A DNA stretch of 61,279 nucleotides, the filler included. It is 5 parts of 5 records of this genome, joined end to end, with 100 filler letters (N's around TTAATTAATTAA, not from the genome) between each part and the next. Parts side by side here need not be neighbours in the genome. Positions count along the whole stretch, not along the records: positions 1 to 21,172 come from SRR31156797_5072; 4 more parts are not named here. One strand, written 5' to 3'. The notes under the pieces are model-generated. The model had not been told where the DNA came from. It worked only from the letters and a program-made list of their open reading frames with translations, and ran no database searches. Position numbers and translations under genes: made by a program. Below are positions 1-61,279 of the stretch, one piece after another. The number at the start of each line of letters is the position of its first letter. Within the stretch, counting starts at the first letter, position 1.

Positions 1-309
1 GGTTTTTTCAGCAAATGGTACCTCATCTCCGGCGGATTGCAGGCCGGGCAGTATGGGTTTGTGGCGGCCCTGCTCTTTAGCTCTTTGGTGAACGTCATCC
101 TTTTTTTCAGGGTTATTGAGATCGGTTACTACGGGGATTTTGAGGATCATCACGGCCATGGTTCATCCCCGGAAGCGGTAGTGGAGGCGCCCGCGAGCAT
201 GTTGGTACCGTTGCTCATTGTCTCGGTCGGTCTGATTGTGGTGGGTCTCTATACCGGCGGTATTGTGAACCATCTCATTAATCCCATTTTAATGAAACAC
301 GGCTTCTAG
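1..309 (+). CDS. Mrp-type monovalent cation/H+ antiporter subunit D family protein, 5' partial
   Basis: Frame is open from base 1 (GFFSKWYLISGG...). GFxSKW motif and hydrophobic helices are shared with the next two ORFs. Confidence 0.85.
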   Translation, partial: GFFSKWYLISGGLQAGQYGFVAALLFSSLVNVILFFRVIEIGYYGDFEDHHGHGSSPEAVVEAPASMLVPLLIVSVGLIVVGLYTGGIVNHLINPILMKHGF

Positions 310-318
310 GACTGATTA

Positions 319-1797
319 ATGGAAACCATTCAATCCATAAAACCCCTGATCACGGTTCTGGTCTCCATTGGCGTGGTTCCGCTCCTGCTATGGAGCAAGA
401 AGGCGAATGTTCGGGAAGGGTGGACCTTTGCCGCCGCCATCGTGAAGCTCCTGCTGGTTCTCTCCATGCTCCCCGTGATCTTGAAGGGGAACCAGATTGT
501 CTATACCTTGGCCGAGGTGGTGCCGGGGGCGGCCATCCGGTTCAGGGTGGATGCACTGGGGATGTTGTTTGCCTGTGTGGCGGCCTCCCTCTGGATTGTC
601 ACCAGCGCCTATTCCATCGGTTACATGCGGGGGCTTAAGGAACACAGCCAGACACGGTATTTCATCTTTTTTGCCCTGGCCCTCTCCGCCACCATCGGCG
701 TGGCCTTTTCAGCCAATCTGCTCACCCTTTATCTCTTCTACGAAATGCTCTCCCTGGCAACCTACCCGCTGGTGACCCACCATCAGGACAAAGAAGCGCG
801 GACCTCCGGCCGAAAATATCTGATCTACATTCTGGGGACTTCCATCGGTCTGGTTTTGCCGGCCATGCTGGTCTGTTACCATTTAACCGGCACCCTGGAA
901 TTTGCCGACCAGGGGTTCCTGGCAGGTGCCTGCAACCGGGGTCTTGCGGCGGCCCTCCTGGTTTTTTTCATTTTCGGGTTTGCCAAGGCGGGCGTCATGC
1001 CCTTTCACGGATGGCTGCCGGCCGCCATGGTGGCCCCCACGCCCGTGAGTGCCCTTCTGCATGCGGTGGCCGTTGTGAAAGTGGGGGTTTTCAGCATCGT
1101 TCGCATCATCACCGGGGTCTTCGGCACGGAATTGTTGGGTCAATTCAATCTGGGGGTCATGATCTGCACCATTGCGTCGGTGACCATTATCGTGGCATCC
1201 CTCATCGCCTTAAGCCAGGACAATCTCAAGCGGATGCTGGCCTTTTCCACCATCGGTCAATTGTCTTATATTATCCTGGGGGTGGGCCTCCTCTCCCCCA
1301 AGGGGATCACCGGCGGCATGCTCCATATCGCCATGCACGCCTTTGGGAAAATCACCCTCTTTTTCTGCGCCGGTGCCATATTCGTGGCCACGGGAAAGCG
1401 GAACATCAGCGAGATGGTGGGTATCGGCCGGCGGATGCCCTGGACCATGGGGGCTTTTTTTGTGGGTTCTTTGAGCATCATAGGCCTTCCGCCCACCGGC
1501 GGTTTTTTGAGCAAATGGTACCTGGTGCTGGGGACCCTTGAAGCCGACCAGATGACATTTCTGTTCGTGCTGCTCGGAAGCTCCCTGCTCAATGCCGCTT
1601 ATTTCATGCCGGTGGTCTATCGGGCCTTTTTTCCGCCGCCCGAAAAGGCCATGTTTGAAAACAGGGTCCAAGAAGCACCTGTTTTCTGTGCCGCCCCTCC
1701 GGTGATAACGGCCTTTATCTCGGTGGTTTTGTTCTTTTATCCCGAGCCCTTTTTCAGGCTGGCCGGTATGGCGGTCCGGTTTATGGGGGGGAATTAG
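319..1797 (+). CDS. Mrp-type cation/H+ antiporter subunit D family (proton-conducting membrane subunit)
   Basis: 492 aa polytopic protein with FYEMLS, AKAGxxPFHGWLP-AM-APTPVSALLH, STIGQLSY and GFLSKW motifs of the MrpA/MrpD/NuoL-N family. Confidence 0.92.
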   Translation: METIQSIKPLITVLVSIGVVPLLLWSKKANVREGWTFAAAIVKLLLVLSMLPVILKGNQIVYTLAEVVPGAAIRFRVDALGMLFACVAASLWIVTSAYSIGYMRGLKEHSQTRYFIFFALALSATIGVAFSANLLTLYLFYEMLSLATYPLVTHHQDKEARTSGRKYLIYILGTSIGLVLPAMLVCYHLTGTLEFADQGFLAGACNRGLAAALLVFFIFGFAKAGVMPFHGWLPAAMVAPTPVSALLHAVAVVKVGVFSIVRIITGVFGTELLGQFNLGVMICTIASVTIIVASLIALSQDNLKRMLAFSTIGQLSYIILGVGLLSPKGITGGMLHIAMHAFGKITLFFCAGAIFVATGKRNISEMVGIGRRMPWTMGAFFVGSLSIIGLPPTGGFLSKWYLVLGTLEADQMTFLFVLLGSSLLNAAYFMPVVYRAFFPPPEKAMFENRVQEAPVFCAAPPVITAFISVVLFFYPEPFFRLAGMAVRFMGGN

Positions 1798-1808
1798 GAG
1801 TCAATAAA

Positions 1809-1940
1809 ATGACCGAAGAGAATAAAGAGATCATGGAACTGGGCCATGAACCGGTGCCGGGATACAGGGGTGCTTTTTACATTTCCATCACGGTGGGTTC
1901 CCTTTATCTGGCGCTGATCCTTTTTAATACCCTATTTTGA
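1809..1940 (+). CDS. small membrane protein (43 aa) inside the Mrp operon, absent from the ORF track
   Basis: AGGAG at 1796-1800, then MTEENKEIMELGHEPVPGYRGAFYISITVGSLYLALILFNTLF*. One C-terminal TM helix. Confidence 0.7.
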   Translation: MTEENKEIMELGHEPVPGYRGAFYISITVGSLYLALILFNTLF

Positions 1941-1979
1941 ATTTTGGATTACGAAATTCATTTAAGCTGGAGAAAGACC

Positions 1980-2261
1980 ATGAAAGAGCCCCACGGGGAA
2001 TCCGGTAACAAAGATAACCCCGAAAAAAAGTATCTATTTGACGACCCCAAAAACGTCAAAATTCTGTTGGGCTGTTTTTACGCTTCTCTTGTGGTGTTGC
2101 TGCTCATCGAATTTTTGATTCACAAACACCCCCATTTCGGCTGGGAAGCCTGGCCCGAATTCTACGCCGTTTACGGTTTTGTGGCCTGCGTGGTTCTGGT
2201 GATTGTGGCCAAATACTTTCTGCGGCCCCTGGTCAAAAGAGACGAGGACTACTATGACTGA
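1980..2261 (+). CDS. small two-TM membrane protein of the Mrp operon
   Basis: GGAG before ATG 1980. Two hydrophobic helices and C-terminal RPLVKRDEDYYD. Stop overlaps the next start. Confidence 0.8.
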   Translation: MKEPHGESGNKDNPEKKYLFDDPKNVKILLGCFYASLVVLLLIEFLIHKHPHFGWEAWPEFYAVYGFVACVVLVIVAKYFLRPLVKRDEDYYD

Positions 2262-4026
2262 TGCGGTTCCTCCGGTACTTATCTTCGTTGCGGGTGCATT
2301 GTTGCTCCCCGTAATACCTGGACGTTTCAAAAGCGCCTGGATGCTGCTGATACCCGTGATCGGTTTTTTGAACCTGATGTACCTGGGTGAGGGGACCCAT
2401 TTCAGAATCGATTTTCTGGATTACCGACTGGTCCTGGGAAGGGTGGACAAGCTCAGCCTCCTGTTCGCCTATATCTTTCACCTCATCAGTTTTATCGCCA
2501 TCCTTTATGCGCTCCATGTGAAAGACCGCCTTCAGCAGATGATGGGCCTCCTTTATGCCGGAAGCGCCCTGGGGGCCATTTTTGCCGGTGATCTTTTCAG
2601 CTTTTTCATTTTCTGGGAGATGCTCACCGTATGCTCCATTTTCCTCATCTGGGCACGGCGCACGGAAGCGGCCCTGGGTGCCGGTTTCCGGTACCTGCTG
2701 GTTCATGCGGCAGGCGGCCTGTGCCTGCTGGCGGGCATTGTGATCCATGTGAATCAGACCGGTTCCATACAATTCGATTACATGGGGTTGAACGGACCGG
2801 GGAGTTATTTCATCTTTCTGGGATTGGGCCTCAACTGCGCCTGGCCTATCCTTCACCCGTGGCTCACGGACAGCTATCCGGAGGCCACCATCACCGGTAC
2901 CATCTTTCTGAGCGCCTTTACCACCAAGGTGGCGGTGTATGCCCTGGCTCGGGGTTTTCCCGGTACCGAGGTCCTCATCTGGATCGGGGCCGTTATGACG
3001 GGGTTCCCCATCTTCTATGCGGTCATTGAAAACGATCTAAGGCGGGTCTTAGCCTACAGTCTGGTGAACCAGGTGGGGTTCATGGTGTGCGGTATCGGCA
3101 TCGGTACGGCGCTTTCCATCAACGGTGCCGTGTGCCATGCCTTTAACGACATCCTGTTCAAAGGGCTCCTGTTCATGAGCATGGGTGCGGTCATGTACCG
3201 GACGGGAAAAATCAACGGAACGGATCTGGGCGGATTGTACCGGACCATGCCCTTGACCTGTATATTCTGTATGGTGGGTGCCGCCTCCATATCCGCATTT
3301 CCGCTTTTCAGCGGTTTTGTGAGCAAGTCCATGGTGATGGACGCCGCCGCCGGCGGGCACATGCGGATTATCTGGTTTATTCTGCTCTTTGCCTCGGCCG
3401 GTGTGTTTCACCATGCGGGTATCAAGATCCCCTATTTTGCCTTTTTTTCCCACGATTCGGGCATGCGGCCCAAGGAAGCACCCATCCACATGCTCCTGGC
3501 CATGGGGATTGCGGCCTTTCTTTGTATTTTCATCGGGGTTTATCCCGCCCCCCTCTATGCACTGCTTCCCTATCCAGTGGATTATGTGCCTTACACGGCG
3601 CCCCATGTGGTGGGACAGACCCAGCTTCTCTTTTTCTCGGCACTGGCGTTTACGCTGCTGTTGCGGGCCGGTATTTATCCGGCTGAAATCCGGTGCGTCA
3701 ACCTGGATGCGGATTGGTTTTACCGGAAGGGGGGAAAAGTCTTTTTCCTCTTTTTCGACCGGGTCCTGAACGGGTTGAACCGGTTTTGCGACCGTTTTTT
3801 TGTGAAAGGGATTGCCGGCACCCTTGCCGCCCTCTTTAAAGACATCTCCGCACGCTTGTCGTTGATCGTAATGGTGAGCATATGGCTTCTCATGGGGCTC
3901 AGGGGGGAACGGTTAAAGATGAAAAAAACGGATCTCTATGCGGATATGATGGGCGGAACCGTGCCCATCGGGATCGGCGCCGGTGTGTCAACCTTGTTCC
4001 TCGTGTTAATTTTTGTTTTTACGTAA
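2254..4026 (+). CDS. Na+/H+ antiporter subunit D-like (Mrp) protein
   Basis: Start MTDAVPP overlaps the upstream stop. FWEMLT, LHPWLTDSYPEAT, SAFTTK and GFVSKS motifs. Confidence 0.9.
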   Translation: MTDAVPPVLIFVAGALLLPVIPGRFKSAWMLLIPVIGFLNLMYLGEGTHFRIDFLDYRLVLGRVDKLSLLFAYIFHLISFIAILYALHVKDRLQQMMGLLYAGSALGAIFAGDLFSFFIFWEMLTVCSIFLIWARRTEAALGAGFRYLLVHAAGGLCLLAGIVIHVNQTGSIQFDYMGLNGPGSYFIFLGLGLNCAWPILHPWLTDSYPEATITGTIFLSAFTTKVAVYALARGFPGTEVLIWIGAVMTGFPIFYAVIENDLRRVLAYSLVNQVGFMVCGIGIGTALSINGAVCHAFNDILFKGLLFMSMGAVMYRTGKINGTDLGGLYRTMPLTCIFCMVGAASISAFPLFSGFVSKSMVMDAAAGGHMRIIWFILLFASAGVFHHAGIKIPYFAFFSHDSGMRPKEAPIHMLLAMGIAAFLCIFIGVYPAPLYALLPYPVDYVPYTAPHVVGQTQLLFFSALAFTLLLRAGIYPAEIRCVNLDADWFYRKGGKVFFLFFDRVLNGLNRFCDRFFVKGIAGTLAALFKDISARLSLIVMVSIWLLMGLRGERLKMKKTDLYADMMGGTVPIGIGAGVSTLFLVLIFVFT

Positions 4027-4060
4027 GGGTTGAGGCCCTAGAATGAAGTGGAGACCCTAA

Positions 4061-5596
4061 ATGATTGCGTTTGATGATTTGAGGAAGATTCTGCTGCTGG
4101 AAAACGTGAGCGATTCCATGTTGGGAAAAATGATCCCGTCATTGCAGATGCGCGTCTTTGGTGAACGGGGTATTGTATTTCAACAGGGAGATGAGGCGGA
4201 TCTGTTTTACATGCTGAAAGAGGGGAAAGTGCTTCTGGAAGTGGACGCTTCCGAGGAGATCAGTGTTTCCATCGGCGCCATGAAGGCGGGTTTTTCTTTC
4301 GGCTGGTCGGCTTTGTTTCCCGGTGCCAGTTATACCTCCACCGCCGTCTGCGTGGAACCCACCGAGGTCATCGCCATTCCGGGAAGGGATTTTATCCGGC
4401 TCATGGATGAGGAGCAGAATAATGGATACGGTATCCTGTGGAAAATCACGGCCATACTCCGTCGCCGCCTGGGACGTCGCACCGGCCAGTTTTTGAGGGC
4501 CATTGAGCAACACCCCGATATTCAGAAGATTTTTCAAGCCGATTTTGAAGGGCCCCACGAGTTTTTTGACAACATCTTCTTAAATTCGCCCATCGGCATT
4601 TTTATTATTCAAGACGGTAAATTTGTTTTTGCAAATCCCGAGTTCCAGAAAATATCAGGTTACACCGAATCTGAGATTACCAACATGAATTCGCTGAAAA
4701 TCGTGCACCGGGATGATAAAGAGCTCGTCCGGGAGAATGCCGTCAAGATGCTGAAGGGTCAACTTGCGAGTCCCTATGAACATCGGATTTTAACGAAGCA
4801 GAATGAGATTCGGTGGATCATCGAGACCGTAATATCCATCAACTACGAGGGCCGTAAAGCGGTCCTGGGTTATTTTATGGATAATACCAACTGTGTGCAC
4901 ACCCAGGAAGCGCTCAGCATTTCAGAGGACAAGTTTCAAAAAGCCTTTCGCTCCAGCCCCGACTGGTTCGTCATCTCCACGCTGGAAGGTTTTTACGTGG
5001 ACGTGAACGAAGCCTTCCTGCGGACCACCGGTTATACCAGCGAGGAGATTGTGGGTCGGAGTTCGGTTGATGTGGGTATCTGGGTCGATCCCCGGAAACG
5101 GGCCGAGATGGTGAAAATACTCAGCGAAAAGGGCGTTGTTCGCAATATGGAAGTGGAGTTCCGCATGAAATCCGGGGAAATCCGGCAGATGCTCTGGTCC
5201 GCTGAGGCCATCGATTACGGAGATGAAAAGTGCCTCATAGCGGCCACCCGCGACATCACGGACCGGAACCGCGCCCAGGAGGAACAGCTGGGTCGGGAAA
5301 AACTGGAAGGGGTCCTTGAGATCGCCGGGGCCACATGCCATGAAATTAATCAACCGCTGCAGTACATGTACCTGGTTCTCAATGAAGCCCTGAAGAAGGA
5401 TCCCCACAGCAAAAGCCTGTCTGAAATCAAGAAGCAGTGCGATCGCATCAAGGAGATCACCCAGAAAATGGAGACCATCACCGTTTGTGAATCCACCGAT
5501 TACGTTGGCGGCCAGAAGATGGTGGATATCTATCAGTCCGCCGGAAACGGTGCGTGCGGGCTGTCGGAAGAGGCAAAAGAGAGGCGGGACGGATAA
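4061..5596 (+). CDS. cNMP-binding domain + two PAS domains + HisKA-like phosphoacceptor, no HATPase domain
   Basis: N-terminal Crp-like fold (VFQQGDEAD..FGWSAL), two PAS repeats (NPEFQKISGY; NEAFLRTTGY), H-box ATCHEINQPL. The protein ends without N/G boxes. Confidence 0.85.
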   Translation: MIAFDDLRKILLLENVSDSMLGKMIPSLQMRVFGERGIVFQQGDEADLFYMLKEGKVLLEVDASEEISVSIGAMKAGFSFGWSALFPGASYTSTAVCVEPTEVIAIPGRDFIRLMDEEQNNGYGILWKITAILRRRLGRRTGQFLRAIEQHPDIQKIFQADFEGPHEFFDNIFLNSPIGIFIIQDGKFVFANPEFQKISGYTESEITNMNSLKIVHRDDKELVRENAVKMLKGQLASPYEHRILTKQNEIRWIIETVISINYEGRKAVLGYFMDNTNCVHTQEALSISEDKFQKAFRSSPDWFVISTLEGFYVDVNEAFLRTTGYTSEEIVGRSSVDVGIWVDPRKRAEMVKILSEKGVVRNMEVEFRMKSGEIRQMLWSAEAIDYGDEKCLIAATRDITDRNRAQEEQLGREKLEGVLEIAGATCHEINQPLQYMYLVLNEALKKDPHSKSLSEIKKQCDRIKEITQKMETITVCESTDYVGGQKMVDIYQSAGNGACGLSEEAKERRDG

Positions 5597-5732
5597 TCTT
5601 TCTCCCATACATGGGGAACGGTATGCCCATGAAACAACTTTACATATTGAAATGAATAGGGTAATAGCCCTTTAAAATCACACAATGTTCAATAGGCATA
5701 ATGAGTAATGCAATTCACTCTGTTAGAGAGCA

Positions 5733-7364
5733 TTGGCCATGACCCTCTTCAAAAGGGCCGGAAAAATTCTCTTTTTTCCGCTGTTTCTACTCCTTGCATC
5801 GGCGTATCTTTTCACCACATCAACCCTTGTCTATTCTGAACCTCGGAAAACCCCAGAATCAACCATCCGGGAACCCCGGGCGGGGTTGGGTCTCATGCAG
5901 GCGGTCCAGGTAACACTCTACAAACAGCCCGAAGTTCTGATTCAGCGGCAGGTGGTGGAGAGTTCTCGCGGCAACCTCCGGATGGAAGCGGGCATGTTTG
6001 ATCCGAGCCTGACCTCTTCGTTTCTCTATCAGACCAACGAGTATGCCCCCACCTACTGGCAGCAGCAGCTGTACGGAATCGGCGACCGGAGCTATTCCAC
6101 CACCGGATCTTCCATCGCTTTAGAGACCAAGTCCCGTTATGGGTTCAGTTTCGGCCCCAGCGTGGGCATTACCCGCAGTCATGGCATCACCGATTATCTG
6201 ATGCCCACCAGTTACAACCAGGCCATTGTTGCATTTTCCGTCAATGTTCCCTTGCTCAAGGGGATGGGAAAGGAGGCGGCCGATGCCCATGAAATGGCCG
6301 CCATGGAAGAGCTGGAAGCCAGCACCCTGGACCTTCAACAGACCATTTCCCGGAGCGTCATGAATACCACGCAGGCCTACTGGAATTATCTCAAGGCACT
6401 CCGGCAGTTTGAGGTCTTCCGGGAAATGGAATCGGATGCCGCAGAGACCCTCCAAGCCATAAAACACCTGGTTCAGGGGGATGAACGGCCGGCATCCGAT
6501 CTGGATCCCTTCGAGGCCAATCTGGCCCAGAAGACATCCCAGCGCATCAATGCGGGGCAAACGCTTTTCGAGGCCAAGCAGAATTTGGGGCTGGCCATGG
6601 GTCTGGCCTACGGCGCCATTGACAATCTGCCCCTTCCCGCGGATGTTTTTCCCGACACTGCATCGATGGGGCTTGCTTCCAACAACATGAATCCCGACGC
6701 CCTCTTTCAGGAGGCCCTTCGGAAGAGGCCGGATTATCGGGCGCTCAAGAAACGGGAAAACGCCGCCAAAATTCTTCTGACAGCCGCCAGAAACAATGTT
6801 CTTCCCCAACTGGACATCAATGCGGGGGTGGGATACGCGGGGCTTGAAAACGGCGGCGAGGTGAGCGATTATGTAAGATCCCTGGGAAAAAACGTCACGG
6901 GGGCCAACTACCAGGCGGGCATCCAGTTTAGATACCCTTTTGGAAACAACGAGGCGGAAGGGTTGGTGGTTCAACGCAGATCTGATCTGCAAAAGGTGGT
7001 GATAAGGACCCGGGATCTTGCGCGAAAGATCAATTCCGGCATATTGGTGGCGGTGCAGGCCCTGTGGCGAACCATCCGGGAACTGAAGGAAACCCGCAAT
7101 TCCATCGCCCACTACAAAAAGGCCGTATCCAGCGAAGAGATTAAATTCAGCATGGGAATGGCCTCGGTGATGGATGTCATCAACATGCAGGACAGGCTTC
7201 GGGATGTCCGGTTGAGCGAGGTGGCCCAGATGAACCGGTTCGCGGACGCCGTGGTGCAATTGGGTTTCGAGACGGGAACCCTTGTGATGGCCCAAGGGGA
7301 CACTTACCGGATCGAATTGAAAAATCTGACTTCGCCATGGTCCGCAAAGGAGCCCCGTCAATGA
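5733..7364 (+). CDS. TolC-family outer membrane efflux protein
   Basis: Signal peptide and OEP-type repeats (AYWNY.., LPQLDINAG, ALRKRPDY). First gene of a type I secretion operon. Start may be ATG 5739. Confidence 0.9.
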   Translation: MAMTLFKRAGKILFFPLFLLLASAYLFTTSTLVYSEPRKTPESTIREPRAGLGLMQAVQVTLYKQPEVLIQRQVVESSRGNLRMEAGMFDPSLTSSFLYQTNEYAPTYWQQQLYGIGDRSYSTTGSSIALETKSRYGFSFGPSVGITRSHGITDYLMPTSYNQAIVAFSVNVPLLKGMGKEAADAHEMAAMEELEASTLDLQQTISRSVMNTTQAYWNYLKALRQFEVFREMESDAAETLQAIKHLVQGDERPASDLDPFEANLAQKTSQRINAGQTLFEAKQNLGLAMGLAYGAIDNLPLPADVFPDTASMGLASNNMNPDALFQEALRKRPDYRALKKRENAAKILLTAARNNVLPQLDINAGVGYAGLENGGEVSDYVRSLGKNVTGANYQAGIQFRYPFGNNEAEGLVVQRRSDLQKVVIRTRDLARKINSGILVAVQALWRTIRELKETRNSIAHYKKAVSSEEIKFSMGMASVMDVINMQDRLRDVRLSEVAQMNRFADAVVQLGFETGTLVMAQGDTYRIELKNLTSPWSAKEPRQ

Positions 7365-8665
7365 CCCAAAAGAAAGCCGGCAGCCGTCTGTTTCGGAAGG
7401 TGGCTCTGGAACACCTCTCCCTGCCCGAACAACTGGACCAGTTGATGCGGATCACGAGCCCCGCGGGCTGGGTGGCCCTATTGGCCATAGGCCTTCTTCT
7501 GGCCTGCGGGATCCTTTGGGGGATCTGGGGCTCCATCCCCACAAAGGTCGAGGGTTCCGGAATCCTCATGGGCCGCGGCGGGATCTTCTCCATTTCGGCC
7601 AGGGCGCCGGGAAGCGTCCAGGCCATCCGCCTGGATGAAGGGGATGAAGTGGAAGCGGGACAGACGGTTGTGGTCATCGGGCAACCGGACATTCGTGATA
7701 ATATTTTGGCCGCTCAAAATGAAGTGCGCGACCTGAATGCCCAGTATGAGCAGCACCGTGCATTCGGCAAAAAAGAAATGGCCCTTGAGGAACGCTCCAT
7801 TATTGAACAGCGTACCAATCTGCTTCACACCAATGAAAGCCTGAAAGCCCAGCTGAAACTGCTCAAAAAGCGTTTGAAGGACCAGGAACGCCTGGTGGAA
7901 CTGGGGCTGATTACACGGATGAAGGTATTGGATACCCGGATTGAAATCGACAACCGAACCGAAAAAATCAGACAGAACAAAAACCAGATCAAGCAGCTTT
8001 TGATCCAAAAACTTCAGACCAAGAACCGCATCCAGGAGGAACTTCTGGATCTCAAAGGCCGGATTCAGATGGCCCAAGATGAACTTCAAGGCCTGGAGAA
8101 CAGCCTGCAGATGGATTCCAAGGCCATCAGCGTATTCACCGGCAGGGTCATCAGCGTGGATGTGGCCCTGGGCGATGTGGTGCAGACCGGATCACGGCTC
8201 ATGACCATCGAGAAGACCGGGCGATATTCGAGGTTTCTGCAGGCGATTCTGTATGTTCCGGCAAACCAGGGCAAAAAGATCCGTAGCGGAATGCGGGTTC
8301 ATGTGTCCCCCTCCACGGTGAAAAAGGACCGGTACGGTTCCATCATGGGATTGGCAACCTACGTCTCCGCCTTTCCCGCCAACCCGGAAGCCATGAAACG
8401 GGTCCTTCTAAACGAAAAAATGGTGGAGGAACTGACCAAAAACGGCCCGCCCATCGAGGTCAGGGTGGCCCTGGTGCCTGATTCACGGACCCAGAGCTGG
8501 TACAAATGGACATCCTCCGACGGTCCCCCCGTCTCCATTCATGCGGGAACCATGTGTACGGCAACGGCCATCGTGAAACGTCAGCCGCCCGTTCAACTGG
8601 TCATTCCCCTCATGAAAAAATATCTTTTGGGTGCCGGTGAGGACCCCATGCCGTGGGGAGAGTAG
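7361..8665 (+). CDS. NHLP bacteriocin system secretion protein (HlyD-family membrane fusion protein)
   Basis: LFRKVALEHLSLPEQLDQL..ITSP N-terminus and YKWTSSDGPP C-terminus typical of NHLP-system HlyD proteins. ATGA overlap with the TolC stop. Confidence 0.93.
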   Translation: MTQKKAGSRLFRKVALEHLSLPEQLDQLMRITSPAGWVALLAIGLLLACGILWGIWGSIPTKVEGSGILMGRGGIFSISARAPGSVQAIRLDEGDEVEAGQTVVVIGQPDIRDNILAAQNEVRDLNAQYEQHRAFGKKEMALEERSIIEQRTNLLHTNESLKAQLKLLKKRLKDQERLVELGLITRMKVLDTRIEIDNRTEKIRQNKNQIKQLLIQKLQTKNRIQEELLDLKGRIQMAQDELQGLENSLQMDSKAISVFTGRVISVDVALGDVVQTGSRLMTIEKTGRYSRFLQAILYVPANQGKKIRSGMRVHVSPSTVKKDRYGSIMGLATYVSAFPANPEAMKRVLLNEKMVEELTKNGPPIEVRVALVPDSRTQSWYKWTSSDGPPVSIHAGTMCTATAIVKRQPPVQLVIPLMKKYLLGAGEDPMPWGE

Positions 8666-8668
8666 CCC

Positions 8669-10849
8669 ATGGCCCATTCCTCCGGGATCTGGAAAAAGCG
8701 ACGCGTCAAAACCCCCACCATCCTTCAGATGGAGGCGACGGAGTGCGGTGCGGCCAGTCTTGCCATGGTTCTGGCCTATTACGGGCTTTACGTCCCTTTG
8801 GAGCAACTGCGCATTCAGTGCGGTGTATCCCGGGACGGGAGCAAGGCCAGCAACATCGTGAAAGCCGCCAAAAAGTACGGCATGACGGCCAAGGGTTTCA
8901 GAAAGGAACCCCAGGCCCTCAAAGACCTGCCGCTCCCCATGATCCTTTTCTGGAAATTCAATCATTTTCTCGTTCTTGAAGGTATCAAAGGGGATCACGC
9001 GTACCTCAACGATCCCGCAACCGGGCCGAAAAAAATTTCCGTCAAAGTGCTGGATACGGCCTTTACGGGGGTTGTGCTCACTTTCGAGCCGGAGGACGAT
9101 TTCAGAAAAGGGGGTCGGAAACCCAATGTCCTGGGATCCCTGAAACGAAGGTTTACGGGATGCGGAAAAGCCCTGGCCTATGTGGTGCTGGCAGGACTCT
9201 TTCTCATTGTACCGGGCCTGGTTTTTCCAGCTTATACCAAGGTCTTCCTGGACAATGTGCTCATCGACGGGTATACGTCCTGGCTCAGACCCCTTCTGTT
9301 GGCCATGGGAATCACGGCCGTTTTAAGTTTTGGTTTGACCTGGCTTCAGCGGTTTTTTCTCCTTCGATTTGAATTGCGCCTTTCCTTGAGCGGGTCGACC
9401 CGGTTTTTTCATCACATCCTGCGTCTTCCCATCCCCTATTTTTCTCAGCGCTTTGCAGGAGATCTGGCCACCCGGGTACATTTAAACGACAAGGTGGCCC
9501 AGCTTCTTTCGGGCCAGTTGGCCGTCACCGTGATTCATCTGATCACGGCAATCTTCTATGTGGCGCTCATGTTTCAGTACAGCATCCTTCTGACCTTCGT
9601 GGCCATGGGGTTCGCCCTGCTGAACCTGGTGGCGTTGAAAACGGCTTCCCATCGCAGAAAGAACGTGAACATGGCCCTTCAGCAGGATATGGGAAAGCTC
9701 ATGGGGCATACCATGACCGGTCTCCAGATGATCGAAACCTTGAAGGCAGGGGGAGCGGAAGCGGACTTTTTTACCCTATGGGCGGGCTACCAAAGCAAAG
9801 TGGTCAATTCGCAGCAAAGGCTGTCGGTTTCCACCCAGCTCCTCTCCGCCGTCCCCCCGACACTGCTCTCCCTGAACCACACCATCATGCTCTTTTTCGG
9901 AGCCGTACTCATTATGAACGGAGAGATGACCATCGGTACGCTCTTTGCGTTTCAGATCCTGATGATGGGCTTCATACAGCCCTTCAGCCGTTTTGTGGAC
10001 ATGGGAAGCCGGCTGCAGGAGATCCATGCGGACATCAACCGCCTGGATGACGTGACGGCCAACCCCCAAGATGAAACATTTGATGAACAACGGGCGGACC
10101 CGAAAACGCTGTCCCATGGATCCGTGAAACTGAACGGTCCCCTTGAACTGAAAAACATCACCTTCGGGTACAGCCCCCTGGAACCGCCGTTGATCAGGGA
10201 TTTCAACCTGACCTTGAATTCCGGCGCCCGAGTGGCGCTGGTGGGGGCCTCGGGATCGGGGAAATCCACGGTGGCAAAGCTGGCGGCCGGCCTCTACAAG
10301 CCCTGGGAGGGAGAAATCCTTCTGGACGGCCGACCCATGGCTTCCATTCCCAGGGAGGTCTTTGCCCACTCCGTGGCCATGGTGGACCAGGATATCTTCC
10401 TCTTTGAAGGGACCGTTCGTGAAAACCTGACCCTGTGGGACAGGACCCTTCCGGAAAAATCCCTGATCCGGGCGACCAGGGATGCCTGCATCCATGAGGA
10501 CATCGTTCTTCGTCCCGATGGATATGAGAGCGCCGTCGGTGAAGGGGGCGCCAATTTCAGCGGCGGACAGGCCCAGCGGTTGGAAATCGCCAGGGGATTG
10601 ACCGGCAATCCCGGCTTTTTGATCCTTGACGAAGCCACCAGTGCCCTGGATCCGGAAATCGAGGCACAAGTGGACACCCATTTAAGACGGCGGGGCCTCA
10701 GCTGTCTGATCATCGCCCACCGCCTGAGCACCATCCGGGATTGTGACGAGATTATTGTTCTGGACCGGGGAGTGGTGGTTCAGCGGGGCACACATCAGGA
10801 ACTAAACGCGCAAGTAGGGATTTATGCCGAGCTCATCAAATCACAGTGA
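8669..10849 (+). CDS. NHLP bacteriocin export ABC transporter with C39 peptidase, permease and ATPase domains
   Basis: TPTILQMEATECGAASL (catalytic Cys), GVSRDGS, FW.FNHF..DPA, Walker A GASGSGKS, signature FSGGQ. Confidence 0.95.
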   Translation: MAHSSGIWKKRRVKTPTILQMEATECGAASLAMVLAYYGLYVPLEQLRIQCGVSRDGSKASNIVKAAKKYGMTAKGFRKEPQALKDLPLPMILFWKFNHFLVLEGIKGDHAYLNDPATGPKKISVKVLDTAFTGVVLTFEPEDDFRKGGRKPNVLGSLKRRFTGCGKALAYVVLAGLFLIVPGLVFPAYTKVFLDNVLIDGYTSWLRPLLLAMGITAVLSFGLTWLQRFFLLRFELRLSLSGSTRFFHHILRLPIPYFSQRFAGDLATRVHLNDKVAQLLSGQLAVTVIHLITAIFYVALMFQYSILLTFVAMGFALLNLVALKTASHRRKNVNMALQQDMGKLMGHTMTGLQMIETLKAGGAEADFFTLWAGYQSKVVNSQQRLSVSTQLLSAVPPTLLSLNHTIMLFFGAVLIMNGEMTIGTLFAFQILMMGFIQPFSRFVDMGSRLQEIHADINRLDDVTANPQDETFDEQRADPKTLSHGSVKLNGPLELKNITFGYSPLEPPLIRDFNLTLNSGARVALVGASGSGKSTVAKLAAGLYKPWEGEILLDGRPMASIPREVFAHSVAMVDQDIFLFEGTVRENLTLWDRTLPEKSLIRATRDACIHEDIVLRPDGYESAVGEGGANFSGGQAQRLEIARGLTGNPGFLILDEATSALDPEIEAQVDTHLRRRGLSCLIIAHRLSTIRDCDEIIVLDRGVVVQRGTHQELNAQVGIYAELIKSQ

Positions 10850-13535
10850 CCAGGGATCCCGATCTTCGGCTGCCGCTTTTTCCGGTGGCGTGTCCGTTGC
10901 AGTGGCAGGAAACAGGCCCCTGTTGGCCCTGGACCCCCATTCCTTTTGGATCGTCAAAAGGGGGCAGGTGGACCTCTTTGTCGCCAGAATGGAAAACGGA
11001 AAAGTCAAAGGTCCACGCCACCATCTCTTTTGGATGGGAGAAGGAGATTATCTTTTCGGCATGGCCCTGAAAGAGTCAACCCATGAACTGGGCATCATGG
11101 CCTTGGGAAAGCCAGGGACGGAACTGATCCGTTATGACCGAGAGATCCTCGGCAAAGCATTGGCATCGGATTCGTCCGGAAAGACCATACTGCCTCACGT
11201 AGAGAGATGGATTGCCAGGTTGTCCCAGGTGGCAGGCGTTTCAAAGAGGGATGTTCCCGGCGGAGAAGCGTTTGACAGTGCGCTTGACGGATTTCACGAA
11301 ATCGTCATTCAGGGGGTTGCCGAGGAAGCGGAGAAGAAACAGATCAAGGATCGAGGCCGTTTTGATCAACGCATCCTTCAAGACCTGGCAGGACTGGAAA
11401 AGACCCTTTTCCATCTGGGCACCACCCTGTTTCGAAAACGGAAAACCGTTCTTGCACCGAGCAGGGCCGGCACATCCCTTTTTGCCTCCGCAATGGCGGT
11501 TGCCAAAGCCTCCGGCATAGAGACGGAAAGACTCTTAGATGCCGTGGCCGGGAAACAGAGGGACCTCACCCTGGACCATATTGCCAGGGCGGGCAATTTC
11601 TTTACCCGCCGGGTGGTGCTCACGCCGGGCTGGTCCGAAAAGGACAACGGTCCCCTCTTGGGCCGGTTGGAGGACGAAAACGGCGGGCGTTTTGTGGCCC
11701 TCATGCCGACCTCCCCCACGCGATATGCCCTTTACGATCCGGAAAAGGGAACCCGCACACCCATGACCAGGGCATTGGAGGAACATATCCGCGGGATAGC
11801 CCATACGTTCTATAGACCCTTTCCGTCTCAAACGCTTTCCATTCGCCATATCCTGCGATTCGTCCTTGCAGGGGTTCGGCGTGATCTGAGCATGATGGCC
11901 CTGGCGGGAGTGGGCGGGGCCCTCCTGGCCCTGTTGATTCCCATCATGACGGGGGTGATCATCGACGCGGTGATTCCCGAAGCCAACCGGGGCGAGCTGT
12001 TGCAGATCGCCCTGATCCTGGTGGTGAGCGTTTTCGCCGCGTTCATGTTCCAGATAACCCGGGTCATTGCCGTGGTCCGTATGGAAGGGCGGATGGGAGC
12101 GGGGTTGCAGGCGGCGGTCCTGGACCGTTTGCTGAACCTGCCGACCCCTTTTTTCCGCAAGTTCACCGCGGGTGATCTGGCCACCCGGGCCATGGGCGTC
12201 AACCATATTCGTCAGATCCTTTCGGGCGCCACCCTCACCACGGCCATGACGAGCATCTTCTCTTCCTTCAACCTCATCGTCATGTTTGTCTATGACTGGC
12301 ATCTCGCCCTTCTGGGCTTGGGCATAATCCTGATCACCCTTTTCATTTCAGGGTTTTTAGGCATTTCCATGGTCCGGTATCAAAGAGAGGTATTCAATAT
12401 CCAGGGGAAAAACGCAGGGATCGTTCTGCAGTTTCTTACGGGGATTGCCAAGCTCCGCATGACCGGAACGGAAGATCGGGCTTTCGGGGTGTGGGCGGAA
12501 AATTTTTCCAGGAAAAAAATCATCGATTTTAAATCCGGAAAACTGAACGCCGCTCTGGACACGGCCGTTTCTTTTATCCCAATGGTATCCACCATGTTGA
12601 TTTTCTGGTTTTTCTTAAAGTCCCGTATGTCGGGAATGAGCACCGGTCATTTTTTGGCCTTCAATGCCGCATTCGTAAGCTTTCAGACGGCATTGGTCCA
12701 GACAACGTTGGTTTTTTCCACCCTTCTCCACATCATTCCCCTGTGGGAGCGGTCAAAACCGATCCTTGGAACCGTCCCGGAGGTGGCTGAGGTCAAGACG
12801 GCCATCTCCGATTTCAGCGGCCGTGTGGCGGTGGACCATGTGACCTTTCGGTACCACCGGGACGGACCGGAGGTGCTCCGGGATGTGAGTCTTGAAATCG
12901 CACCCGGTGAATTCGTTGCGGTGGTGGGAAGTTCCGGTTCAGGAAAATCAACGCTTTTAAGGCTCCTTTTGGGGTTTGAAAAGCCGGAATCGGGGGTCGT
13001 TACCTATGACCGGCATGACCTGGCGCATCTGGACGTGAAGAGCGTTCGAAGACAGCTGGGCGTGGTCCTTCAGAACGGACGGGTCATGCCCGGAAGCATC
13101 CTCAAAAACATCACGGGCGCCGCCGACCTCTCCCTGGAAGATGCGTGGGAAGCGGCCCGCATGGTGGGGCTGGAGGAGGATATCAAGGCCATGCCCATGG
13201 GGATGCATACGCTCGTTCCGGCGGGAGGCGGCACCCTATCCGGCGGACAGCGCCAACGGCTCATTATTGCCAGGGCCATTGTAAAACGGCCCCGCATCCT
13301 CCTTTTTGATGAGGCCACCAGCGCCCTGGACAACCTCACCCAGGGGATTGTCATGGAAAGCCTCGAAAAACTGAAGGTCACGCGGCTGGTGATTGCGCAC
13401 CGGCTCAGCACCATCACCAACGCGGACCGGATCTATGTATTGGAACAGGGCAAAATCGTGGAGTCGGGAGCCTACGATCAACTGATGAAAGCAAACGGTT
13501 TCTTCCACCGGCTTGCCGTACGGCAGATTGCGTAA
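10824..13535 (+). CDS. NHLP bacteriocin export ABC transporter permease/ATPase (second subunit)
   Basis: N-terminal cNMP-like region, W..KDNGPLL motif, TM domain, GSSGSGKS, LSGGQ. Usual partner of the C39-ABC. Confidence 0.92.
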   Translation: MPSSSNHSDQGSRSSAAAFSGGVSVAVAGNRPLLALDPHSFWIVKRGQVDLFVARMENGKVKGPRHHLFWMGEGDYLFGMALKESTHELGIMALGKPGTELIRYDREILGKALASDSSGKTILPHVERWIARLSQVAGVSKRDVPGGEAFDSALDGFHEIVIQGVAEEAEKKQIKDRGRFDQRILQDLAGLEKTLFHLGTTLFRKRKTVLAPSRAGTSLFASAMAVAKASGIETERLLDAVAGKQRDLTLDHIARAGNFFTRRVVLTPGWSEKDNGPLLGRLEDENGGRFVALMPTSPTRYALYDPEKGTRTPMTRALEEHIRGIAHTFYRPFPSQTLSIRHILRFVLAGVRRDLSMMALAGVGGALLALLIPIMTGVIIDAVIPEANRGELLQIALILVVSVFAAFMFQITRVIAVVRMEGRMGAGLQAAVLDRLLNLPTPFFRKFTAGDLATRAMGVNHIRQILSGATLTTAMTSIFSSFNLIVMFVYDWHLALLGLGIILITLFISGFLGISMVRYQREVFNIQGKNAGIVLQFLTGIAKLRMTGTEDRAFGVWAENFSRKKIIDFKSGKLNAALDTAVSFIPMVSTMLIFWFFLKSRMSGMSTGHFLAFNAAFVSFQTALVQTTLVFSTLLHIIPLWERSKPILGTVPEVAEVKTAISDFSGRVAVDHVTFRYHRDGPEVLRDVSLEIAPGEFVAVVGSSGSGKSTLLRLLLGFEKPESGVVTYDRHDLAHLDVKSVRRQLGVVLQNGRVMPGSILKNITGAADLSLEDAWEAARMVGLEEDIKAMPMGMHTLVPAGGGTLSGGQRQRLIIARAIVKRPRILLFDEATSALDNLTQGIVMESLEKLKVTRLVIAHRLSTITNADRIYVLEQGKIVESGAYDQLMKANGFFHRLAVRQIA

Positions 13536-13551
13536 GAGTGAGGGCCACAGC

Positions 13552-14763
13552 ATGAAAATCAAGTTCATCCTTCCGATGGTTCTGTTCCTTTTGCCGGCTT
13601 CCTGCATTGTGCCGGAAAACCCGGCCGGGGAGCGGACGGAACGGGCGAAACAGGCCCATGGGGATATCTTTGTGGGCGCTGTTGCACCCTGGTCCGCCAT
13701 TGACGTCCTCTTGTGGGAAGGGATCGCCATGGCCGTCCATGAAATCAACCATTCGGGCGGGGTTTTGGGCCGGAAGATCCGGGTTCTCAAGCGGGACGAT
13801 GAAAGCAGCATCAAAAAAGGGATCCTGATCGCTCAGGAATTGGGAGAGAACCCTGATATCGTGGCGGTTATGGGACATTATGAATCGTTCATCACCCTGC
13901 CGGCTTCCGTGGTCTACCAGTATTACGGCCTCCTGATGCTCTCAACCGTCGATACCAACCCCGATCTCACGCGGCAAGGCTTTCCCCTGGTCTTTCGCAC
14001 CGTGCCCAACGACGTCGAATACGGCAGGAGACTGGCCGATTTCTGCCGCCAAAAAGGATTCCATCGGTTGCTGGTGATGCTTGAGCGGAGCGAATACGGC
14101 AGGGATTTTTCAGACGCCTTTGCCACGGTGGCCCAGAGCGCGGCCCTTCATATCCTGGACGGCGCCTCCTACGACCGGATGACCGGAGACAAGGAACTTG
14201 GAAGGATTCTTGAGCGGTGGAAGGAGCGCTATTCATTTGATGCGATCCTGCTCTCCGGCGATCTCCCCCAGTCCGCCGCCATCATCCGGGAAGCCCGGCT
14301 GATCGGGATCGAGCAGCCGATTATCGGCGGCATCGCCATGGACCAAAAAAGGCTTCTTTCCCTGGTGGGGAAAGAGACCAAAGACGTGTTTCTCCCCACC
14401 AACTTTTATCCCCATTCAACCTCCCCTGAAGTGGAGCGGTTTGTGAAGCACTTTCAAAAACGGTACGGCCGTATGCCCGATGTTCTGGCGGCCCAGGGGT
14501 ACGATACGGTTCACGCCCTGGCGTACGCCGTCAAAGAGGCGGGAACCACGGCCCCCCATGAAATGGCGCATGCCCTCCGGGCTGCGGACGACCTGCGGGG
14601 CGTCACCGGAAACATGCGGTTTTCAAGGGAGGGAGACCGCATCATGGACAGAATTTTCATCAAAATGGTGGAGGACGGGGAATTCAAGTTCCTAAATCCC
14701 GCATCGGAGGGTGGTGGGATGATGTCGGAGAACTCTTGTGAACAGTCAGAAGTCGGCGGATAG
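13552..14763 (+). CDS. LivJ/branched-chain-amino-acid-type periplasmic solute-binding lipoprotein
   Basis: Lipobox LPASC, AVHEINHSGGVLGRKI, AAQGYD and GVTGNMRF motifs. Starts 16 bp after the ABC stop. Confidence 0.88.
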   Translation: MKIKFILPMVLFLLPASCIVPENPAGERTERAKQAHGDIFVGAVAPWSAIDVLLWEGIAMAVHEINHSGGVLGRKIRVLKRDDESSIKKGILIAQELGENPDIVAVMGHYESFITLPASVVYQYYGLLMLSTVDTNPDLTRQGFPLVFRTVPNDVEYGRRLADFCRQKGFHRLLVMLERSEYGRDFSDAFATVAQSAALHILDGASYDRMTGDKELGRILERWKERYSFDAILLSGDLPQSAAIIREARLIGIEQPIIGGIAMDQKRLLSLVGKETKDVFLPTNFYPHSTSPEVERFVKHFQKRYGRMPDVLAAQGYDTVHALAYAVKEAGTTAPHEMAHALRAADDLRGVTGNMRFSREGDRIMDRIFIKMVEDGEFKFLNPASEGGGMMSENSCEQSEVGG

Positions 14764-14794
14764 GTGGTTCGGAGCGTTATGGGAACGTGGGAAC

Positions 14795-14891
14795 GGGGAC
14801 GTTCTTGACTTATTAACTTTAGTGATATGAATGGGGGAAACAGAATCAAAAGCAAATCCTTACGTAAAGTTTATAAGTTAACAGCGTCCCC
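14795..14891. repeat. ~97-bp REP/MITE-like element with terminal inverted repeats, copy 1
   Basis: GGGGACGTTCTTGACTTAT ... ATAAGTTAACAGCGTCCCC (16/19 inverted match). Second copy at 17627-17718. Confidence 0.75.
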
Positions 14892-15023
14892 ATTTCCACG
14901 CATGTGGGTGTGGGCAACATGGAGCGCCTTTCCATAAAAAGGTAAAACGCTTTAAAAGGGTCGATTATGATGCTTCGGCCTTCCTTTTTCATCCGGGGAT
15001 CTGTTTGGCTTACGGTTGGAACC

Positions 15024-15200
15024 TGGCTCCCGACAGACCAATTGTGTCCATCAGGAGCGGCGAATATGCAATTTGAGGGCCTTGATCATCTGAAACCTCC
15101 TGAATAGAGGTGAAGGTTAGGTGAGAATACCGAAGAATCTTCAATAAGACGACAAAAAGCGCCTTGTGTCAAGGAAAAAATGGGCGTTCACAACGGTTCC
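15024..15200 (-). repeat. duplicated promoter + micro-ORF + hairpin module, copy 1
   Basis: Aligns with 20709-20884. Minus strand has TTGACA (15167-15172), AGGAGG (15096-15101), a micro-ORF and a 13-bp stem (15026-15058). Confidence 0.85.
15051..15089 (-). CDS. 12-aa micro-ORF MIKALKLHIRRS, copy 1
   Basis: AGGAGG 6 nt upstream of ATG. The identical peptide is encoded at 20736-20774 with four synonymous differences. Confidence 0.7.
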   Translation of the reverse strand: MIKALKLHIRRS

Positions 15201-15275
15201 ACGGTCCATGGTTGTAGGTCGAAAAAATCTGCAATCTTAGTGCGTTAGGAATTTCAGAAACAGCATACTTAGTTA

Positions 15276-15304
15276 TTGACATTTCACGAAACGCTTGTCA
15301 TCAT
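15276..15304 (+). promoter_or_regulatory. possible sigma70 promoter for the precursor/radical SAM pair
   Basis: TTGACA-N17-CATCAT, with a TGACA..TGTCA inverted repeat across it. Confidence 0.35.
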
Positions 15305-15490
15305 TTCCGGATGGCACGGATGTCATTGACCGGGAAATAGCCGTATTGAAAAAGCACGATCGCACAGGCCGGCCTTCTGGTTGGGCCGGCAGCCTAAACT
15401 CAAAGACCCGGACCCAAAAAGACAGATAAGCAAAGTGTCCCTGGAATTTCTCATGAAATATAATTATTTCTATAAAACTGGAGGGTTGTT

Positions 15491-15961
15491 ATGGATGATC
15501 AATCTGAAAAAATACTAGGAGCCGTAAAAGAGGTGCTGAAAAAATCGCTTTCCAATGAGAAAATCCGTGAGATGTGTTTAAATTCTCCCCTGGCGGTCGT
15601 TCTTGACTGCATGGATACGAAGATTCCAGAGGATTTCACCATCCGATTTGTTGAGGACATGGATGATGCGGTCAAAGAAATGTTTGTTGAAAGCAGCCTT
15701 GATATGAAAGAGACGGGGGATGCATTTAAACAGATTCTAACCATTGCATCAATTGATCGAAAATTTCGAAGACAATGCCTGGAAGACCCTGAACTTGTGC
15801 TGGGAAAATCCATTAAAACAGATTTGCCTGACGACATGGCGGCAAAGTTCAAGGAAAAAATTCGGGAAAATATCTTTCAGCTTCCGCCCGGATATGATCG
15901 GGAACTCAATGAAGAAGAGCTGGAAAAGGTGGCCGGCGGAACCGATAATCCCTGCAATTAA
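15491..15961 (+). CDS. NHLP-leader family RiPP precursor with a tandem duplicated leader and 6-aa core (TDNPCN)
   Basis: Two leader-like repeats (AVKEVLKKSLSNEKIREMCLNSP.. / AFKQILTIASIDRKFRRQCLEDP..), then LPP..ELNEEELEKVAGG double-glycine site. GGAGG RBS. Confidence 0.85.
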   Translation: MDDQSEKILGAVKEVLKKSLSNEKIREMCLNSPLAVVLDCMDTKIPEDFTIRFVEDMDDAVKEMFVESSLDMKETGDAFKQILTIASIDRKFRRQCLEDPELVLGKSIKTDLPDDMAAKFKEKIRENIFQLPPGYDRELNEEELEKVAGGTDNPCN

Positions 15962-15987
15962 GATGGTTTGAGTTAAGGGATTTCCCC

Positions 15988-17640
15988 ATGAACGTCATAT
16001 TTGTAAACTCGATCCATTATAATGAGATTATCCGATATCCCATTGGCACCATACCACTGGGGACCTTGACATTAGCCACTATCTTAAAAAAGCGAAACCA
16101 TGATGTTAAGATTATTGACTTCAATTATCTGGTAAATGAAAAAAAAATAACGCTCGGCCGGGATGCTCCGGACACCCTCCGCCGGTTCGGCGAGCATATC
16201 CTTAAACAACGGCCGGAAATGATTTGTTTCTACACGGTAGCGCTCTCTTATCATAATACGGTGCTCGTAGCCAGGCACATCAAAGAAAGAAGCCCGCAAA
16301 TCCCCATAATCTTCGGCGGACCACATGCCTCACATACTCCCTATGAATCAATGAAAGCCTTTCCATGGATAGATGTCATTGCCGTCGGGGAGGCGGACCA
16401 TGTCATTGAAAGGATTGTCGGGGCATTTTCCGGCAATGAAAATATGAGAAATATCCCGGGGATTCTTTACAGAGAAGATAGTGACATCCGGCAAACGAAA
16501 CCCGCGGAAGACATATGCAACCTGAGTGATCTCCCGGAACCGGATTATTCGTTAACCCCTTTTTTCAAAATGCTCCCATTTATCTCAATTGATCCTGGAA
16601 GAAGCTGCCCGTTTCGTTGTAAATACTGCTCTACCAGCACCTTCTGGAAAAACAGTTTTCGTCTGAAAAGCATTGGGAAGATCCTGGAAGAAATTAAATA
16701 TTTCCATTTTACGTATCAAATAAAAAACTTCTATTTGACGCACGACATTTTTACCTATAACAGGGAGAGACTCCTTGAGTTTTGTGAAAAAATTTTGGAG
16801 GAAGGTCTTGATATCCGGTGGTCTTGCAGCTCCAGGGCCGATACGCTGGATGAGGAAATGATCGTAATGATGAAGAAATCCGGCTGTAAGGCGATTTCAC
16901 TGGGTATTGACAGCGGTTCTCCACGCATTCAGAAGGTCATCAATAAAAACCTGAATCCGGGCCATGCGTTGGATGCGATAAAGATATTGTGCAAATACCG
17001 GATGGATGTCAAAATCAATTTCATGGTCGGTTTTCCGGAAGAAACAGAAGAAGATGTCCTGTTGACATTGAAAATGATGAGGGCCTGTATTGAATCAGGG
17101 GTAAAGAACATATCCTATAAACCGTTAATGATACTTGCCGGTACAAAATATTACGATGAATATAAAGCGCATCTGGTCCTGGATGGTTTTCGATCTTACT
17201 ACAATGACGTATATGATTATAAATACTGCGTGGACATGATAAAAAAATACCCGAAGATATTTTCGCATTTTTACAATATTAAAATTCCGTTACGGCAAGG
17301 TTTGAACCATTTTGCGCTTTTCATTAAACTATATTATATTTACCTGCACCGTGTCCTTCAGCTGACGTATGAATATATTTTGGCCTATTATGAAGATAAT
17401 TTTATAAAAATCTTTTATGATTTCAGAAAGGCCAACGAAAATTTCCATGAGGACGTCATACAATACAGACGGAAGTCTATGCGAAAACAAATTACGGATG
17501 GGGTATTTTTTGATTTGTTGATAACGCAATTCAAACGCTATTTGTTTTCAACAAAATTTGGAGAAATGACAAGCCTTATCCGTTTCTATTTTCAAGTGGA
17601 ATCCGGAGGGGTTGAAAGGGGAGAGCGGGGACGTTCTTAA
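15988..17640 (+). CDS. B12-binding domain radical SAM protein (class B methyltransferase-like)
   Basis: N-terminal cobalamin domain (PLGTLTLA, IIFGGPHAS, GEAD), CPFRCKYC motif, GIDSGSPRIQ. AT-richer than the transport genes. Confidence 0.92.
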   Translation: MNVIFVNSIHYNEIIRYPIGTIPLGTLTLATILKKRNHDVKIIDFNYLVNEKKITLGRDAPDTLRRFGEHILKQRPEMICFYTVALSYHNTVLVARHIKERSPQIPIIFGGPHASHTPYESMKAFPWIDVIAVGEADHVIERIVGAFSGNENMRNIPGILYREDSDIRQTKPAEDICNLSDLPEPDYSLTPFFKMLPFISIDPGRSCPFRCKYCSTSTFWKNSFRLKSIGKILEEIKYFHFTYQIKNFYLTHDIFTYNRERLLEFCEKILEEGLDIRWSCSSRADTLDEEMIVMMKKSGCKAISLGIDSGSPRIQKVINKNLNPGHALDAIKILCKYRMDVKINFMVGFPEETEEDVLLTLKMMRACIESGVKNISYKPLMILAGTKYYDEYKAHLVLDGFRSYYNDVYDYKYCVDMIKKYPKIFSHFYNIKIPLRQGLNHFALFIKLYYIYLHRVLQLTYEYILAYYEDNFIKIFYDFRKANENFHEDVIQYRRKSMRKQITDGVFFDLLITQFKRYLFSTKFGEMTSLIRFYFQVESGGVERGERGRS

Positions 17641-17718
17641 CTTATTAACTTAAGTCATATGAATGGGGGAAACAGTATCAAAGGCAATTGATCGCGTCAA
17701 ATTTTAAGTTAACAGCGT
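17627..17718. repeat. REP/MITE-like element, copy 2 (right end clipped), supplying the radical SAM stop codon
   Basis: GGGGACGTTCTTAACTTATTAACT..ATGAATGGGGGAAACAG..TAAGTTAACAGCGT aligns with 14795-14891. Confidence 0.75.
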
Positions 17719-17738
17719 TATTCCTGGGTGGACGGTCG

Positions 17739-17861
17739 GCGGACAACCTGCGGGGCGCCACCGGAAACATGCGGTTTTCAAGGGATGGAGACCGCATCAT
17801 GGACAAGATTTTCATCAAGATGGTGGAGGAGGGGCAATTCAAGTACCTTAATCCCGGATAA
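17739..17861 (+). pseudogene. 3' fragment of a paralog of the solute-binding lipoprotein
   Basis: Encodes ADNLRGATGNMRFSRDGDRIMDKIFIKMVEEGQFKYLNPG*, nearly identical to 14584-14701. Confidence 0.85.
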
Positions 17862-17898
17862 GAATTAACAACTTCACCCTTGTCCACAGGGCTTGTCA

Positions 17899-18508
17899 CT
17901 ACGCAATTGGAGCGTTCACACACGGGATAGCCAGACCGGACAAATCAATACAGTTCTCTAAAACGTCACCAGCGATTCCCTGATCATCCCAATTCCCCCC
18001 CAACGACAGTCTCCAATAACTCCACAGGCAATTCATCACGATAAGGCGATATCGGAACCACAAAATGACGGATACGCTCCGTGTTTTCCAGGACGACCGC
18101 TTTCATCCCGGCCGGCAACTGAATGCCGTTTTTTTCCAGGACGCCGTTGGGGTCATCCATCAATCGGTACTTGAAGCCGGCATCATTTTGTGTCTTGGTG
18201 ATGAGCCTTTTGTAGGCCCTTTTGAATTCATATAACCGCTTGAGATCTCCTCGACTTTTTTTATACGCTTCTTCTTCCTCCAAACGTTTTTCAGGCGGTT
18301 CATGGTAAGGTATCGGCGTCGGTAAAACCACATGATACAAATCATCCGTATTTTCTACCACAACGGCCTCAACCCCCGCTTCCAGCTCCATGCCGGTTTC
18401 CCGGACCACAGCGGTGGGGTCGGCCTGTAACTTGGCTTTGAAGTCGGCATCCAGCCAGGTCCTGGCCACCAGTTTGGCGAAAGCTTGCTTGAAATTATCT
18501 TTGTCCAT
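17899..18508 (-). CDS. NHLP-leader family RiPP precursor with tandem leader, frameshifted at a G7 tract (as sequenced it stops at 17984)
   Basis: GAGAGG RBS. Two leader repeats (KLVARTWLDADFKAKLQADP..VVENTDDLYHVVLP / RLITKTQNDAGFKYRLMDDP..VLENTERIRHFVVP), then ELPVELLETVVGG. Removing one G gives core NWDDQGIAGDVLENCIDLSGLAIPCVNAPIA followed by TAG TGA. Confidence 0.8.
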
Positions 18509-18654
18509 GAGATTCCTCTCCACTGATCCTCACAAGTTGCGTTCCCTCTGATTCAGCCTGACGTCGTCAAAACTCCAGCACTTCCTTCTCAACCGAACAG
18601 TCATATTCTTCCAGCAGATCGACCCCGGCTGTCACGGCTTCCAGCTCCGTGGCT

Positions 18655-18726
18655 GTGGTGCGTTTCAATATGTTCGGGCACCATTGGTTGCGGCTCCGTT
18701 GGCTTCCAAGCCCACGACCGGAAGCC
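18655..18726 (-). pseudogene. 72-bp coding relic paralogous to the N-terminal part of the radical SAM relic at 20335-20406
   Basis: GFRSWAWKPTEPQPMVPEHIETHH versus GFRSRAWKPTEPQSMLPEHIEIDH. Many differences are synonymous third-position changes. Confidence 0.7.
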
Positions 18727-18788
18727 GGCACACGCTTCGAATTAGAAATTCAATCAGAGGATTTCTTCTAAACTAAAGCATTGTTGCA

Positions 18789-19616
18789 TTATTCTTTAGA
18801 ATATGCTCTTTTTGCCCAATCTTGAGTTATCTGCTCATAAACCCCATTTGACTGAATAATCTTAATCCCTTCTTTATATTTTTGAAGGGCCCACTCTCCT
18901 TTAGGATTTGATTTGCTAAATCCGATATGGAGCTCTAATTTTGTGCTATGAAATGCCAACGCAACTTTTCCCGACATCCCTGCTTTCCGTATGATAAAGT
19001 CTGCGGGTTTTGTTTCATTATTCCACAAAATAACGGTATCAAGACGACCCGTTCCAAGTTTCCTTATATTCATTTCTTCAGAGCGGGTTTTTTCAACAAT
19101 GATCTTACCCTCTTTTTCCAATTTATAAAATATGTCATCATATTCATACCCTATTACTGTTCCAACAATGGTTCCTTTTTTGACATCTTCAGATTTTGAA
19201 GCGCTTAAAGGATTTTCAGTATTATGGAAATAACTTATATACGCAAAAAAAAGCGGGATTTCAGGAAACGTTATGATGTTTTCTACCTCCGGGATTTTTG
19301 CCATATTAAAACATCCAACCGCTTCTCCTGTTTCCGTATATTTTTTACACCTTGCGTAGGGAACCACCTCAAAATAAACATCCACATCAACTGCATCATA
19401 AATCGCTTTTACAAGATCATTCGCATAACCGGTCCCATCCGCTTTAGACCAGGGAGCTGCATCATTTTCAACATAAATCTTCAGCTTTTCCCTGCCTTCT
19501 GCATTTTGAGCTACCATCAGAAAGATTAAAATAGTCAAAACAACAGGGAGCATCCGGAATTTTTGATTATGCCATTTATTTTGAGCCGAATTTTGCATCA
19601 TTTTGCCATTGATCAC
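18789..19616 (-). CDS. extracellular solute-binding protein, family 3-like
   Basis: Signal peptide, then ENDAAPWS..GYANDLV..VPYARC..VIGYEY..G.Y.QI pattern. True start may be a downstream Met. AT-rich. Confidence 0.8.
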   Translation of the reverse strand: MINGKMMQNSAQNKWHNQKFRMLPVVLTILIFLMVAQNAEGREKLKIYVENDAAPWSKADGTGYANDLVKAIYDAVDVDVYFEVVPYARCKKYTETGEAVGCFNMAKIPEVENIITFPEIPLFFAYISYFHNTENPLSASKSEDVKKGTIVGTVIGYEYDDIFYKLEKEGKIIVEKTRSEEMNIRKLGTGRLDTVILWNNETKPADFIIRKAGMSGKVALAFHSTKLELHIGFSKSNPKGEWALQKYKEGIKIIQSNGVYEQITQDWAKRAYSKE

Positions 19617-19637
19617 TCTGCTGGTAGCGTTCCTAAT

Positions 19638-19699
19638 GGGGTCAAATCACCCTTTGACGCTTGGTTATTTCAGCAAGAGTCAAGAGCGGATTTGACCCC
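19638..19699. repeat. 62-bp palindromic REP-like element
   Basis: GGGGTCAAATCaccctTTGAC-N20-GTCAAgagcgGATTTGACCCC. It sits where homology of the radical SAM relic ends. Confidence 0.8.
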
Positions 19700-20406
19700 G
19701 TTTCATGGGCCTTTAGAAACGCAATTTTCTCTTCGTCCAGCAGGGTGGCATTGGTGGTCATCCCGTATCTCACCTCTTTTCCAAGTGCCCATGCCCTTTT
19801 GTCGGCATGGGCCACCACATGCCGGATCAACGGAAAATTCATCAGGGGTTCGCCGCCGCTAAAGAGGATCCCCACCGACTTTCTTTGGCCGGATTGGGCC
19901 ATGAGCCAGTCCACGGCCCTTGTTGCGGTGGCTCCGTTCATCTTTTCTTCACTGCCGCCCTCCCCGGTGTTCCCGTAGCAGTAGACGCAGTTGAGGTTGC
20001 ACTGTCGGGTGATGTTCATGGACAGGGTCCCCACGGGTTCTGCCATGAGCTTTTTAATGAGGTGATCCATTCCGGGTCTGTTCATCCCCGGCGAATGGAA
20101 TGGTGCATCTTCCTTGGGGGCGCCCGCAACCAGGCCCAAGTTCTCCAGTTCTTCCATGACCGGGGAAGGGACCAGGCACCCCTTATTGAACCGGATTTGG
20201 TCCAGGATACGGGCCATGCGGTCATCAATAACCGCACTGGTCAAGGCGTGGACGTTCAAGAGATACTTCGTGCCGCCATGACGGAACAGGTGATAGGGCA
20301 CAAGGGAGATGTTACAGTAGTATGTTTTTCCGTTATGGTCTATTTCAATATGTTCAGGCAGCATGGATTGCGGCTCCGTCGGTTTCCAGGCCCGCGAGCG
20401 GAATCC
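19700..20406 (-). pseudogene. truncated peptide-maturase-type radical SAM enzyme
   Basis: NITRQCNLNCVYCY, FSGGEPLMN, TTNATLLDEE. The C-terminal half of the barrel and any SPASM domain are missing. Confidence 0.85.
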
Positions 20407-20440
20407 CTCACGGACTCTAATCCTTCTGTGATTTAGCCGG

Positions 20441-20656
20441 AATATAATCGATCTCTTCTTTTTCAAACAGGGTCCCATTGGTGGTGGCGTAGAAAATAAC
20501 TTCTTTTTGGGCCGCATGGGTCCTTTTCCGGGCATACGAAACAATTTTCTGCATGAGCGGAAAATTTAAGAACGGTTCACCGCCGAAGAATCCAATCCGG
20601 ATCTTCTTGACATTCCCGGACTGTTCAATGAGCCAATCCACCGCCTGAAAAGCGGT
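20441..20656 (-). pseudogene. internal fragment of a second paralogous radical SAM enzyme
   Basis: TAFQAVDWLIEQSG..FFGGEPFLNFPLM..ATTNGTL aligns with the adjacent relic. No CxxxCxxC motif is retained. Confidence 0.85.
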
Positions 20657-20708
20657 TTATTCCACCATTTTCCGGAAGATGCCGGCGGGATTCGGGTTGA
20701 AAAGCGCT

Positions 20709-20884
20709 TGGCCCCCGACGGAGGAACCGTGTCTGTTAGGAGCGGCGAATATGCAATTTAAGGGCTTTAATCATCCGGAACCTCCTGAATAGATGTGAAG
20801 GTTTGGGGAGAAGAACGTATAATATTTGATGAAACGACAAAAAGCACATGGTGTCAAGGAAAAAAGGGCCATCAAAAGGGTTCC
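20709..20884 (-). repeat. duplicated promoter + micro-ORF + hairpin module, copy 2
   Basis: Aligns with 15024-15200. TTGACA at 20852-20857, AGGAGG at 20781-20786, weaker stem at 20711-20743. Confidence 0.85.
20736..20774 (-). CDS. 12-aa micro-ORF MIKALKLHIRRS, copy 2
   Basis: ATG ATT AAA GCC CTT AAA TTG CAT ATT CGC CGC TCC TAA, with AGGAGG 6 nt upstream. Confidence 0.7.
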   Translation of the reverse strand: MIKALKLHIRRS

Positions 20885-21172
20885 TCAACCTGTGCATTTC
20901 ATTTTTGCTGAGGCCCTTGCTCCTACCCGCCCTACACTAATTTTTCAAGGGGTAGGTGTCTCAGCTACATTGGCACAGAGGGCATTCTCCAAAAAGGCTA
21001 TTTCAAAAACTCTCCGAGAGGCCTATTTTCAAAAAACCGGTTGCATAACACAAGAAATTTCTTGTACAAAAAGACTAACAGCATCTAAGCCAGGTTCCGG
21101 ATCAATCCGAGCATTTGGAATGATTTCAAAACCCTTTTCCGGCATGAGGATTTACTGATGAGAAAAGTGCTC

Positions 21173-21272
21173 NNNNNNNNNNNNNNNNNNNNNNNNNNNN
21201 NNNNNNNNNNNNNNNNTTAATTAATTAANNNNNNNNNNNNNNNNNNNNNNNNNNNNNNNNNNNNNNNNNNNN
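21173..21272. other. artificial contig linker
   Basis: 44 N + TTAATTAATTAA + 44 N. Confidence 0.99.
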
Positions 21273-21338
21273 TGTGCCGCATAACATGCTGAAATCATAT
21301 GATCCAACAATTTACATGCGTTCGCCCTGATTTTCCCC

Positions 21339-21380
21339 TTGACAATCGGTGCAGATAGGGTATTTATCTTGTATGCACAA
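21339..21380 (+). promoter_or_regulatory. marR promoter with putative operator TTGTATGCACAA
   Basis: TTGACA at 21339 and a TATTTA -10 candidate. Imperfect palindrome at 21369-21380 has a sibling at 21890-21901. Confidence 0.5.
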
Positions 21381-21398
21381 ACAAAACCTGAGGTGTCT

Positions 21399-21833
21399 AT
21401 GAAAGAAAGTGAGTCCCATTTAAGTTGTTGCCTGTATTTTACTGCCAATTCCCTGTCCCGGATCATCACCCGCATGGCGGAAGAGGAATTCAGGCCCACC
21501 GGACTCTCCCCTTCCCATGCATTTTTGATCATGCAGGTAAACGATAACCCGGGCATTGCTCAAAAGGAACTGGGCGGGCAATTGCACCTGGCCCCGTCCA
21601 CGATCACCCGCTTCATTGATACCCTTGTCCATAAGGGCTATCTGACCCGCCAGGCCCAGGGCAAGGCATCACTGGTTTATCCCACGGAGCAGGGTGAGGA
21701 ATTGCGGCAACCCATCCAGGATGCATGGACAAGTCTTCACGACAGATATTCCAAAATCATGGGGCTGAAGGAAGGGGATGATCTCACGGCTTTGATTTAT
21801 GAGGCAAGTGTCAAACTAAGTAAAGATATTTAA
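21399..21833 (+). CDS. MarR-family transcriptional regulator
   Basis: CCLYFTANSLSR..TGLSPSHA..LAPSTITRFID.L..KG winged helix. GAGG RBS. Confidence 0.92.
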   Translation: MKESESHLSCCLYFTANSLSRIITRMAEEEFRPTGLSPSHAFLIMQVNDNPGIAQKELGGQLHLAPSTITRFIDTLVHKGYLTRQAQGKASLVYPTEQGEELRQPIQDAWTSLHDRYSKIMGLKEGDDLTALIYEASVKLSKDI

Positions 21834-21889
21834 CCGGATCAGGGAATTTGATTTGGAAAAAAGAATTCATTTTTTTTCTGCAGCCTCAA

Positions 21890-21901
21890 TTGCATGTACA
21901 A
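21890..21901. promoter_or_regulatory. putative MarR operator TTGCATGTACAA
   Basis: Imperfect palindrome resembling the site upstream of marR. Confidence 0.45.
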
Positions 21902-21944
21902 CCAACAATATTGCTTCAATTATTCATATAGTAAGGAGACCAAA

Positions 21945-22103
21945 ATGAAAGCCCTTATTTTAAAAGCCCCCGGAAAACCGGATACACTGGAAATCGCGGG
22001 CCATGCTGGCCGAGGTTATTCCCTTGAAGGGGTTCCCCAGGCCCTGACCCGCCTGTCCCAACGCCATGTAAAAGGCAAAATCGCGGCGGTTTTAAACGAG
22101 TAA
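21945..22103 (+). pseudogene. internally deleted MDR/zinc-binding dehydrogenase (quinone oxidoreductase-like)
   Basis: AAGGAG RBS. N-terminus MKALILKAPGKPDTLEI joins directly to the C-terminal motif YSLEGVPQALTRLSQRHVKGKIA. Confidence 0.7.
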
Positions 22104-22141
22104 CACCATTTGTATATTCATTTCTATTTTTGGAGGACAAA

Positions 22142-22702
22142 ATGAAAAAACTTGGTCCGGTAAACGCACTCTATCCCATGCCCACCACCCTGGTGGGAAC
22201 CACCGTCAATGGAAAACCCAACTTTCTGGCCGTTGCCCATGTGGGCATTTTCAACCACGGCACCCCCCAATACCTTTCCATCGGACTTCACCAGAACCAC
22301 TACAGCAATGCCGGCATACGGGAAAACAAGGCGTTTTCCATCTGCCTGCCCTCCCGGGACCTGATGGTACAGACCGATTACTGCGGCATCATGACCGGTA
22401 AGAAGACCGACAAAGCCGCTCTTTTTAACGTGTTTTACGGAAAAACGGAACATGCGCCCATGATCGAAGAATGCCCCGTCAACATGGAGCTGACCCTCAA
22501 GGATATCCTCCATTACGGCAAGCATGAGGTCTTTGTGGGCGAGCTTGTGGAGACCCATGTGTCAGAGGAGGTCCTCTCCGGAGATAAGATCGACATCCAA
22601 AAAGTTTCCCCCCTGCTGTTTGACATGGCAAGCAAAGAGTACTGGACCCTGGGACCCTCCACCGGCAAATGCTGGCATGAAGGCAAAGCCCTGAAATCCT
22701 AG
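22142..22702 (+). CDS. flavin reductase family protein (flavoredoxin-like)
   Basis: LYPMPTTLVG..GKPNF..DYCGIMTG..DK..APMIEECPVNME motifs. Confidence 0.9.
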   Translation: MKKLGPVNALYPMPTTLVGTTVNGKPNFLAVAHVGIFNHGTPQYLSIGLHQNHYSNAGIRENKAFSICLPSRDLMVQTDYCGIMTGKKTDKAALFNVFYGKTEHAPMIEECPVNMELTLKDILHYGKHEVFVGELVETHVSEEVLSGDKIDIQKVSPLLFDMASKEYWTLGPSTGKCWHEGKALKS

Positions 22703-22714
22703 GAACAGGACAGG

Positions 22715-23122
22715 CTAAAATTCCTTGTAAATCCGGGCCAGGGGATGGCCCTTTGCCCGGATGGACAGATCGAGAAAATAGCCGTAGGGGGTCTGAATGG
22801 TGTCGTAACCGGATGTTTCCAGCCGCACCTGGGCATTGTTCAGCACCGCCTGGGCCTGGGCCGGATCCGCCTTTTCCTCCCCAAGGTGGGTAAAGGAGTG
22901 AAGGACAATCCGGTTGACCTCCCACTTGCGGGCCAGCCATTTTGAATTTTTCACAAGCTTTGTCTCGGCGGAACTTCCCGTATCAAGATCCCTTGGCTCC
23001 ACATGGACAAAGGCGACAACCGCATCGGTACACCCGAAGGGTTCCGCATCGGGCACCTCGTCAATGGTCTTTATGGCGGGATTCCAGTCAAAATTATCGC
23101 AATACCAGAACAAAACCCTCAT
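22715..23122 (-). CDS. stand-alone archaeal-type threonyl-tRNA synthetase editing domain protein
   Basis: VAFVHVE..IVLHSFTHL..TPYGYF..KGHPLARIYKEF. AAGGAG RBS. Confidence 0.82.
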   Translation of the reverse strand: MRVLFWYCDNFDWNPAIKTIDEVPDAEPFGCTDAVVAFVHVEPRDLDTGSSAETKLVKNSKWLARKWEVNRIVLHSFTHLGEEKADPAQAQAVLNNAQVRLETSGYDTIQTPYGYFLDLSIRAKGHPLARIYKEF

Positions 23123-23373
23123 GACGTCAGACTCCTTTTCTTCAGTGTTGCGGCCGGCAAAACAGCCTGCCCTCCAAAGGTAAAACTTCTATCAGATCGG
23201 ACGCGGAATCCGCAATCGCTTTTTTCCCCTTTATCACCCGAGCGCCTCCGCGGCAGGATGGCCAAAACCGGGGACACCTTGCCATGGAGAGATGAAGAGC
23301 TTGACATAACAAAGGGAATCCTGCAGAAATAAAAAAGCTGTACACCATTCAAGAATCAATACAGGGACAAAAC

Positions 23374-25698
23374 ATGCGCATCCATCTTATGATCGCCCTG
23401 AATTTATGGTTCATGCTTTCAGTTTATTCCGTGGTTCAAGCCAAAGAACCGCTTCACCCGGAGCATGTGCTTTTATTGAATTCATATCACCAGCGGATGA
23501 CCTGGGTGAAAGATATTGTAACCGCGGTTGAGGATGTGCTTGATCCCGATAATAACAACCTTATCCTCCATATCGCCAATATGGATTCCAAGCAGTTTCA
23601 TTCGCCTGAATACTTTGATCTGTACCGACATTACCTGAAGAAGAAATATGAAAAAAGCCAATTCTCCCTGATTTTCTCATCCGACAATAATGCGTTTGAA
23701 TTTCTGCGCAAACACCGGGATGAACTCTTTCCCGGTGTTCCGGTGGTTTTTTGCGGGGTAAATGATTTTAAAGACGAACTGCTAAAAGGCTCCGACAAAT
23801 TCACGGGTGTCGCTGAAATGTTTTCAGCTCGAAACACGATTGAGATGGCACTGGCGCTCCACCCCGGTACCCGGGAGATCTTCATCATCAATGACTATCT
23901 TGAAACCGGCAGGGCCTGGCAGAGAGATATGGCTGGGGCATTGGGGGATATGAAAGAAAAGGTCAGGATCACCTATTCAAAGAATCTTGCCATGGCTGAA
24001 CTCCAGGCAACCATCGCAAACCTCGCCAACGATACAATCATTCTTCTGGGGGTTTATTATTCGGACAAAGACGGAAGATCCTTTACCTACGAAAAAGTCG
24101 GGGAGATGATTGCCGGGGCCAGCCATGTCCCTGTGTATTGCCTGCTTGAATTCAATGTGGGCAAAGGTGTTGTGGGCGGAGAAGTCATCAGCGGTTATTA
24201 TCAGGGGAAAGCCATGGCGGAAATCGGCAGGCGTGTTCTGGACGGTGAGGCCCCGAACCGCATTCCCGTACTGAAAAAGGGCGCAAACCGGATTATATTT
24301 GATTACCTGCAATTGAAACAGTTCAGCCTGGAAGAAACCTCACTTCCCCATGGAAGTGTTGTGATAAACAAACCGTCTTCCGTCTTCCAGGGCTATAAAA
24401 AGGAGATCATTCTCCTCACAATTATGATCATCACCCTTGTTATCACCATCGCGGCCCTGCTCCTGAATATATTCCGGCGTACCCGTGCCGAGGAAGCGCT
24501 TCGGGAAAGTGAGCAACGGCTGTCAATCCACCTTCTGAACACCCCTGTGGGAGCCATCCTGTGGGATACGGAATTCAAGGCGATTGAATGGAATCCGGCG
24601 GCGGAAACCATCTTCGGTTACACCCGGGAGGAAGCCCTTGGAAAGCATGTCACGGACCTGATTCTGCCTGAAGACGTAAGGGAAGCGGTTGACGATGTTT
24701 TCCGGAAATTATTATCCAATCGCGGAGGCGAGCGCAACATCAATGAAAACATCACGAAAACCGGGAAACGGATCCTGTGTGACTGGTACAACACGACCTT
24801 GAAAAATGTTGAAGGGAACGTGACAGGGGTGGCGTCATTGGTAAATGATATTACGGACCTCAAAAAAACACAGGAGATGATGATCCAGTCTGAAAAGATG
24901 CTGTCCATTGGCGGGCTTGCCGCGGGTATGGCCCATGAGATCAATAACCCATTGGCGGGAATGATGCAGAATGCCCAGGTTATCCGCAACCGGCTTACAA
25001 AAGATCTGCCTGCCAATGAGAAAGCCGCGGAAGAGTTGGGCATTTCAATGGCGGTCATAAAAGAATTCATGGCAAAGCGGGAGATATTGAAGCAGCTTGA
25101 GAATATCCATATAGCCGGCAGCCGTGCAGCAAAAGTGATTGATAATATGCTCAGTTTCGCAAGAAAAAGCGACGCTGCCAGAATCGAGCATCATCTGGAT
25201 GAACTGATCGACAAGACCATAGAACTTGCCCAAAATGATTACAGTCTCAAGAAAAAATATGATTTCAGGCAGATCAGAATTGTCCGGGAATACGACCCGG
25301 CCCTGCCAGGCATCGTTTGTGACAGAAGTAAAATACAGCAGGTTATCTTTAATTTAATAAAAAACGCTTCGGAATCCATGGGGATGGAAAATCGGAAGCA
25401 TGAAACGCCAAAATTGATTCTCCGCCTTCAAAAAGAAGAAAAGATGGCCCGCATGGAGATAGAGGATAATGGCCCCGGTATGGACAAGGGGACACGGAAG
25501 CGGGTGTTCGAACCATTTTTTACCACCAAAAGCGTTGACAAGGGCACCGGGCTTGGGCTTTCGGTTTCATATTTCATTATTGTCGATGATCATGGCGGCG
25601 AAATGGCAGTTGAATCAACCTTGGGAAAAGGCACGAAATTTATTATCAAACTCCCCATCAAAGGGATCGGCGAACAAAAAGGGCAGAGACAACTTTGA
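23374..25698 (+). CDS. sensor histidine kinase (periplasmic SBP-like sensor, PAS, HisKA, HATPase)
   Basis: LLLNSYH sensor start, TM helix, WNPAAETIFGY PAS, AGMAHEINNPL, EDNGPG, FFTTK, GTGLGLS. Confidence 0.95.
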   Translation: MRIHLMIALNLWFMLSVYSVVQAKEPLHPEHVLLLNSYHQRMTWVKDIVTAVEDVLDPDNNNLILHIANMDSKQFHSPEYFDLYRHYLKKKYEKSQFSLIFSSDNNAFEFLRKHRDELFPGVPVVFCGVNDFKDELLKGSDKFTGVAEMFSARNTIEMALALHPGTREIFIINDYLETGRAWQRDMAGALGDMKEKVRITYSKNLAMAELQATIANLANDTIILLGVYYSDKDGRSFTYEKVGEMIAGASHVPVYCLLEFNVGKGVVGGEVISGYYQGKAMAEIGRRVLDGEAPNRIPVLKKGANRIIFDYLQLKQFSLEETSLPHGSVVINKPSSVFQGYKKEIILLTIMIITLVITIAALLLNIFRRTRAEEALRESEQRLSIHLLNTPVGAILWDTEFKAIEWNPAAETIFGYTREEALGKHVTDLILPEDVREAVDDVFRKLLSNRGGERNINENITKTGKRILCDWYNTTLKNVEGNVTGVASLVNDITDLKKTQEMMIQSEKMLSIGGLAAGMAHEINNPLAGMMQNAQVIRNRLTKDLPANEKAAEELGISMAVIKEFMAKREILKQLENIHIAGSRAAKVIDNMLSFARKSDAARIEHHLDELIDKTIELAQNDYSLKKKYDFRQIRIVREYDPALPGIVCDRSKIQQVIFNLIKNASESMGMENRKHETPKLILRLQKEEKMARMEIEDNGPGMDKGTRKRVFEPFFTTKSVDKGTGLGLSVSYFIIVDDHGGEMAVESTLGKGTKFIIKLPIKGIGEQKGQRQL

Positions 25699-25735
25699 CC
25701 CTGCCCCTTGAATCTGATGTTACAACAGCTTGCTG

Positions 25736-26284
25736 CTATTTTATTCGTCTGCGAACACCGGCAAACCCTAAAAGCCCGCATCCCAACAGAACCAGCGCCG
25801 GGGGAACGGGAACAGGATTGTCTGTGAACTCAACTACATACCCGACCATATTACTTCCATTGTGCATATCATCCCATTTGCCCTTGGTAGGCCAAAAGTG
25901 TAGATAATCCTGGCCGATGCCATTTCCATTGTTCGGTTCGTTTTTTTCCCAAAGGTTGAAATCCACCCAGTCTTCTCCGCTATCCCAGGCCCAACCCTCG
26001 TCAGCTTTACCGTTAGTATCCGTCTGATACCCGCCCAGCCAGTAATTTATGTGGCTCTGGCTCTGTCCGGAGAGTAAATTCGCCAGAAGAGTATTTTCTT
26101 CCACACTGTTTATGGAAGCAAGATACCCTCCCATTTCATTGGCATTGGCCTGGGCAGCCTTCCAGGTGAGGTCATTATCCTGGGTAACGACTTCATACCA
26201 ATGGCCGTCAAAGGTAGATATGGCGGCATTTGCGGTTGCACTCAATAAAAAGAAAGCACCGACAATAAGTAACGCTCTTTTCAT
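25736..26284 (-). CDS. C-type lectin domain protein with PEP-CTERM/VPLPA-type sorting tail
   Basis: Signal peptide, W..A...A...GGYLASINS.EEN, YWLGG, EPNN, W.D, then tail NPVPVPPALVLLGCGLLGFAGVRRRIK. Confidence 0.88.
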   Translation of the reverse strand: MKRALLIVGAFFLLSATANAAISTFDGHWYEVVTQDNDLTWKAAQANANEMGGYLASINSVEENTLLANLLSGQSQSHINYWLGGYQTDTNGKADEGWAWDSGEDWVDFNLWEKNEPNNGNGIGQDYLHFWPTKGKWDDMHNGSNMVGYVVEFTDNPVPVPPALVLLGCGLLGFAGVRRRIK

Positions 26285-26342
26285 TAAAAAAACTCCTCTT
26301 CAATGGTCTGTCAAATCAAACCTTACACACTAAACAACAAGC

Positions 26343-26358
26343 AGCAACATACATGCCA
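26343..26358 (-). promoter_or_regulatory. sigma54 (-24/-12) promoter of the PEP-CTERM gene
   Basis: Minus strand TGGCATGTATGTTGCT with exact GG-N10-GC spacing, about 60 bp upstream of the ATG. Confidence 0.75.
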
Positions 26359-26685
26359 ACCTTTTTTAATCCAATAAAACATAATTTACATAGTCAGATC
26401 ATCCCTGCCCTGGCAGTCCGTTTTTTTAAAAAGGGTTGATTTTGTAAAACTTCCGGTTCATTTAAAGCGTAACCGATAAGAATCCGGTTCACGATCAGCA
26501 AATTGGATTCGGCAAAACCATATAGACAACACCACCAAATAGAGCATTTTGGATACTTGACGTAATAGCAACTTCCGATCAGATCCGGGATGACCGGCCA
26601 TCGTTTTTTTTCTTCCCCCTTTATCTACCCGCCGCCTCCATGGTAGCATGGGTGGGTAACAACCGATTAAGAAAGGATATTTCCC

Positions 26686-27597
26686 ATGTTAAACACCATG
26701 ATGGCACGACTAATCCCCTTCCTTCCCCAGGAACTGGTGTGGATCTTTTCCAAACGCTACATCGCCGGCATCGATGTGAACGATGCCCTTCGGGTATCAA
26801 AAGAGTTGAACGATCAGGGCATGGCCGTGACCCTGGATATCCTGGGTGAATTCATCTTCACCATGGATGAGGCAAGGCAGAACACCAGGGCCTACCTGGA
26901 GCTACTCCAGGCCCTGGCGGAATCAGACATCAACGGCAACCTCTCCCTCAAACCCACCATGTTCGGCCTTCTCCTTGACAAGGAGGGATGCTACCGCCAC
27001 CTCTGGGAGATCGTAAGCAAGGCGGCGGAATGCAACATCTTCATCCGCATCGACATGGAGGATTCGGCCTGCACCTCCATGGAGATCGAACTGTTCCGAA
27101 GGCTGAAGACGGCATTTCCCAAGCATGTGGGCCTGGTGCTCCAGGCCTATCTCAAACGAACCCTCGGGGACCTGAACAACCTCATGGACCTTCACACGGA
27201 AGCGATTCCCCTGAACTTTCGCCTGTGCAAGGGCATCTATACGGAACCGGGCGCCATCGCTTTTCAGCAATACCATACCATCAACGCCCACTACCTCGAA
27301 GACCTTGAATTCATGTTCAAGAACAAGATCTATGCTGCCGTAGCCACCCATGACGCCTGCCTGATCCAAAAAACGTATTCCCTCATCGAACAATATAAGG
27401 TGCCAAAGGAGATGGTGGAATTCCAGATGCTCTATGGGGTGACGCCGAAGCTGAGGCAGTCCGTCCTTGATAAAGGGTACAGGATGCGGGTCTACGTCCC
27501 CTTTGGGGAGCAGTGGTTCGGCTACTCCACCCGGCGGCTCAAGGAGAACCCCACCATGGTGACCCACATCGTCAAGTCCCTGTTGATGAAAGGATAG
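26686..27597 (+). CDS. monofunctional proline dehydrogenase
   Basis: RYIAG, LDILGE, SLKPT, RIDMED, QAYLKR, RLCKGIY, ATHD, EFQMLYG, YVPFG..YSTRRLKENP. Confidence 0.95.
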   Translation: MLNTMMARLIPFLPQELVWIFSKRYIAGIDVNDALRVSKELNDQGMAVTLDILGEFIFTMDEARQNTRAYLELLQALAESDINGNLSLKPTMFGLLLDKEGCYRHLWEIVSKAAECNIFIRIDMEDSACTSMEIELFRRLKTAFPKHVGLVLQAYLKRTLGDLNNLMDLHTEAIPLNFRLCKGIYTEPGAIAFQQYHTINAHYLEDLEFMFKNKIYAAVATHDACLIQKTYSLIEQYKVPKEMVEFQMLYGVTPKLRQSVLDKGYRMRVYVPFGEQWFGYSTRRLKENPTMVTHIVKSLLMKG

Positions 27598-27731
27598 ATG
27601 ATCACGTAACAGGCCGCCGGGCCGCCGTTGATTTCATGGTGTCTCTCCCCTTGTGTTCGTCCCGGCGATCTTGTATGGTGACCCTTGCGTCATGAACGAA
27701 AAGGGCAACGATTCACTTGGAAGGAACAGTA

Positions 27732-28736
27732 ATGATCGATCTTAGAAGCGATACGGTAACGCAACCCTGTTCAGGGATGAGGACGGCCATGGCCAATGCC
27801 GAGGTGGGGGACGATGTCTATGGGGAAGACCCCACCGTCAACCGCCTGGAGGCCCTTGCAGCCGATATGACCGGTATGGAGGCGGCCCTGTTCTGCTCCT
27901 CCGGCACCCAGTCCAACCTGCTGGCTTTGATGAGCCACTGCGCCAGGGGCGACGAATATATCGTGGGCCAGGAAGCCCACACCTACCGGTATGAGGCCGG
28001 CGGAGCCGCCGTTCTCGGCAGCATCCAGCCCCAGCCCCTGGAACTTGAACCGGACGGCACCCTGGATCTCGCCAGGGTGGAAGAGACCATCAAGCCGGAT
28101 GATTTCCATTTTGCCAGAACCCGGCTGCTATGCCTTGAAAACACCCAGGGGGGCAAGGTCCTGCCCATGGCCTACCTGGAAGCGGCAAATGCGTTCACCC
28201 GGGAAAAAGGATTGAAATTCCACCTGGACGGGGCCAGGATCTTCAATGCCGCCGTCAAGCTGAACATACCGGCCAAAGAGATTGCCACCCGCTTTGACTC
28301 GGTTTCCGTATGCCTTTCCAAGGGCCTTGGGGCCCCGGTGGGTTCGGTGCTCTGCGCCGACCGGGCCCTGATAGAAGCGGCCAGAAGATGGCGGAAGATG
28401 CTCGGGGGCGGTATGCGCCAGGCCGGCATCCTTGCCGCGGCCGGCATATATGCCCTGGAAAACAATATCGAAAGGCTCGGGCAGGATCACGAAAATGCCG
28501 CACGCCTGGCAAAAGGACTTTCGGAAATCGACCCGCTCGAAATCGCTCCCGCCCCGGTCCGGACCAACATGGTCTTTGTCCGGGTAAAGAGCCGGGACAC
28601 GGCCCTTGGGGACTTCATGGAGCAGAAGGGCATTATCATGGACAAGGGCAACGACCTTCGCCTGGTGACCCATCTGAACGTATCATCCAGGGATATCGAC
28701 ACCGTTATCGCGGCATTCAAGGAGTTTTATAAATAG
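27732..28736 (+). CDS. ltaE: low-specificity L-threonine aldolase
   Basis: IDLRSDTVTQP, GDDVYGEDPT, HLDGAR, CLSKGLGAPVGS, GGGMRQAG. Confidence 0.95.
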   Translation: MIDLRSDTVTQPCSGMRTAMANAEVGDDVYGEDPTVNRLEALAADMTGMEAALFCSSGTQSNLLALMSHCARGDEYIVGQEAHTYRYEAGGAAVLGSIQPQPLELEPDGTLDLARVEETIKPDDFHFARTRLLCLENTQGGKVLPMAYLEAANAFTREKGLKFHLDGARIFNAAVKLNIPAKEIATRFDSVSVCLSKGLGAPVGSVLCADRALIEAARRWRKMLGGGMRQAGILAAAGIYALENNIERLGQDHENAARLAKGLSEIDPLEIAPAPVRTNMVFVRVKSRDTALGDFMEQKGIIMDKGNDLRLVTHLNVSSRDIDTVIAAFKEFYK

Positions 28737-28762
28737 ACTAAAAGCAAAGGGAACGCGCTGCC

Positions 28763-29671
28763 ATGGATTTTCAAAGTGTTGACGATGTGCAAAAACGGCT
28801 GGAGCAGGCTGACTATATCGCCTCAAAGGAGATCGCAACGGTGGTTTACATTGCCCTTGCAACGGAAAAACCGATCCTCATCGAGGGACCGGCGGGGGTG
28901 GGCAAAACCGAGCTTGCCAAGGCCGTGGCCACCTGCCTTGAAAGGCGGGTGATCCGGCTCCAGTGCTACGAAGGGCTTGACGAGGCAAAGGCCCTCTACG
29001 AGTGGGAGTACGCCAAGCAGCTCCTCTATACCCAGATGGTCAAGGACAGGATCAACACGGTGATCGACGATGCCGCCACCCTGTCCGAGGCCGTGGAGAA
29101 GATCGCAAGCCAGGAAGACGCCTTTTTCTCGGACCGGTTCATCCAGCCCCGGCCGCTTCTCCAGGCGATCCTCTCCCCGGACCCGGTGGTGCTCCTCATC
29201 GACGAGGTGGACAAGTCCGACCCGGAGTTCGAGGCGTTCCTTCTTGAGCTCCTGAGCGATTTCCAGGTCACCATCCCGGAGATCGGCACCCGGAAACCCG
29301 TGACCATCCCGGTGGTCTTTCTCACCTCCAACAACTACCGGGACATGAGCGACGCCCTCAAGCGGCGCTGCATCCACCTTTACATCGACTACCCCTCCCC
29401 GGAGCGGGAGATGGAGATCGTCCGGCTGAAGCTGCCCGACATCGAGGAAGAGCTTCTCAAACAGATGATCCGGGCCATCACCCGGATCAGGGGGCTGGAG
29501 ATCAAGAAAAAGCCCTGCATCTCGGAGTCCATTGACTGGGCAAGGGCGCTCGTCGCCCTCAACACAAAGGAACTCACCAGCGAAACCGTGGAGGAGACCC
29601 TCAACGTGGTGCTCAAGTACCGCCAGGACACAAAGGTGGCCAAACAGAGCATTGCCGGGATCGTGGGGTAG
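28763..29671 (+). CDS. MoxR-family AAA+ ATPase (CoxD-like)
   Basis: EGPAGVGKTELA, RLQCYEGLDE..LYEW.Y, LLIDEVDK, DALKRRC. Confidence 0.92.
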   Translation: MDFQSVDDVQKRLEQADYIASKEIATVVYIALATEKPILIEGPAGVGKTELAKAVATCLERRVIRLQCYEGLDEAKALYEWEYAKQLLYTQMVKDRINTVIDDAATLSEAVEKIASQEDAFFSDRFIQPRPLLQAILSPDPVVLLIDEVDKSDPEFEAFLLELLSDFQVTIPEIGTRKPVTIPVVFLTSNNYRDMSDALKRRCIHLYIDYPSPEREMEIVRLKLPDIEEELLKQMIRAITRIRGLEIKKKPCISESIDWARALVALNTKELTSETVEETLNVVLKYRQDTKVAKQSIAGIVG

Positions 29672-29674
29672 GCC

Positions 29675-30972
29675 ATGCTGAAAATCCTCACCGGATTTGC
29701 CGCCTGCTGCCGGGCCTTTGACCTCAGGGTCTCCACCAGCGAGGTGCTGGATGCCGCCCGCCACCTGGATCTTGTGGATACCCTGGAGCCCCGGGAGTTC
29801 AAGCTTGCGGTCCGTGCTAACTTTGCCAAGAGCCGCAGGGACCAGAGCCGGTTCGACTACCTGTTCGACCTCTATTTCCACGGGGTGCGCACGGACACGG
29901 ATGACACCCTGGCCCCTGAAATCGAGCGGATCACCCGGGCCCTTCGCCAAAGCAAAGCCCTTTCCGACGATCCCATGGAACAGGCCCTGGTGGATTTCCT
30001 GGACAACGATCCCCTGGCCTACATCGACCAGATCCACGCCCTTCACACCATGGAGGAGCGTCCCCAGAAGATCTTCAAATCCAACATGGGACAGCTCTCC
30101 AGCAAGCTCGGGGTGATGCTCCAGATCAACACCGTCAAGTCAAAAATCATGGCCCTGCTGGACCGGGGACAGCATGGGGAGCATGGCAATGCCGGCGCCC
30201 TCCGGGAGCATTTCACGGAACGCCTGGACCGGGCATTCGCCCTGGCAACCGAGGAGCCCCGGGAGCACAATGACGCCCTGAAAGAGAAGCCCCGGGACAC
30301 CCCCGGCGCCAACCGGCTCAAGGACAAGCCCTTTTCAAACCTGAGCCCCCTGGAGGTCGCTGAGATGCGAGCCGCCATCGAACGGCTGGTGAGGAAGCTC
30401 AAGGACCAGGTGGCAAGGCGCCATGCCGTCAAAAACCGGGGAGTGATCGACATCAAGAAGACCCTTCGCAACTCCGGAAAATTCCAGGGCGTGCCCCTGG
30501 ATATCGCTTTCAAAAACAAACCGCCCCGGAAGAGCAGCATCGTTACCCTGTGTGATGTTTCAGGCTCGGTCTGGTCCGGGGCAAGGTTCATGCTCACCCT
30601 GCTCTACTCCCTCCAGGAATGTTTTGCCCGGGTGAAAAGCTATGTTTTTGTCTCGGACCTTGTGGAGGTCACCGAGCTGTTCCAGGAACGGGATATCAAC
30701 GATGCCATTGAAAAAGCCCTGGACGACGGCACCATCAACCGCAACGCCCCCACCGATTACGGAAGCTGTTTCCAGCAGTTCAAGCACGATCACATGAACG
30801 CCCTCAACCAGAAGACCACCCTCATCATCCTGGGGGACGGCCGTTCCAACTACCTCAATCCCCAGGCCACCATACTCGGGGAGATGCGGGAACGCTGCCG
30901 CCGGATCATCTGGCTCAATCCGGAAACCGTCAACACCTGGACCACCGGGGACAGCGAGATCTCAAGCTACAA
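29675..30972 (+). CDS. vWA domain CoxE-like protein, 3' partial
   Basis: CDVSGSV MIDAS motif, TDYG, ILGDGRSN, WLNPE. Cut by the contig end. Confidence 0.9.
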
Positions 30973-31072
30973 NNNNNNNNNNNNNNNNNNNNNNNNNNNN
31001 NNNNNNNNNNNNNNNNTTAATTAATTAANNNNNNNNNNNNNNNNNNNNNNNNNNNNNNNNNNNNNNNNNNNN
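30973..31072. other. artificial contig linker
   Basis: N-run with TTAATTAATTAA. Confidence 0.99.
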
Positions 31073-31859
31073 CAAATGCGACATGGTCGACGACGAAGAG
31101 CTCCTCGAGCTGGTCGAAATGGAAATTCGTGAGTTGCTTGACAAGTACGAATTCCCCGGCGACGACATTCCGGTCATTCAGGGTTCCGCTCTGAAGGCTC
31201 TCGAATGCGATTCCGTTGATGATGAAGCTGCAAAGCCCATCTTTGAACTGCTCGCAGCTTGTGACTCTTACATCCCCGAGCCCGAGCGCGACATTGATAT
31301 GCCGTTCCTCATGCCCGTTGAGGATGTCTTCTCCATCTCCGGTCGTGGTACTGTTATCACTGGTCGTGTTGAGCGCGGTGTCGTCACCGTTGGTGAAGAA
31401 ATTGAAATCGTCGGCATCAAGGATACCATCAAGACTACCTGCACAGGCGTCGAGATGTTCCGTAAGTTGCTTGACCAGGGTCAGGCCGGTGACAACGTCG
31501 GTCTCCTGATTCGTGGCGTAAAGCGTGAAGAGGTGGAGCGCGGTCAGGTTGCTGCCAAGCCCGGTTCCATCAACCCGCACACCAAGTTCAAGGCTGAGGT
31601 CTATGTCCTCTCCAAAGACGAAGGTGGACGTCACACCCCGTTCTTCACCGGCTACCGCCCGCAGTTCTACTTCCGTACAACTGATATCACCGGTGTCGTC
31701 ACTCTGGACGACGGTGTCGAGATGGTTATGCCCGGCGATAACGCCACTTTTAATGTCGAGATGATTGCACCTATCGCCATGGAAGTTGGTCTCCGCTTCG
31801 CTATCCGCGAAGGTGGCCGTACTGTCGGTGCCGGTGTTGTCACCGAGATCGTGGAGTAA
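31073..31859 (+). CDS. tuf: elongation factor Tu, 5' partial
   Basis: [49 protein letters not shown]. Confidence 0.99.
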
Positions 31860-31861
31860 TC

Positions 31862-32011
31862 ATGCGCGTCAATATTCAGCTGCAATGCACCGAGTGCAAG
31901 CGTAAAAACTACGCAACGCAGAAGAACAAGAAGAATACTACCGGACGTTTGGAAGTGAAAAAGTATTGTCCTTGGGACAAGAAACACACGGTCCACAAAG
32001 AGTCCAAGTAG
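31862..32011 (+). CDS. rpmG: 50S ribosomal protein L33
   Basis: [49 protein letters not shown], 49 aa and below the ORF-track cutoff. Confidence 0.97.
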
Positions 32012-32023
32012 TTTCGATAGAGC

Positions 32024-32100
32024 AGGGGTATAGTTCCAACGGCTAGAACGCCGGTCTCCAAAACCGGATGTTGGGGGTTCGAATCCCTCTACCCCTGCCA
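32024..32100 (+). tRNA. tRNA-Trp(CCA)
   Basis: AGGGGTA/TACCCCT acceptor stem, CCGGT-CTCCAAA-ACCGG anticodon arm, GTTCGAATC, encoded CCA end. Confidence 0.97.
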
Positions 32101-32182
32101 ACTTAGTCTTTGATAGCGGCGCGGGGTCTTGCTTGAAATATGGCAAGGCCCCGCAACCCGCTCAATAATTTGGGAAAGTGAT

Positions 32183-32440
32183 ATGGCCAGGAAAAAAAGC
32201 AAAAAGGTCTCTGAAAAGCAGGCCGCACAGGCTCAGGCAACCGGTCCGATGGGCAAAATCAAAGAACTGATGCAGTTCTTCGAAGAGTCCAAGGTCGAGA
32301 TCAAAAAGGTAGTCTGGCCCTCTCGCAAGGAGACAGTCACCACCTGCATCGCAGTGTTGGTCGTTTCCGTGGTCATTGCTATTTACCTGGGCGTGGTGGA
32401 CTTGGCGTTCTCCAAGATCGTCGAAGTCGTCCTGTCCTAG
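32183..32440 (+). CDS. secE: preprotein translocase subunit SecE
   Basis: EIKKVVWPSRKE plus one TM helix, in the usual synteny. Confidence 0.95.
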   Translation: MARKKSKKVSEKQAAQAQATGPMGKIKELMQFFEESKVEIKKVVWPSRKETVTTCIAVLVVSVVIAIYLGVVDLAFSKIVEVVLS

Positions 32441-32472
32441 GACCAAAGCTACTTGCAAAGGCTGGAAATATT

Positions 32473-33030
32473 ATGGATGCCACAATGGAAAACGCTTCTC
32501 CTCGCGGTCGCTGGTACATCGTTCACACCTATTCAGGGTTTGAACAACGTGTCGAGCTGACTGTTCGCGAGATGATGCGCACCGGACAGGACAAGGGCCT
32601 CATTGAAGAGGTTGTCATGCCTACCGAGAAGATCGTCGAGATGGTCAAAGGTGAGCGCAAGACGTCTACCCGCAAGTTCTATCCGGGTTACATCATGATC
32701 AAGATGATCCTGACAGACGACTCCTGGCATCTGATTCAGTCCATTCCGCGTGTTACGGGCTTTGTGGGCGGCAAAAATCGTCCTACCCCTATGCGCGACA
32801 GTGAGGCGGAAAACATCCTCAACATGATGGAAAGCCGCCAGGAGAAACCCCGTCCCAAGTTCAACTTCGAGCGCGGAGATGAGGTTCGGGTCATTGATGG
32901 CCCGTTCAGCGGCTTCAACGGTGTTGTGGAAGAAGTCAATTACGACAAGGGTAAGCTCAAAGTCTCCGTCTCTATTTTCGGGCGTCAGACTCCTGTGGAG
33001 CTCGACTTCGTCCAAGTGGACAAGGGATAG
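32473..33030 (+). CDS. nusG: transcription termination/antitermination factor NusG
   Basis: WYIVHTYSGFE, KFYPGY, KOW motif IDGPFSGF, IFGRQTPVEL. Confidence 0.98.
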   Translation: MDATMENASPRGRWYIVHTYSGFEQRVELTVREMMRTGQDKGLIEEVVMPTEKIVEMVKGERKTSTRKFYPGYIMIKMILTDDSWHLIQSIPRVTGFVGGKNRPTPMRDSEAENILNMMESRQEKPRPKFNFERGDEVRVIDGPFSGFNGVVEEVNYDKGKLKVSVSIFGRQTPVELDFVQVDKG

Positions 33031-33074
33031 CCCGGATATAATCGCTAACAGCGAATTTCTCATCGAGGAATACA

Positions 33075-33500
33075 ATGGCCAAGAAAGAATTAGGAAAGAT
33101 CAAACTGCAGATTCCCGCTGGCAGTGCCAACCCCTCCCCGCCGGTCGGTCCGGCTTTGGGTCAGCATGGTGTCAACATCATGGAATTCTGTAAGGCGTTT
33201 AACGCCAAGACACAGGACCAGAAAGGTCTGATTATCCCGGTTGTTATTACCGTTTATCAGGACCGTTCCTTCGATTTTATCACCAAAACTCCTCCGGCAT
33301 CTGTTCTGTTGCTTAAAGCAGCCAAGTTGGAGAAGGGTTCCGGTGAACCCAACAAAGAAAAGGTCGGCAAGGTCACCAAGGCTCAGGTCCAGGAGATCGC
33401 CGAACTGAAAATGGTCGATTTGAACGCCAATGACATTGAGAACGCCATGCTTCAGATCGAGGGCACAGCCCGTAGCATGGGTATCGAAGTCAAGGGTTAA
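33075..33500 (+). CDS. rplK: 50S ribosomal protein L11
   Basis: [23 protein letters not shown]. Confidence 0.99.
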
Positions 33501-33515
33501 TAGAGGAAATACACA

Positions 33516-34223
33516 ATGCCTAAGCATGGAAAAAAATACCGTAACGCCGTCGGTGAACGTGACACCGCCGCGCGAGTCGGTGTCGAGGAAGGCGTCAAGG
33601 TCACAGTCGAAGGTGCATTTGCAAAATTCGACGAGACTGTAGATGTCGCTATCAACCTCGGCGTGGATCCCAAGTACTCTGACCAGATGATCCGTGGTGC
33701 AGTTAGCCTGCCCAACGGACTCGGCAAAGATGTTCGCGTTGCCGTTTTCTGTAAAGGAGAAAAGGAAAATGAGGCCAAGGAAGCCGGTGCTGATTTCTTC
33801 GGTTCCGACGAACTGGTCGAAAAAATTCAGGGTGGCTGGCTCGATTTCGATAAAGCTGTCGCAACTCCTGACATGATGGCTGTGGTCGGTAAGATCGGCC
33901 GTGTGCTTGGTCCCCGTGGGCTTATGCCTAACGCAAAGACCGGTACTGTCACCATGGATGTTGCCAAGGCTGTCACTGAACTTAAGGCCGGTAAGGTCGA
34001 GTTCAAGGTCGACAAAGCTGGCGTCCTGCATGCCCCTATTGGCAAAATTTCTTTTGGAGCTGAAAAGCTTCTCGAGAATCTCAGGGCTCTGTTGGATATC
34101 GTCGTGCGCATGAAGCCGTCCTCTGCAAAGGGTACCTACATGAAAGCACTGGCTGTTTCCTCCACTATGGGACCGAGTGTCAAAATTGACCCGCTGACAG
34201 TCCGGAAATTCCTGGACGTCTAG
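33516..34223 (+). CDS. rplA: 50S ribosomal protein L1
   Basis: [25 protein letters not shown]. Confidence 0.99.
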
Positions 34224-34241
34224 CAATAATAATTGAATACC

Positions 34242-34265
34242 GGACTCCCGTTAATTCGGGAGTCC
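34242..34265 (+). terminator. stem-loop after rplA
   Basis: GGACTCCCG-TTAATT-CGGGAGTCC. The U-tail is weak. Confidence 0.45.
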
Positions 34266-34290
34266 TGTAGATAATCGCACGGAAGGTTGA

Positions 34291-34340
34291 GTCAGAGACG
34301 GCAGGTGAGGGTTGTTACCCACTTAATACCCTGCTTAGAC
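34291..34340 (+). promoter_or_regulatory. L10 leader (autoregulatory RNA) core
   Basis: AGACGGCAGG...CCTGCTTAGAC upstream of rplJ matches the L10-leader pattern. Confidence 0.7.
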
Positions 34341-34384
34341 AACGCTTTGACCTGCTTTCCGGGCCGAACGACGAGGAGTGGTAG

Positions 34385-34906
34385 ATGAAAAGGCAAGAAA
34401 AAGCCCAGATCATCGAGCAGCTGCACGAAAAAGCTTCGCGCGCCAGCATCGCCGTCGTCACTGACTTCAAAGGTCTTTCTGTTGAAGAAATGACCATTTT
34501 GCGCGCTAAGTGCTTTGAAGTTGGCGTCGACTACCAAGTCGTTAAGAATACCCTGGCCCGGTTGGCTCTCAAGGATACCGAACACGGTGAATTGAGTGAA
34601 CACATGAAAGAGAACTGCGCTGTAGCTCTCGGGTACGACGATCCCGTCGCCCTTGCTAAAGCGCTGGCCGATTTTGGCAAGGAAAACAAAAAGTTTTCCA
34701 TGCGTTTCGGTACTCTGGAAGGCCAGTTTCTTGACAGCGACGGCGTAAAAGAACTCTCCAAGATGCCCAGCAAGCCTGAGCTTCTGAGTTCTGTACTTGG
34801 CACAATGCAGGCAGTGCCCCGCAATTTTGTGTGTCTGTTCGCAAACATCGAACGCAAGTTCCTGTATGCTTTGACAGCGATCAAAGATCAGAAAGAAGCT
34901 GCGTAA
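34385..34906 (+). CDS. rplJ: 50S ribosomal protein L10
   Basis: [17 protein letters not shown], synteny. Confidence 0.97.
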
Positions 34907-34946
34907 ACAAGGTTCAAAGCGAATCAATTTTTAAGGAGAATTTATC

Positions 34947-35330
34947 ATGGCTGATATCACCAAAGAACAGGTTGTCGAATTCATCGGCAACATGACCGTC
35001 CTGGAACTGTCCGAATTCATCAAAGAACTGGAAGACGTCTTCGGCGTCGAAGCTGCTGCTCCCGCTGCTGCTGTCATGGCCGCTCCTGCTGCCGGTGGCG
35101 CTGCTGAAGCTGAAGAGCAGACTGAATTCGATGTCATCCTGAAGGGTGCTGGCGGCAACAAGATTGCAGTCATCAAGGCTGTCCGCGCTATCACCGGTCT
35201 GGGTCTGAAAGAGGCCAAGGCTCTGGTTGACGAAGCTCCCAAGGCTCTGAAAGAAGGCGTTGCAAAGGAAGAAGCTGAAGAAGCAGCCAAGCAGCTTGAA
35301 GAAGCTGGCGCCGACGTTGAAGTTAAGTAA
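34947..35330 (+). CDS. rplL: 50S ribosomal protein L7/L12
   Basis: [28 protein letters not shown]. Confidence 0.99.
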
Positions 35331-35352
35331 CTTCGACTATTTAAGCTAATAT

Positions 35353-35398
35353 AGCAAAGAGCGCTCGCCCTTGCATGAAGGGTGTTGCGCTCTTTGCT
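35353..35398 (+). terminator. stem-loop/attenuator after rplL
   Basis: AGCAAAGAGCGC...GCGCTCTTTGCT inverted repeat. Confidence 0.55.
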
Positions 35399-35627
35399 CT
35401 GTATGTATATATACTGGTTTAATAGCCTTTTTATTTTTGGGTTCACACGCTGTAAGATATAAAGTCTGCTCCTCGTCGGTGTGCTGGGGTTTTGGTTCCA
35501 GCTACAGCTTATCTACCCGTTTTCCCGCGCCAAAATCATCATTTCGATGTGCGGTGCGCCTGACAGAGGGTAAGGGTCTCCCATAACCCCGCGCCCTAAC
35601 CATCAACCGCTCATGCATGAGGGTACA

Positions 35628-38600
35628 ATGGGTCAACTGAGAAAAAAATTCGGCAAAATCGTCAACACGCTCCCCATTCCGCATCTCCTGGAACTCCAGG
35701 TTGATTCGTACAATCGTTTCCTGCAGGAAGGCACACCGCCGGCCAGCCGTGGAGACTTTGGACTTGAGGGTGTATTCCGTTCCGTGTTTCCCATTGAAGA
35801 TTTCAACAAGACCGCAAGCCTTGATTTCGTTTCTTATGAAATCGGCGAACCAAAATACGACGTCGATGAGTGCATCTCGAAAGGCCTGACCTACGAGACG
35901 CCCATCCGTATCACTGTCCGTCTCGTAGTTTTTGACGTGGATGAAGAGACTGACAACCGCACGATTCGCGACATCAAGGAACAGGACATTTACTTCGGAA
36001 CGCTTCCGCTGATGACCGTAAAAGGTACGTATGTAATCAATGGTACTGAACGTGTCATTGTTAACCAGCTCCAGCGTTCTCCCGGTATCATTTTCGAACA
36101 TGATTCCGGTAAGTCTCACTCCAGCCGTAAGGTGCTTTATTCGAGTCGCATCATTCCAATGCGCGGCTCCTGGTTGGATTTTGATTTCGACCATAAGGAC
36201 ATTCTGTACGTCCGCATTGACCGTCGCAGGAAGATGCCTGTCACCATATTGCTTAAAGCAATGGGACTTACTCGTGCTGATATCCTTGATTACTTCTACG
36301 ATATTGAATCCTACTCTTTGCTTAAAACCAAAGTGCAGCGAAAAGTCGTGGAAGGGCAATTCCGTAAGGAAGAAGCATTTGCCGATGTAAAAATTGGTGA
36401 CAAGGTCGTGGTCAAAAAAGGCCACAGCTTTACAAAGGGCGCTTGGAAGAAACTCGTCAAAAACGAGATCAAGAATATTGAAGTTGATCCGGTTTCTTTG
36501 CTTGGATTATACTTGGCAAAGGATATCGTCGATAAAAATGGCGAAGTCTTGGCCGAGGCTGCCGAAGAAGTGACCGTAGAACTTCTTGAGAAGCTCCGTG
36601 ATGCCAAGATCAAGGAGCTGGATGTGCTGCATACTCGCGGCATGGACGTTTCTTCCGCCTTGCGCGATACGCTTCTTTTGGACAAGACGACTGATCTCGA
36701 AACTGCCCAGATTGAGATTTACCGCAGACTTCGTCCAAGCTCTCCTCCCACGCCTGAAATTGCGTCCAATTTCTTTGAGAACTTGTTCCGCTCTTCCGAT
36801 TACTACGATCTGTCCAGCGTGGGGCGTTACAAACTGAACTCCCGTCTGAATCAGGATGTGGACCTGTCCACTCGTACCTTGACCAATGAGGATATTCTTC
36901 TCGCAGTCAAGGAACTTATGCGACTCAGGGACACTCACGGTCCTGCTGATGATATTGACCACTTGGGCAACCGTCGTGTGCGTCCTGTGGGTGAGTTGGT
37001 TGAGAATCAGTACCGCATCGGCCTCGTCCGCATGGAGCGCGCCATTAAAGAGCGCATGTCTTTGCAGGAAGTCGCCACGTTGATGCCTCATGATCTCATC
37101 AACCCGAAACCGGTTGCTGCAGTGTTGAAAGAGTTCTTCGGAACTTCACAGCTCAGTCAGTTCATGGATCAGACAAACCCACTTTCCGAAGTCACTCACA
37201 AGCGTCGCCTGTCCGCTCTTGGACCCGGTGGCCTGACACGTGAACGTGCTGGTTTTGAGGTTCGTGATGTGCACACCTCTCACTATGGTCGTATTTGTCC
37301 TATTGAAACGCCTGAAGGACCGAACATTGGTCTGATCGTTTCTTTGACGACATACGCCAAAGTGAACGATTATGGTTTTATTGAAACTCCGTATCGTAAG
37401 GTTGTGAATAAGCAGATCACCAATGACATCTCATATATTGACGCATCCAAGGAAGCCAAGGAAGTAGTGGCTCAGGCCAATGCTCCTTTGGATGACAAGG
37501 GCGTGTTTGTTGATCAGCGTATTAATGCGCGTCTTGCTGGTGATATTCAACAGGTCGCTGCAGAAGAAATAACTTGCATGGACATCAGCCCGAGTCAGAC
37601 GGTTTCCATCTCGGCTGCGCTGATTCCTTTCTTGGAACATGATGACGCCAACCGTGCGCTCATGGGTTCCAACATGATGCGTCAGGCTGTTCCCTTGCTT
37701 CAGGCTGAGGAACCCCTGGTCGGTACCAATATGGAAGGTCCGGTCGCTCGCGACTCAGGAGCTTGTGTGTTGGCCGAAGAAGACGGTGTTATCCATTTTG
37801 TGGATGCTGAGCGTATCATTATCAATTATGATAATGGAATCTCTCCGAATACCGGCGGTGCCAAGCATTATGAATTGCAGAAATGGCACAAATCCAACCA
37901 GAACTCCTGTTTTGGACAGACTCCTCGCGTACAGGTGGGGCAGCGAGTCAAAAAGGGTGCAGTTCTGGCTGATGGCCCCGGTATTGATCATGGTGAACTC
38001 GCTTTGGGTAAGAACCTGCTTGTCGCGTTCATGCCTTGGTGTGGTTTCAACTATGAGGACTCCATTCTCATTTCCGAGCGGATGGTCAAGGAAGACGTGT
38101 TCACCTCAATTCATATTGAGGAATTTGAATTAGTCGCCCGTGATACCAAGCTTGGACCCGAAGAAGTGACCCGCGATATTTCCAACGTCTCCGAAGAAAT
38201 GCTTCGGAACCTGGATGAATGCGGTATCATTCGAATTGGTGCTCGTATCAAGCCTGATGACATTATGGTTGGTAAAATCACACCTAAGGGTGAGACGCAG
38301 CTGACCCCGGAAGAGAAACTCCTCCGTGCCATCTTTGGTGATAAGGCTCGCGATGTTAAAAATACCTCTTTGAAGGTACCGCCGGGAATTTCCGGTACCA
38401 TCGTCGATGTCAAGGTCTTCAACCGTCGCTCCGGCGATAAGGATGACCGTACCAAGGCGATCGAGGATTCGGAACTTGCAGCCTTCGATGTCAAGGAAAT
38501 GAAGCATATCGCTTCCTTGACTGCTTCAACTCGAGACAAAGTTTGGGCAGCCTGCGAAGGTGGAAAGCTCAAGAAAGAGCTGATTGGACCCAAGAAGATC

Positions 38601-39749
38601 AAACTTGGCGCAGTCGGCGAAGTCATCGAGCGTGAAGCTCTGGATGCACTGCCTATTAAAAAGATGATCGGTATCTTTGATAAGGATATTAACGATCAAA
38701 TCAAGCTGATCGCTGCCGATTACGAGCAGCAGGTCGCTTTTATAAAGAACATCTATGACGTCAAGCGTGAGAAAGTCACCGAAGGTGATGATCTGCCTCC
38801 GGGCGTCATCAAGATGGTCAAGGTCTATGTCGCTGTTAAGCGTAAATTGAGCGTGGGCGATAAGATGGCTGGCCGTCACGGTAACAAGGGTGTCGTGTCC
38901 TGCATTCTTCCTGAGGAAGACATGCCGTTCTTTGACGACGGCACTCCCATGGATATCGTTTTGAATCCGCTGGGCGTTCCCTCCCGTATGAATATCGGGC
39001 AGATTATGGAAACCCACTTGGGCATGGCCGGTCGCAAGCTTGGTCAGCAGGTGACAAAGATGATGGAAGAGAGCGGCAACGCACTCAAGGACATCCGTGA
39101 GGACGTCAAATCCATTCTCGATACACCTGACATGTACGAACTCATCGATTCAATGGATGATGAAGAGTTCGTGACAGCACTCAAGCAGTTGAAAAACGGT
39201 ATCGTCGCCAAGACACCTGTGTTCGATGGCGCTAATGAAGACGGCATCTGGGGCTGGCTTGAAAAGGCCGGACTCGCCTCTGACGGTAAGTTCATTCTAT
39301 TTGATGGCCGTACAGGCGAACCGTTCCACAGCCGTGTCACTGTTGGCATCATGTACATTCTGAAACTGCATCACCTTGTTGACGAGAAGATTCACGCCCG
39401 GTCCACCGGTCCTTACTCCCTCGTCACGCAGCAGCCTTTGGGCGGTAAAGCTCAATTTGGTGGCCAGCGTTTGGGTGAGATGGAAGTCTGGGCCCTTGAG
39501 GCCTACGGCGCTGCCTATCTTCTGCAGGAGTTCCTCACTGTCAAATCTGACGATGTGCAGGGCCGTGTGAAGATGTACGAGAAGATTGTCAAGGGTGATA
39601 ACTTCCTGGAAGCCGGTTTGCCGGAATCCTTCAACGTTCTGGTCAAGGAACTCATGTCGCTGGGTCTGGATGTGACTCTGCACTATGAAGACCGTAAGCG
39701 TCCCGCTGCTCCTGCTGCCCCCGCAGCCATGAAGCCGCTGGTGGATTAA
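35628..39749 (+). CDS. rpoB: DNA-directed RNA polymerase subunit beta
   Basis: [46 protein letters not shown]. Confidence 0.99.
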
Positions 39750-39773
39750 GACCGGACTGTTAAAAGGTAATAG

Positions 39774-39801
39774 GCCCGGTCAGTCGAAAGGCTGACCGGG
39801 C
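39774..39801 (+). other. strong rpoB-rpoC intergenic hairpin (GAAA loop)
   Basis: GCCCGGTCAGTC-GAAA-GGCTGACCGGGC. No U-tract, so more likely mRNA-stabilising than terminating. Confidence 0.5.
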
Positions 39802-39823
39802 ATGAAATAACTTCTTACGATAG

Positions 39824-41266
<1,443 letters not shown>

Positions 41267-41366
41267 NNNNNNNNNNNNNNNNNNNNNNNNNNNNNNNNNN
41301 NNNNNNNNNNTTAATTAATTAANNNNNNNNNNNNNNNNNNNNNNNNNNNNNNNNNNNNNNNNNNNN
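41267..41366. other. artificial contig linker
   Basis: N-run with TTAATTAATTAA. Confidence 0.99.
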
Positions 41367-41516
41367 GATCAACCAGCCCAGCATGAGGGGATATAAGCGT
41401 TTGTCTATATTTTTTATAGATAGTTTAGACATTTGTTCGTTAATATTACATTTTGCTTAAAGCTTAGGGCGTAAGGGCTTAGCAGGCATGTTTTTCTAAG
41501 CACTAAGCTATAAGCG

Positions 41517-42179
41517 CTAAGCTTCTTCTATTAGTTTTTTCAAGGTTTTCGGATTTATTTCATCATACGAATCTATTATCAAATCAGCCTCTTTAATAAT
41601 ATCTCGTGGAAAAGTTGTTGCGATCCCGATCACTTTGGCGCCCGCAACTTTTCCTGCCCGGATGCCGTTAACAGAATCTTCGATCACCACGCATTTTTCA
41701 ATAGGAATACCGATCTGTGCTGCAGCTTTCAAATACGGTTCGGGATGCGGTTTCGTGTTCTCCACTTCAAATGCTGTGATCATACCGGAAAATATGAAAT
41801 CAACCGGCACATTTTCGAAAGTCCATTCCATAATATCCCGCCCAGTTGACGTTACCAGCAGATCTTTAAATTCGTCTTTAACACAAGCATAGTAAAATTC
41901 GAGGAAACCCGGCACATAGCGCATATTTTTCTTAAATTCTTCCAACAGATCAATACGATATTCTTTTTTGACCTTTTCAATATCCATTTTAGAATTATAT
42001 TTATTATTGATATACTCAAATACGGCTTTGGCATCTTTGCCTTTGAAAAACAACCAATCTTCAGTTTGGACCTCAACGCCATATTTGTCAAATTGGATCA
42101 TCATTGCTTTTTCGTACAGGGGTTCGCTATCCACCACCACACCGTCAAAGTCTAAAAGTAAACCGTATTTTTTTTCCAT
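41517..42179 (-). CDS. HAD-superfamily phosphatase (beta-PGM/CbbY-like)
   Basis: DFDGVVVDSE, KPHPEPY, IEDS.NG. Confidence 0.93.
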   Translation of the reverse strand: MEKKYGLLLDFDGVVVDSEPLYEKAMMIQFDKYGVEVQTEDWLFFKGKDAKAVFEYINNKYNSKMDIEKVKKEYRIDLLEEFKKNMRYVPGFLEFYYACVKDEFKDLLVTSTGRDIMEWTFENVPVDFIFSGMITAFEVENTKPHPEPYLKAAAQIGIPIEKCVVIEDSVNGIRAGKVAGAKVIGIATTFPRDIIKEADLIIDSYDEINPKTLKKLIEEA

Positions 42180-42279
42180 GAATTTAATTTCCCTCCAAAA
42201 TTAAAATGAATATAGAAAAATAAGTCATAAGTAAAAAGTATAAAGGTTAAAGTACCTAAAAAGTTGTTTAAAATACTTT

Positions 42280-42427
42280 TAGTAGCCTCGGGCTTTAGCC
42301 CGGGGAAAGGATATACACAAAACGGGTTTCAACCCGTGCTTGCACACCAATTCACCGAAAAGGGAGAGGTTAAAACCCAAAAGTTACAGGTATAAAATTA
42401 ACCCCGAGCTAAAGCTCGGGGCTACTA
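42280..42427. repeat. REP-doublet (REPIN-like) element
   Basis: TAGTAGCCTCGGGCTTTAGCCCGGGG ... CCCCGAGCTAAAGCTCGGGGCTACTA. Both ends are GTAG-capped palindromes in inverted orientation. Confidence 0.8.
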
Positions 42428-42453
42428 ATCTTTAAATCGTTTAAATTTGAGAC

Positions 42454-42675
42454 TTATTCTTCCTGATTCTTCTTTTTGTAAAGGATAGACATCGGCAGGA
42501 TCACGACATACCCGATAGTCAGGATAATGGGTGAAACGTAGAGTGACATTGCGTCATAGGTATCACCAACAGCCATAAAAATATAACCCACGATCAAGGT
42601 AGCGATCGCAGCTAGAAAAAGATATAAGTTAATTTTCGTTAAACCCAGTGATTGAAAAAATTCATTTGTTGTCAT
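42454..42675 (-). CDS. small two-TM membrane protein (DUF3098-like)
   Basis: N.YL......IVGYIFM..G..SL.VSPIIL.IGY pattern. Confidence 0.7.
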   Translation of the reverse strand: MTTNEFFQSLGLTKINLYLFLAAIATLIVGYIFMAVGDTYDAMSLYVSPIILTIGYVVILPMSILYKKKNQEE

Positions 42676-42855
42676 ATTCGTTCCTTATTTATTGATCGTC
42701 CCAAAATTACATTATCGTTTGTTTTAAAGCAAGTGATAGTTGTTGAAGCGTTTAGGGGTTTAGTTGTTTAAAATTCACTTCTTTATTCGCTATTCATTGT
42801 TTACTTCGATTGTTCGAATGCTCGATTATTCGAATGCTCATTATTCAATGACTCA

Positions 42856-43914
42856 TCACTTATAATTTATAATTAGCTCGTAGAGCTTATCTACGATTCC
42901 TTCAATAGGGAAAAGCCCGATTTTGTTCCCTTTTTCGAAAAGCATTACTTTACCATCACCCGCTCCGGCAATACCCATATCTGCTTCACGCGCTTCTCCC
43001 GGTCCGTTGACTACGCAACCCATTACGGCAACGGTAAATTCTTTATGCAGATCAGCTGTTTTTTCTTCCAATTCGGTAGCGATCATTGCAACATCAAAGT
43101 TGGATCGTCCGCAAGTTGGACAAGCGACCACTCTCACAGCATCTTTTCTTAAACCCAGCGCCTGAAGTATCTGTTTGGCAGTTGCTATCTCTTTTACTGG
43201 ATCCGCAGAAAGAGAAACTCGCAGGGTATCCCCTATTCCTTCTGCAAGAAGAGATCCGATGCCAATGGCAGAGCGCATGGATCCGGTCTTTTCGGTGCCG
43301 GCTTCTGTTACACCAAGATGCAAAGGATAATCATATTTTTCTGAAAACAGGCGATTGGCTTGGATCATGGTCATGACATCAGATGCTTTTATGGAAACGA
43401 TCACATCTTCAAAATCGTATTTTTCACAAAAAGTAATATGCCGTGATGCTGATTCGAGCAAGGCATCGGGCGTGGGGTGTCCGTATTTTTCAAGAATATC
43501 CTTTTCCAAAGACCCGGCATTCACACCGATACGAATAGGAGCACCTTTCGCTTTACAAGCATCCAATACTGCTTTGACCTTCTCTTCCGAACCAATATTT
43601 CCCGGATTGATACGGATCTTGTCCGCACCGGCATCAAGAGCTCCGAGAGCAAGTTTATGATCAAAATGGATATCGGCGACCAAAGGAATGCCGATACGTT
43701 TTTTCACAGCCGCAAATGCAGGTAAAGCATCGGAATTAGGCACTGCCATGCGAACGATCTCACATCCTGCGGTTTCCAATTGCCATATCTGATCAATAGC
43801 CCCTTCAATATCCTGAGGTTTGGTATTGATCATGCTTTGAATGCTGACAGGAGCATTGCCGCCGATGGCTACATTGCCAACTTGAACTTGCTTTGTAAGT
43901 TTTCTTTTTATCAT
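42856..43914 (-). CDS. ispG: (E)-4-hydroxy-3-methylbut-2-enyl-diphosphate synthase
   Basis: IQSM.NT, PLVADIHFD, RINPGNIG, LHLGVTEAG, CPTCGR, MGCVVNGPGE. Confidence 0.98.
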   Translation of the reverse strand: MIKRKLTKQVQVGNVAIGGNAPVSIQSMINTKPQDIEGAIDQIWQLETAGCEIVRMAVPNSDALPAFAAVKKRIGIPLVADIHFDHKLALGALDAGADKIRINPGNIGSEEKVKAVLDACKAKGAPIRIGVNAGSLEKDILEKYGHPTPDALLESASRHITFCEKYDFEDVIVSIKASDVMTMIQANRLFSEKYDYPLHLGVTEAGTEKTGSMRSAIGIGSLLAEGIGDTLRVSLSADPVKEIATAKQILQALGLRKDAVRVVACPTCGRSNFDVAMIATELEEKTADLHKEFTVAVMGCVVNGPGEAREADMGIAGAGDGKVMLFEKGNKIGLFPIEGIVDKLYELIINYK

Positions 43915-44078
43915 AACATCAAAATATAATCACAAATAATCATATATGCGACCTTTAAACCTTAAACGCTAAACTTTAAACCAAAAACCATTTCTTGTAA
44001 ATATCGCGTCTCAATATTAATTTACAAAGTCACTTATAAACATAATTTTAACATTAAAACAGCTTTGCGGAGAATATC

Positions 44079-46631
44079 ATGAAGTATTTAACATCCATCC
44101 TTATCATTCTAAGCCTATTTGCACTTTTTTCGTGTTCTATTGAAGATCTGTTCAAGCAGCCGGCCGTTGAGGTAACGGGCTATACTTTATTGGAATTACC
44201 GGCCGACACGGCATTTCTGGAGATAGACATGAGAATCACGAATATGGACAAGCGTCAGGTCCATGTTGCCGATGTGGATTATACGGTCGTTTTAGAAGGT
44301 ATTACACTACCACAGCAAGAAGCCGTTTTGGATATGGACATTTATCCTGATTCTACCATTGATATGACCTTACCTCTTTCCATGGTTACCTCAGACGCTG
44401 TCAAGATCCTGGCCAAATTGGATGCCGGTGAGGAATTGACCTATTCTGTTACCGGTGAATTTCATGTTGATGATCCCATTTATAAATTATTCGACCTCCC
44501 TTTGATCGTCAGCGGCACAGCCGATGTTGATGCCGGATATGAAGATTTTTATGAAATGCCCACCGTGACTCTGCTTGATATCAGCGGTAATTTTACGGAC
44601 AGCGGCAATGATACTTACGTATTTGATTTTATTGCAACATGCGCTGTGCACAATAATGATCCACGAGCTGCAACTATAGATGAGGTCGAGTATATTGTAG
44701 ATATAGAAGGCGTTCCTTCAGAAGAACATCTTCTTTCAGATACCTATCCTCAAGGTATCTCTTTAGAAGGCAATGGCGATGATACACTGACTTTACCAAT
44801 TATTTTGACTCTTGATGCAACAAGTGGTGCCCTATTGGCGACTGCCGTTCAAGATGATAATATTGATTATACCGTTCAGGGTGTGTTTCATGCCACTAAC
44901 GTTGATTCCATCAACACGGATTTTACTCTGCCAATGTATCTAAGCGGTAATATGAATGCTAATTTCCTTTCAACTTTATTCGTCCAGCCAACTGTTGAAG
45001 TAACAGGTTATTCTCTAAAAGCACTACCCACCGATACAACCTTCATGGAGATAGATATGGTCCTGACCAATAATGATTCCCGCACTGCTGTGATCGACGA
45101 TGTGGATTATCAGGTTGTGATAGAGGGTGCGGAATCGCTGGTGGAATACGTTGATATTGATCAAAGCATCGGTGCGACACCGCTTGAACTGACCATGCCC
45201 CTAACGCTGATGACCGAAGATGCAATTGCCTTGCTGGAAAAGCTGGATGCCGGTGAAGAATTAAGCTATGTTGCAAGCGGTACTTTTCATATAGATGACC
45301 CGGTATTGAACCAATTCGATCTTCCTCTGGAAATCGAGGGATCGGCTTCGGTTGATGTGGGTTATGAGGATTTCTATGAAAAACCGAGCTTAACACTTTT
45401 AGATATTGCAGGTGATTTCACACAAAACATTCAGGGTAATTATATATTTGATTTTGATGTAACCTGCCTCGTTCAGAATAACGACTCACGATCAGTTACC
45501 CTGGATGATGTCGAATATCTGGTTTACATTGAAGGTGTAGCCAGTGAATCACATAAGTATTCCGATACCTATACTAATCCTTTGGAAGTTACAGGTAGCG
45601 GATCAGATACCCTGGTTCTGCCTATTGAATTGACCCTGGATGAAAGCTCCGGATCACAACTTGCAAATGCCATCAAAGATGGTGCTATCGATTACGAAGT
45701 CGAAGGTTTGATCTCAGTAACGCATGTCAATGCTTCTCCTCTTGCTTTTGAATTACCATTGGTCATGAGCGGCAGTACCGAAGCGGATATCTTTGCTCAA
45801 CTTTTCGAACAACCCACCATCGAAGTCACGGGATATGAGCTTTTGGAACTTCCCGGCGATACGGCATTTATGAGCATCAAGTTCTTGTTAACTAATAATG
45901 ACACAAGAACCGCTCGAATTTATGATGCTGATTATCAGGTTGTTGTAGATGGTTTTAGTGCAATCCCGGAATACGTGGTTGTTGATCAAGTCATTCCTGC
46001 AGCTGATACTATCACACTTGAAATGCCCCTTACTTTACTTACCGCAGATGCCATTCAAGTCCTTGATAAATTAGATGCCGGTGAATCGATCGGCTATGCT
46101 GTAACAGGTACATTCCATATCGATGATCCTGTCCTGGAAGAGTTCGATCTACCTATTGATATATCCGGAACCGCTACGGTGGACGTTGGTTATGAAGATT
46201 TTTATGAACAACCTGAGGTCACAGTCAACAGTATCGCAGGTACTTACCGAATAAACGGATTTACTTCCTATACACTGAATTTTGATGTGAACTGTTCGGT
46301 GCAGAATTTGGATACGCGTTCAGCGGAGATCGATGAGATCGAATACACCGTCTCAATAGAGGGCACTAAATCGGGCAAGCATTATTACAGCAATACATAC
46401 ACAAGTAATTTTAGCATTGCAGGTAGCACAACCGAAACCCTTGTTCTGCCCGTTACATTCAATCTTGGTATATCCGGTGGGGCCGCAATGGTAGCTGCTT
46501 GTGCAGACGGCACGATCAATTATATAGTTGAAGGTACTTTCCATGTGGTTCTGGTGGACGGCACAACGGCAGACTTTACTTTACCGCTGTATATCACAGG
46601 ATCTGTGCCTGCTACGATGGTCGCTAATTAG
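44079..46631 (+). CDS. acidic lipoprotein with six LEA_2/WHy-like domains (3 x A-B repeat)
   Basis: Lipobox LFSC. A units start LFKQPAVEVTGY / LFVQPTVEVTGY / LFEQPTIEVTGY and B units start FYEMPTV / FYEKPSL / FYEQPEV. Recurring N.D.R..I..V.Y.V..EG motif. Confidence 0.8.
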   Translation: MKYLTSILIILSLFALFSCSIEDLFKQPAVEVTGYTLLELPADTAFLEIDMRITNMDKRQVHVADVDYTVVLEGITLPQQEAVLDMDIYPDSTIDMTLPLSMVTSDAVKILAKLDAGEELTYSVTGEFHVDDPIYKLFDLPLIVSGTADVDAGYEDFYEMPTVTLLDISGNFTDSGNDTYVFDFIATCAVHNNDPRAATIDEVEYIVDIEGVPSEEHLLSDTYPQGISLEGNGDDTLTLPIILTLDATSGALLATAVQDDNIDYTVQGVFHATNVDSINTDFTLPMYLSGNMNANFLSTLFVQPTVEVTGYSLKALPTDTTFMEIDMVLTNNDSRTAVIDDVDYQVVIEGAESLVEYVDIDQSIGATPLELTMPLTLMTEDAIALLEKLDAGEELSYVASGTFHIDDPVLNQFDLPLEIEGSASVDVGYEDFYEKPSLTLLDIAGDFTQNIQGNYIFDFDVTCLVQNNDSRSVTLDDVEYLVYIEGVASESHKYSDTYTNPLEVTGSGSDTLVLPIELTLDESSGSQLANAIKDGAIDYEVEGLISVTHVNASPLAFELPLVMSGSTEADIFAQLFEQPTIEVTGYELLELPGDTAFMSIKFLLTNNDTRTARIYDADYQVVVDGFSAIPEYVVVDQVIPAADTITLEMPLTLLTADAIQVLDKLDAGESIGYAVTGTFHIDDPVLEEFDLPIDISGTATVDVGYEDFYEQPEVTVNSIAGTYRINGFTSYTLNFDVNCSVQNLDTRSAEIDEIEYTVSIEGTKSGKHYYSNTYTSNFSIAGSTTETLVLPVTFNLGISGGAAMVAACADGTINYIVEGTFHVVLVDGTTADFTLPLYITGSVPATMVAN

Positions 46632-46675
46632 TTGACAGTTGTCAATTGACAATTGACAATTTTAAGAGAAAACAC

Positions 46676-47392
46676 ATGAAATATCACATTGAAAAATATT
46701 TTGTACTACTGCTACTTATTCTATTAAGCGCTTGTACATCAGTGCAACCCGGTTCTGAAACACTGTATCCTTCTGATGATCTTGTCGTTGAATATCATTC
46801 TAAATGGACAAAGATATCCTACCCTAAACGCATAAAGACCTTCAAGGAAGATCCCTTACAACGGGGTGATATCGTTTTTCTTGGGAATAGTATCACACAG
46901 GCCGGTGGTGATTGGTCAGCAAAGTTCGGCCGAGATGATATCAAGAACCGTGGTATCAGCGGTGATGTCACCGATGGCGTTTTAGCACGGCTTGATGAAA
47001 TATGTCATGCCAAACCTAAAGCCGTTTTCTTGATGATCGGGATCAATGATATCAATAACTGGAACAATGATTGGGGCATTCCCTCCCCTGAATATGTAGG
47101 GGAGAACATAACCAAGATCACTAAAGAGATCCATAAAAGAAGTCCCAGAACTAAAATATATGTCCAGACTGTTCTTCCCACTGATCTTGAAGATGTAAAA
47201 CATGCTATTGTAAAAGTCAACAATATGGTCAAGTTGGCTGAAAAAGAGGGACATTACAAGGTTATTGATCTACATTCGGCATTCATTAACTCCGATGGAC
47301 TGATCAAAGCTGAATTGACCAACGATGGAGTTCATTTAACCCAAGCAGGATATGATCTATGGGTTGAACTTGTTAAGGAATATATCAAATGA
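46676..47392 (+). CDS. GDSL/SGNH hydrolase lipoprotein
   Basis: LSAC lipobox, FLGNSIT, NRGISGD, GIND, DGVH. Confidence 0.92.
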   Translation: MKYHIEKYFVLLLLILLSACTSVQPGSETLYPSDDLVVEYHSKWTKISYPKRIKTFKEDPLQRGDIVFLGNSITQAGGDWSAKFGRDDIKNRGISGDVTDGVLARLDEICHAKPKAVFLMIGINDINNWNNDWGIPSPEYVGENITKITKEIHKRSPRTKIYVQTVLPTDLEDVKHAIVKVNNMVKLAEKEGHYKVIDLHSAFINSDGLIKAELTNDGVHLTQAGYDLWVELVKEYIK

Positions 47393-47772
47393 CACGCCTG
47401 AAACGCATGCAATTCTGGGGACGAGATAAGGACGACGACCGTTTGGTCATCGAGATCCTGGAAGGCAAAAAAACCGCTACGGTCTGTAAAGCGGACGAAT
47501 ATCACCTGCCTGAAGGTGATTACGACGACGGTAATTGGCAAGTCGGTGATATTGTGGAAGTCTACGATCTGCGCGAGAAGCTTCGCTGCAAGATCGAGAT
47601 CACCGAGGTCTACAAATGCAAGTTCGACGATTTTCCCGACAAACTCTGGATCGAAGAGGTCTGCGACTCAGCCGAACATTTCCGTGACGAACACCGCAAA
47701 TGCTGGCCGGAATATAACATAACAAATGATTTTGAGATGATGGCGACGCACTTCAAGCTAATTGACAATTGA
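47389..47772 (+). CDS. ASCH domain protein
   Basis: ILEGKKTAT motif. ATGA overlap with the upstream gene. Confidence 0.85.
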   Translation: MTRLKRMQFWGRDKDDDRLVIEILEGKKTATVCKADEYHLPEGDYDDGNWQVGDIVEVYDLREKLRCKIEITEVYKCKFDDFPDKLWIEEVCDSAEHFRDEHRKCWPEYNITNDFEMMATHFKLIDN

Positions 47773-47793
47773 AAAAGGACAATTGACAATTAA

Positions 47794-48234
47794 ATGATAA
47801 TTAAAACTACAAAAATTGGAGATGTACCCTCCCTCACCAACCTCACATCACAGTTGGGCTACACTGCCGACCAATCAACAATCAACGATCGCATATCAAC
47901 AATCTTAAATCGTGATGACCATGGCGTTTTCACTGCCGAAATAGATGGTGAAACGATCGGTTGGATCCACGGTTTTATTGCCTATCGCGTTGAAAGCGAT
48001 GCGTTCGTGGAAATTGGCGGACTGGTGGTCAGTGATGCGCATCGCAAGCAGGGTGTAGGCAAAGCCTTGGTTGAAGCTGTGATCGACTGGGCGAAAAAAA
48101 AGAATATCCCCAAGGTTCGGGTACGCTGTAATACACTTCGCGATGGAGCACATACATTTTATAAGCAAATCGGGTTTGAGGAAGTTAAAGAACAAAAAGT
48201 GTTCGACATGGATATAACATCATCTCATGAATAG
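47794..48234 (+). CDS. GNAT family N-acetyltransferase
   Basis: LVVSDAHRKQGVGKAL, AHTFYKQIGF. Confidence 0.92.
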   Translation: MIIKTTKIGDVPSLTNLTSQLGYTADQSTINDRISTILNRDDHGVFTAEIDGETIGWIHGFIAYRVESDAFVEIGGLVVSDAHRKQGVGKALVEAVIDWAKKKNIPKVRVRCNTLRDGAHTFYKQIGFEEVKEQKVFDMDITSSHE

Positions 48235-48259
48235 ATCCTTCACTCCGTTCAGGATGACA
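48233..48259. repeat. single REP-like short palindromic unit
   Basis: AGATCCTTCACTCCGTTCAGGATGACA resembles a dispersed intergenic repeat family. No partner copy in the window. Confidence 0.35.
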
Positions 48260-48320
48260 CTCTCCCTCTCTCCTTCTCTCACTCTCTTCATTCATAATTT
48301 ATCGTTCATAGTTCATCGTT

Positions 48321-49424
48321 TTAAATGTTCCTAATATAATGATCCCCCTTCGTTCGCTGCACATATCCTTTAATTTCCAGATCAAGCAATGCCTTCATGA
48401 TCTGTGCCCTGTTAAGCTTACATTTTTCAAATAAGGTATCAATATGCACGCCCTCTTTATTCAGGCTATCCAGGACCGATTCTTCCTCTTTTCCCAGTTT
48501 AGTTTTACGGGCTGATTCCAAAAACAGGTCTTTTTGTCCGGTTATGCGCTCTTTTAGAAAGGGATATTCATTGATCACATCATCCGCTTTTTCTACGATC
48601 TTGGCACCCAGTCGGATCAAACGATGGCAACCGGTATGACGGCCCTTTAGTGCGTCACCCGGGACAGCAAAAACATCCCGATTCTGTTCATTTGCGTTCA
48701 ATGCTGTGACCAAAGCTCCGCTTTTATGTCCGGCCTGCACAACGATCACTCCCCTGCTTAAACCACTGATAATACGATTACGACGGATGAAATTCGCGGG
48801 CACTTGCTTCTGTCCGATCAAGGTTTCGCTCATCACCACACCATTTTCCTTGATCTCATTGAATAGATCCTTGTTCTCGGCAGGATAAATACGATCAAGT
48901 GATGTTCCCATCACGGCAATTGTCCGTGCGCCCGCATCCAGAGCGGCACGATGCGCGATTGAATCAATGCCTTTTGCCATACCGCTGACAATACAAATAT
49001 TCTTTTGTGCGATCCCGCTCGCTATTTTAAAGCACATTTGCTTTCCATAATCATCGGGATAACGCATTCCGACAATGCCGAAAGCCACATCATCGTCGTG
49101 TTTAAATTCACCCATTGCCATCAATACCAAAGGTGGATCATAGATCTGTCGTAAAATATCAGGATATTCTTTATCACCCAGTGTAATGATCTTTGCTTTT
49201 TTCTTTTCAGCCCAAGTCAATTGCGTTTCAACCATTGACCCATAGTCTTTATTGACTATCGCATCAGATTGGGCTTCACTGATGCCGGGAACTTGCATCA
49301 AAGAACGTTTATCTTGAACCAATACATCGTCAATTGAAGAAAATCTTTGGATCAATTCACGGTAGGTCTTCGGACCTATACCTTCGATGCATGCAATTGA
49401 TAATATTGATAAATTCAAATTCAC
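48321..49424 (-). CDS. dprA: DNA-processing protein DprA
   Basis: YP..L.QIYDPP, IVSGMAKGIDS.AH, YPAEN, RRNRIISGLS, SGALVTA, VFAVPG. Confidence 0.96.
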   Translation of the reverse strand: MNLNLSILSIACIEGIGPKTYRELIQRFSSIDDVLVQDKRSLMQVPGISEAQSDAIVNKDYGSMVETQLTWAEKKKAKIITLGDKEYPDILRQIYDPPLVLMAMGEFKHDDDVAFGIVGMRYPDDYGKQMCFKIASGIAQKNICIVSGMAKGIDSIAHRAALDAGARTIAVMGTSLDRIYPAENKDLFNEIKENGVVMSETLIGQKQVPANFIRRNRIISGLSRGVIVVQAGHKSGALVTALNANEQNRDVFAVPGDALKGRHTGCHRLIRLGAKIVEKADDVINEYPFLKERITGQKDLFLESARKTKLGKEEESVLDSLNKEGVHIDTLFEKCKLNRAQIMKALLDLEIKGYVQRTKGDHYIRNI

Positions 49425-50132
49425 CTCTCACAAAGACTCAAAGTACCACAAAGGCACAACTATTATTAGGGCTTTACTCAGAAATTGATAAAAATATAAA
49501 AGCTTTAAATCTGACCATTGATCATTCTTTTAATTTCATTTTTAATTAAGGCTTCAGCAAAATTGATCAATAAACCCAGTTTGTAACCGGTTAGTTTTAG
49601 ATAAGTAAGTATTTGCTTCTTATCAGCATCGGATAATTGAGATTTAGATTTTAATTCAATAATAACTTTATCATTGATAATTAAATCGGCAATAAACGCA
49701 TTTTTGATTTGTATACCCTTGATTTCTGTTGGCATTGATACTTGTCTTTTGACATCCAAACCCTTTGTTTCAAGCATTTCAGCTAAAATGCACTCATAAA
49801 CGGATTCAAATAATCCAGGACCTGTTTCAACATGTAATCTGTATGTACAATCTACTACGATCTCAGAAATTTCATTTTCATTCATAATTTTCTCCTTGTA
49901 CAAGAGATTATTAAGCATACAAATGCTTATTCAATTATGTGATTGACAGGAGTAGAACACTTCGTCCCCATCTCGATCACAAGCAAAATTAATTAAATAT
50001 TTTATAATAACATTATTATTTTTATCAGCTTAGCATATCTGTGATATAGCTCACAGAATTTAACTCTGTGAATCTTTCTGACTGACTAATATTTTATAGT
50101 GACTTTGTGTACTTAGTGACTTTGCGAGAGGT
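49423..50132. mobile_element. GxxExxY-carrying element bounded by ~34-bp imperfect inverted repeats
   Basis: Left end ACCTCTCACAAAGACTCAAAGTACCACAAAGGCAC, right end reverse complement ACCTCTCGCAAAGTCACTAAGTACACAAAGTCAC. AT-rich interior between obgE and dprA. Confidence 0.6.
49505..49885 (-). CDS. GxxExxY protein (PD-(D/E)xK nuclease-like)
   Basis: GPGLFESVY, ADLII.DKVIIELKS, QILTYLKLT..KLGLLINF. AAGGAG RBS. Confidence 0.93.
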   Translation of the reverse strand: MNENEISEIVVDCTYRLHVETGPGLFESVYECILAEMLETKGLDVKRQVSMPTEIKGIQIKNAFIADLIINDKVIIELKSKSQLSDADKKQILTYLKLTGYKLGLLINFAEALIKNEIKRMINGQI

Positions 50133-50159
50133 TTTTACAACTTTGCTCGAGGCTGTAAA

Positions 50160-51131
50160 CTACTCTACGTATTCAGCTAATTTATAGATCAATTGCTCAA
50201 TATTATGCCTGGTAACCGATGAAATATGCATTAACGGTACATCCACCTCGAATTCGTCTTCATAGCTTTCGATATCCACACTATCCATTTTGGTAATGCA
50301 TAACATGCGTGGTTTATGAGCCAATTCCTTATCAAATGAGATCAATTCATTCAATAGCGTTTCATAGGTTTCTTTGATATCATCTTCGTTTACATCCACC
50401 ATGAAAAGCAAGACCGAAGTTCGCTCAATATGACGCAAAAACTGGTCTCCCAACCCTTTTCCAAGATGTGCTCCTTCAATGATCCCGGGGATATCGGCCA
50501 TAACGAAGGAATTGTAATCGCCGTATTTCACGATGCCAAGATTAGGAACTAATGTGGTAAAGGGATAATCGGCGATCTTGGGTTTTGCTGCAGATATTGT
50601 TGATAATAAGGTGCTTTTACCGGCATTCGGAAATCCGACAAGCCCAACATCAGCCAGGATCTTGAGCTCAAGTTCCACATTCAAAAATTCACCGGGGAGT
50701 CCGGGTTTTGAATAGCGCGGCACCTTGTTCTGAGAGTTGGCAAAGTGCTGATTTCCCCAACCTCCGCTGCCACCTTTGGCCGCAACAAAGCTTTGTCCAT
50801 CTTCGACCATGTCTGCAACGATCTCACGGGTTTCAATATCACGCACCAGAGTACCGACAGGCACCTTAATTGTAATATCCTGTCCCTTTTTTCCGGATTT
50901 GTTGTTCCCTTCACCGGGGCGACCATTCTCAGCCTTGTATTTTCTGTGATAGCGGATATCCTGCAAGGTATGCAATTGAGAAGTAGCCAGCATGATCACG
51001 GATCCGCCGTTTCCACCATCACCGCCATCGGGACCGCCCTTTGGCATGAATTTCTCACGGTGAAAGCTGACACAGCCGCTACCACCTTTACCGGCCGTTA
51101 TTTCGATCTGCGCCAAATCAACGAATTTCAT
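50160..51131 (-). CDS. obgE: GTPase ObgE/CgtA
   Basis: GGPDGGDGGNGG, VGLVGFPNAGKST, ADYPFTT, DIPG. Confidence 0.98.
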   Translation of the reverse strand: MKFVDLAQIEITAGKGGSGCVSFHREKFMPKGGPDGGDGGNGGSVIMLATSQLHTLQDIRYHRKYKAENGRPGEGNNKSGKKGQDITIKVPVGTLVRDIETREIVADMVEDGQSFVAAKGGSGGWGNQHFANSQNKVPRYSKPGLPGEFLNVELELKILADVGLVGFPNAGKSTLLSTISAAKPKIADYPFTTLVPNLGIVKYGDYNSFVMADIPGIIEGAHLGKGLGDQFLRHIERTSVLLFMVDVNEDDIKETYETLLNELISFDKELAHKPRMLCITKMDSVDIESYEDEFEVDVPLMHISSVTRHNIEQLIYKLAEYVE

Positions 51132-51143
51132 GAATTATCCTTT

Positions 51144-51202
51144 GCTATCAGCCTACAGCATTCAGCTATCAGCAGCTGATCACCGATAGCTGAGAGCTGA
51201 AA
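51144..51202. repeat. inverted heptamer tandem-repeat array
   Basis: GCTATCA GCCTACA GCATTCA GCTATCA GC followed by inverted GCTGATC ACCGATA GCTGAGA GCTGAAA. Confidence 0.75.
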
Positions 51203-51208
51203 ACTATA

Positions 51209-52138
51209 TTATTTTACCTGTAAAGCAGCAACTGCTGTCAGGTTAACGATATCTTCAGCGGAACAACCGCGTGAAAGATCGTGAATGGGTTTGTTCATTC
51301 CCTGCAAGATCGGGCCAACTGCTTCGTATCCCGCAAAACGCTGAACCAATTTATAACCGATGTTACCCGCATTCAAATCGGGAAATACCAAAACATTGGC
51401 TTTACCCGCAACTTCTGAATTCGGGGCTTTTTTCTTGCCTACTTTTTCTACAATTGCAGCATCAGCTTGCATTTCACCGTCAATTTTTAATCCCGGAGCT
51501 GCCTTATGAGCTATCTGATATGCTTTTTGTACTTTATCTACCAGGTCGTGCTTTGCTGACCCCATGGTTGAAAATGAGAGAAGCGCTACGTGCGGTTCTT
51601 CATTAAAAATGGCTTTATGGGTTTGAGCTGTGCTTAATGCGATCTCTGCCAATTGTTCAGCATCGGGATCGGGATTTACCGCGCAGTCTGCAAAAGACAG
51701 CGGAGGACGATCGTCAGGTGAGAACATGAGCATATCCGATGACATCACTGAAACACCCGGAGAAGTTTTAACGATCTGCAAACCTGCGCGAAGTACATGA
51801 GCAGTAGGATTTAATGCACCGCTTATGCAAACGTCGGCACGATTCATGCGCAACATCATCGCCCCGAAAAAAGTCGGATCATTCATGATCTCACGGGCTA
51901 ATTCGGGAGTCATACCCTTTTTCTTTCTTAATTCAACGTATTCCGTGACATAGGCTTCAAAATCCGGATCGTGTTCAGGATCAACCTGTTCAACCCCATC
52001 TAAATAAACACCTGCTTCACTGGCAGCTGACAATAATAATTCTTCCGAACCCAGAATAGTAACTCTGGCAATATTTTCTTTGGCTATCTGGGCTGCTGCT
52101 GCAGCGATTCGCGGATCTTTCCCTTCGGGCAGTACAAC
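51209..52138 (-). CDS. pta: phosphate acetyltransferase, 5' partial
   Basis: Frame open to the contig end (VVLPEGKDPRI...). ADCAVNPDP, LSFSTMGSA, DGEMQADAA, FPDLNAGNIGYK, DLSRGC. Confidence 0.95.
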   Translation of the reverse strand, partial: VVLPEGKDPRIAAAAAQIAKENIARVTILGSEELLLSAASEAGVYLDGVEQVDPEHDPDFEAYVTEYVELRKKKGMTPELAREIMNDPTFFGAMMLRMNRADVCISGALNPTAHVLRAGLQIVKTSPGVSVMSSDMLMFSPDDRPPLSFADCAVNPDPDAEQLAEIALSTAQTHKAIFNEEPHVALLSFSTMGSAKHDLVDKVQKAYQIAHKAAPGLKIDGEMQADAAIVEKVGKKKAPNSEVAGKANVLVFPDLNAGNIGYKLVQRFAGYEAVGPILQGMNKPIHDLSRGCSAEDIVNLTAVAALQVK

Positions 52139-52139
52139 G

Positions 52140-52239
52140 NNNNNNNNNNNNNNNNNNNNNNNNNNNNNNNNNNNNNNNNNNNNTTAATTAATTAANNNNN
52201 NNNNNNNNNNNNNNNNNNNNNNNNNNNNNNNNNNNNNNN
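52140..52239. other. artificial contig linker
   Basis: N-run with TTAATTAATTAA. Confidence 0.99.
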
Positions 52240-52269
52240 GCATATTTGCATGGCACAAAATAGCGGGGC

Positions 52270-52324
52270 TCCCAACAAGCCGGATGCAGGCGGCGGTAAA
52301 TCGCGCCTGATCCGCATGTTAAGC
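52270..52324 (+). mobile_element. integron attC site 1
   Basis: CCCAAC..GGAT(G)CAGGCG..CGCCTGATCC..GTTAAGC gives R''/L''/L'/R' boxes with one unpaired base. It follows a stop codon at 52261-52263. Confidence 0.8.
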
Positions 52325-52344
52325 ACAAAAAAAGGAGGTTAGTC

Positions 52345-53403
52345 ATGAATTGGTTTCCTGTTTTTTCCAATAAAGGTGCCTCGCTCCAATGTCGTATGGA
52401 GGAAATCTGGGAGCAGGTAATCTCACGTCCTATTGTCTGCGGGGAAAGATTCAATAGGACTATTCGGAGAAAAGTCGGTGTGGTGCAGGATCAGAAGGAA
52501 GATCTTGAAGCAACAATAAAAGGATCTTTGGGTTTAAAGGGATTAGCGCAATTAGAATCAACAATTAGGTCTGCCTCTGGTTCATCAATTAGATTTGAAG
52601 AATATAAGGAGATAGAAGAATTTATTGATATAACAGCACCTGAGCATGGCATGTATTTGCTTTGTTATTTTCAAAAAAAGCAAATATTTACTTTTGAAGG
52701 GCGCATGCCAAGATATTTTGGCATGAGTAATACATTAAATCAAACAGTACATCGCTGGGTTGATGAGTGCAGAACTAAATCACGCAAATATGAATATTAC
52801 CCGCCTTGCGACGAAAAAGGAACTCCACCTCCACATCTTTCAATGGATGAGCCACCTGACGGGATAATTGAAATTGTAGTTGACGGCGGAAAACTTTCAA
52901 TCGAAACGCCATATCGAATTAAAGATAACGGAATTGAATTTGATATGTTAGGTTTACGAGCTGAAGCTGACATTTCAAAATTGATATCTTCGCGTATTGA
53001 ATTGCCGATCGCTGCCTTGCCAGAAGAAACACAATGCATCACTGGAGCAAAAGGTAATATCAATGCTCTCATAATGCAGCCAATGGAATTGCTAGCTCCC
53101 GTTGAATCTACTGGATTCGTATCCTCATCTTTTTTGCCTGACTTGGATGCTTCAAAATATCTATACTCATCTTTGGGGCGTAAGTATAAGGGCGTTACCG
53201 CTAGAAGAATTTACAGAAGAAGTCCTAACTTTCGAAAGTGCTATTTTAGAAAACAGCGCGCTAACTTGTTTGCCAAATCAATATCACCCGGCCGCGTAAC
53301 CATAGATAAAATAGTAGCCACCCCTCCCGTTCATAACATTAATGAAATGTGGAGATCAATAAATGCGTTGCCGTCAGTAAGCCTAAAAAAAATATTAAAG
53401 TAA
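52345..53403 (+). CDS. hypothetical protein, integron gene cassette
   Basis: AGGAGG RBS, AT-rich 352 aa ORF between two attC-like sites. No family recognised. Confidence 0.75.
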   Translation: MNWFPVFSNKGASLQCRMEEIWEQVISRPIVCGERFNRTIRRKVGVVQDQKEDLEATIKGSLGLKGLAQLESTIRSASGSSIRFEEYKEIEEFIDITAPEHGMYLLCYFQKKQIFTFEGRMPRYFGMSNTLNQTVHRWVDECRTKSRKYEYYPPCDEKGTPPPHLSMDEPPDGIIEIVVDGGKLSIETPYRIKDNGIEFDMLGLRAEADISKLISSRIELPIAALPEETQCITGAKGNINALIMQPMELLAPVESTGFVSSSFLPDLDASKYLYSSLGRKYKGVTARRIYRRSPNFRKCYFRKQRANLFAKSISPGRVTIDKIVATPPVHNINEMWRSINALPSVSLKKILK

Positions 53404-53428
53404 TGAATGCTTAACAAATAAAGGATTA

Positions 53429-53520
53429 GTTCAACAATCGGCTCAACCTGGCCGCGAGAAGCTCGGCGGCGCTAAAGCGGGCAAGGTTATTGGCGCGGCA
53501 GGTTACCCGAAGCGTTCGGT
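53429..53520 (+). mobile_element. integron attC site 2
   Basis: GTTCAAC..CGGCTCAACCTGgCCGCG..CGCGGCAGGTTACCCG..GTTCGGT. An orphan GCTTAAC at 53409-53415 is complementary to the R' of attC1. Confidence 0.7.
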
Positions 53521-53522
53521 AG

Positions 53523-53740
53523 GAACTGAATAATTACGACTATTGCGGGCACAGCGCCCTGATGGGCAATAAGCAAAGAAAATGGCAGGATGTGGATTAT
53601 GTTCTGGGACATTTCGGAAGCTCGGCCGGCCAGTCGAAAAAATCATATCTTAATTTTATGGAAAATGGAATTGGCCAGGGGTGCCGGGAAGAGCTGACAG
53701 GCGGGGGTGATTGATTCGGAGTGTTGGCGACTGGTCATAG
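53523..53740 (+). pseudogene. internal fragment of a REP-associated tyrosine transposase (RAYT/IS200-like)
   Basis: ELNNYDYCGHSALMGNKQRKWQDVDYVLGHFG..YLNFMENGIGQG.REELTGGG, a frameshift, then LIRSVGDW. Confidence 0.7.
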
Positions 53741-54204
53741 AGTTGGTCCCGACTGGTCATAACCGGAGGTTAATCACAAAATCGGGCAGATGTCAAATCG
53801 CCAGACCTGAAAAATAATAATGTCAATTAGATATGTCGCAAAATTTTATAGCCCTACAAGGCTTTCGGTGGTGTTGCGCACAACCCCCCGTGTATTCATG
53901 GCAGTTTGTGCTTCCTTGTGGCGTATGGGCTTTCCTAAAGCCCTTCTGGCAGTAAAATGAAAAAACCAAGGGAAAGCAAAAAGATGAAGTTTTTTTGGAA
54001 AAAATTCAAATTTTTTTAATCCTTATATCGGAATTCCAGGCTCAATAGAGTAGAGTTGATACGCGAGGCCAAATGATTTAATATGTTTTTTTTGACCCGG
54101 CCTATTCATGAATAATCAGGGATACCCAACAGAATGGAGGAAGGTTGTTACGGCATCAGTCCCATTTCCGGTTGCAACCTCCCCTTTGCCGACATGAGAA
54201 TTTA

Positions 54205-55761
54205 ATGTTCCGAAAAGGTATCACGCCCGTCAAGGTCGCAACCAGCGCAACCCTCAATGAGATATTCGCTTGCGCGCAAACAGGGTGGGCGTCTCAAACA
54301 ATCCATGTTTCCGAGGGGGGGGAACTCTCCTTTGCTCAGCTTTGCGCGAAGATCGAGACAGTCTCGAACCGGCTTCGCGACGCCGGACTCAAGCCGGGGG
54401 ACCGCGTTGCGATCGTCTCCTTTGATCCGCTTGACTGCCTGACTGTCTTCTGGGGGACAACGCTGATCGGAGGGATCTTCGTTCCGCTCGATCCGGCCGC
54501 TGGAAGAACGACCCTTGAATATATTATCGAGCACGCCGCTCCCAGGTTTTTCTTCACCGACAATCGCGAAAAAGACCGAATCACTTCGCTGAAAAACCCT
54601 GCGGGGAAGGTGGAAATAGTCGCTTTCGACGTCTTCAGACCGCAGCAGACAGCAAAAAGAGATAAAGGGGATGCATCCCCTCCCGCACCTGAAACCCCGG
54701 CCGCAATCCTCTACACCTCCGGATCGACCGGGCGGCCGAAAGGCGTGTTGCATTCTCATGGCGCGCTGTGCCGCTCCGGTCAGGCCATGGCATCGCACTA
54801 TTGCTGGAGCAGTGACGACCGTTTTCTGAACCTGGCCCCCCCGCACACCATGAGCGGGCTGCGCAACAGCGCCATTGTCCCCTTTATTGCCGGTTGTCAA
54901 CTCCAGAGACCGGAACGGGAAGCGTTCGGGTTTTTTTTCAAGGTCATCGAATCGGTCAAGCGTAATCGGATCACCCTGCTCGGCTGCGCCCCGATTTTCG
55001 TCAAGCAATTGAGCCTGTTCAAGGACCGGATTGATCGCGTCGACCTAGAAAGCCTCCGCGCCATCCTTTGTACCGGTTCGATGCTGCCGCTGAGCATCGT
55101 CAAGGATATTCACAAGCATTTTGCACTCCCCGTGGTCAATTACTACGGTTTGACCGAAACCGCCGGTTTCTGCGCCGGTTATTCCCTCGAAAAGTATCTA
55201 GGGCAGGAAGGCGGAATCGGTTTTCCGGTGGAATCGGACATGGAGATACGCAATGAAACGGGCGAAGTGCGGCCCGGCGAGACCGCCGGAGAGCTGGTCA
55301 TCCGCTCAGATAACCTGATGCTCGGTTACTATCGGGACCAGGAACTGACCGCCGCCGTCCTGCGGGACGGAGCGTTTTTTACCGGAGATATTGTGGAAAT
55401 CGCCGCTGACGGCGAAGTGATCCTCATCGGCAGAAAGAAGAACTTCATCAAAAACGCCCATACCGAAATGATCTGTTTCGAAGAGGTTGAGCTCACCCTT
55501 GAGCAGCACCCCCAGGTGCTGGAGGCGGCGACCTGTGGCGCCATGAGCCGGCTCGACGAAGAAGAGTTGGCCGCTTTTGTGGTGACCCGCGAACCGGTCC
55601 CATCTCAAGATGATTTCACCGCAAATCTGAAAACTTGGCTGCTTGAACAGCTGGGGCCGCACAAGGTTCCCCAAAGGATAAGAATTGTCTCAGAGCTGCC
55701 TCGCATCAGCGCCGGCAAGCTCGATCGCCAGAAAATCGAAAGGATGTTCAATGATTGTTGA
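54205..55761 (+). CDS. AMP-binding adenylate-forming enzyme (acyl-CoA/acyl-ACP ligase-like)
   Basis: YTSGSTGRPKG, YYGLTE, FTGD, GRKK, GKLDR. Confidence 0.93.
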   Translation: MFRKGITPVKVATSATLNEIFACAQTGWASQTIHVSEGGELSFAQLCAKIETVSNRLRDAGLKPGDRVAIVSFDPLDCLTVFWGTTLIGGIFVPLDPAAGRTTLEYIIEHAAPRFFFTDNREKDRITSLKNPAGKVEIVAFDVFRPQQTAKRDKGDASPPAPETPAAILYTSGSTGRPKGVLHSHGALCRSGQAMASHYCWSSDDRFLNLAPPHTMSGLRNSAIVPFIAGCQLQRPEREAFGFFFKVIESVKRNRITLLGCAPIFVKQLSLFKDRIDRVDLESLRAILCTGSMLPLSIVKDIHKHFALPVVNYYGLTETAGFCAGYSLEKYLGQEGGIGFPVESDMEIRNETGEVRPGETAGELVIRSDNLMLGYYRDQELTAAVLRDGAFFTGDIVEIAADGEVILIGRKKNFIKNAHTEMICFEEVELTLEQHPQVLEAATCGAMSRLDEEELAAFVVTREPVPSQDDFTANLKTWLLEQLGPHKVPQRIRIVSELPRISAGKLDRQKIERMFNDC

Positions 55762-57580
55762 TTTCCCCGGAACCGTGGCCGCCGCTTTCCTGTGCGCGGA
55801 AGAAAAATCCCTCGCCCAGAAGACCTTTATCACCACCTCCATGAATCGGATTTCCTACGGGGAAACCACCGCCATGATCCGCAAGCTGACCTCGCTCTAC
55901 CAAAGCTGGGGACTTGCGCCTGGGAACCGGGTGGCCTTTTCCACCAAAGACGACATTCACGCCTCGATCCTGTTCTTGTCCCTGCTCTGTAACGGCTTGA
56001 CAGCGGTCTTCCTCGATCCGGAAACTAAAAGGGATCGCGCGGCGCACCTGCTCGATGTCTCGAAACCGAAAGCGGTCATTTTGGACGGCGACTTGATGGA
56101 GAGCTGGGACGTCTCTGGCGTGGAAACGGTTCTCTGCGTCGATACCCGCTGTCGCGTCGGCGGCCTGAGCAAACTCTTTGGCAAAAAACGGAGCGCTACT
56201 GACGTGACGACCTATCCGTTGATCCTCGGTAATTTCGAGGCCGGCGAGCCGCCGAAAGAAACGGATCCGGAGAGCGACGCTTTCATTCTGTTCACCTCCG
56301 GAACAACAAACGCGCCAAAGGGAGTCCGAATCAGTCATCGGGCGCTTTGTGTGCACCTTGCAACACTTACCAAGGTCTACGGATATTCTTCGGAAACCCG
56401 AATTTTGGATATTCTCCCCCTTTCGCATGTTGATGGTATCGTCCAAGGTCCAATAATTGCATTCTTTAACACCGCTCAACTCTTTAATCCGTTTCGTTTT
56501 ACAATTTCAAGAATCATCGAATTGCTTGATGCGGTCTATCATTACCGCATTACCCATTTTATCTGCGTTCCAACCATGCTTGCATTGATTTTGCGCTTTG
56601 CCTCTGAGGAGAAAGACGCTTTCCTCACGGAGGATTTTCAGTACATAAGTTCTAGCGGAGCACAACTGGAGGCTGATTTCTGGCAAAGATTTGAAGAGAA
56701 TTTTGGTGTGATGATCATCAATCTCTATGGTTTGACGGAGACGGTCGTGGGCGGAATATTTGCCGGTCCGGACAAAGAAAGTCACAAAATCGGTACAATC
56801 GGAAAGCCGGTCGATTGTGAAGCGCGGATTATTGACGAAAAGGGCAGAGATGTCCCCAAAGGGGAGGCGGGCGAACTGTTGCTTCGCGGTGCCAACATCA
56901 TGAGCGGATACTTTGATGACCATGAAGCAACCGCAGAGGCCTTTATTGATGGGTGGTTCAGAACCGGGGACATCGCCTGTTGTGATGAAGACGGCATCTA
57001 CCGGATCGTCGGCAGGAAGAAATCGACCATCATCTGTGGCGGCGTCAACGTGCAACCGGAGGAGGTTGCCGAGGTGCTGCATACCCATCCGCATGTTACG
57101 GAAGCGGTCGCTTTCGGTCTCCCGGACCAGGACTGGGGCGAAAAAGTTGTTGCGGCGGTCGCCATCAATGACGAAGCGACCTCCCAAGAGGATTTGATCC
57201 GGTTCTGCCGCCACAAACTTGAGGAGGTCAAGGTTCCCGATACGATCGACATCTTCGATGCCCTGCCGCGCGGTCGCTCCGGAAAGGTCCAACTGGGTGA
57301 AGTCAAGGCGCAATTTTTCGACGGCCACGCTGCGAGCGCTGACGCTTCAAATGAGATGGAGCAGCAGATTATCGAAATCGCAGCCGCTTCTTTCAAAGTC
57401 CCCGTCGAATCCCTGACCATCAATGACTCCGCCGAAACCACTACCGGTTGGGATTCCCTGAGCCATTTGGAGATGATCGTCGTCTTGGAGGAAACCTTCT
57501 CCATCAAATTCTCCCCAGTGGAAATCATGCAGATGGACAATCTCGCAACTGCCGTGAAAACCGTGCGGCAAAAGGCCTGA
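55751..57580 (+). CDS. AMP-binding enzyme fused to a C-terminal acyl carrier protein domain
   Basis: FTSGTTNAPKG, YGLTE, FRTGD, and C-terminal GWDSLSHLEMIVVLEETFSIKF with the phosphopantetheine Ser. Confidence 0.92.
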   Translation: MIVDFPGTVAAAFLCAEEKSLAQKTFITTSMNRISYGETTAMIRKLTSLYQSWGLAPGNRVAFSTKDDIHASILFLSLLCNGLTAVFLDPETKRDRAAHLLDVSKPKAVILDGDLMESWDVSGVETVLCVDTRCRVGGLSKLFGKKRSATDVTTYPLILGNFEAGEPPKETDPESDAFILFTSGTTNAPKGVRISHRALCVHLATLTKVYGYSSETRILDILPLSHVDGIVQGPIIAFFNTAQLFNPFRFTISRIIELLDAVYHYRITHFICVPTMLALILRFASEEKDAFLTEDFQYISSSGAQLEADFWQRFEENFGVMIINLYGLTETVVGGIFAGPDKESHKIGTIGKPVDCEARIIDEKGRDVPKGEAGELLLRGANIMSGYFDDHEATAEAFIDGWFRTGDIACCDEDGIYRIVGRKKSTIICGGVNVQPEEVAEVLHTHPHVTEAVAFGLPDQDWGEKVVAAVAINDEATSQEDLIRFCRHKLEEVKVPDTIDIFDALPRGRSGKVQLGEVKAQFFDGHAASADASNEMEQQIIEIAAASFKVPVESLTINDSAETTTGWDSLSHLEMIVVLEETFSIKFSPVEIMQMDNLATAVKTVRQKA

Positions 57581-57603
57581 GACTCCGCCCCGAGGCGACA
57601 ATA

Positions 57604-58536
57604 TTGTATTACACCAAAAACAGATGGACCGATAAGTCCGGTGCTCCGCTCTGGACCTGGCTGGTCGCCGGGTTCCTGGCGGTGGGTTTTATCGGGATTT
57701 CCTGTTTTGGGTTTTCCCGCCCCTATTATCTTCATTTCTTCAATGCAGAACGACTCGAGCGTTTTTCGCGACCGGAGAAAGATAACCCGGTAAAAATAGT
57801 GGCTATCGGAACATCCCTTACCCAATGCGCTCTGTATGGAGACAAAAAAATGGAACGTCTTGCTGAAGAATCCGGCAAGAACATAGCGTTTATCAGGTTT
57901 ACACTCCCCGCAGTTACTATTGATGGTTTTTTTGACATAACCGAAGCTGCAATAAATTCTCCAGCAGACATTATTTTTATTGAATCAGGGATATTCGGTC
58001 TGGATTTAGAATATTACAAATATAATAATCACGACATTCATCGCTCATACTTAAGAATGAAACTAAAAGAAATCATCAATTATATGATTCCCATAAGAAT
58101 AGACGAACAAGACAATCGTCACAATGTCAACTATTTCGACCGAGCTGTTAATATAGAAACCAAACCGTTAACAGAAGATGAGATCAAGAAATACAAGGAA
58201 AAGTCTGTGCGATACAGAGTCCGAAACCTCTCTGAAAGCGCAGATTATAAGCGGCTTTTTAACAAAGCCATCGAAAAGGGAAAGGTTGTGGTTTTTCTGG
58301 ATCTTTCGCGCTCTAAAGAGGCGTGGAATATTCTGCCATCGGCCCTTGAACGTGATTTTGACAAAATAATGGCCGGTTACAAGGAAACCTACGACATTAA
58401 CTTCATCAAGTTCCCATATCGCCTGCCGCGCGGCTATTACCTAGACTTCGCCCACCTAAACGCCAAAGGGCGTAAGTTCTATTCAGAATGGTTCCTGGAT
58501 GAGCTTGCTTCGCTGATGGAGAGAACGGCGCCATGA
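57604..58536 (+). CDS. membrane-anchored SGNH-like protein (DltD/AlgJ-like acyltransferase)
   Basis: N-terminal TM helix, AIGTSL (G-x-S) and DFAHLN (DxxH) motifs. TTG start after GAGG is inferred. Confidence 0.7.
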   Translation: MYYTKNRWTDKSGAPLWTWLVAGFLAVGFIGISCFGFSRPYYLHFFNAERLERFSRPEKDNPVKIVAIGTSLTQCALYGDKKMERLAEESGKNIAFIRFTLPAVTIDGFFDITEAAINSPADIIFIESGIFGLDLEYYKYNNHDIHRSYLRMKLKEIINYMIPIRIDEQDNRHNVNYFDRAVNIETKPLTEDEIKKYKEKSVRYRVRNLSESADYKRLFNKAIEKGKVVVFLDLSRSKEAWNILPSALERDFDKIMAGYKETYDINFIKFPYRLPRGYYLDFAHLNAKGRKFYSEWFLDELASLMERTAP

Positions 58537-59648
58537 TGACTTATTTCTCTTTGGAGATGTGCGTCGCTCTGATCATTTTCGTTCTTGGCGCCTGGCTGCC
58601 GCCGAAAAAGCAGCAGCCGTTGGTCATGGCACTGATCACCGCCGCCTTCATGGCCATTTACGCCCCCCTGTCGCTGGGCCTGCTCGCCGCGACGACCTTG
58701 CTGGTCTATTACCTGACCGGTCGCAGGCAGCCGGGGACTCCGGCCGTCATCGCAGCCATTACGCTCATCGGTCTACTGCTGGTTGTTTACAAACTCCGCG
58801 CCACCTTTTCAGACGGTGCTTTGCTGATTCCTCTTGGCTTGTCCTACTACGCCTTCAGACAGATCCATTACATCTTCGAAGCCTACAAGAACCGGATCGG
58901 CAAGAGTTCGCTGTTTCAGCTTGTCTGCTATCTGTTTTTCCTACCCACCCTGATCGTCGGTCCGATCCACCGCTATCACGCCTTCGCCAGGGACCAGCGC
59001 CGAAGACGCTGGGATACGGCCAAGTTTACCTACGGGCTGGAGCGGATTCTGTCCGGCTATCTGAAGGTGACGATTCTGGCCAACTACATGGTGAACCGCC
59101 TGTTGGCCAACGCTGTCAAGGCGTACGACGGGAATGGCCTCATGCAGCTCTACCTCGATTCGGTCCTCTCCTGGGCCGACCTCTACCTGCAATTCAGCGG
59201 CTATTCGGATATCGCCATCGGCGTTGCCGCACTGGCCGGTTTTGAAATCATGGAGAACTTCAAGTTCCCCTTCCTGGCCGAAAACATCAAAGATTTCTGG
59301 GGACGCTGGCATATCTCTCTGACCAGTTGGTGCCGCGAATACGTCTTCCATCCGATGCTCTCCTTCAGCCGTCGGCCCTTTTTGTCGGTCGCGCTGACCA
59401 TGCTCATCCTGGGGCTCTGGCATGAGGTCTCGACGCGCTACATCCTCTGGGGCATCTATCACGCCGTCGGCATCTCGGTCTGGCACCAGTTCCAGAAGCT
59501 GAAACCGGCGCAGGGGAAAACCGAGTCACTCTACCTCAAACTGCCTGGCCGCGCACTCGCAACTCTGATTACCCTGAATTTCGTGATTCTGAGCTATCCT
59601 GTGACAAGCTATGTGCACGATCTGTTGTGGGGGAGAATAAGCCGATGA
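58533..59648 (+). CDS. MBOAT family acyltransferase (DltB/AlgI-like)
   Basis: PLGLSYYAF, FFLPTL.VGPI, FSGYSDIAIG, ENF..PF, FWGRWHISL, GLWH. Confidence 0.95.
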   Translation: MMTYFSLEMCVALIIFVLGAWLPPKKQQPLVMALITAAFMAIYAPLSLGLLAATTLLVYYLTGRRQPGTPAVIAAITLIGLLLVVYKLRATFSDGALLIPLGLSYYAFRQIHYIFEAYKNRIGKSSLFQLVCYLFFLPTLIVGPIHRYHAFARDQRRRRWDTAKFTYGLERILSGYLKVTILANYMVNRLLANAVKAYDGNGLMQLYLDSVLSWADLYLQFSGYSDIAIGVAALAGFEIMENFKFPFLAENIKDFWGRWHISLTSWCREYVFHPMLSFSRRPFLSVALTMLILGLWHEVSTRYILWGIYHAVGISVWHQFQKLKPAQGKTESLYLKLPGRALATLITLNFVILSYPVTSYVHDLLWGRISR

Positions 59649-59788
59649 CGTTCTATGGTCTGTTGAGAAAAGCACTGCCGAAGCAGCTCGCGAATATCTC
59701 CTACGTCCTCTTCTGCGCCTGCGCGTTGATTCTGATCTACATGTTTTGGCCTGCGGCGGTCAGTTTGTTTGTTTATATGAAGTTGTAA
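59645..59788 (+). CDS. 47-aa DltX-like membrane peptide, absent from the ORF track
   Basis: ATGA overlap with the MBOAT stop. MTFYGLLRKALPKQLANISYVLFCACALILIYMFWPAAVSLFVYMKL* has one TM helix and a C-terminal F-x-Y-x-x-L hexapeptide. Confidence 0.8.
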   Translation: MTFYGLLRKALPKQLANISYVLFCACALILIYMFWPAAVSLFVYMKL

Positions 59789-59864
59789 AGACTGACACAA
59801 AAACAGCAATGGCAACCACACAAAGATGGCGCCCCCCCTTTGCAAAAGGGAACGATGGGGAATC

Positions 59865-60803
59865 TTATTCCGTCCCGTAAATCTCCATACACTCTGCGCA
59901 GATGGTCGGTTCGAAATTCCCTTCCGCCATCCCTTTGCGGAACAACTCATACCCTTTGCCGTTCCAGATCTCCATCAGCGACGACTCGGCGGCGTTCCCC
60001 AGCCGATTGACCCCGTTGTAATCACGGCAACAGGGAACCACGTCGCCGTTCCATTGCACCACCAGATACTGCCAGGGGAATGGGCAAGCCATCTTGGGCG
60101 GTAATTTCTCCACCTTACCGAGATCCGTCATCTCTTTCTTGTTCCAGGGAAAGAAGTCCCTGATCTCGATCTCCGCTCCACGCGCCCGCCATTGGCTGAT
60201 GAACTGCTCTTCGCCCTCTTCGTTGCAGTACATGCGGATCATTCGCACCACAACCTGCGAGTGGAGATCGTTCTTCGCCATCGATTTCAACAGTATTTCA
60301 AGGTTCTCTTCGGCCAGACCGTAATCGGCATTTTTTCCCCGGATCATCCGGTAACTCTCCGCATCGTAGCCATCCATGGAAACGATCAGCGTCACCGGCC
60401 CTCTGGTGAGGATCTTTTCGGCCAATTCGGGCGTCAAGTGCGGGGCATTGACCGACAGAACCAGGTTCAGCCCCAGGTCGGCTCCGTAGCCCACCATCTC
60501 GGCGATTTCCGGATGCAGCAGCGATTCGCCGAAATGGAACAGCTCGATCTCTTTCTGGCGAACCGACGCGCTGTAACCGGCGACTTCGTCGATCACCTTG
60601 GTGTAAAGAGCGAAATCCATGTATCCCACCGAACGGGTCATATACTTGCCGCGTGGACACATCATGCAGGAGTAAGGGCAGGCGTTGGTCGGCTCGATCT
60701 GGTGCAGATGCGGTTCGGCAGTGCGCCGCAACTCCAGAAACTGGGCCCAGCCTTGTCTGGTTTGGAGTGCTGACGGAAATCTTCGCTTTTTTTCGGTCAT
60801 CAA
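59865..60803 (-). CDS. radical SAM protein with SPASM/Twitch domain
   Basis: EPTNACPYSCMMCPR, FGESLLHP, and C-terminal CPFPW..W.G.V.PCC.D..CAEC. Confidence 0.92.
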   Translation of the reverse strand: MMTEKKRRFPSALQTRQGWAQFLELRRTAEPHLHQIEPTNACPYSCMMCPRGKYMTRSVGYMDFALYTKVIDEVAGYSASVRQKEIELFHFGESLLHPEIAEMVGYGADLGLNLVLSVNAPHLTPELAEKILTRGPVTLIVSMDGYDAESYRMIRGKNADYGLAEENLEILLKSMAKNDLHSQVVVRMIRMYCNEEGEEQFISQWRARGAEIEIRDFFPWNKKEMTDLGKVEKLPPKMACPFPWQYLVVQWNGDVVPCCRDYNGVNRLGNAAESSLMEIWNGKGYELFRKGMAEGNFEPTICAECMEIYGTE

Positions 60804-60845
60804 AGGGCACCTTGAGACAGTGGGTCAGACCTGCTCTATGATTTT

Positions 60846-61279
60846 TTACGTTCTTGTGCCGGTACTTTTAGGAAATATAAGATCGTGGATCGCCTGACGG
60901 TCCAGTTTGTCGTTAGGGTTTTTCGGCAGAGCGTCTAGAAAGTGAACGCTGGTGGGCAGCATGTAACCGGGCAGCCGCTCTTTCAACCGCGCCATCACTC
61001 GTTTATCGTCCATCTCAATGTCAACACAGAGGGCCGCTCCGATAAAGCTGCTGCCTTTGCGGACAGTGTGAATCGCCGCCGCCTGGCGGACGCCCGGCAG
61101 TTTCCAGAGAGCGTTCTCGATTTCTTCCAGTTCGACCCTGTAACCCCGGTGTTGAACCTGGTTGTCAACACGCCCATGGATATATAGCATGCCGTTTACG
61201 GGGTCCTGATGGACAACGTCGCCGGTATGGTAAACGATATCCGTGTAATGGTCGTGAAGAGGATTCTGTCGAAACAACC
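60846..61279 (-). CDS. amino-acid adenylation domain protein (DltA/NRPS A-domain-like), 5' partial
   Basis: QNPLHD.Y.D.VYHTGD, GRVDNQV..RGYRVELEEIE, LPGYMLP, LPKN.N.KLDR. Confidence 0.88.
   Translation of the reverse strand, partial: LFRQNPLHDHYTDIVYHTGDVVHQDPVNGMLYIHGRVDNQVQHRGYRVELEEIENALWKLPGVRQAAAIHTVRKGSSFIGAALCVDIEMDDKRVMARLKERLPGYMLPTSVHFLDALPKNPNDKLDRQAIHDLIFPKSTGTRT

Follow-up and report, generated by a model that had tools for sequence, protein, structure and literature searches.

Do two precursors that lie beside one NHLP-type exporter, each with a doubled leader, form a single biosynthetic system with the B12-binding radical SAM enzyme encoded between them? The original prediction proposed such a system, a proteusin-type locus of a possibly undescribed RiPP subfamily. 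Among RiPP leaders of the "protein-like" kind, NHLP domains have been studied best, and they are treated as one folded unit in recent structural work. The window, i.e., the whole stretch of 61,279 nt that was analyzed, consists of concatenated contigs. The contig carrying the locus stops at 21172, where an artificial linker (N44, TTAATTAATTAA, N44; 21173-21272) marks its end, and an identical linker recurs at 30973, 41267, and 52140. The host is a relative of anaerobic sulfate-reducers.

The exporter genes lie on the plus strand. A TolC-like outer membrane channel (5733-7364) was recognized by Pfam OEP (1.6e-33) and scored 76 bits with TIGR01844, under the cut-off. It is followed by an HlyD-type adaptor of the NHLP bacteriocin export system (7337-8665; TIGR03794, 348.7 bits vs a cut-off of 156.2), a C39 peptidase/permease/ATPase exporter subunit (8669-10849; TIGR03796, 1070.9 vs 853.3; Pfam Peptidase_C39, 2.7e-37), and a second ABC permease/ATPase without a peptidase domain (10824-13535; TIGR03797, 894.3 bits vs 709.4). 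All three equivalogs exceeded their cut-offs in adjacent, overlapping genes, the combination that defines NHLM export, and the TolC-HlyD-C39/ABC-ABC operon is therefore present as predicted. In the translated C39 domain, Cys lies within ECGAASL and His within NHFLVL, which we take to be the catalytic motifs. A periplasmic solute-binding protein gene (13513-14763; Pfam Peripla_BP_6, 1.5e-42), absent from the earlier gene list, overlaps the 3' end of the operon and is the final gene of a block common to sister MAGs. Positions 5623-14721 of the window showed 83% DNA identity to two sister Desulfatiglandales MAGs (L005 and L006), collinear up to 14721-14727. These matches indicate that the locus is, as judged from profiles and alignments, an NHLP/Nif11-type (NHLM) peptide export operon (TolC, HlyD, C39-ABC, ABC2, and binding protein) conserved in Desulfatiglandales.

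Next, we analyzed the two precursors. Precursor A (15491-15961, plus strand) has 156 residues and, according to an NHLP unit HMM, a comparison of its halves, and a structure model, comprises two NHLP units, VAGG, and the 6-residue core TDNPCN; GGAGG lies 6 nt upstream of its ATG. The custom unit HMM matched residues 8-61 (i-E 0.0027) and 72-151 (i-E 1.5e-7), and the two halves shared 25% identity over 52 residues (E 4e-6). TIGR03793 matched a single stretch (79-150) with 51.8 bits, barely over the cut-off of 50.9. An AlphaFold2 model (82-row alignment, pLDDT 76.7) predicted three helices and two strands, seen twice. This is the topology of MprE7-TH1 (PDB 8tb1; PMC10858898), a solved NHLP leader fold with three helices, two strands, and a disordered L(X)4L tail. 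In contrast, a Foldseek search of the PDB with the model gave no match at E <= 0.001; its top rows were nitrile hydratase alpha chains (TM about 0.33), and 8tb1 appeared at rank 15 (rmsd 2.4 over 45 columns). A word-indexed homolog search found no relative of precursor A. The first unit is thus supported less strongly than the second, and weakly by the curated model. Since the enzyme gene begins 27 nt downstream, a longer core is impossible in any frame.

Precursor B (17984-18508, minus strand) comprises two NHLP units and VVGG, followed by ELG and the stop. An ATG at 18508, preceded by GGAGAGG, gives 174 residues and is the likelier start on sequence grounds; the alternative, a GTG at 18523, would give 179. 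TIGR03793 matched two stretches with 104.7 bits, and the halves were 43% identical (E 2e-19). The score with TIGR03795 was 24.8 bits, under the cut-off of 41. The nearest database relative, P0003, was 38% identical over 167 residues (E 2e-35) and collinear across both units, and 8tb1_A matched with an E of 1.4e-10. By the word-indexed search, the only matches were two true nitrile hydratases, and the single-sequence fold (pLDDT 48) was too low for use. Both precursors thus contain two NHLP units and one GG tail each, firmly in B and on weaker evidence for the first unit of A. The proposed leader-HMM check, which expected two matches per protein, held for B with TIGR03793 and for A with the custom unit HMM, but not for A with TIGR03793; the structure check agreed with doubling in the predicted model of A.

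We then asked how widely doubled leaders are spread. A database search with precursor B gave 1892 clusters at E <= 1e-3, and units were counted in the best 150. Two units were present in 118 of these (two being true nitrile hydratases), three or four units in 5, and one unit in 27. In 120 proteins, a tail motif came after unit 2 in 68 cases and after unit 1 in 6. All 82 aligned members matched TIGR03793, and cores among them matched models of several RiPP classes (lantibiotic, class IIb bacteriocin, thiocillin). Tandem proteins with a recognizable GG (n = 87) had a median tail of 30 residues, compared with cores of 6 and 3 residues in precursors A and B; tails of 10 residues or fewer occurred in 10 of the 87, including lengths of 0 and 1, so that the core of A lies at the short end of the tandem range. 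As a check on a possible origin of the units from the two repeats of nitrile hydratase, both were compared in 118 proteins: unit 1 was closer to repeat 1 in 94, and unit 2 was split, being closer to repeat 1 in 65 and to repeat 2 in 53. Cyanobacterial tandem precursors occur next to other enzymes; one of them adjoins HlyD, C39-ABC, ABC2, and a non-B12 radical SAM protein. Locus searches with the single proteins P0003 and P0004 found no loci. Two same-frame match pairs in Desulfobacterota genomes proved to be neighboring single-unit genes. Literature searches limited to CC-licensed PMC and bioRxiv papers yielded no description of tandem NHLP leaders. These counts indicate that the doubled NHLP leader, as recognized by sequence, is a widespread, little-noticed variant not peculiar to this locus. 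Accordingly, the idea of an undescribed subfamily stands insofar as no description was found, but doubling is specific neither to this locus nor to B12 enzymes, and accompanies many core classes and other enzymes.

Proteusins of the polytheonamide type combine an NHLP leader with a radical SAM epimerase and B12 radical SAM C-methyltransferases. The present locus resembles them in that a precursor with an NHLP leader has a B12 radical SAM enzyme encoded beside it. The enzyme gene (15988-17640, plus strand) encodes an N-terminal B12-binding domain (Pfam B12-binding, 5.4e-11, residues 22-143) and a radical SAM core (Radical_SAM, 1.7e-26, residues 203-363) whose CX3CX2C cysteines (C207, C211, and C214) do not vary across 31 aligned relatives. 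The domains and invariant cysteines confirmed that a class B radical SAM enzyme is present, as predicted. However, it scored 117.4 bits with TIGR03975 (RiPP maturation radical SAM C-methyltransferase), below the cut-off of 281.85, and no radical SAM epimerase of the PoyD type was found among the best 25 families listed per radical SAM protein, with no other intact candidate on the contig; the core of 6 residues also differs from the tens found in proteusins. Profile searches revealed no YcaO or LanM gene on the locus contig, which ends at 21172, in line with what had been noticed from the letters. The label "proteusin-type" is therefore not sustained.

The best curated match was ApyD (NF050148; E 9.6e-89, 298.5 bits, below the cut-off of 750), limited to profile positions 26-484 of 645. 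ApyD is described as the B12 radical SAM enzyme that acts as Tyr C-beta-methyltransferase in the aminopyruvatide pathway and methylates the residue adjoining its precursor's C-terminus (PMC10635010). A target at the very C-terminal end of the precursor would be a further likeness. Unlike in the ApyD system as described there, the precursor here is unrelated, no MNIO, P450, or methyltransferase partner is present, and the score is far under the cut-off. The closest relatives of the enzyme showed 42% identity or less, and in its clostridial relatives a conserved ORF of 34-39 residues lies directly upstream. The clade is one of peptide maturases. An NHLP gene beside relatives of the enzyme was found in 0 of 4 genome loci and 0 of 1 metagenome locus, the latter being the single distant locus (21% identity) from a metagenome scan. 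Since no NHLP-adjacent relative was seen, the pairing of precursor A with the enzyme is suggested by adjacency and shared composition in one genome. Because the enzyme lies under every curated family cut-off, its predicted chemistry is a guess. A complex prediction of the enzyme with precursor A, made without the use of alignments, gave no verdict (score 0.00).

The region downstream of the exporter was compared with that of the sister MAGs. As observed, pieces there were shuffled relative to L005 and L006, whose cargo consists of NHLP precursors with one unit each and Cys-containing cores of 25-27 residues, plus two radical SAM/SPASM maturases. Neither sister locus contained a DNA match to either precursor or to the radical SAM gene. 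Precursor A (42.9% GC) and the enzyme gene (40.7%) form a low-GC cassette, foreign in composition to the exporter (55.5-57.4%), absent from both sister MAGs, and flanked by direct repeats at 14784-14887 and 17616-17718 with 82-86% identity. The left copy is a long imperfect hairpin (DNA fold z -4.07). Precursor B (50.4% GC) lies outside the cassette on the opposite strand, so the proposal that the two precursors and the enzyme form one coherent system is not supported. Further along, a duplicate of the final 127 nt of the binding-protein gene (17733-17859, plus strand) matched both 14578-14704 and L005 13772-13898 at 90% identity. In coordinate order, a solute-binding-like gene of 36.8% GC (18789-19616, minus strand; Pfam SBP_bac_3, 4.9e-5, under the cut-off) precedes two radical SAM/SPASM maturase fragments, both on the minus strand and both missing from the original prediction. 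One is N-terminal (19642-20544; TIGR04064, 184.3 bits, positions 2-187 of 459; 82% nucleotide identity to a 487-aa gene of L005), and the other (20417-20641; 100 bits, positions 117-185 of 459) has 79% nucleotide identity to a 478-aa gene of L005. No full-length nif11-like peptide radical SAM maturase (TIGR04064, cut-off 518.7 bits) occurs in the window, where only fragments were found; the sister MAGs have intact ones (in L005, full-length with 597.5 bits), and L005 also has one fragment. An Rfam scan of 13400-21172 gave no match at E <= 0.1, and scans for promoters (10 sites vs 7.9 in shuffles) and for terminators (5 vs 4.8) did no better than shuffled sequence.

We propose, with a probability of roughly 60%, that downstream of a conserved exporter lies a cargo region prone to recombination, which holds a newer cassette of precursor A and the B12 enzyme together with the orphan precursor B, both precursors having a widespread tandem-NHLP architecture. 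The older cargo, as in the sister MAGs, would have been broken up in this genome, and the two newer pieces, the probably horizontally acquired A/B12-enzyme cassette and the separate gene for B, would now occupy its place. In each precursor, an extra NHLP unit without a tail comes before a complete one, and the L(X)4L motif and GG site for cleavage are confined to the latter. The enzyme may bind the leader of A and modify the hexapeptide TDNPCN, most likely by C-methylation, after which the C39 domain would cut behind GG and the pump would export the small product. Precursor B could be a precursor that has shifted frame or is decaying, or else a leader carrying hardly any cargo. We view the extra N-terminal unit as an accessory folded domain, perhaps a second docking surface or a contributor to stability. 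On this evidence, the observation behind the original prediction was confirmed, and its interpretation was partly supported.

Other readings fit less well. A bolder view holds that di-NHLP proteins are an unrecognized, phylum-spanning branch of NHLP, in which ultrashort-tail double leaders such as precursor A serve as scaffolds and the B12 enzyme turns the final six residues into a very small product for export; we regard this as rather unlikely. It is likewise unlikely that only the exporter has been kept and that B, possibly with A and the enzyme, is a non-functional remnant of recombination with short cores as truncations. The two maturase fragments, the duplicated gene end, the shuffled pieces, and the fragment in L005 all point that way, and the broken neighbors raise the chance that the entire cargo region is decaying. 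Furthermore, the stop of precursor B lies three codons after a G7 run, past which the -1 frame (17899-17995, minus strand, part of an ORF at 17899-18063) remains open for 31 codons with two Cys. However, we estimate that such an open frame would arise by chance about one time in five, and its product had no relative among collected proteins and ORFs (BLAST, best E 5.8). Moreover, the open frames of A and the radical SAM gene run full length behind a good ribosome-binding site, no residue invariant in the clade is missing, and no frame gives A a longer core.

A coherent subfamily, in which the B12 enzyme acts on both precursors and the tandem leader mimics a dimer or recruits two enzymes, is quite improbable. 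The two precursors are alike in architecture and both lie within 2.6 kb of the enzyme, and different enzymes were reported on different surfaces of an NHLP in the available part of one study (PMC12455567), so that two units could give two docking sites. Nevertheless, besides the position, strand, and GC content of B and the many partners of tandem leaders, A and B share 34% identity over 94 residues only, with unrelated cores, the locus contig has only one intact modifying enzyme, and the available parts of NHLP structure papers mention no leader dimer. Finally, it is very improbable that doubled NHLP proteins are nitrile-hydratase-alpha-like scaffolds or partners that release a few C-terminal residues, built into a small molecule, or help an enzyme. 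In favor of this, true nitrile hydratase alpha chains contain two matches to the unit in the same order as B (15-69 to 59-113 and 115-164 to 133-182 of 3qz5_A), and ultrashort tails recur. Against it, some of the short tails may be truncated gene calls, ordinary cores are found in most of the tandem proteins, and the canonical L(X)4L-GG tail, with a C39 exporter alongside, is consistent with normal removal of a leader.

The preferred reading, a conserved exporter with exchanged cargo, can be placed beside known systems. Haft, Basu, and Mitchell (2010; PMC2887384), in the part available, described the NHLP/Nif11 precursor families and the three-gene NHLM export system. The present locus shares a leader and three exporter models above cut-off, a GG tail, and variable cargo beside the exporter. 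It differs from the systems described there in that the leader unit occurs twice per protein, the cores are extremely short, no cyclodehydratase or LanM is present, and TolC and binding-protein genes belong to the operon. The same source reports fused NHLP-Burk (TIGR03795) pairs in Delftia acidovorans and Acidovorax avenae, which also place two NHLP-type units in one polypeptide. However, those are described as two full TOMM-cluster precursors, each with its own C-terminus, whereas here unit 1 is tail-less and each protein ends in a single core.

The large natural set of precursors that have two to four NHLP units offers a ready test of how leaders are read by enzymes and the C39 exporter. In this set the recognition and cleavage tail is on the last unit only, and the set also bears on the stacking of leader units for engineering. 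The locus also illustrates cargo exchange behind a conserved exporter. Genome mining can profit from this, as the exporter, unlike the cargo, serves as a stable anchor. As an experimental model it is poor, with broken surroundings and an enzyme-substrate pair that has no second example. A joint from 15179 to 17626 in another, 57-kb contig of run X1 had 28-33 matching letters per side and was assigned to a dispersed repeat and not to an empty site. An independent assembly of the same run, probably from the same sample, reproduced 13400-20951 with 0 differences.

The two-fold NHLP leader that the original prediction had ascribed to both precursors was clearly present in precursor B (17984-18508 or 18523, minus strand). 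The curated NHLP model matched this protein twice (104.7 bits), its halves were 43% identical to each other (E 2e-19), and its nearest database relative (38% identity over 167 residues) aligned with both units. For precursor A (15491-15961, plus strand), the claim stood for the second unit, which barely passed the curated model (51.8 against a cut-off of 50.9), and was only partly borne out for the first. The first unit had no match in the curated model, so that the two leader matches expected per protein were obtained for precursor B and not for precursor A, and it was backed by three weaker lines of evidence. The two halves of precursor A matched each other (E 4e-6), a purpose-built unit HMM made from 23 single-unit proteins matched positions 8-61 at 0.0027, and structure prediction gave the fold twice, as had been proposed. 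In the AlphaFold2 model (82-row alignment; mean pLDDT 76.7, and 83-92 over the first 50 residues), a helix-helix-helix-strand-strand arrangement was seen two times, followed by a helix over the tail, although this model is not fully independent because its alignment consists of two-unit proteins. The topology of each unit was as published for the solved NHLP leader (PMC10858898). Foldseek found no significant match to the model in the PDB; its top rows were nitrile hydratase alpha chains, and the solved leader, 8tb1, ranked 15. In both precursors, the L(X)4L motif and the GG site were present in the second unit only.

Doubling of the NHLP leader is not unusual when judged from sequence matches. 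Precursor B was the query in an exhaustive HMMER search of 1.84 billion cluster representatives, which yielded 1892 matches at E <= 1e-3. Among the best 150 of these, 118 proteins had two units, 2 had three, 3 had four, and 27 had one, a ranking that favors doubled proteins because the query is itself doubled. Real nitrile hydratases made up 2 of the 118. With this many two-unit proteins among the best 150 of 1892 matches, the doubled leader is not peculiar to this locus. Four units per chain were observed in the representatives P0027, P0053, and P0097, and three in P0019 and P0123. Of 120 proteins, 68 had the tail motif after the last unit and 6 had it after the first. TIGR03793 was matched by all 82 aligned members, some of which also matched core models for type 2 lantibiotics (14), cinnamycin (6), class IIb bacteriocins (6), and thiocillin (2). 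True nitrile hydratase alpha chains (such as PDB 3qz5_A) were matched twice by the NHLP unit, and these two matches were collinear with both units of precursor B; because nitrile hydratase itself carries an internal repeat, doubled leaders may retain an ancestral layout.

Per genome, the doubled form is rare. It was found in none of 21 NHLP ORFs across 84 loci examined, in none of 151 genomes of the class of the two sister MAGs described below (any NHLP match in 4), in none of 401 genomes of their phylum, where two doubtful pairs were checked, and in 3 of 301 cyanobacterial genomes. One cyanobacterial tandem gene adjoined genes for HlyD, C39-ABC, the second ABC subunit, and a radical SAM enzyme that has no B12 domain. 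A cyanobacterial protein (locus L102, 8887-9573, plus strand) had two NHLP units with a Trp-rich hydrophobic segment after each and lacked a GG site. There is precedent for the exporter, for the leader family, and for class B radical SAM maturases. By contrast, a full-text literature search turned up no description of tandem NHLP leaders, so that within the literature searched this common architecture seems to be new; the nearest published statement, in Haft 2010 (PMC2887384), concerns NHLP-Burk pairs fused in Delftia and Acidovorax. The interest lies in this family-wide doubling pattern rather than in the scrambled locus.

Several contigs make up the window, strung together by one recurring artificial linker (44 N, TTAATTAATTAA, 44 N) at 21173-21272, 30973-31072, 41267-41366, and 52140-52239; features on either side of a linker are not true neighbors. 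Since the first linker begins at 21173, the locus contig is 1-21172. The sequence past 21172 comprises other contigs of the same draft, with housekeeping genes (rpoB, ispG, dprA, obg, and acyl-CoA ligases), and these remaining contigs contained no further NHLP gene. On the plus strand of the locus contig, a TolC-like gene (5733-7364) is followed by genes for an HlyD adaptor (7337-8665), a C39-ABC subunit (8669-10849), and a second ABC subunit (10824-13535), the latter three matching curated NHLP bacteriocin export equivalogs well over cut-off, and then by a periplasmic binding protein gene (13513-14763). A protein with cNMP-binding and PAS domains is encoded directly upstream of the exporter (4061-5596, plus strand). 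In the sister MAG L005, a "bacteriocin-type transport-associated" cNMP-binding protein (21359-21901, plus strand; TIGR03896 152.6 bits, slightly below the cut-off of 161) adjoined the cargo genes.

Comparison with the nearest genomes showed the locus to be a mosaic. These genomes were two Desulfatiglandales MAGs (L005 and L006), with 78% and 77% identity in the second ABC subunit, and window positions 5623-14721 were collinear with both at 83% DNA identity. Past the binding-protein gene, the sisters carried single-unit NHLP precursors with Cys-containing cores of 25-27 residues, as well as two full radical SAM/SPASM maturases (TIGR04064, 597.5 and 404.8 bits), whose counterparts in the window were only shuffled fragments (19642-20544 and 20417-20641, minus strand). 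The sister MAGs had no DNA counterpart of precursor A, of the B12 enzyme, or of precursor B. GC contents were 42.9% for precursor A, 40.7% for the B12 enzyme, 50.4% for precursor B, and 55.5-57.4% for the exporter genes. Precursor B was separated from the maturase fragments by a solute-binding-like gene of very low GC content (36.8%; 18789-19616, minus strand), the segment 19211-19408 of which matched L005 at 87%. The cassette of precursor A and the B12 enzyme was flanked by a direct repeat of ~100 nt (14784-14887 and 17616-17718; 82-86% identity), just outside of which lay a second copy of the final 127 nt of the binding-protein gene (90%). Short matches in other contigs of the DNA sequencing run X1 suggest that this repeat is a dispersed element. 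Folding of the left copy (14786-14900) gave a hairpin that was long but imperfect (z -4.07), and most of this pairing has been lost from the right copy. A separate assembly of X1, probably the source sample, reproduced 13400-20951 with zero differences at a depth of 37; therefore, the arrangement was not produced by a single assembler's error.

The enzyme gene (15988-17640, plus strand) starts 27 nt past precursor A and encodes B12-binding and radical SAM domains with the cluster cysteines present. Its best curated match was ApyD (298.5 bits, where the cut-off is 750), which is reported to methylate the residue adjacent to the C-terminus of its own precursor (PMC10635010); the match to the RiPP C-methyltransferase model was below cut-off. 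The closest relatives among 5.8 billion proteins were at most 42% identical. Both relatives with genome context were clostridial, with a conserved upstream ORF of 34-39 residues (48% identical; L001, 838-957, and L002, 5666-5770, plus strand), an MFS transporter downstream, and no NHLP gene at either locus. Taken together, these features make the enzyme clade look like one of peptide maturases, and the clostridial arrangement resembles a small RiPP system that is so far uncharacterised. Pairing of this enzyme with a doubled NHLP precursor was seen on this contig alone.

The residues after GG in precursor A are TDNPCN, and a longer core is impossible in any frame, since the start of the enzyme gene lies directly downstream. 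Most likely, the B12 enzyme would modify this hexapeptide end while it is held by the folded leader; the C39 domain would then cut after GG, and the ABC-HlyD-TolC pump would export the product, with precursor B as a presumed orphan. In precursor B, GG is encoded in a run of seven G and is followed by ELG and a stop. Past this run, the -1 frame continues for 31 codons without a stop and includes two Cys (ORF 17899-18063, minus strand), and no relative of this tail was found. Because open stretches of such length are not rare by chance, a frameshift here is no more than possible. In the 87 tandem proteins whose GG could be recognised, the median core length was 30 residues, and 10 of these proteins had cores of 10 residues or fewer. 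Several representatives with doubled leaders (P0017, P0020, and P0026) shared a near-identical hydrophobic stretch directly after GG, which may resemble the type IV pilin N-terminal helix.

What the first reader, a model, noticed from the sequence alone, without database searches (positions are those of the whole stretch)
15491..17640. 150-aa leader for a 6-aa core (TDNPCN) coupled to a B12 radical SAM enzyme
Seen: ELEKVAGG|TDNPCN* is followed 26 bp later by the radical SAM start, leaving no room for a hidden longer core. Established: NHLP cores are usually tens of residues long. Inference: the product is a tiny methylated or otherwise modified hexapeptide. Alternatively the protein works as a scaffold or trans-acting leader.
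Basis: partly seen in the sequence, partly recalled or inferred. Interest (0 to 1): 0.7.

Follow-up and report, generated by a model that had tools for sequence, protein, structure and literature searches.

The report
Doubled leader with six-residue peptide core
A gene encodes a long, duplicated 'handle' protein carrying only six cargo residues, next to a vitamin-B12 radical enzyme and a cut-and-export transporter, so it probably makes a tiny modified peptide; cores this small are rare but already known, and a damaged gene cannot be ruled out.

Summary
In detail: ORF 15491-15961 ends ELEKVAGG|TDNPCN*, 26 nt before an intact B12 radical SAM gene, downstream of a complete NHLP export trio. The 150-aa leader is two NHLP domains in tandem. 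No single-base change reveals a long core (at most 11 aa); only a larger deletion could. Six residues is shorter than all 99 comparable NHLP cores (minimum 9, median 30), but SrpE's core is a known pentapeptide, and this scan noted a 4-aa NHLP core and a doubled leader on other DNA. No close homolog exists, so conservation of the core is untestable. The enzyme (best relatives 38-42%) lacks a C-terminal module, as do 14 of 16 copies beside NHLP genes against 4 of 128 elsewhere (three lineages only); one such lineage has NHLP partners ending 0-4 residues after the Gly-Gly position. Against: neighbouring genes are broken (a second precursor probably frameshifted, two radical SAM fragments). Best reading: the enzyme methylates an unactivated carbon in TDNPCN, and the C39 transporter cuts at Gly-Gly and exports it (0.45); cross-linking 0.13, decayed allele 0.27, scaffold 0.15. 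New variant of a known kind.

The parts
15491..15961 (+). Precursor 1: tandem NHLP leader (150 aa) + core TDNPCN
15506..15667 (+). First NHLP repeat (residues about 6-59), no Gly-Gly of its own
   Evidence: hmmsearch E 3e-15 with a leader profile, phmmer against second half E 1e-7
15716..15940 (+). Second NHLP repeat ending in L(-12), L(-7), V(-4), Gly-Gly
   Evidence: TIGR03793 residues 79-150; sequence
15941..15958 (+). Predicted core TDNPCN (stop TAA 15959-15961)
15988..17640 (+). B12-binding radical SAM enzyme, 550 aa, CxxxCxxC at 207-214, helical C-terminal domain, lacks the last about 45 residues of most relatives
5733..7364 (+). TolC-type outer membrane efflux protein
   Evidence: PF02321 116.5 bits
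7337..8665 (+). NHLP secretion adaptor (HlyD-like)
   Evidence: TIGR03794 348.7 bits, cut-off 156.2
8669..10849 (+). NHLP C39 peptidase/ABC exporter
   Evidence: TIGR03796 1070.9 bits, cut-off 853.3; Cys, His and Asp motifs seen in the peptidase domain (triad recalled)
10824..13535 (+). NHLP second ABC subunit
   Evidence: TIGR03797 894.3 bits, cut-off 709.4
13513..14763 (+). Periplasmic binding protein (LivK-like), last gene of the exporter run
   Evidence: PF13458 146.9 bits
15276..15304 (+). Promoter-like site upstream of precursor 1 (consensus match only)
   Evidence: 10 of 12 with TG; 10 sites found against 7.3 +/- 2.3 in shuffles, so not above chance as a set
14791..14891 (.). About 100-nt element with inverted ends, copy 1
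17623..17718 (.). Copy 2 of that element; it supplies the enzyme's last codons and stop
   Evidence: 86% over 97 nt
17733..17859 (+). Duplicated 3' fragment of the binding-protein gene
   Evidence: 90% over 127 nt to 14578-14704
17899..18523 (-). Precursor 2: tandem NHLP leader; as read it ends GG-ELG-stop (17984), but a run of 7 G (17995-18001) precedes a 31-residue, two-Cys tail in another frame: probably frameshifted
19642..20641 (-). Two incomplete pieces of Nif11-peptide-type radical SAM maturases (no SPASM part)
   Evidence: TIGR04064 184 and 100 bits, cut-off 518.7

Best explanation
A minimal one-enzyme peptide pathway. Precursor 1 and the B12 radical SAM enzyme are made from one two-gene unit (inferred from a 26-nt gap, ribosome sites and shared codon bias). 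The doubled NHLP fold docks on the enzyme (inferred), which uses SAM, a [4Fe-4S] cluster and methylcobalamin to add a methyl group to an unactivated carbon of the six-residue tail, most likely a beta-carbon (Pro, Thr or the penultimate Cys are my guesses; +14 Da) (inferred from ApyD and MpcB chemistry, not shown). The neighbouring C39 ABC exporter then cuts after Gly-Gly and secretes the hexapeptide through HlyD/TolC (inferred from family assignment). The short core is the gene's real design, not damage.
For: Shown: stop, gap and frames leave no room for a long core short of a multi-base deletion. Leader end keeps hydrophobic -4, -7, -12 and Gly-Gly, the features linked to C39 cleavage in PMC12537861. 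All three exporter genes pass their cut-offs. The enzyme keeps its cluster and cobalamin-region motifs and folds with pLDDT 89 like TsrM, TokK, OxsB, CysS. GC3 is 0.43 and 0.47 for precursor and enzyme against 0.67-0.71 for the five exporter-run genes, so the two travel together. Among 144 closed enzyme copies (of 146 examined), the C-terminal module is missing in 14 of 16 beside TIGR03793-type NHLP genes and in 4 of 128 others: the short C-terminus fits an NHLP partner rather than decay. Related enzymes sit beside leaders with cores of 10-19 aa (L017, L025, L034, L066, L070, L147) and beside NHLP genes ending 0-4 residues after the Gly-Gly position (L002 group). Precedent: SrpE core LCCCW (PMC10858898); ApyD methylates the penultimate residue of its precursor. 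Complex prediction: weak support, 0.47 against best control 0.00 (runs 0.47, 0.50, 0.00; contacts agree in at least 4%; partner pLDDT at least 66); the mark was reached by 51 of 78 solved and 2 of 108 mismatched pairs, but at 0.60 or under by only 5 of 78 solved and by all 4 mismatches that passed.
Against: No homolog of the precursor closer than about 41% over one leader repeat, so no conserved core. None of 99 callable NHLP cores is 6 or shorter; the 18 tandem-leader ones are 16-69 aa. The 14 of 16 count is three lineages, with a fourth (L034/L099) long, and 0 of 6 enzymes beside more distant NHLP-clan peptides are short. The link to the L002 group has no tree support and vanished when the C-terminal part was left out. 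Substrates beside related enzymes are mostly Val/Ile-rich; TDNPCN is polar. The enzyme's stop codon comes from a repeat element, and nearby genes are broken. It fails the ApyD cut-off (298.5 against 750), so the reaction cannot be carried over.
Confidence: 0.45

Rival explanations
1. Decayed allele: an ancestral longer core was lost by a deletion in a rearrangement hot spot, and the gene now makes nothing useful.
For: Core shorter than all 99 comparators. Same region: precursor 2 probably frameshifted at a G run, two broken radical SAM pieces, four duplicated blocks, enzyme 3' end joined to a repeat.
Against: 156 + 550 codons with no stop or frameshift and all invariant enzyme columns kept; a deletion would have had to spare a stop and the ribosome site; the enzyme ends where other NHLP-partnered relatives end; five-residue NHLP cores exist.
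Confidence: 0.27
2. Scaffold or trans-acting leader: the doubled NHLP protein activates or positions the enzyme, and the real substrate is another peptide (such as precursor 2's longer tail) or the uncut protein.
For: L002 group: two NHLP genes without Gly-Gly and with little or no core, stops conserved in 4 of 4 loci printed (near-identical strains), in a genome with no TIGR03796 exporter over cut-off. Two database proteins (P0108, P0114) are tandem NHLP without Gly-Gly or core (short contigs). Haft 2010 describes tandem and fused NHLP-Burkholderia pairs thought to act together.
Against: Precursor 1 keeps a full cleavage motif beside an intact C39 exporter, which a pure scaffold would not need. 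Precursor 2 lies on the other strand with different codon bias (GC3 0.58) and next to its own type of maturase fragments.
Confidence: 0.15
3. Same short-core pathway, but the enzyme cross-links rather than methylates: for example a thioether from the Cys to a beta-carbon of Thr, Asp or Asn, giving a tiny ring (-2 Da).
For: The core has one Cys after a turn-forming Pro. B12 radical SAM enzymes also form C-S and C-C bonds (ApyD paper discussion; PbsB cross-link, PMC12257519). The enzyme is in an uncharacterised subfamily.
Against: Most peptides seen beside its relatives are Val/Ile-rich, several without Cys (L002 group, L007, L011, L070), which fits methylation; there is no auxiliary SPASM domain.
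Confidence: 0.13

Closest known systems
srp clusters of sponge microbiomes (SrpE precursor, SrpC YcaO, SrpI brominase; PMC10858898, passages)
   Same: NHLP leader with an L(X)4L motif followed by a core of only five residues (LCCCW).
   Different: Single leader; modified by a cyclodehydratase and a halogenase, not a B12 radical SAM enzyme.
Aminopyruvatides (ApyA/ApyD; 10.1101/2023.10.30.564719, parts 1-2 of 4 and passages)
   Same: Best NCBIfam match of the enzyme is ApyD; a B12 radical SAM enzyme methylates a residue in the last few positions of the precursor.
   Different: 298.5 bits against a cut-off of 750; no MNIO, P450 or methyltransferase among 35 window ORFs scanned; the precursor ends in Asn, not the conserved Asp, and has no aromatic residue in the tail.
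NHLP precursors with the TIGR03794/03796/03797 export trio (Haft 2010, PMC2887384; Letzel 2014, PMC4289311; passages)
   Same: Leader similar to nitrile hydratase alpha without its active-site motif, Gly-Gly, export trio, radical SAM neighbours in anaerobes.
   Different: Leader 150 aa in two repeats against 66-85; core 6 aa against 14-59 in Letzel's table.
Proteusins and clavusporins with B12 C-methyltransferases (PoyB/PoyC recalled; MpcB, PMC10849626, passages)
   Same: Leader-dependent methylation of unactivated carbons is the mechanism proposed here.
   Different: Those cores are long and hydrophobic with many methylations; TIGR03975 score 117.4 against 281.85; no epimerase or MpcC-like partner gene seen.

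Membership tests
NHLP precursor (TIGR03793) | Similarity to nitrile hydratase alpha without the active-site Cys motif | tested here: met
   51.8 bits, cut-off 50.9; profile of 21 tandem leaders hits MprE7 8tb1 at E 3e-21 and NHase alpha twice; motif absent from the sequence
NHLP precursor (TIGR03793) | Gly-Gly at the end of the conserved region with hydrophobic -4, -7, -12 | tested here: met
   L-12, L-7, V-4, G-2, G-1 (rule from PMC12537861)
NHLP precursor (TIGR03793) | Single leader of about 66-90 aa | tested here: not met
   150 aa, two repeats; 18 of 99 callable hits also have leaders of 125 aa or more, so this is a recurring variant
NHLP precursor (TIGR03793) | Hypervariable core with Cys/Ser/Thr | tested here: inconclusive
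   Thr and Cys present, but only 6 aa and no homolog to show variation
NHLP precursor (TIGR03793) | Occurs with the TIGR03794/03796/03797 export trio | tested here: met
   All three above cut-off
B12-dependent (class B) radical SAM methyltransferase | N-terminal cobalamin-binding domain plus CxxxCxxC radical SAM domain | tested here: met
   PF02310 42.8 bits (cut-off 32.1), PF04055 93.8 (29.5), C207/C211/C214; fold like TsrM, TokK, CysS
B12-dependent (class B) radical SAM methyltransferase | Transfers a methyl group from methylcobalamin to a substrate radical | not testable with these tools
   Needs an assay
Aminopyruvatide pathway | MNIO enzyme (class-defining) | tested here: not met
   None among 35 window ORFs scanned; the rest of the genome is not held
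Aminopyruvatide pathway | Precursor with C-terminal Asp; enzyme above the ApyD cut-off | tested here: not met
   Ends in Asn; 298.5 against 750 bits
Polytheonamide-type proteusin | TIGR03975-type C-methyltransferase and radical SAM epimerase acting on a long core (recalled) | tested here: not met
   117.4 against 281.85 bits; no intact second radical SAM gene in the cluster
srp-type short-core proteusin | YcaO cyclodehydratase and flavin halogenase | tested here: not met
   None among 35 window ORFs scanned

The most novel reading that the evidence does not exclude
This enzyme subfamily, when it drops its C-terminal leader-binding module and pairs with a doubled (or split, two-gene) NHLP fold, works on tails of six residues or fewer and performs a reaction not yet described for B12 radical enzymes on peptides (beta-methylation of Cys, Asn or Asp, or a Cys-to-carbon ring). 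The exported hexapeptide acts as a signal caught by the periplasmic binding protein of the same operon: a two-gene route to pheromone-sized modified peptides in anaerobes.
Probability: 0.14. Interest if true: 0.75.

Novelty: new variant of a known kind. Interest (0 to 1): 0.42.

Why it matters
If real, it is about the simplest test system for a large uncharacterised subfamily of B12 radical SAM peptide maturases (306 and 396 confirmed stretches in the genome and metagenome scans): one enzyme, one soluble folded leader, six residues to map by mass spectrometry. It would also say what a doubled NHLP leader is for and whether loss of the enzyme's C-terminal module reflects a change in how it grips its leader. 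The short core alone is not a first.

Tried and rejected
No whole genome is held, so relatives could not be searched. Word-based search with the precursor: 33 candidates, none at E 0.001. tblastn in plasmids: no match. Viral scan with the leader alignment could not run. No RNA holder listed; run X2 laid 0 records. A contig joint 15179 to 17626 has only 28 letters on one side and is probably the repeats elsewhere. Rfam over 13500-21300: 0 matches. Atlas: leader hits 0.80 (lead only); C-terminal domain gave no named family. Fold search of the leader model (pTM 0.52): best Z 5.1, rmsd 2.2, 51 aligned (MprE7), within the common range. First core count was faulty and was redone; 7 of 106 proteins had no callable motif and were dropped. 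Sequencing error at the stop or at precursor 2's G run: not supported. Nonsense mutation hiding a long core: rejected. ELG as a second ultra-short core: rejected in favour of a frameshift. Sister relation to the L002 group: nearest by path in FastTree, not in IQ-TREE without the C-terminal part (39 of 141 rows used). Paper searches for this combination (0 papers; 39, 67, 81: listings only, none describing a doubled NHLP leader with a short core and a B12 radical SAM enzyme by title or abstract start); subscription papers and the ApyD preprint's supplementary cluster list were not seen and may bear on novelty.

Full report
Observation. The ORF at 15491-15961 encodes 156 residues ending ELEKVAGG-TDNPCN-stop, and a 550-residue B12-binding radical SAM gene starts 26 nt later; both have ribosome-site-like sequences. 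Reading through the stop adds four residues before a second TAA; one shifted frame gives nine residues, the other joins the enzyme's frame. So only a multi-base deletion could have removed a long core. A contig of run X1 (depth 37; possibly the source sample, hence not independent) matches 13400-20951 with no other letter or gap.

The leader. TIGR03793 matches residues 79-150 just above cut-off; residues 6-59 are a second copy of the same domain (E 1e-7 against the second half). The model shows the same helix-helix-helix-strand order twice (pTM 0.52). Nitrile hydratase alpha chains also match the profile twice. Doubling is not unique: 18 of 99 callable hits have leaders of 125 aa or more, Haft 2010 mentions fused pairs in the Burkholderia subfamily (passages), and this scan noted one before (e1-977966). 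The leader end keeps L-12, L-7, V-4 and Gly-Gly, the pattern tied to C39 cleavage (PMC12537861 passages).

How unusual is the core? Of 106 proteins from two searches, 99 had a callable Gly-Gly motif: median core 30, minimum 9, 5 at 10 or under, none at 6 or under; tandem-leader ones 16-69. Letzel 2014 lists 14-59 (passages). But SrpE has the five-residue core LCCCW on an NHLP leader (PMC10858898 passages; lead from e1-7676270, itself a 4-aa NHLP core). No close homolog of this precursor exists in what I could search: best 41% over one repeat.

The enzyme. Best NCBIfam match is ApyD, far under cut-off (298.5 against 750). ApyD methylates the beta-carbon of the penultimate Tyr of its precursor (preprint parts 1-2 of 4). 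Closest proteins are 38-42% identical, mostly 580-600 aa. Invariant columns, including the three cluster cysteines, are kept; the model (pLDDT 89) resembles OxsB, TsrM, MgmA, TokK and CysS. It lacks the last about 45 residues of most relatives, and its stop codon lies in a repeat element. In 150 loci of relatives (the best 80 stretches of 306 and of 396 were kept), 12 hold TIGR03793-type NHLP genes. Among 144 closed enzyme copies of 146, the tail is short in 14 of 16 in such loci (window included), 0 of 6 beside distant NHLP-clan peptides, 0 of 4 beside Nif11 or similar leaders, 4 of 118 others. Near-identical copies were not merged: this is three short lineages (window, L002 group, Vulcanimicrobiota) and one long (L034/L099). 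Peptides beside relatives are short and often Val/Ile-rich (10-19 aa cores in L017, L025, L034, L066, L070, L147; about 27-36 in L027/L029/L030). In the L002 group two 80-83-aa NHLP-like genes precede a 546-aa enzyme and end 0-4 residues after the Gly-Gly position, depending on alignment, without Gly-Gly; that genome has no NHLP exporter over cut-off. FastTree put this group nearest by path, unsupported; IQ-TREE on 39 rows without the C-terminal part did not. A complex prediction gave weak support: 0.47 against 0.00 for the best of three controls, one of three runs 0.00, contacts agreeing in at least 4%, partner pLDDT at least 66; passes at 0.60 or under include only 5 of 78 solved complexes and all 4 mismatches that passed, and 7 of 44 blind neighbours passed.

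Surroundings. Upstream on the same strand lie TolC, the three NHLP export genes above cut-off and a periplasmic binding protein. Precursor and enzyme share low GC3 (0.43, 0.47) against 0.67-0.71 for that run, so they look like a unit that arrived separately beside an exporter. Downstream on the other strand is a second tandem-leader gene whose apparent core ELG follows a run of seven G; another frame carries Gly-Gly and a 31-residue tail with two Cys, so it is probably frameshifted. Two incomplete Nif11-type maturase pieces and four duplicated blocks lie nearby. These are the only two NHLP genes in the window. This decay is the main argument against function.

Mechanism. Shown: the anatomy above. 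Inferred: leader binding, methylation at an unactivated carbon of the tail (by analogy to ApyD and MpcB), cleavage at Gly-Gly and export. I put methylated hexapeptide at 0.45, cross-linked hexapeptide at 0.13 (B12 enzymes also form C-S and C-C bonds), decayed allele at 0.27 and scaffold or uncut product at 0.15. A signalling role is speculation from binding proteins and sensor kinases next to both this locus and L077.

Verdict. It works like an NHLP/proteusin-type pathway with a B12 C-methyltransferase, is a member of the NHLP precursor family apart from leader length, and is not an aminopyruvatide, srp or polytheonamide-type cluster. I found no description of this combination (open-access library only). 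Each ingredient has precedent, the case rests on one sequence, and the test is easy. New variant of a known kind; interest 0.42.

Noticed in passing
window 17899-18523 (-): Second tandem NHLP precursor; apparent core ELG, but a 7-G run precedes a 31-residue two-Cys tail in another frame; probably a slipped homopolymer (possible phase switch or plain mutation).
   Followed up: partly
L002:7305-7811, L076-L078, L080: Pair of 80-83-aa NHLP-like genes with no Gly-Gly and almost no core, directly upstream of a 546-aa relative of the enzyme, among sensor and binding-protein genes; no NHLP exporter over cut-off in that genome.
   Followed up: partly
window 14791-14891 and 17623-17718: About 100-nt element with inverted ends in two copies; the second supplies the enzyme's stop codon. 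No Rfam match.
   Followed up: partly
window 15024-15200 / 20709-20884; 14578-14704 / 17733-17859; 18663-18726 / 20343-20406: Three further duplicated blocks at 81-90% identity, marking a rearrangement hot spot.
   Followed up: no
L041:10701-10988, L060:2299-2586, L106, L110: Conserved 94-95-aa distant NHLP-clan peptides (weak TIGR04509) with an Ile-rich stretch beside a separate clade of these enzymes, in Acidobacteria and Methanoperedens records.
   Followed up: no
L012, L014, L018, L082; L007, L011; L015: Other families of small peptides without NHLP leaders beside these enzymes in Clostridia (a repeated CVNHIV(I)KP motif; Ile/Thr-rich tails; repeated precursors ending CFTFCG); those of them scanned matched no NCBIfam model.
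   Followed up: no
P0108, P0114: 149-aa tandem NHLP proteins with no Gly-Gly and no core, on contigs of 1.0 and 1.6 kb.
   Followed up: no
window 54145-60803: Two AMP-binding enzymes (one with a carrier domain) and an MBOAT acyltransferase, followed on the other strand by a radical SAM/SPASM gene.
   Followed up: no
window 44079-46631 and 25736-26284: An 850-aa protein with three LEA_2 stretches; a C-type lectin-domain protein ending in a PEP-CTERM-like tail (recalled motif).
   Followed up: no

Follow-up and report, generated by a model that had tools for sequence, protein, structure and literature searches.

The locus considered here lies at positions 54205-59788 of the window (by which we mean the whole analysed stretch of 61,279 nucleotides, filler included, in which 5 parts of 5 records are joined end to end), and it raises the question of whether two acyl-adenylating enzymes, an SGNH protein, an MBOAT and a 47-aa peptide may together constitute a complete pathway analogous to Dlt, with the peptide as its tyrosine shuttle. 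According to excerpts of a 2025 JBC paper on PatA/PatB (PMC12148441), the C-terminal hexapeptide tyrosine of DltX carries the acyl group in the Dlt pathway from DltB (the MBOAT known to take an acyl group from a carrier protein) to DltD, while AlgI/PatA-type MBOATs hold the tyrosine motif in cis, with the hexapeptide at the outer face, and PatA and AlgI use acetyl-CoA. The background on which the first-pass annotation of this DNA had drawn (DltX and the AlgI/PatA motif) agrees with these excerpts, and the in-cis arrangement was also encountered in our own generic sample, in which the motif was fused at the MBOAT end in 76 of 83 MBOAT ORFs.

The operon comprises five coupled genes on the + strand (54205-59788), all of them present where the first-pass annotation had placed them, and a convergent gene faces it from the other side of a hairpin (59830-59854):

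54205-55761, + strand: ligase 1, adenylating enzyme of the ANL superfamily, 518 aa (Pfam)
55751-57580, + strand: ligase 2 with a C-terminal phosphopantetheine carrier domain (Pfam; ATG start)
57604-58536, + strand: membrane-anchored SGNH-fold protein, putative transferase (DltD-like role), 310 aa (AlphaFold2, Foldseek, VIA-align)
58533-59648, + strand: short DltB-like MBOAT, 371 aa, without C-terminal tyrosine motif (Pfam, NCBIfam)
59645-59788, + strand: single-pass membrane microprotein, 47 aa, C-terminus FVYMKL, proposed acyl-tyrosine shuttle (Y44)
59830-59854, called on the - strand: G+C-rich hairpin, possible terminator, 11 pairs (consensus scan, pattern match only)
59865-60803, - strand: radical SAM/SPASM protein, 312 aa (Pfam Radical_SAM 45 bits, SPASM 62.7 bits)

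The ATG of ligase 2 falls within the last 11 nt of ligase 1, and the MBOAT start overlaps the SGNH stop (ATGA) in the same manner as the peptide start overlaps the MBOAT stop (ATGA). This second overlap, together with the single hydrophobic span of the peptide, bears out the annotated translationally coupled 47-aa transmembrane peptide ending in FVYMKL; likewise, the MBOAT was found to have no F-x-Y tail at its own end, as had been noted. Ligase 1 has an alternative TTG start at 54145 (with GGAGG ahead of it), and the SGNH gene was assigned a TTG start at 57604 (GAGG 8 nt upstream) that is backed by three homologues with an identical start position. The upstream ORF (52345-53403) showed no similarity to the N-terminal extension of the Nitrospina ligase 1 (E 4.2).

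Both ligases harbor the Pfam AMP-binding and AMP-binding_C domains (ligase 1: 226.8 and 48.4 bits; ligase 2: 208.3 and 59.3 bits). The best NCBIfam match of ligase 1 is a long-chain-fatty-acid--CoA ligase subfamily (265.6 bits, under the cut-off of 476) and its best PDB match is the adenylation domain of LgrA (180 bits), followed by malonyl-CoA synthetase; in the PDB, ligase 2 comes closest to oxalyl-CoA synthetase (206 bits), feruloyl-CoA synthetase and malonyl-CoA synthetase. Neither ligase has a DltA model among its best 25 listed NCBIfam families, which are headed by CoA-ligase families (all below their cut-offs). In amino-acid-activating domains the A4 aspartate binds the amino group, and because FDIS of LgrA aligns to HTMS in ligase 1 (a threonine where such domains carry Asp), this enzyme lacks it. 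Since the top NCBIfam and PDB matches are CoA ligases of fatty acids, malonate and oxalate, and since ligase 1 has no aspartate at A4, the view (shared with the first-pass annotation) that both enzymes look like carboxylic-acid/CoA ligases and not like DltA is supported.

The carrier domain of ligase 2 (PP-binding at 24.8 bits, above the cut-off of 20.8) has its serine in GWDSLSHL, and among the matches listed this serine is kept in 43 of 43 related fusions, of which 40 show the motif D-S-[LIMVF] (the other 3 have TSL or DSY). A ligase was found upstream in all 31 listed loci with more than 3.2 kb of upstream sequence (labelled ligase-carrier in the loci printed), and two ligases in 7 of the 12 listed loci with enough upstream sequence, a proportion that counts against our best reading.

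No Pfam or NCBIfam match was obtained for the SGNH protein. Its AlphaFold2 model (pLDDT 90.1, N-terminal helix at residues 16-37) gave 49 PDB matches at E <= 0.001 with Foldseek and Z scores of 12-14 to GDSL/SGNH enzymes with VIA-align, while its resemblance to DltD (3bma: Z 11.6, rmsd 4.2, 222 aligned) is no higher than that to generic GDSL esterases. Pfam DltD (PF04914) did not match the window protein and matched 1 of 69 family members (E 0.0016). Across the alignment of these 69 sequences no variation is seen at G69 and H284, and conservation at S71 and D281 is 90% or more; on the strength of the model we regard the protein as an SGNH-fold partner with a putative Ser/Asp/His triad (S71, D281, H284). 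Of the 50 related loci listed, 31 have an SGNH gene, as detected with the SGNH profile, immediately ahead of the MBOAT, which likewise counts against our best reading. The family comprises 438 representatives at E <= 0.001 and is sparse among species representatives, as the narrow profile had a match in 2 of 401 genomes of the class and the broader one in 11 of 401 genomes of the phylum.

The MBOAT (Pfam MBOAT, 87.3 bits) has a single NCBIfam match, to DltB (TIGR04091; with 187 bits it stays short of the equivalog cut-off of 375), and its family profile retrieved DltB chains only from the PDB (6bug at 2.1e-52 over nearly the full length, and 8jem). Two histidines, H260 and H297, do not vary among 24 relatives. 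Searches with the single sequence or with the 24-sequence alignment (at least 600 matches in the latter case) returned almost only distant AlgI-type MBOATs, and a 72%-identical locus was not among the matches listed in the alignment search. The related loci were gathered by means of a family-specific degenerate DNA pattern (at least 120 loci), and all counts given here are those of a sample; the strict protein signature left 44 of 120 listed loci without a signature ORF, and at least 14 of those 44 hold family members. In the phylogenetic tree (FastTree, with local SH-like values and not bootstraps as supports) the window MBOAT falls within a clade of 68 tail-less short MBOATs (support 99), and split MBOAT/peptide forms have arisen elsewhere in the tree as well (L031 and L046). 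These observations suggest that, within the MBOAT family, the shuttle tail may be carried either in cis or in trans.

In the peptide, basic residues close to the N-terminus (R8, K9, K13) are followed by one hydrophobic span and the C-terminal FVYMKL, and from the basic N-terminus we infer that the tail would face outward. The first-pass annotation had made its reading depend on the conservation of this ORF and of its tyrosine beside homologous MBOATs, and had proposed a synteny search. In that search 64 of the 66 testable clade loci among the matches listed proved to have, at the MBOAT stop, a short ORF for a membrane peptide with [F/I]-x-Y close to its C-terminus (no peptide was detected in L212 and L164), and the reading survived its own refuting condition. 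The peptide occurs there more often than chance would give: when ORF stops were screened for a small ORF on the same strand that has a hydrophobic span and ends soon after [FILMVYWP]-x-Y, 52 of the 55 strict-signature loci listed had one at the MBOAT stop, against 2 of 280 at other stops in these 55 loci (those of ORFs no shorter than 250 aa). Among the 52 aligned peptides from these loci Y44 is invariant and F42 at least 90% conserved, these two being the most conserved positions (the residue two places before the tyrosine is F in 44 and I in 6); since the screen required a tyrosine, its invariance is partly built in, and the decisive figure is the comparison with the control stops. Measured from the end of the MBOAT stop, the peptide start falls between -16 and +9 nt at 45 of the 52 listed loci. 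The orthologues in L092 and L093 end in FVYMML and FAYLKL, and dN/dS among the three closest copies amounts to 0.29-0.43.

When the peptide profile was aligned to the last helix and motif of fused MBOAT tails, hhalign returned a probability of 62.6% (E 7.2e-5, 27 columns), and against one DltX a probability of 1% (9 columns). Pfam DltX (PF12459) gave no match for the window peptide and matched 1 of its 52 relatives (E 0.033), and by sequence the peptide is not recognisably DltX; an Atlas cluster with 12% DltX members, ranked 16th for the peptide (0.87), may serve as a lead only. The peptide had been described as hidden, which holds in part: it is absent from the collection searched, and where clusters of its relatives are named (5 of 8) the name is in every case 'hypothetical protein', but 8 of the 10 related peptides looked up are present in public collections. 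The multimer prediction that the first-pass annotation had proposed was run as a pair of MBOAT and peptide, and yielded 0.47 against 0.00 for the best control (in the weak band of the tool, with alignments not used); the contacts shared between runs amount to 45% or more, with a partner pLDDT of at least 71. Among solved complexes, 51 of 78 attain the mark in question, as do 2 of 108 mismatched pairs; at values of 0.60 or lower it is attained by 5 of the 78 solved complexes and by all 4 passing mismatches (of 180). We take this prediction as weak support for binding between MBOAT and peptide: the pair stood out from its controls, although in the weak band.

The cassette was found in at least 64 distinct genomes among the matches listed, and the printed origins of the clade span six phyla, all of them diderm (Bacteroidota, Pseudomonadota, Nitrospinota, Planctomycetota, Verrucomicrobiota and Thermodesulfobacteriota), in line with the earlier supposition of a probably diderm host. 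Closest to the window are 'delta proteobacterium' MAGs, and cultured carriers include Pedobacter gandavensis, Flavisolibacter ginsengisoli, Donghicola tyrosinivorans and Desulfopila sp. The flanks of the window, L012, L092 and L093 differ from each other (housekeeping or unrelated genes), and the cassette is not situated within polysaccharide loci. Among the sequencing runs listed as containing this DNA there was one DNA run, possibly the source of the window itself, and no RNA run.

The cassette belongs to the general MBOAT-SGNH kind, as it has conserved MBOAT histidines, an SGNH partner and a tyrosine hexapeptide (in trans). With DltXABCD (teichoic acid D-alanylation in Firmicutes) it shares an adenylating enzyme and a phosphopantetheinyl carrier, a short tail-less MBOAT, an N-terminally anchored SGNH-fold protein and a single-pass microprotein of roughly 45-50 aa with a C-terminal F-x-Y. 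It differs in having two CoA-ligase-like ligases instead of DltA, a carrier fused to ligase 2 (free-standing in Dlt), diderm hosts, window proteins that Pfam DltX and DltD do not match, and a last motif residue that is L in the window peptide and F in the F-x-Y-x-x-F of DltX. Furthermore, its microprotein gene comes after that of the MBOAT, with an overlap, whereas dltX heads the Dlt operon (gene order dltXABCD, as given in an excerpt of PMC5541007). With PatA/PatB and AlgI/AlgJ/AlgX (Gram-negative O-acetylation) it has in common the MBOAT, the SGNH partner and the tyrosine hexapeptide; the PatA/AlgI-type MBOATs, however, are of approximately 470-520 aa with the motif in cis, while that of the cassette has 371 aa and the motif in trans. 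According to the excerpts of PMC12148441, moreover, the PatA/AlgI systems use acetyl-CoA and have neither carrier nor microprotein, whereas the cassette has a linked ligase(-carrier) and a microprotein. A further Dlt-type system in a diderm is the dra locus of Bordetella pertussis, compared here by its title only, which (as cited in PMC9410548) states that D-alanine is transferred to an outer-membrane component.

Taken together, the domains, the SGNH fold, the catalytic residues, the coupling of the genes and the conservation of cassette and tyrosine support the claim of a complete pathway analogous to Dlt, and we consider it probable that the operon encodes an MBOAT-SGNH acylation pathway which depends on a carrier and has its DltX-like tyrosine shuttle in trans. 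By analogy, it would move an acyl group across the cytoplasmic membrane of a diderm host with a Dlt-like organisation, the group being different from that of Dlt. Ligase 2 would adenylate a non-alpha-amino carboxylic acid and load it as a thioester onto its own fused carrier domain, and ligase 1 may activate the same acid or a second one. At the cytoplasmic face, the DltB-like MBOAT would then receive this acyl group from the loaded carrier and hand it to Tyr44 of the microprotein, whose C-terminal F-x-Y-x-x-L would be positioned at the outer face and which would thereby replace the last helix and tyrosine tail carried in cis by AlgI/PatA-type MBOATs. Finally, the SGNH protein would accept the acyl group on Ser71 and transfer it to a periplasmic or envelope acceptor.

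An explanation that differs from this reading in the acceptor only has to be weighed, namely that the group which the cassette builds and attaches goes to a lipid (such as lipid A or an aminolipid) or a small molecule (such as a secreted metabolite) instead of an envelope polymer, with ligases, carrier and radical SAM enzyme acting as a small natural-product-like assembly line. The position of the cassette outside polysaccharide loci, among flanks that vary between loci, would fit it, and the two adenylating enzymes, the carrier and the recurrent radical SAM/SPASM neighbour suggest a processing of the acyl group; the described MBOAT-SGNH pairs, on the other hand, acylate cell-envelope polymers (excerpts of PMC12148441), and we hold this explanation to be rather improbable. 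That the MBOAT would instead use acyl-CoA supplied by ligase 1 (as PatA and AlgI use acetyl-CoA), leaving ligase 2 and its carrier to some other reaction, could be read from the best scores of both ligases, which are against CoA-ligase families. It is nevertheless very unlikely in the light of the upstream ligase present in 31 of 31 listed loci (of ligase-carrier type where printed, with a second ligase in 7 of 12) and of an MBOAT that is DltB-like and not AlgI/PatA-like, DltB taking its acyl group from a carrier (in the same excerpts).

The microprotein itself could be a structural subunit, a split-off last MBOAT helix, the acyl group going from the MBOAT directly to the SGNH protein or the acceptor: the alignment of the peptide with the last helix of fused MBOATs, the split forms that arose elsewhere in the tree and the weakly supported binding to the MBOAT would all be compatible with such a role, which we nonetheless judge quite unlikely, given that the most conserved positions of the peptide (F42 and Y44) are those of the shuttle motif. 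Least credible, to the point of being hardly worth entertaining, is that the 47-aa ORF encodes a precursor peptide of the radical SAM/SPASM enzyme (a RiPP-like pair unrelated to the MBOAT). The adjacency of the SPASM radical SAM gene to a small ORF speaks for it, but 64 of 66 listed loci have the peptide directly behind the MBOAT, its tail is of the shuttle type and is preceded by a membrane helix, and the radical SAM gene is seen in only 8 of the 120 loci listed (plus the window and L092).

No prior description of such a cassette was found in the literature searched, which includes few subscription journals. We incline, at slightly better than even chances, towards the broader proposition that these are widespread and previously undescribed Gram-negative envelope acylation machines with a ligase-fused carrier and a tyrosine microprotein in trans. 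If this proposition is accurate, the logic of Dlt would not be peculiar to the D-alanylation of teichoic acids and would represent a general route of diderms, by which an acyl group that is neither acetyl nor an amino acid would be placed on a common envelope component. The occurrence of both a carrier and a microprotein in the cassette runs contrary to the excerpted statement of PMC12148441 that a carrier protein and a DltX-like microprotein are both missing from MBOAT pathways outside Dlt. Moreover, a rule would be gained for naming 45-aa ORFs that are unnamed, or 'hypothetical protein' where named. As carrier and microprotein are present, and the cassette occurs in at least 64 genomes of six diderm phyla that include cultured strains, the cassette points to an envelope modification that could be put to a direct test in the laboratory. 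In some lineages, this one included, the radical SAM/SPASM enzyme may tailor the acyl group. This protein is a recurrent accessory neighbour of the cassette: homologues (355-538 bits) adjoin it in L092 and L093, and others are found beside it, in varying position and orientation, in L113, L116, L124, L129, L136, L167 and L216.

The operon that the first-pass annotation had described as Dlt-like, with an accompanying tyrosine shuttle peptide, comprises five genes on the plus strand (window positions 54205 to 59788) that overlap or almost touch:

54205-55761, + strand: ligase 1 (alternative TTG start at 54145, behind GGAGG)
55751-57580, + strand: ligase 2 (ATG start within the final 11 nt of ligase 1)
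57604-58536, + strand: 310-aa SGNH-fold protein (TTG start, with GAGG 8 nt 5' of it)
58533-59648, + strand: MBOAT (its ATG overlaps the SGNH-gene stop as ATGA)
59645-59788, + strand: 47-aa ORF (ATGA overlap with the MBOAT stop)
59830-59854: hairpin between the operon and the convergent radical SAM/SPASM gene
59865-60803, - strand: radical SAM/SPASM gene, convergent with the operon

We confirm that observation, and its interpretation is supported by gene content, conservation and predicted fold. The 5' side of the operon holds a 740-bp non-coding gap (53404-54144) and housekeeping genes (pta, obg, dprA and gcpE); compared between genomes, the flanks otherwise differ and are not polysaccharide loci. 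The gap is preceded by a 352-aa ORF without a Pfam family (52345-53403, + strand), situated in a low-GC stretch (0.36-0.43). On the 3' side, the window end cuts a third adenylating enzyme, of which the C-terminal part is present (60846-61277, - strand); in NCBIfam it is best matched by the models for exosortase-A-associated ligase, NRPS and DltA, and its counterpart is absent from L092 and L093, the two loci most closely related to the operon. Elsewhere in the window (44079-47392, + strand), the gene for a protein of 850 aa, which has three LEA_2 stretches, precedes those for a GDSL lipase, an ASCH protein and a GNAT acetyltransferase.

The window MBOAT matched the Pfam MBOAT family with 87.3 bits and had DltB as its sole NCBIfam match (187 bits versus a cut-off of 375), while a profile of 24 of its relatives retrieved, among solved structures, DltB chains only (6bug at 2.1e-52, and 8jem), over almost the full length. 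Neither its terminus nor those of 11 close relatives carry the C-terminal F-x-Y shuttle tail, which was found in cis in 76 of 83 MBOAT ORFs of a generic sample. In a FastTree phylogeny of 191 MBOATs (SH-like supports), one clade (support 99) contained 68 tail-less MBOATs, the window one included, and the remainder of the tree comprised 117 tailed and 6 tail-less proteins.

The mechanism of Dlt and PatA, together with the F-x-Y-x-x-F motif, is described in PMC12148441, which presents MBOAT pathways other than Dlt as having neither a carrier protein nor a DltX-like microprotein. The same five genes and the convergent radical SAM gene recur in L092 and L093 (MAGs titled 'uncultured delta proteobacterium'), where the 47-aa ORFs end in FVYMML and FAYLKL, and dN/dS among the three peptide copies ranges from 0.29 to 0.43. 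For a broader sample we scanned species-representative genomes with a back-translated MBOAT-family motif (W-H-x-S-L-[ST]-x-W-C-[RK]-[DE]-Y), which among 106 previously collected loci had matched only 4 short-family loci and their 3 duplicates; the scan yielded at least 120 loci, and all locus counts given here are sample counts. With a strict MBOAT signature, 55 of the loci listed had an MBOAT that lacks the tail and is followed by at least 200 nt of sequence. In 52 of these (among the matches listed) the MBOAT stop is accompanied, on the same strand, by an ORF that has an ATG, encodes a hydrophobic span and carries [FILMVYWP]-x-Y within its last 16 residues; a further two loci, L198 and L223, have such an ORF without an ATG. 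Applied to the stops of the remaining ORFs of 250 aa or more in the same loci, this screen was positive in 2 of 280 cases. It is this contrast with the control, and not the invariance of the Tyr, that constitutes the real evidence for peptide conservation: Y44 does not vary across the 52 peptides aligned (F42 being at least 90% conserved), an invariance that is partly built in, since a Tyr was a requirement of the screen. The expectation that the peptide ORF and its Tyr are kept next to homologous MBOATs thus held, with a peptide in 64 of the 66 distinct testable loci of the 68-member clade (among the matches listed) against 2/280 control stops; it was not detected in L212 and L164.

In 45 of the 52 loci, 13 of them with the ATGA overlap, the peptide starts between -16 and +9 nt relative to the end of the MBOAT stop. 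The peptides follow the consensus MYxxLxxxxPxxxA...WYxxL...FxYxxx, in which the terminal motif consists of F (44/52) or I (6), any residue (R in 23), Y, L (22), any residue and L/F/W/I/Y. One subgroup of peptides (L143, L196, L223, L189, L217, L133, L180 and L109, several titled Alphaproteobacteria or Pseudomonadota) places the tyrosine in I-[IV]-Y-[ILV]-D and extends 3-9 residues beyond this motif, the usual end lying three residues past the Tyr. Outside the main clade, too, there are tail-less MBOATs accompanied by a separate peptide with a tyrosine tail (L031, L046, L016, L098 and L100): L031 holds two MBOAT-peptide pairs (peptides at 7601-7861 and 10284-10397) ending in QFVYVMF, and in L046 a 33-aa ORF (9369-9470) ending in SSFIYFNF follows a Bacteroidaceae MBOAT. 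The tail seems to have split off from the MBOAT more than once. Long Bacillota MBOATs (approximately 525-545 aa; L110, L119, L147, L149-L153, L155, L174-L178, L181 and L226) have the W-C-[RK]-[DE]-Y signature in common with the short family, and their fused tail ends in FIYRGF; no linked ligase was found in their 8-kb loci.

Sequence comparison does not show the peptide to be a DltX: the Pfam DltX model matched 1 of 52 peptides (E 0.033), hhalign against a single DltX (L007) returned a probability of 1%, and an Atlas cluster with 12% DltX members ranked only 16th (0.87). When compared by hhalign with a profile of fused tails, built from the C-terminal 62 residues of 40 tailed MBOATs, the peptide reached a probability of 62.6% (E 7.2e-5) over 27 columns spanning the helix and the motif. 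It therefore resembles an MBOAT's final helix and shuttle tail, encoded by a separate gene, and PMC12148441 describes DltX relative to PatA in the same way. A complex prediction of MBOAT and peptide (one run set, alignments unused) scored 0.47 versus 0.00 for the best of three controls, with runs agreeing in at least 45% of contacts and a partner pLDDT of at least 71; of 78 solved complexes 51 reached the mark for such predictions, as did 2 of 108 mismatched pairs, and at scores of 0.60 or below only 5 of the 78 and all 4 passing mismatches (of 180) did so. The prediction gives weak support for binding, and solved DltB complexes may colour its score.

The 310-aa protein matches no Pfam or NCBIfam family, and the SGNH identity proposed for it, which no sequence family names, was borne out because its predicted fold matches SGNH/GDSL enzymes. 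The AlphaFold2 model (pLDDT 90.1, pTM 0.87) shows an N-terminal helix (16-37) and then an alpha/beta domain; Foldseek matched it to SGNH/GDSL enzymes, among them DltD (6pfx, 6o93) and PatB (8tlb, 7trr), and VIA-align gave Z 12-14 to GDSL esterases and Z 11.6 to DltD 3bma (rmsd 4.2, 222 residues, the longest alignment listed). HMMER retrieved 438 cluster representatives at E <= 0.001, and aligning 69 of these showed G69 and H284 to be invariant and S71 and D281 to be at least 90% conserved. Among the matches listed, the SGNH profile hit the gene directly 5' of the MBOAT in 31 of 50 loci and a gene on the same strand in 36 of 50; several loci without a match hold an unrecognised gene of fitting size in that slot.

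Pfam identifies each ligase as an AMP-binding enzyme and places a PP-binding carrier domain at the C-terminus of ligase 2; this domain has the Ser motif GWDSLSHL. Ligase 2 is nearest to oxalyl-, feruloyl- and malonyl-CoA synthetases (206-163 bits), and ligase 1 to the LgrA adenylation domain (180 bits), with malonyl-CoA synthetase next. In amino-acid-activating domains the Asp of FDIS binds the alpha-amino group; the FDIS of LgrA aligns to HTMS of ligase 1. Since, in addition, CoA-ligase families occupy the top NCBIfam ranks for both ligases (every score under its cut-off), we conclude from these sequence comparisons that the acid activated would be a carboxylic acid rather than D-alanine. A same-strand ligase lies upstream in 31 of 31 loci having more than 3.2 kb upstream and two ligases in 7 of 12 having more than 4.9 kb (both among the matches listed), the upstream ligase being labelled as ligase-carrier type in the loci printed; of 43 distinct fusions (matches listed), 40 keep the carrier motif D-S-[LIMVF] and the remaining three have TSL or DSY. 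Ligase 1 of Nitrospina and of Cytophaga aurantiaca bears an N-terminal extension of approximately 430-460 aa (L012:2215-3600, + strand, and L148:5300-6601, - strand) that has no Pfam family, and these two extensions are homologous (28% identity, E 5e-57); L208 shows a weak methyltransferase match in this region, and the window ligase 1 has no such extension.

The printed origins of the 68-row clade span Bacteroidota, Pseudomonadota, Nitrospinota, Planctomycetota, Verrucomicrobiota and Thermodesulfobacteriota. The Dlt-like cassette is widespread and occurs in cultured, non-pathogenic strains, examples being Pedobacter gandavensis, Flavisolibacter ginsengisoli and Donghicola tyrosinivorans, in which the chemistry proposed from sequences and models is testable; our literature search found no description of it, although a survey in supplementary material may have escaped the search. 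The nearest MBOAT relatives (72% and 71% identical) belong to the 'delta proteobacterium' MAGs G001 and G002, whose counterparts of the 1378-aa RNA-polymerase subunit (window 35613-39749) are just 57-58% identical, and because of this difference the operon may have moved laterally. The GC content of the window swings between 0.40 and 0.60.

Homologues of the radical SAM gene (355-538 bits) adjoin the cassette in L092 and L093 and also in L113, L116, L124, L129, L136, L167 and L216, and the encoded radical SAM/SPASM enzyme might tailor the acyl group. The gene varies in position and orientation: in the window and its two closest relatives it runs convergently to the cassette, Bacteroidales-type loci have it downstream and on the cassette's strand, and in a Desulfocapsaceae MAG it lies upstream.
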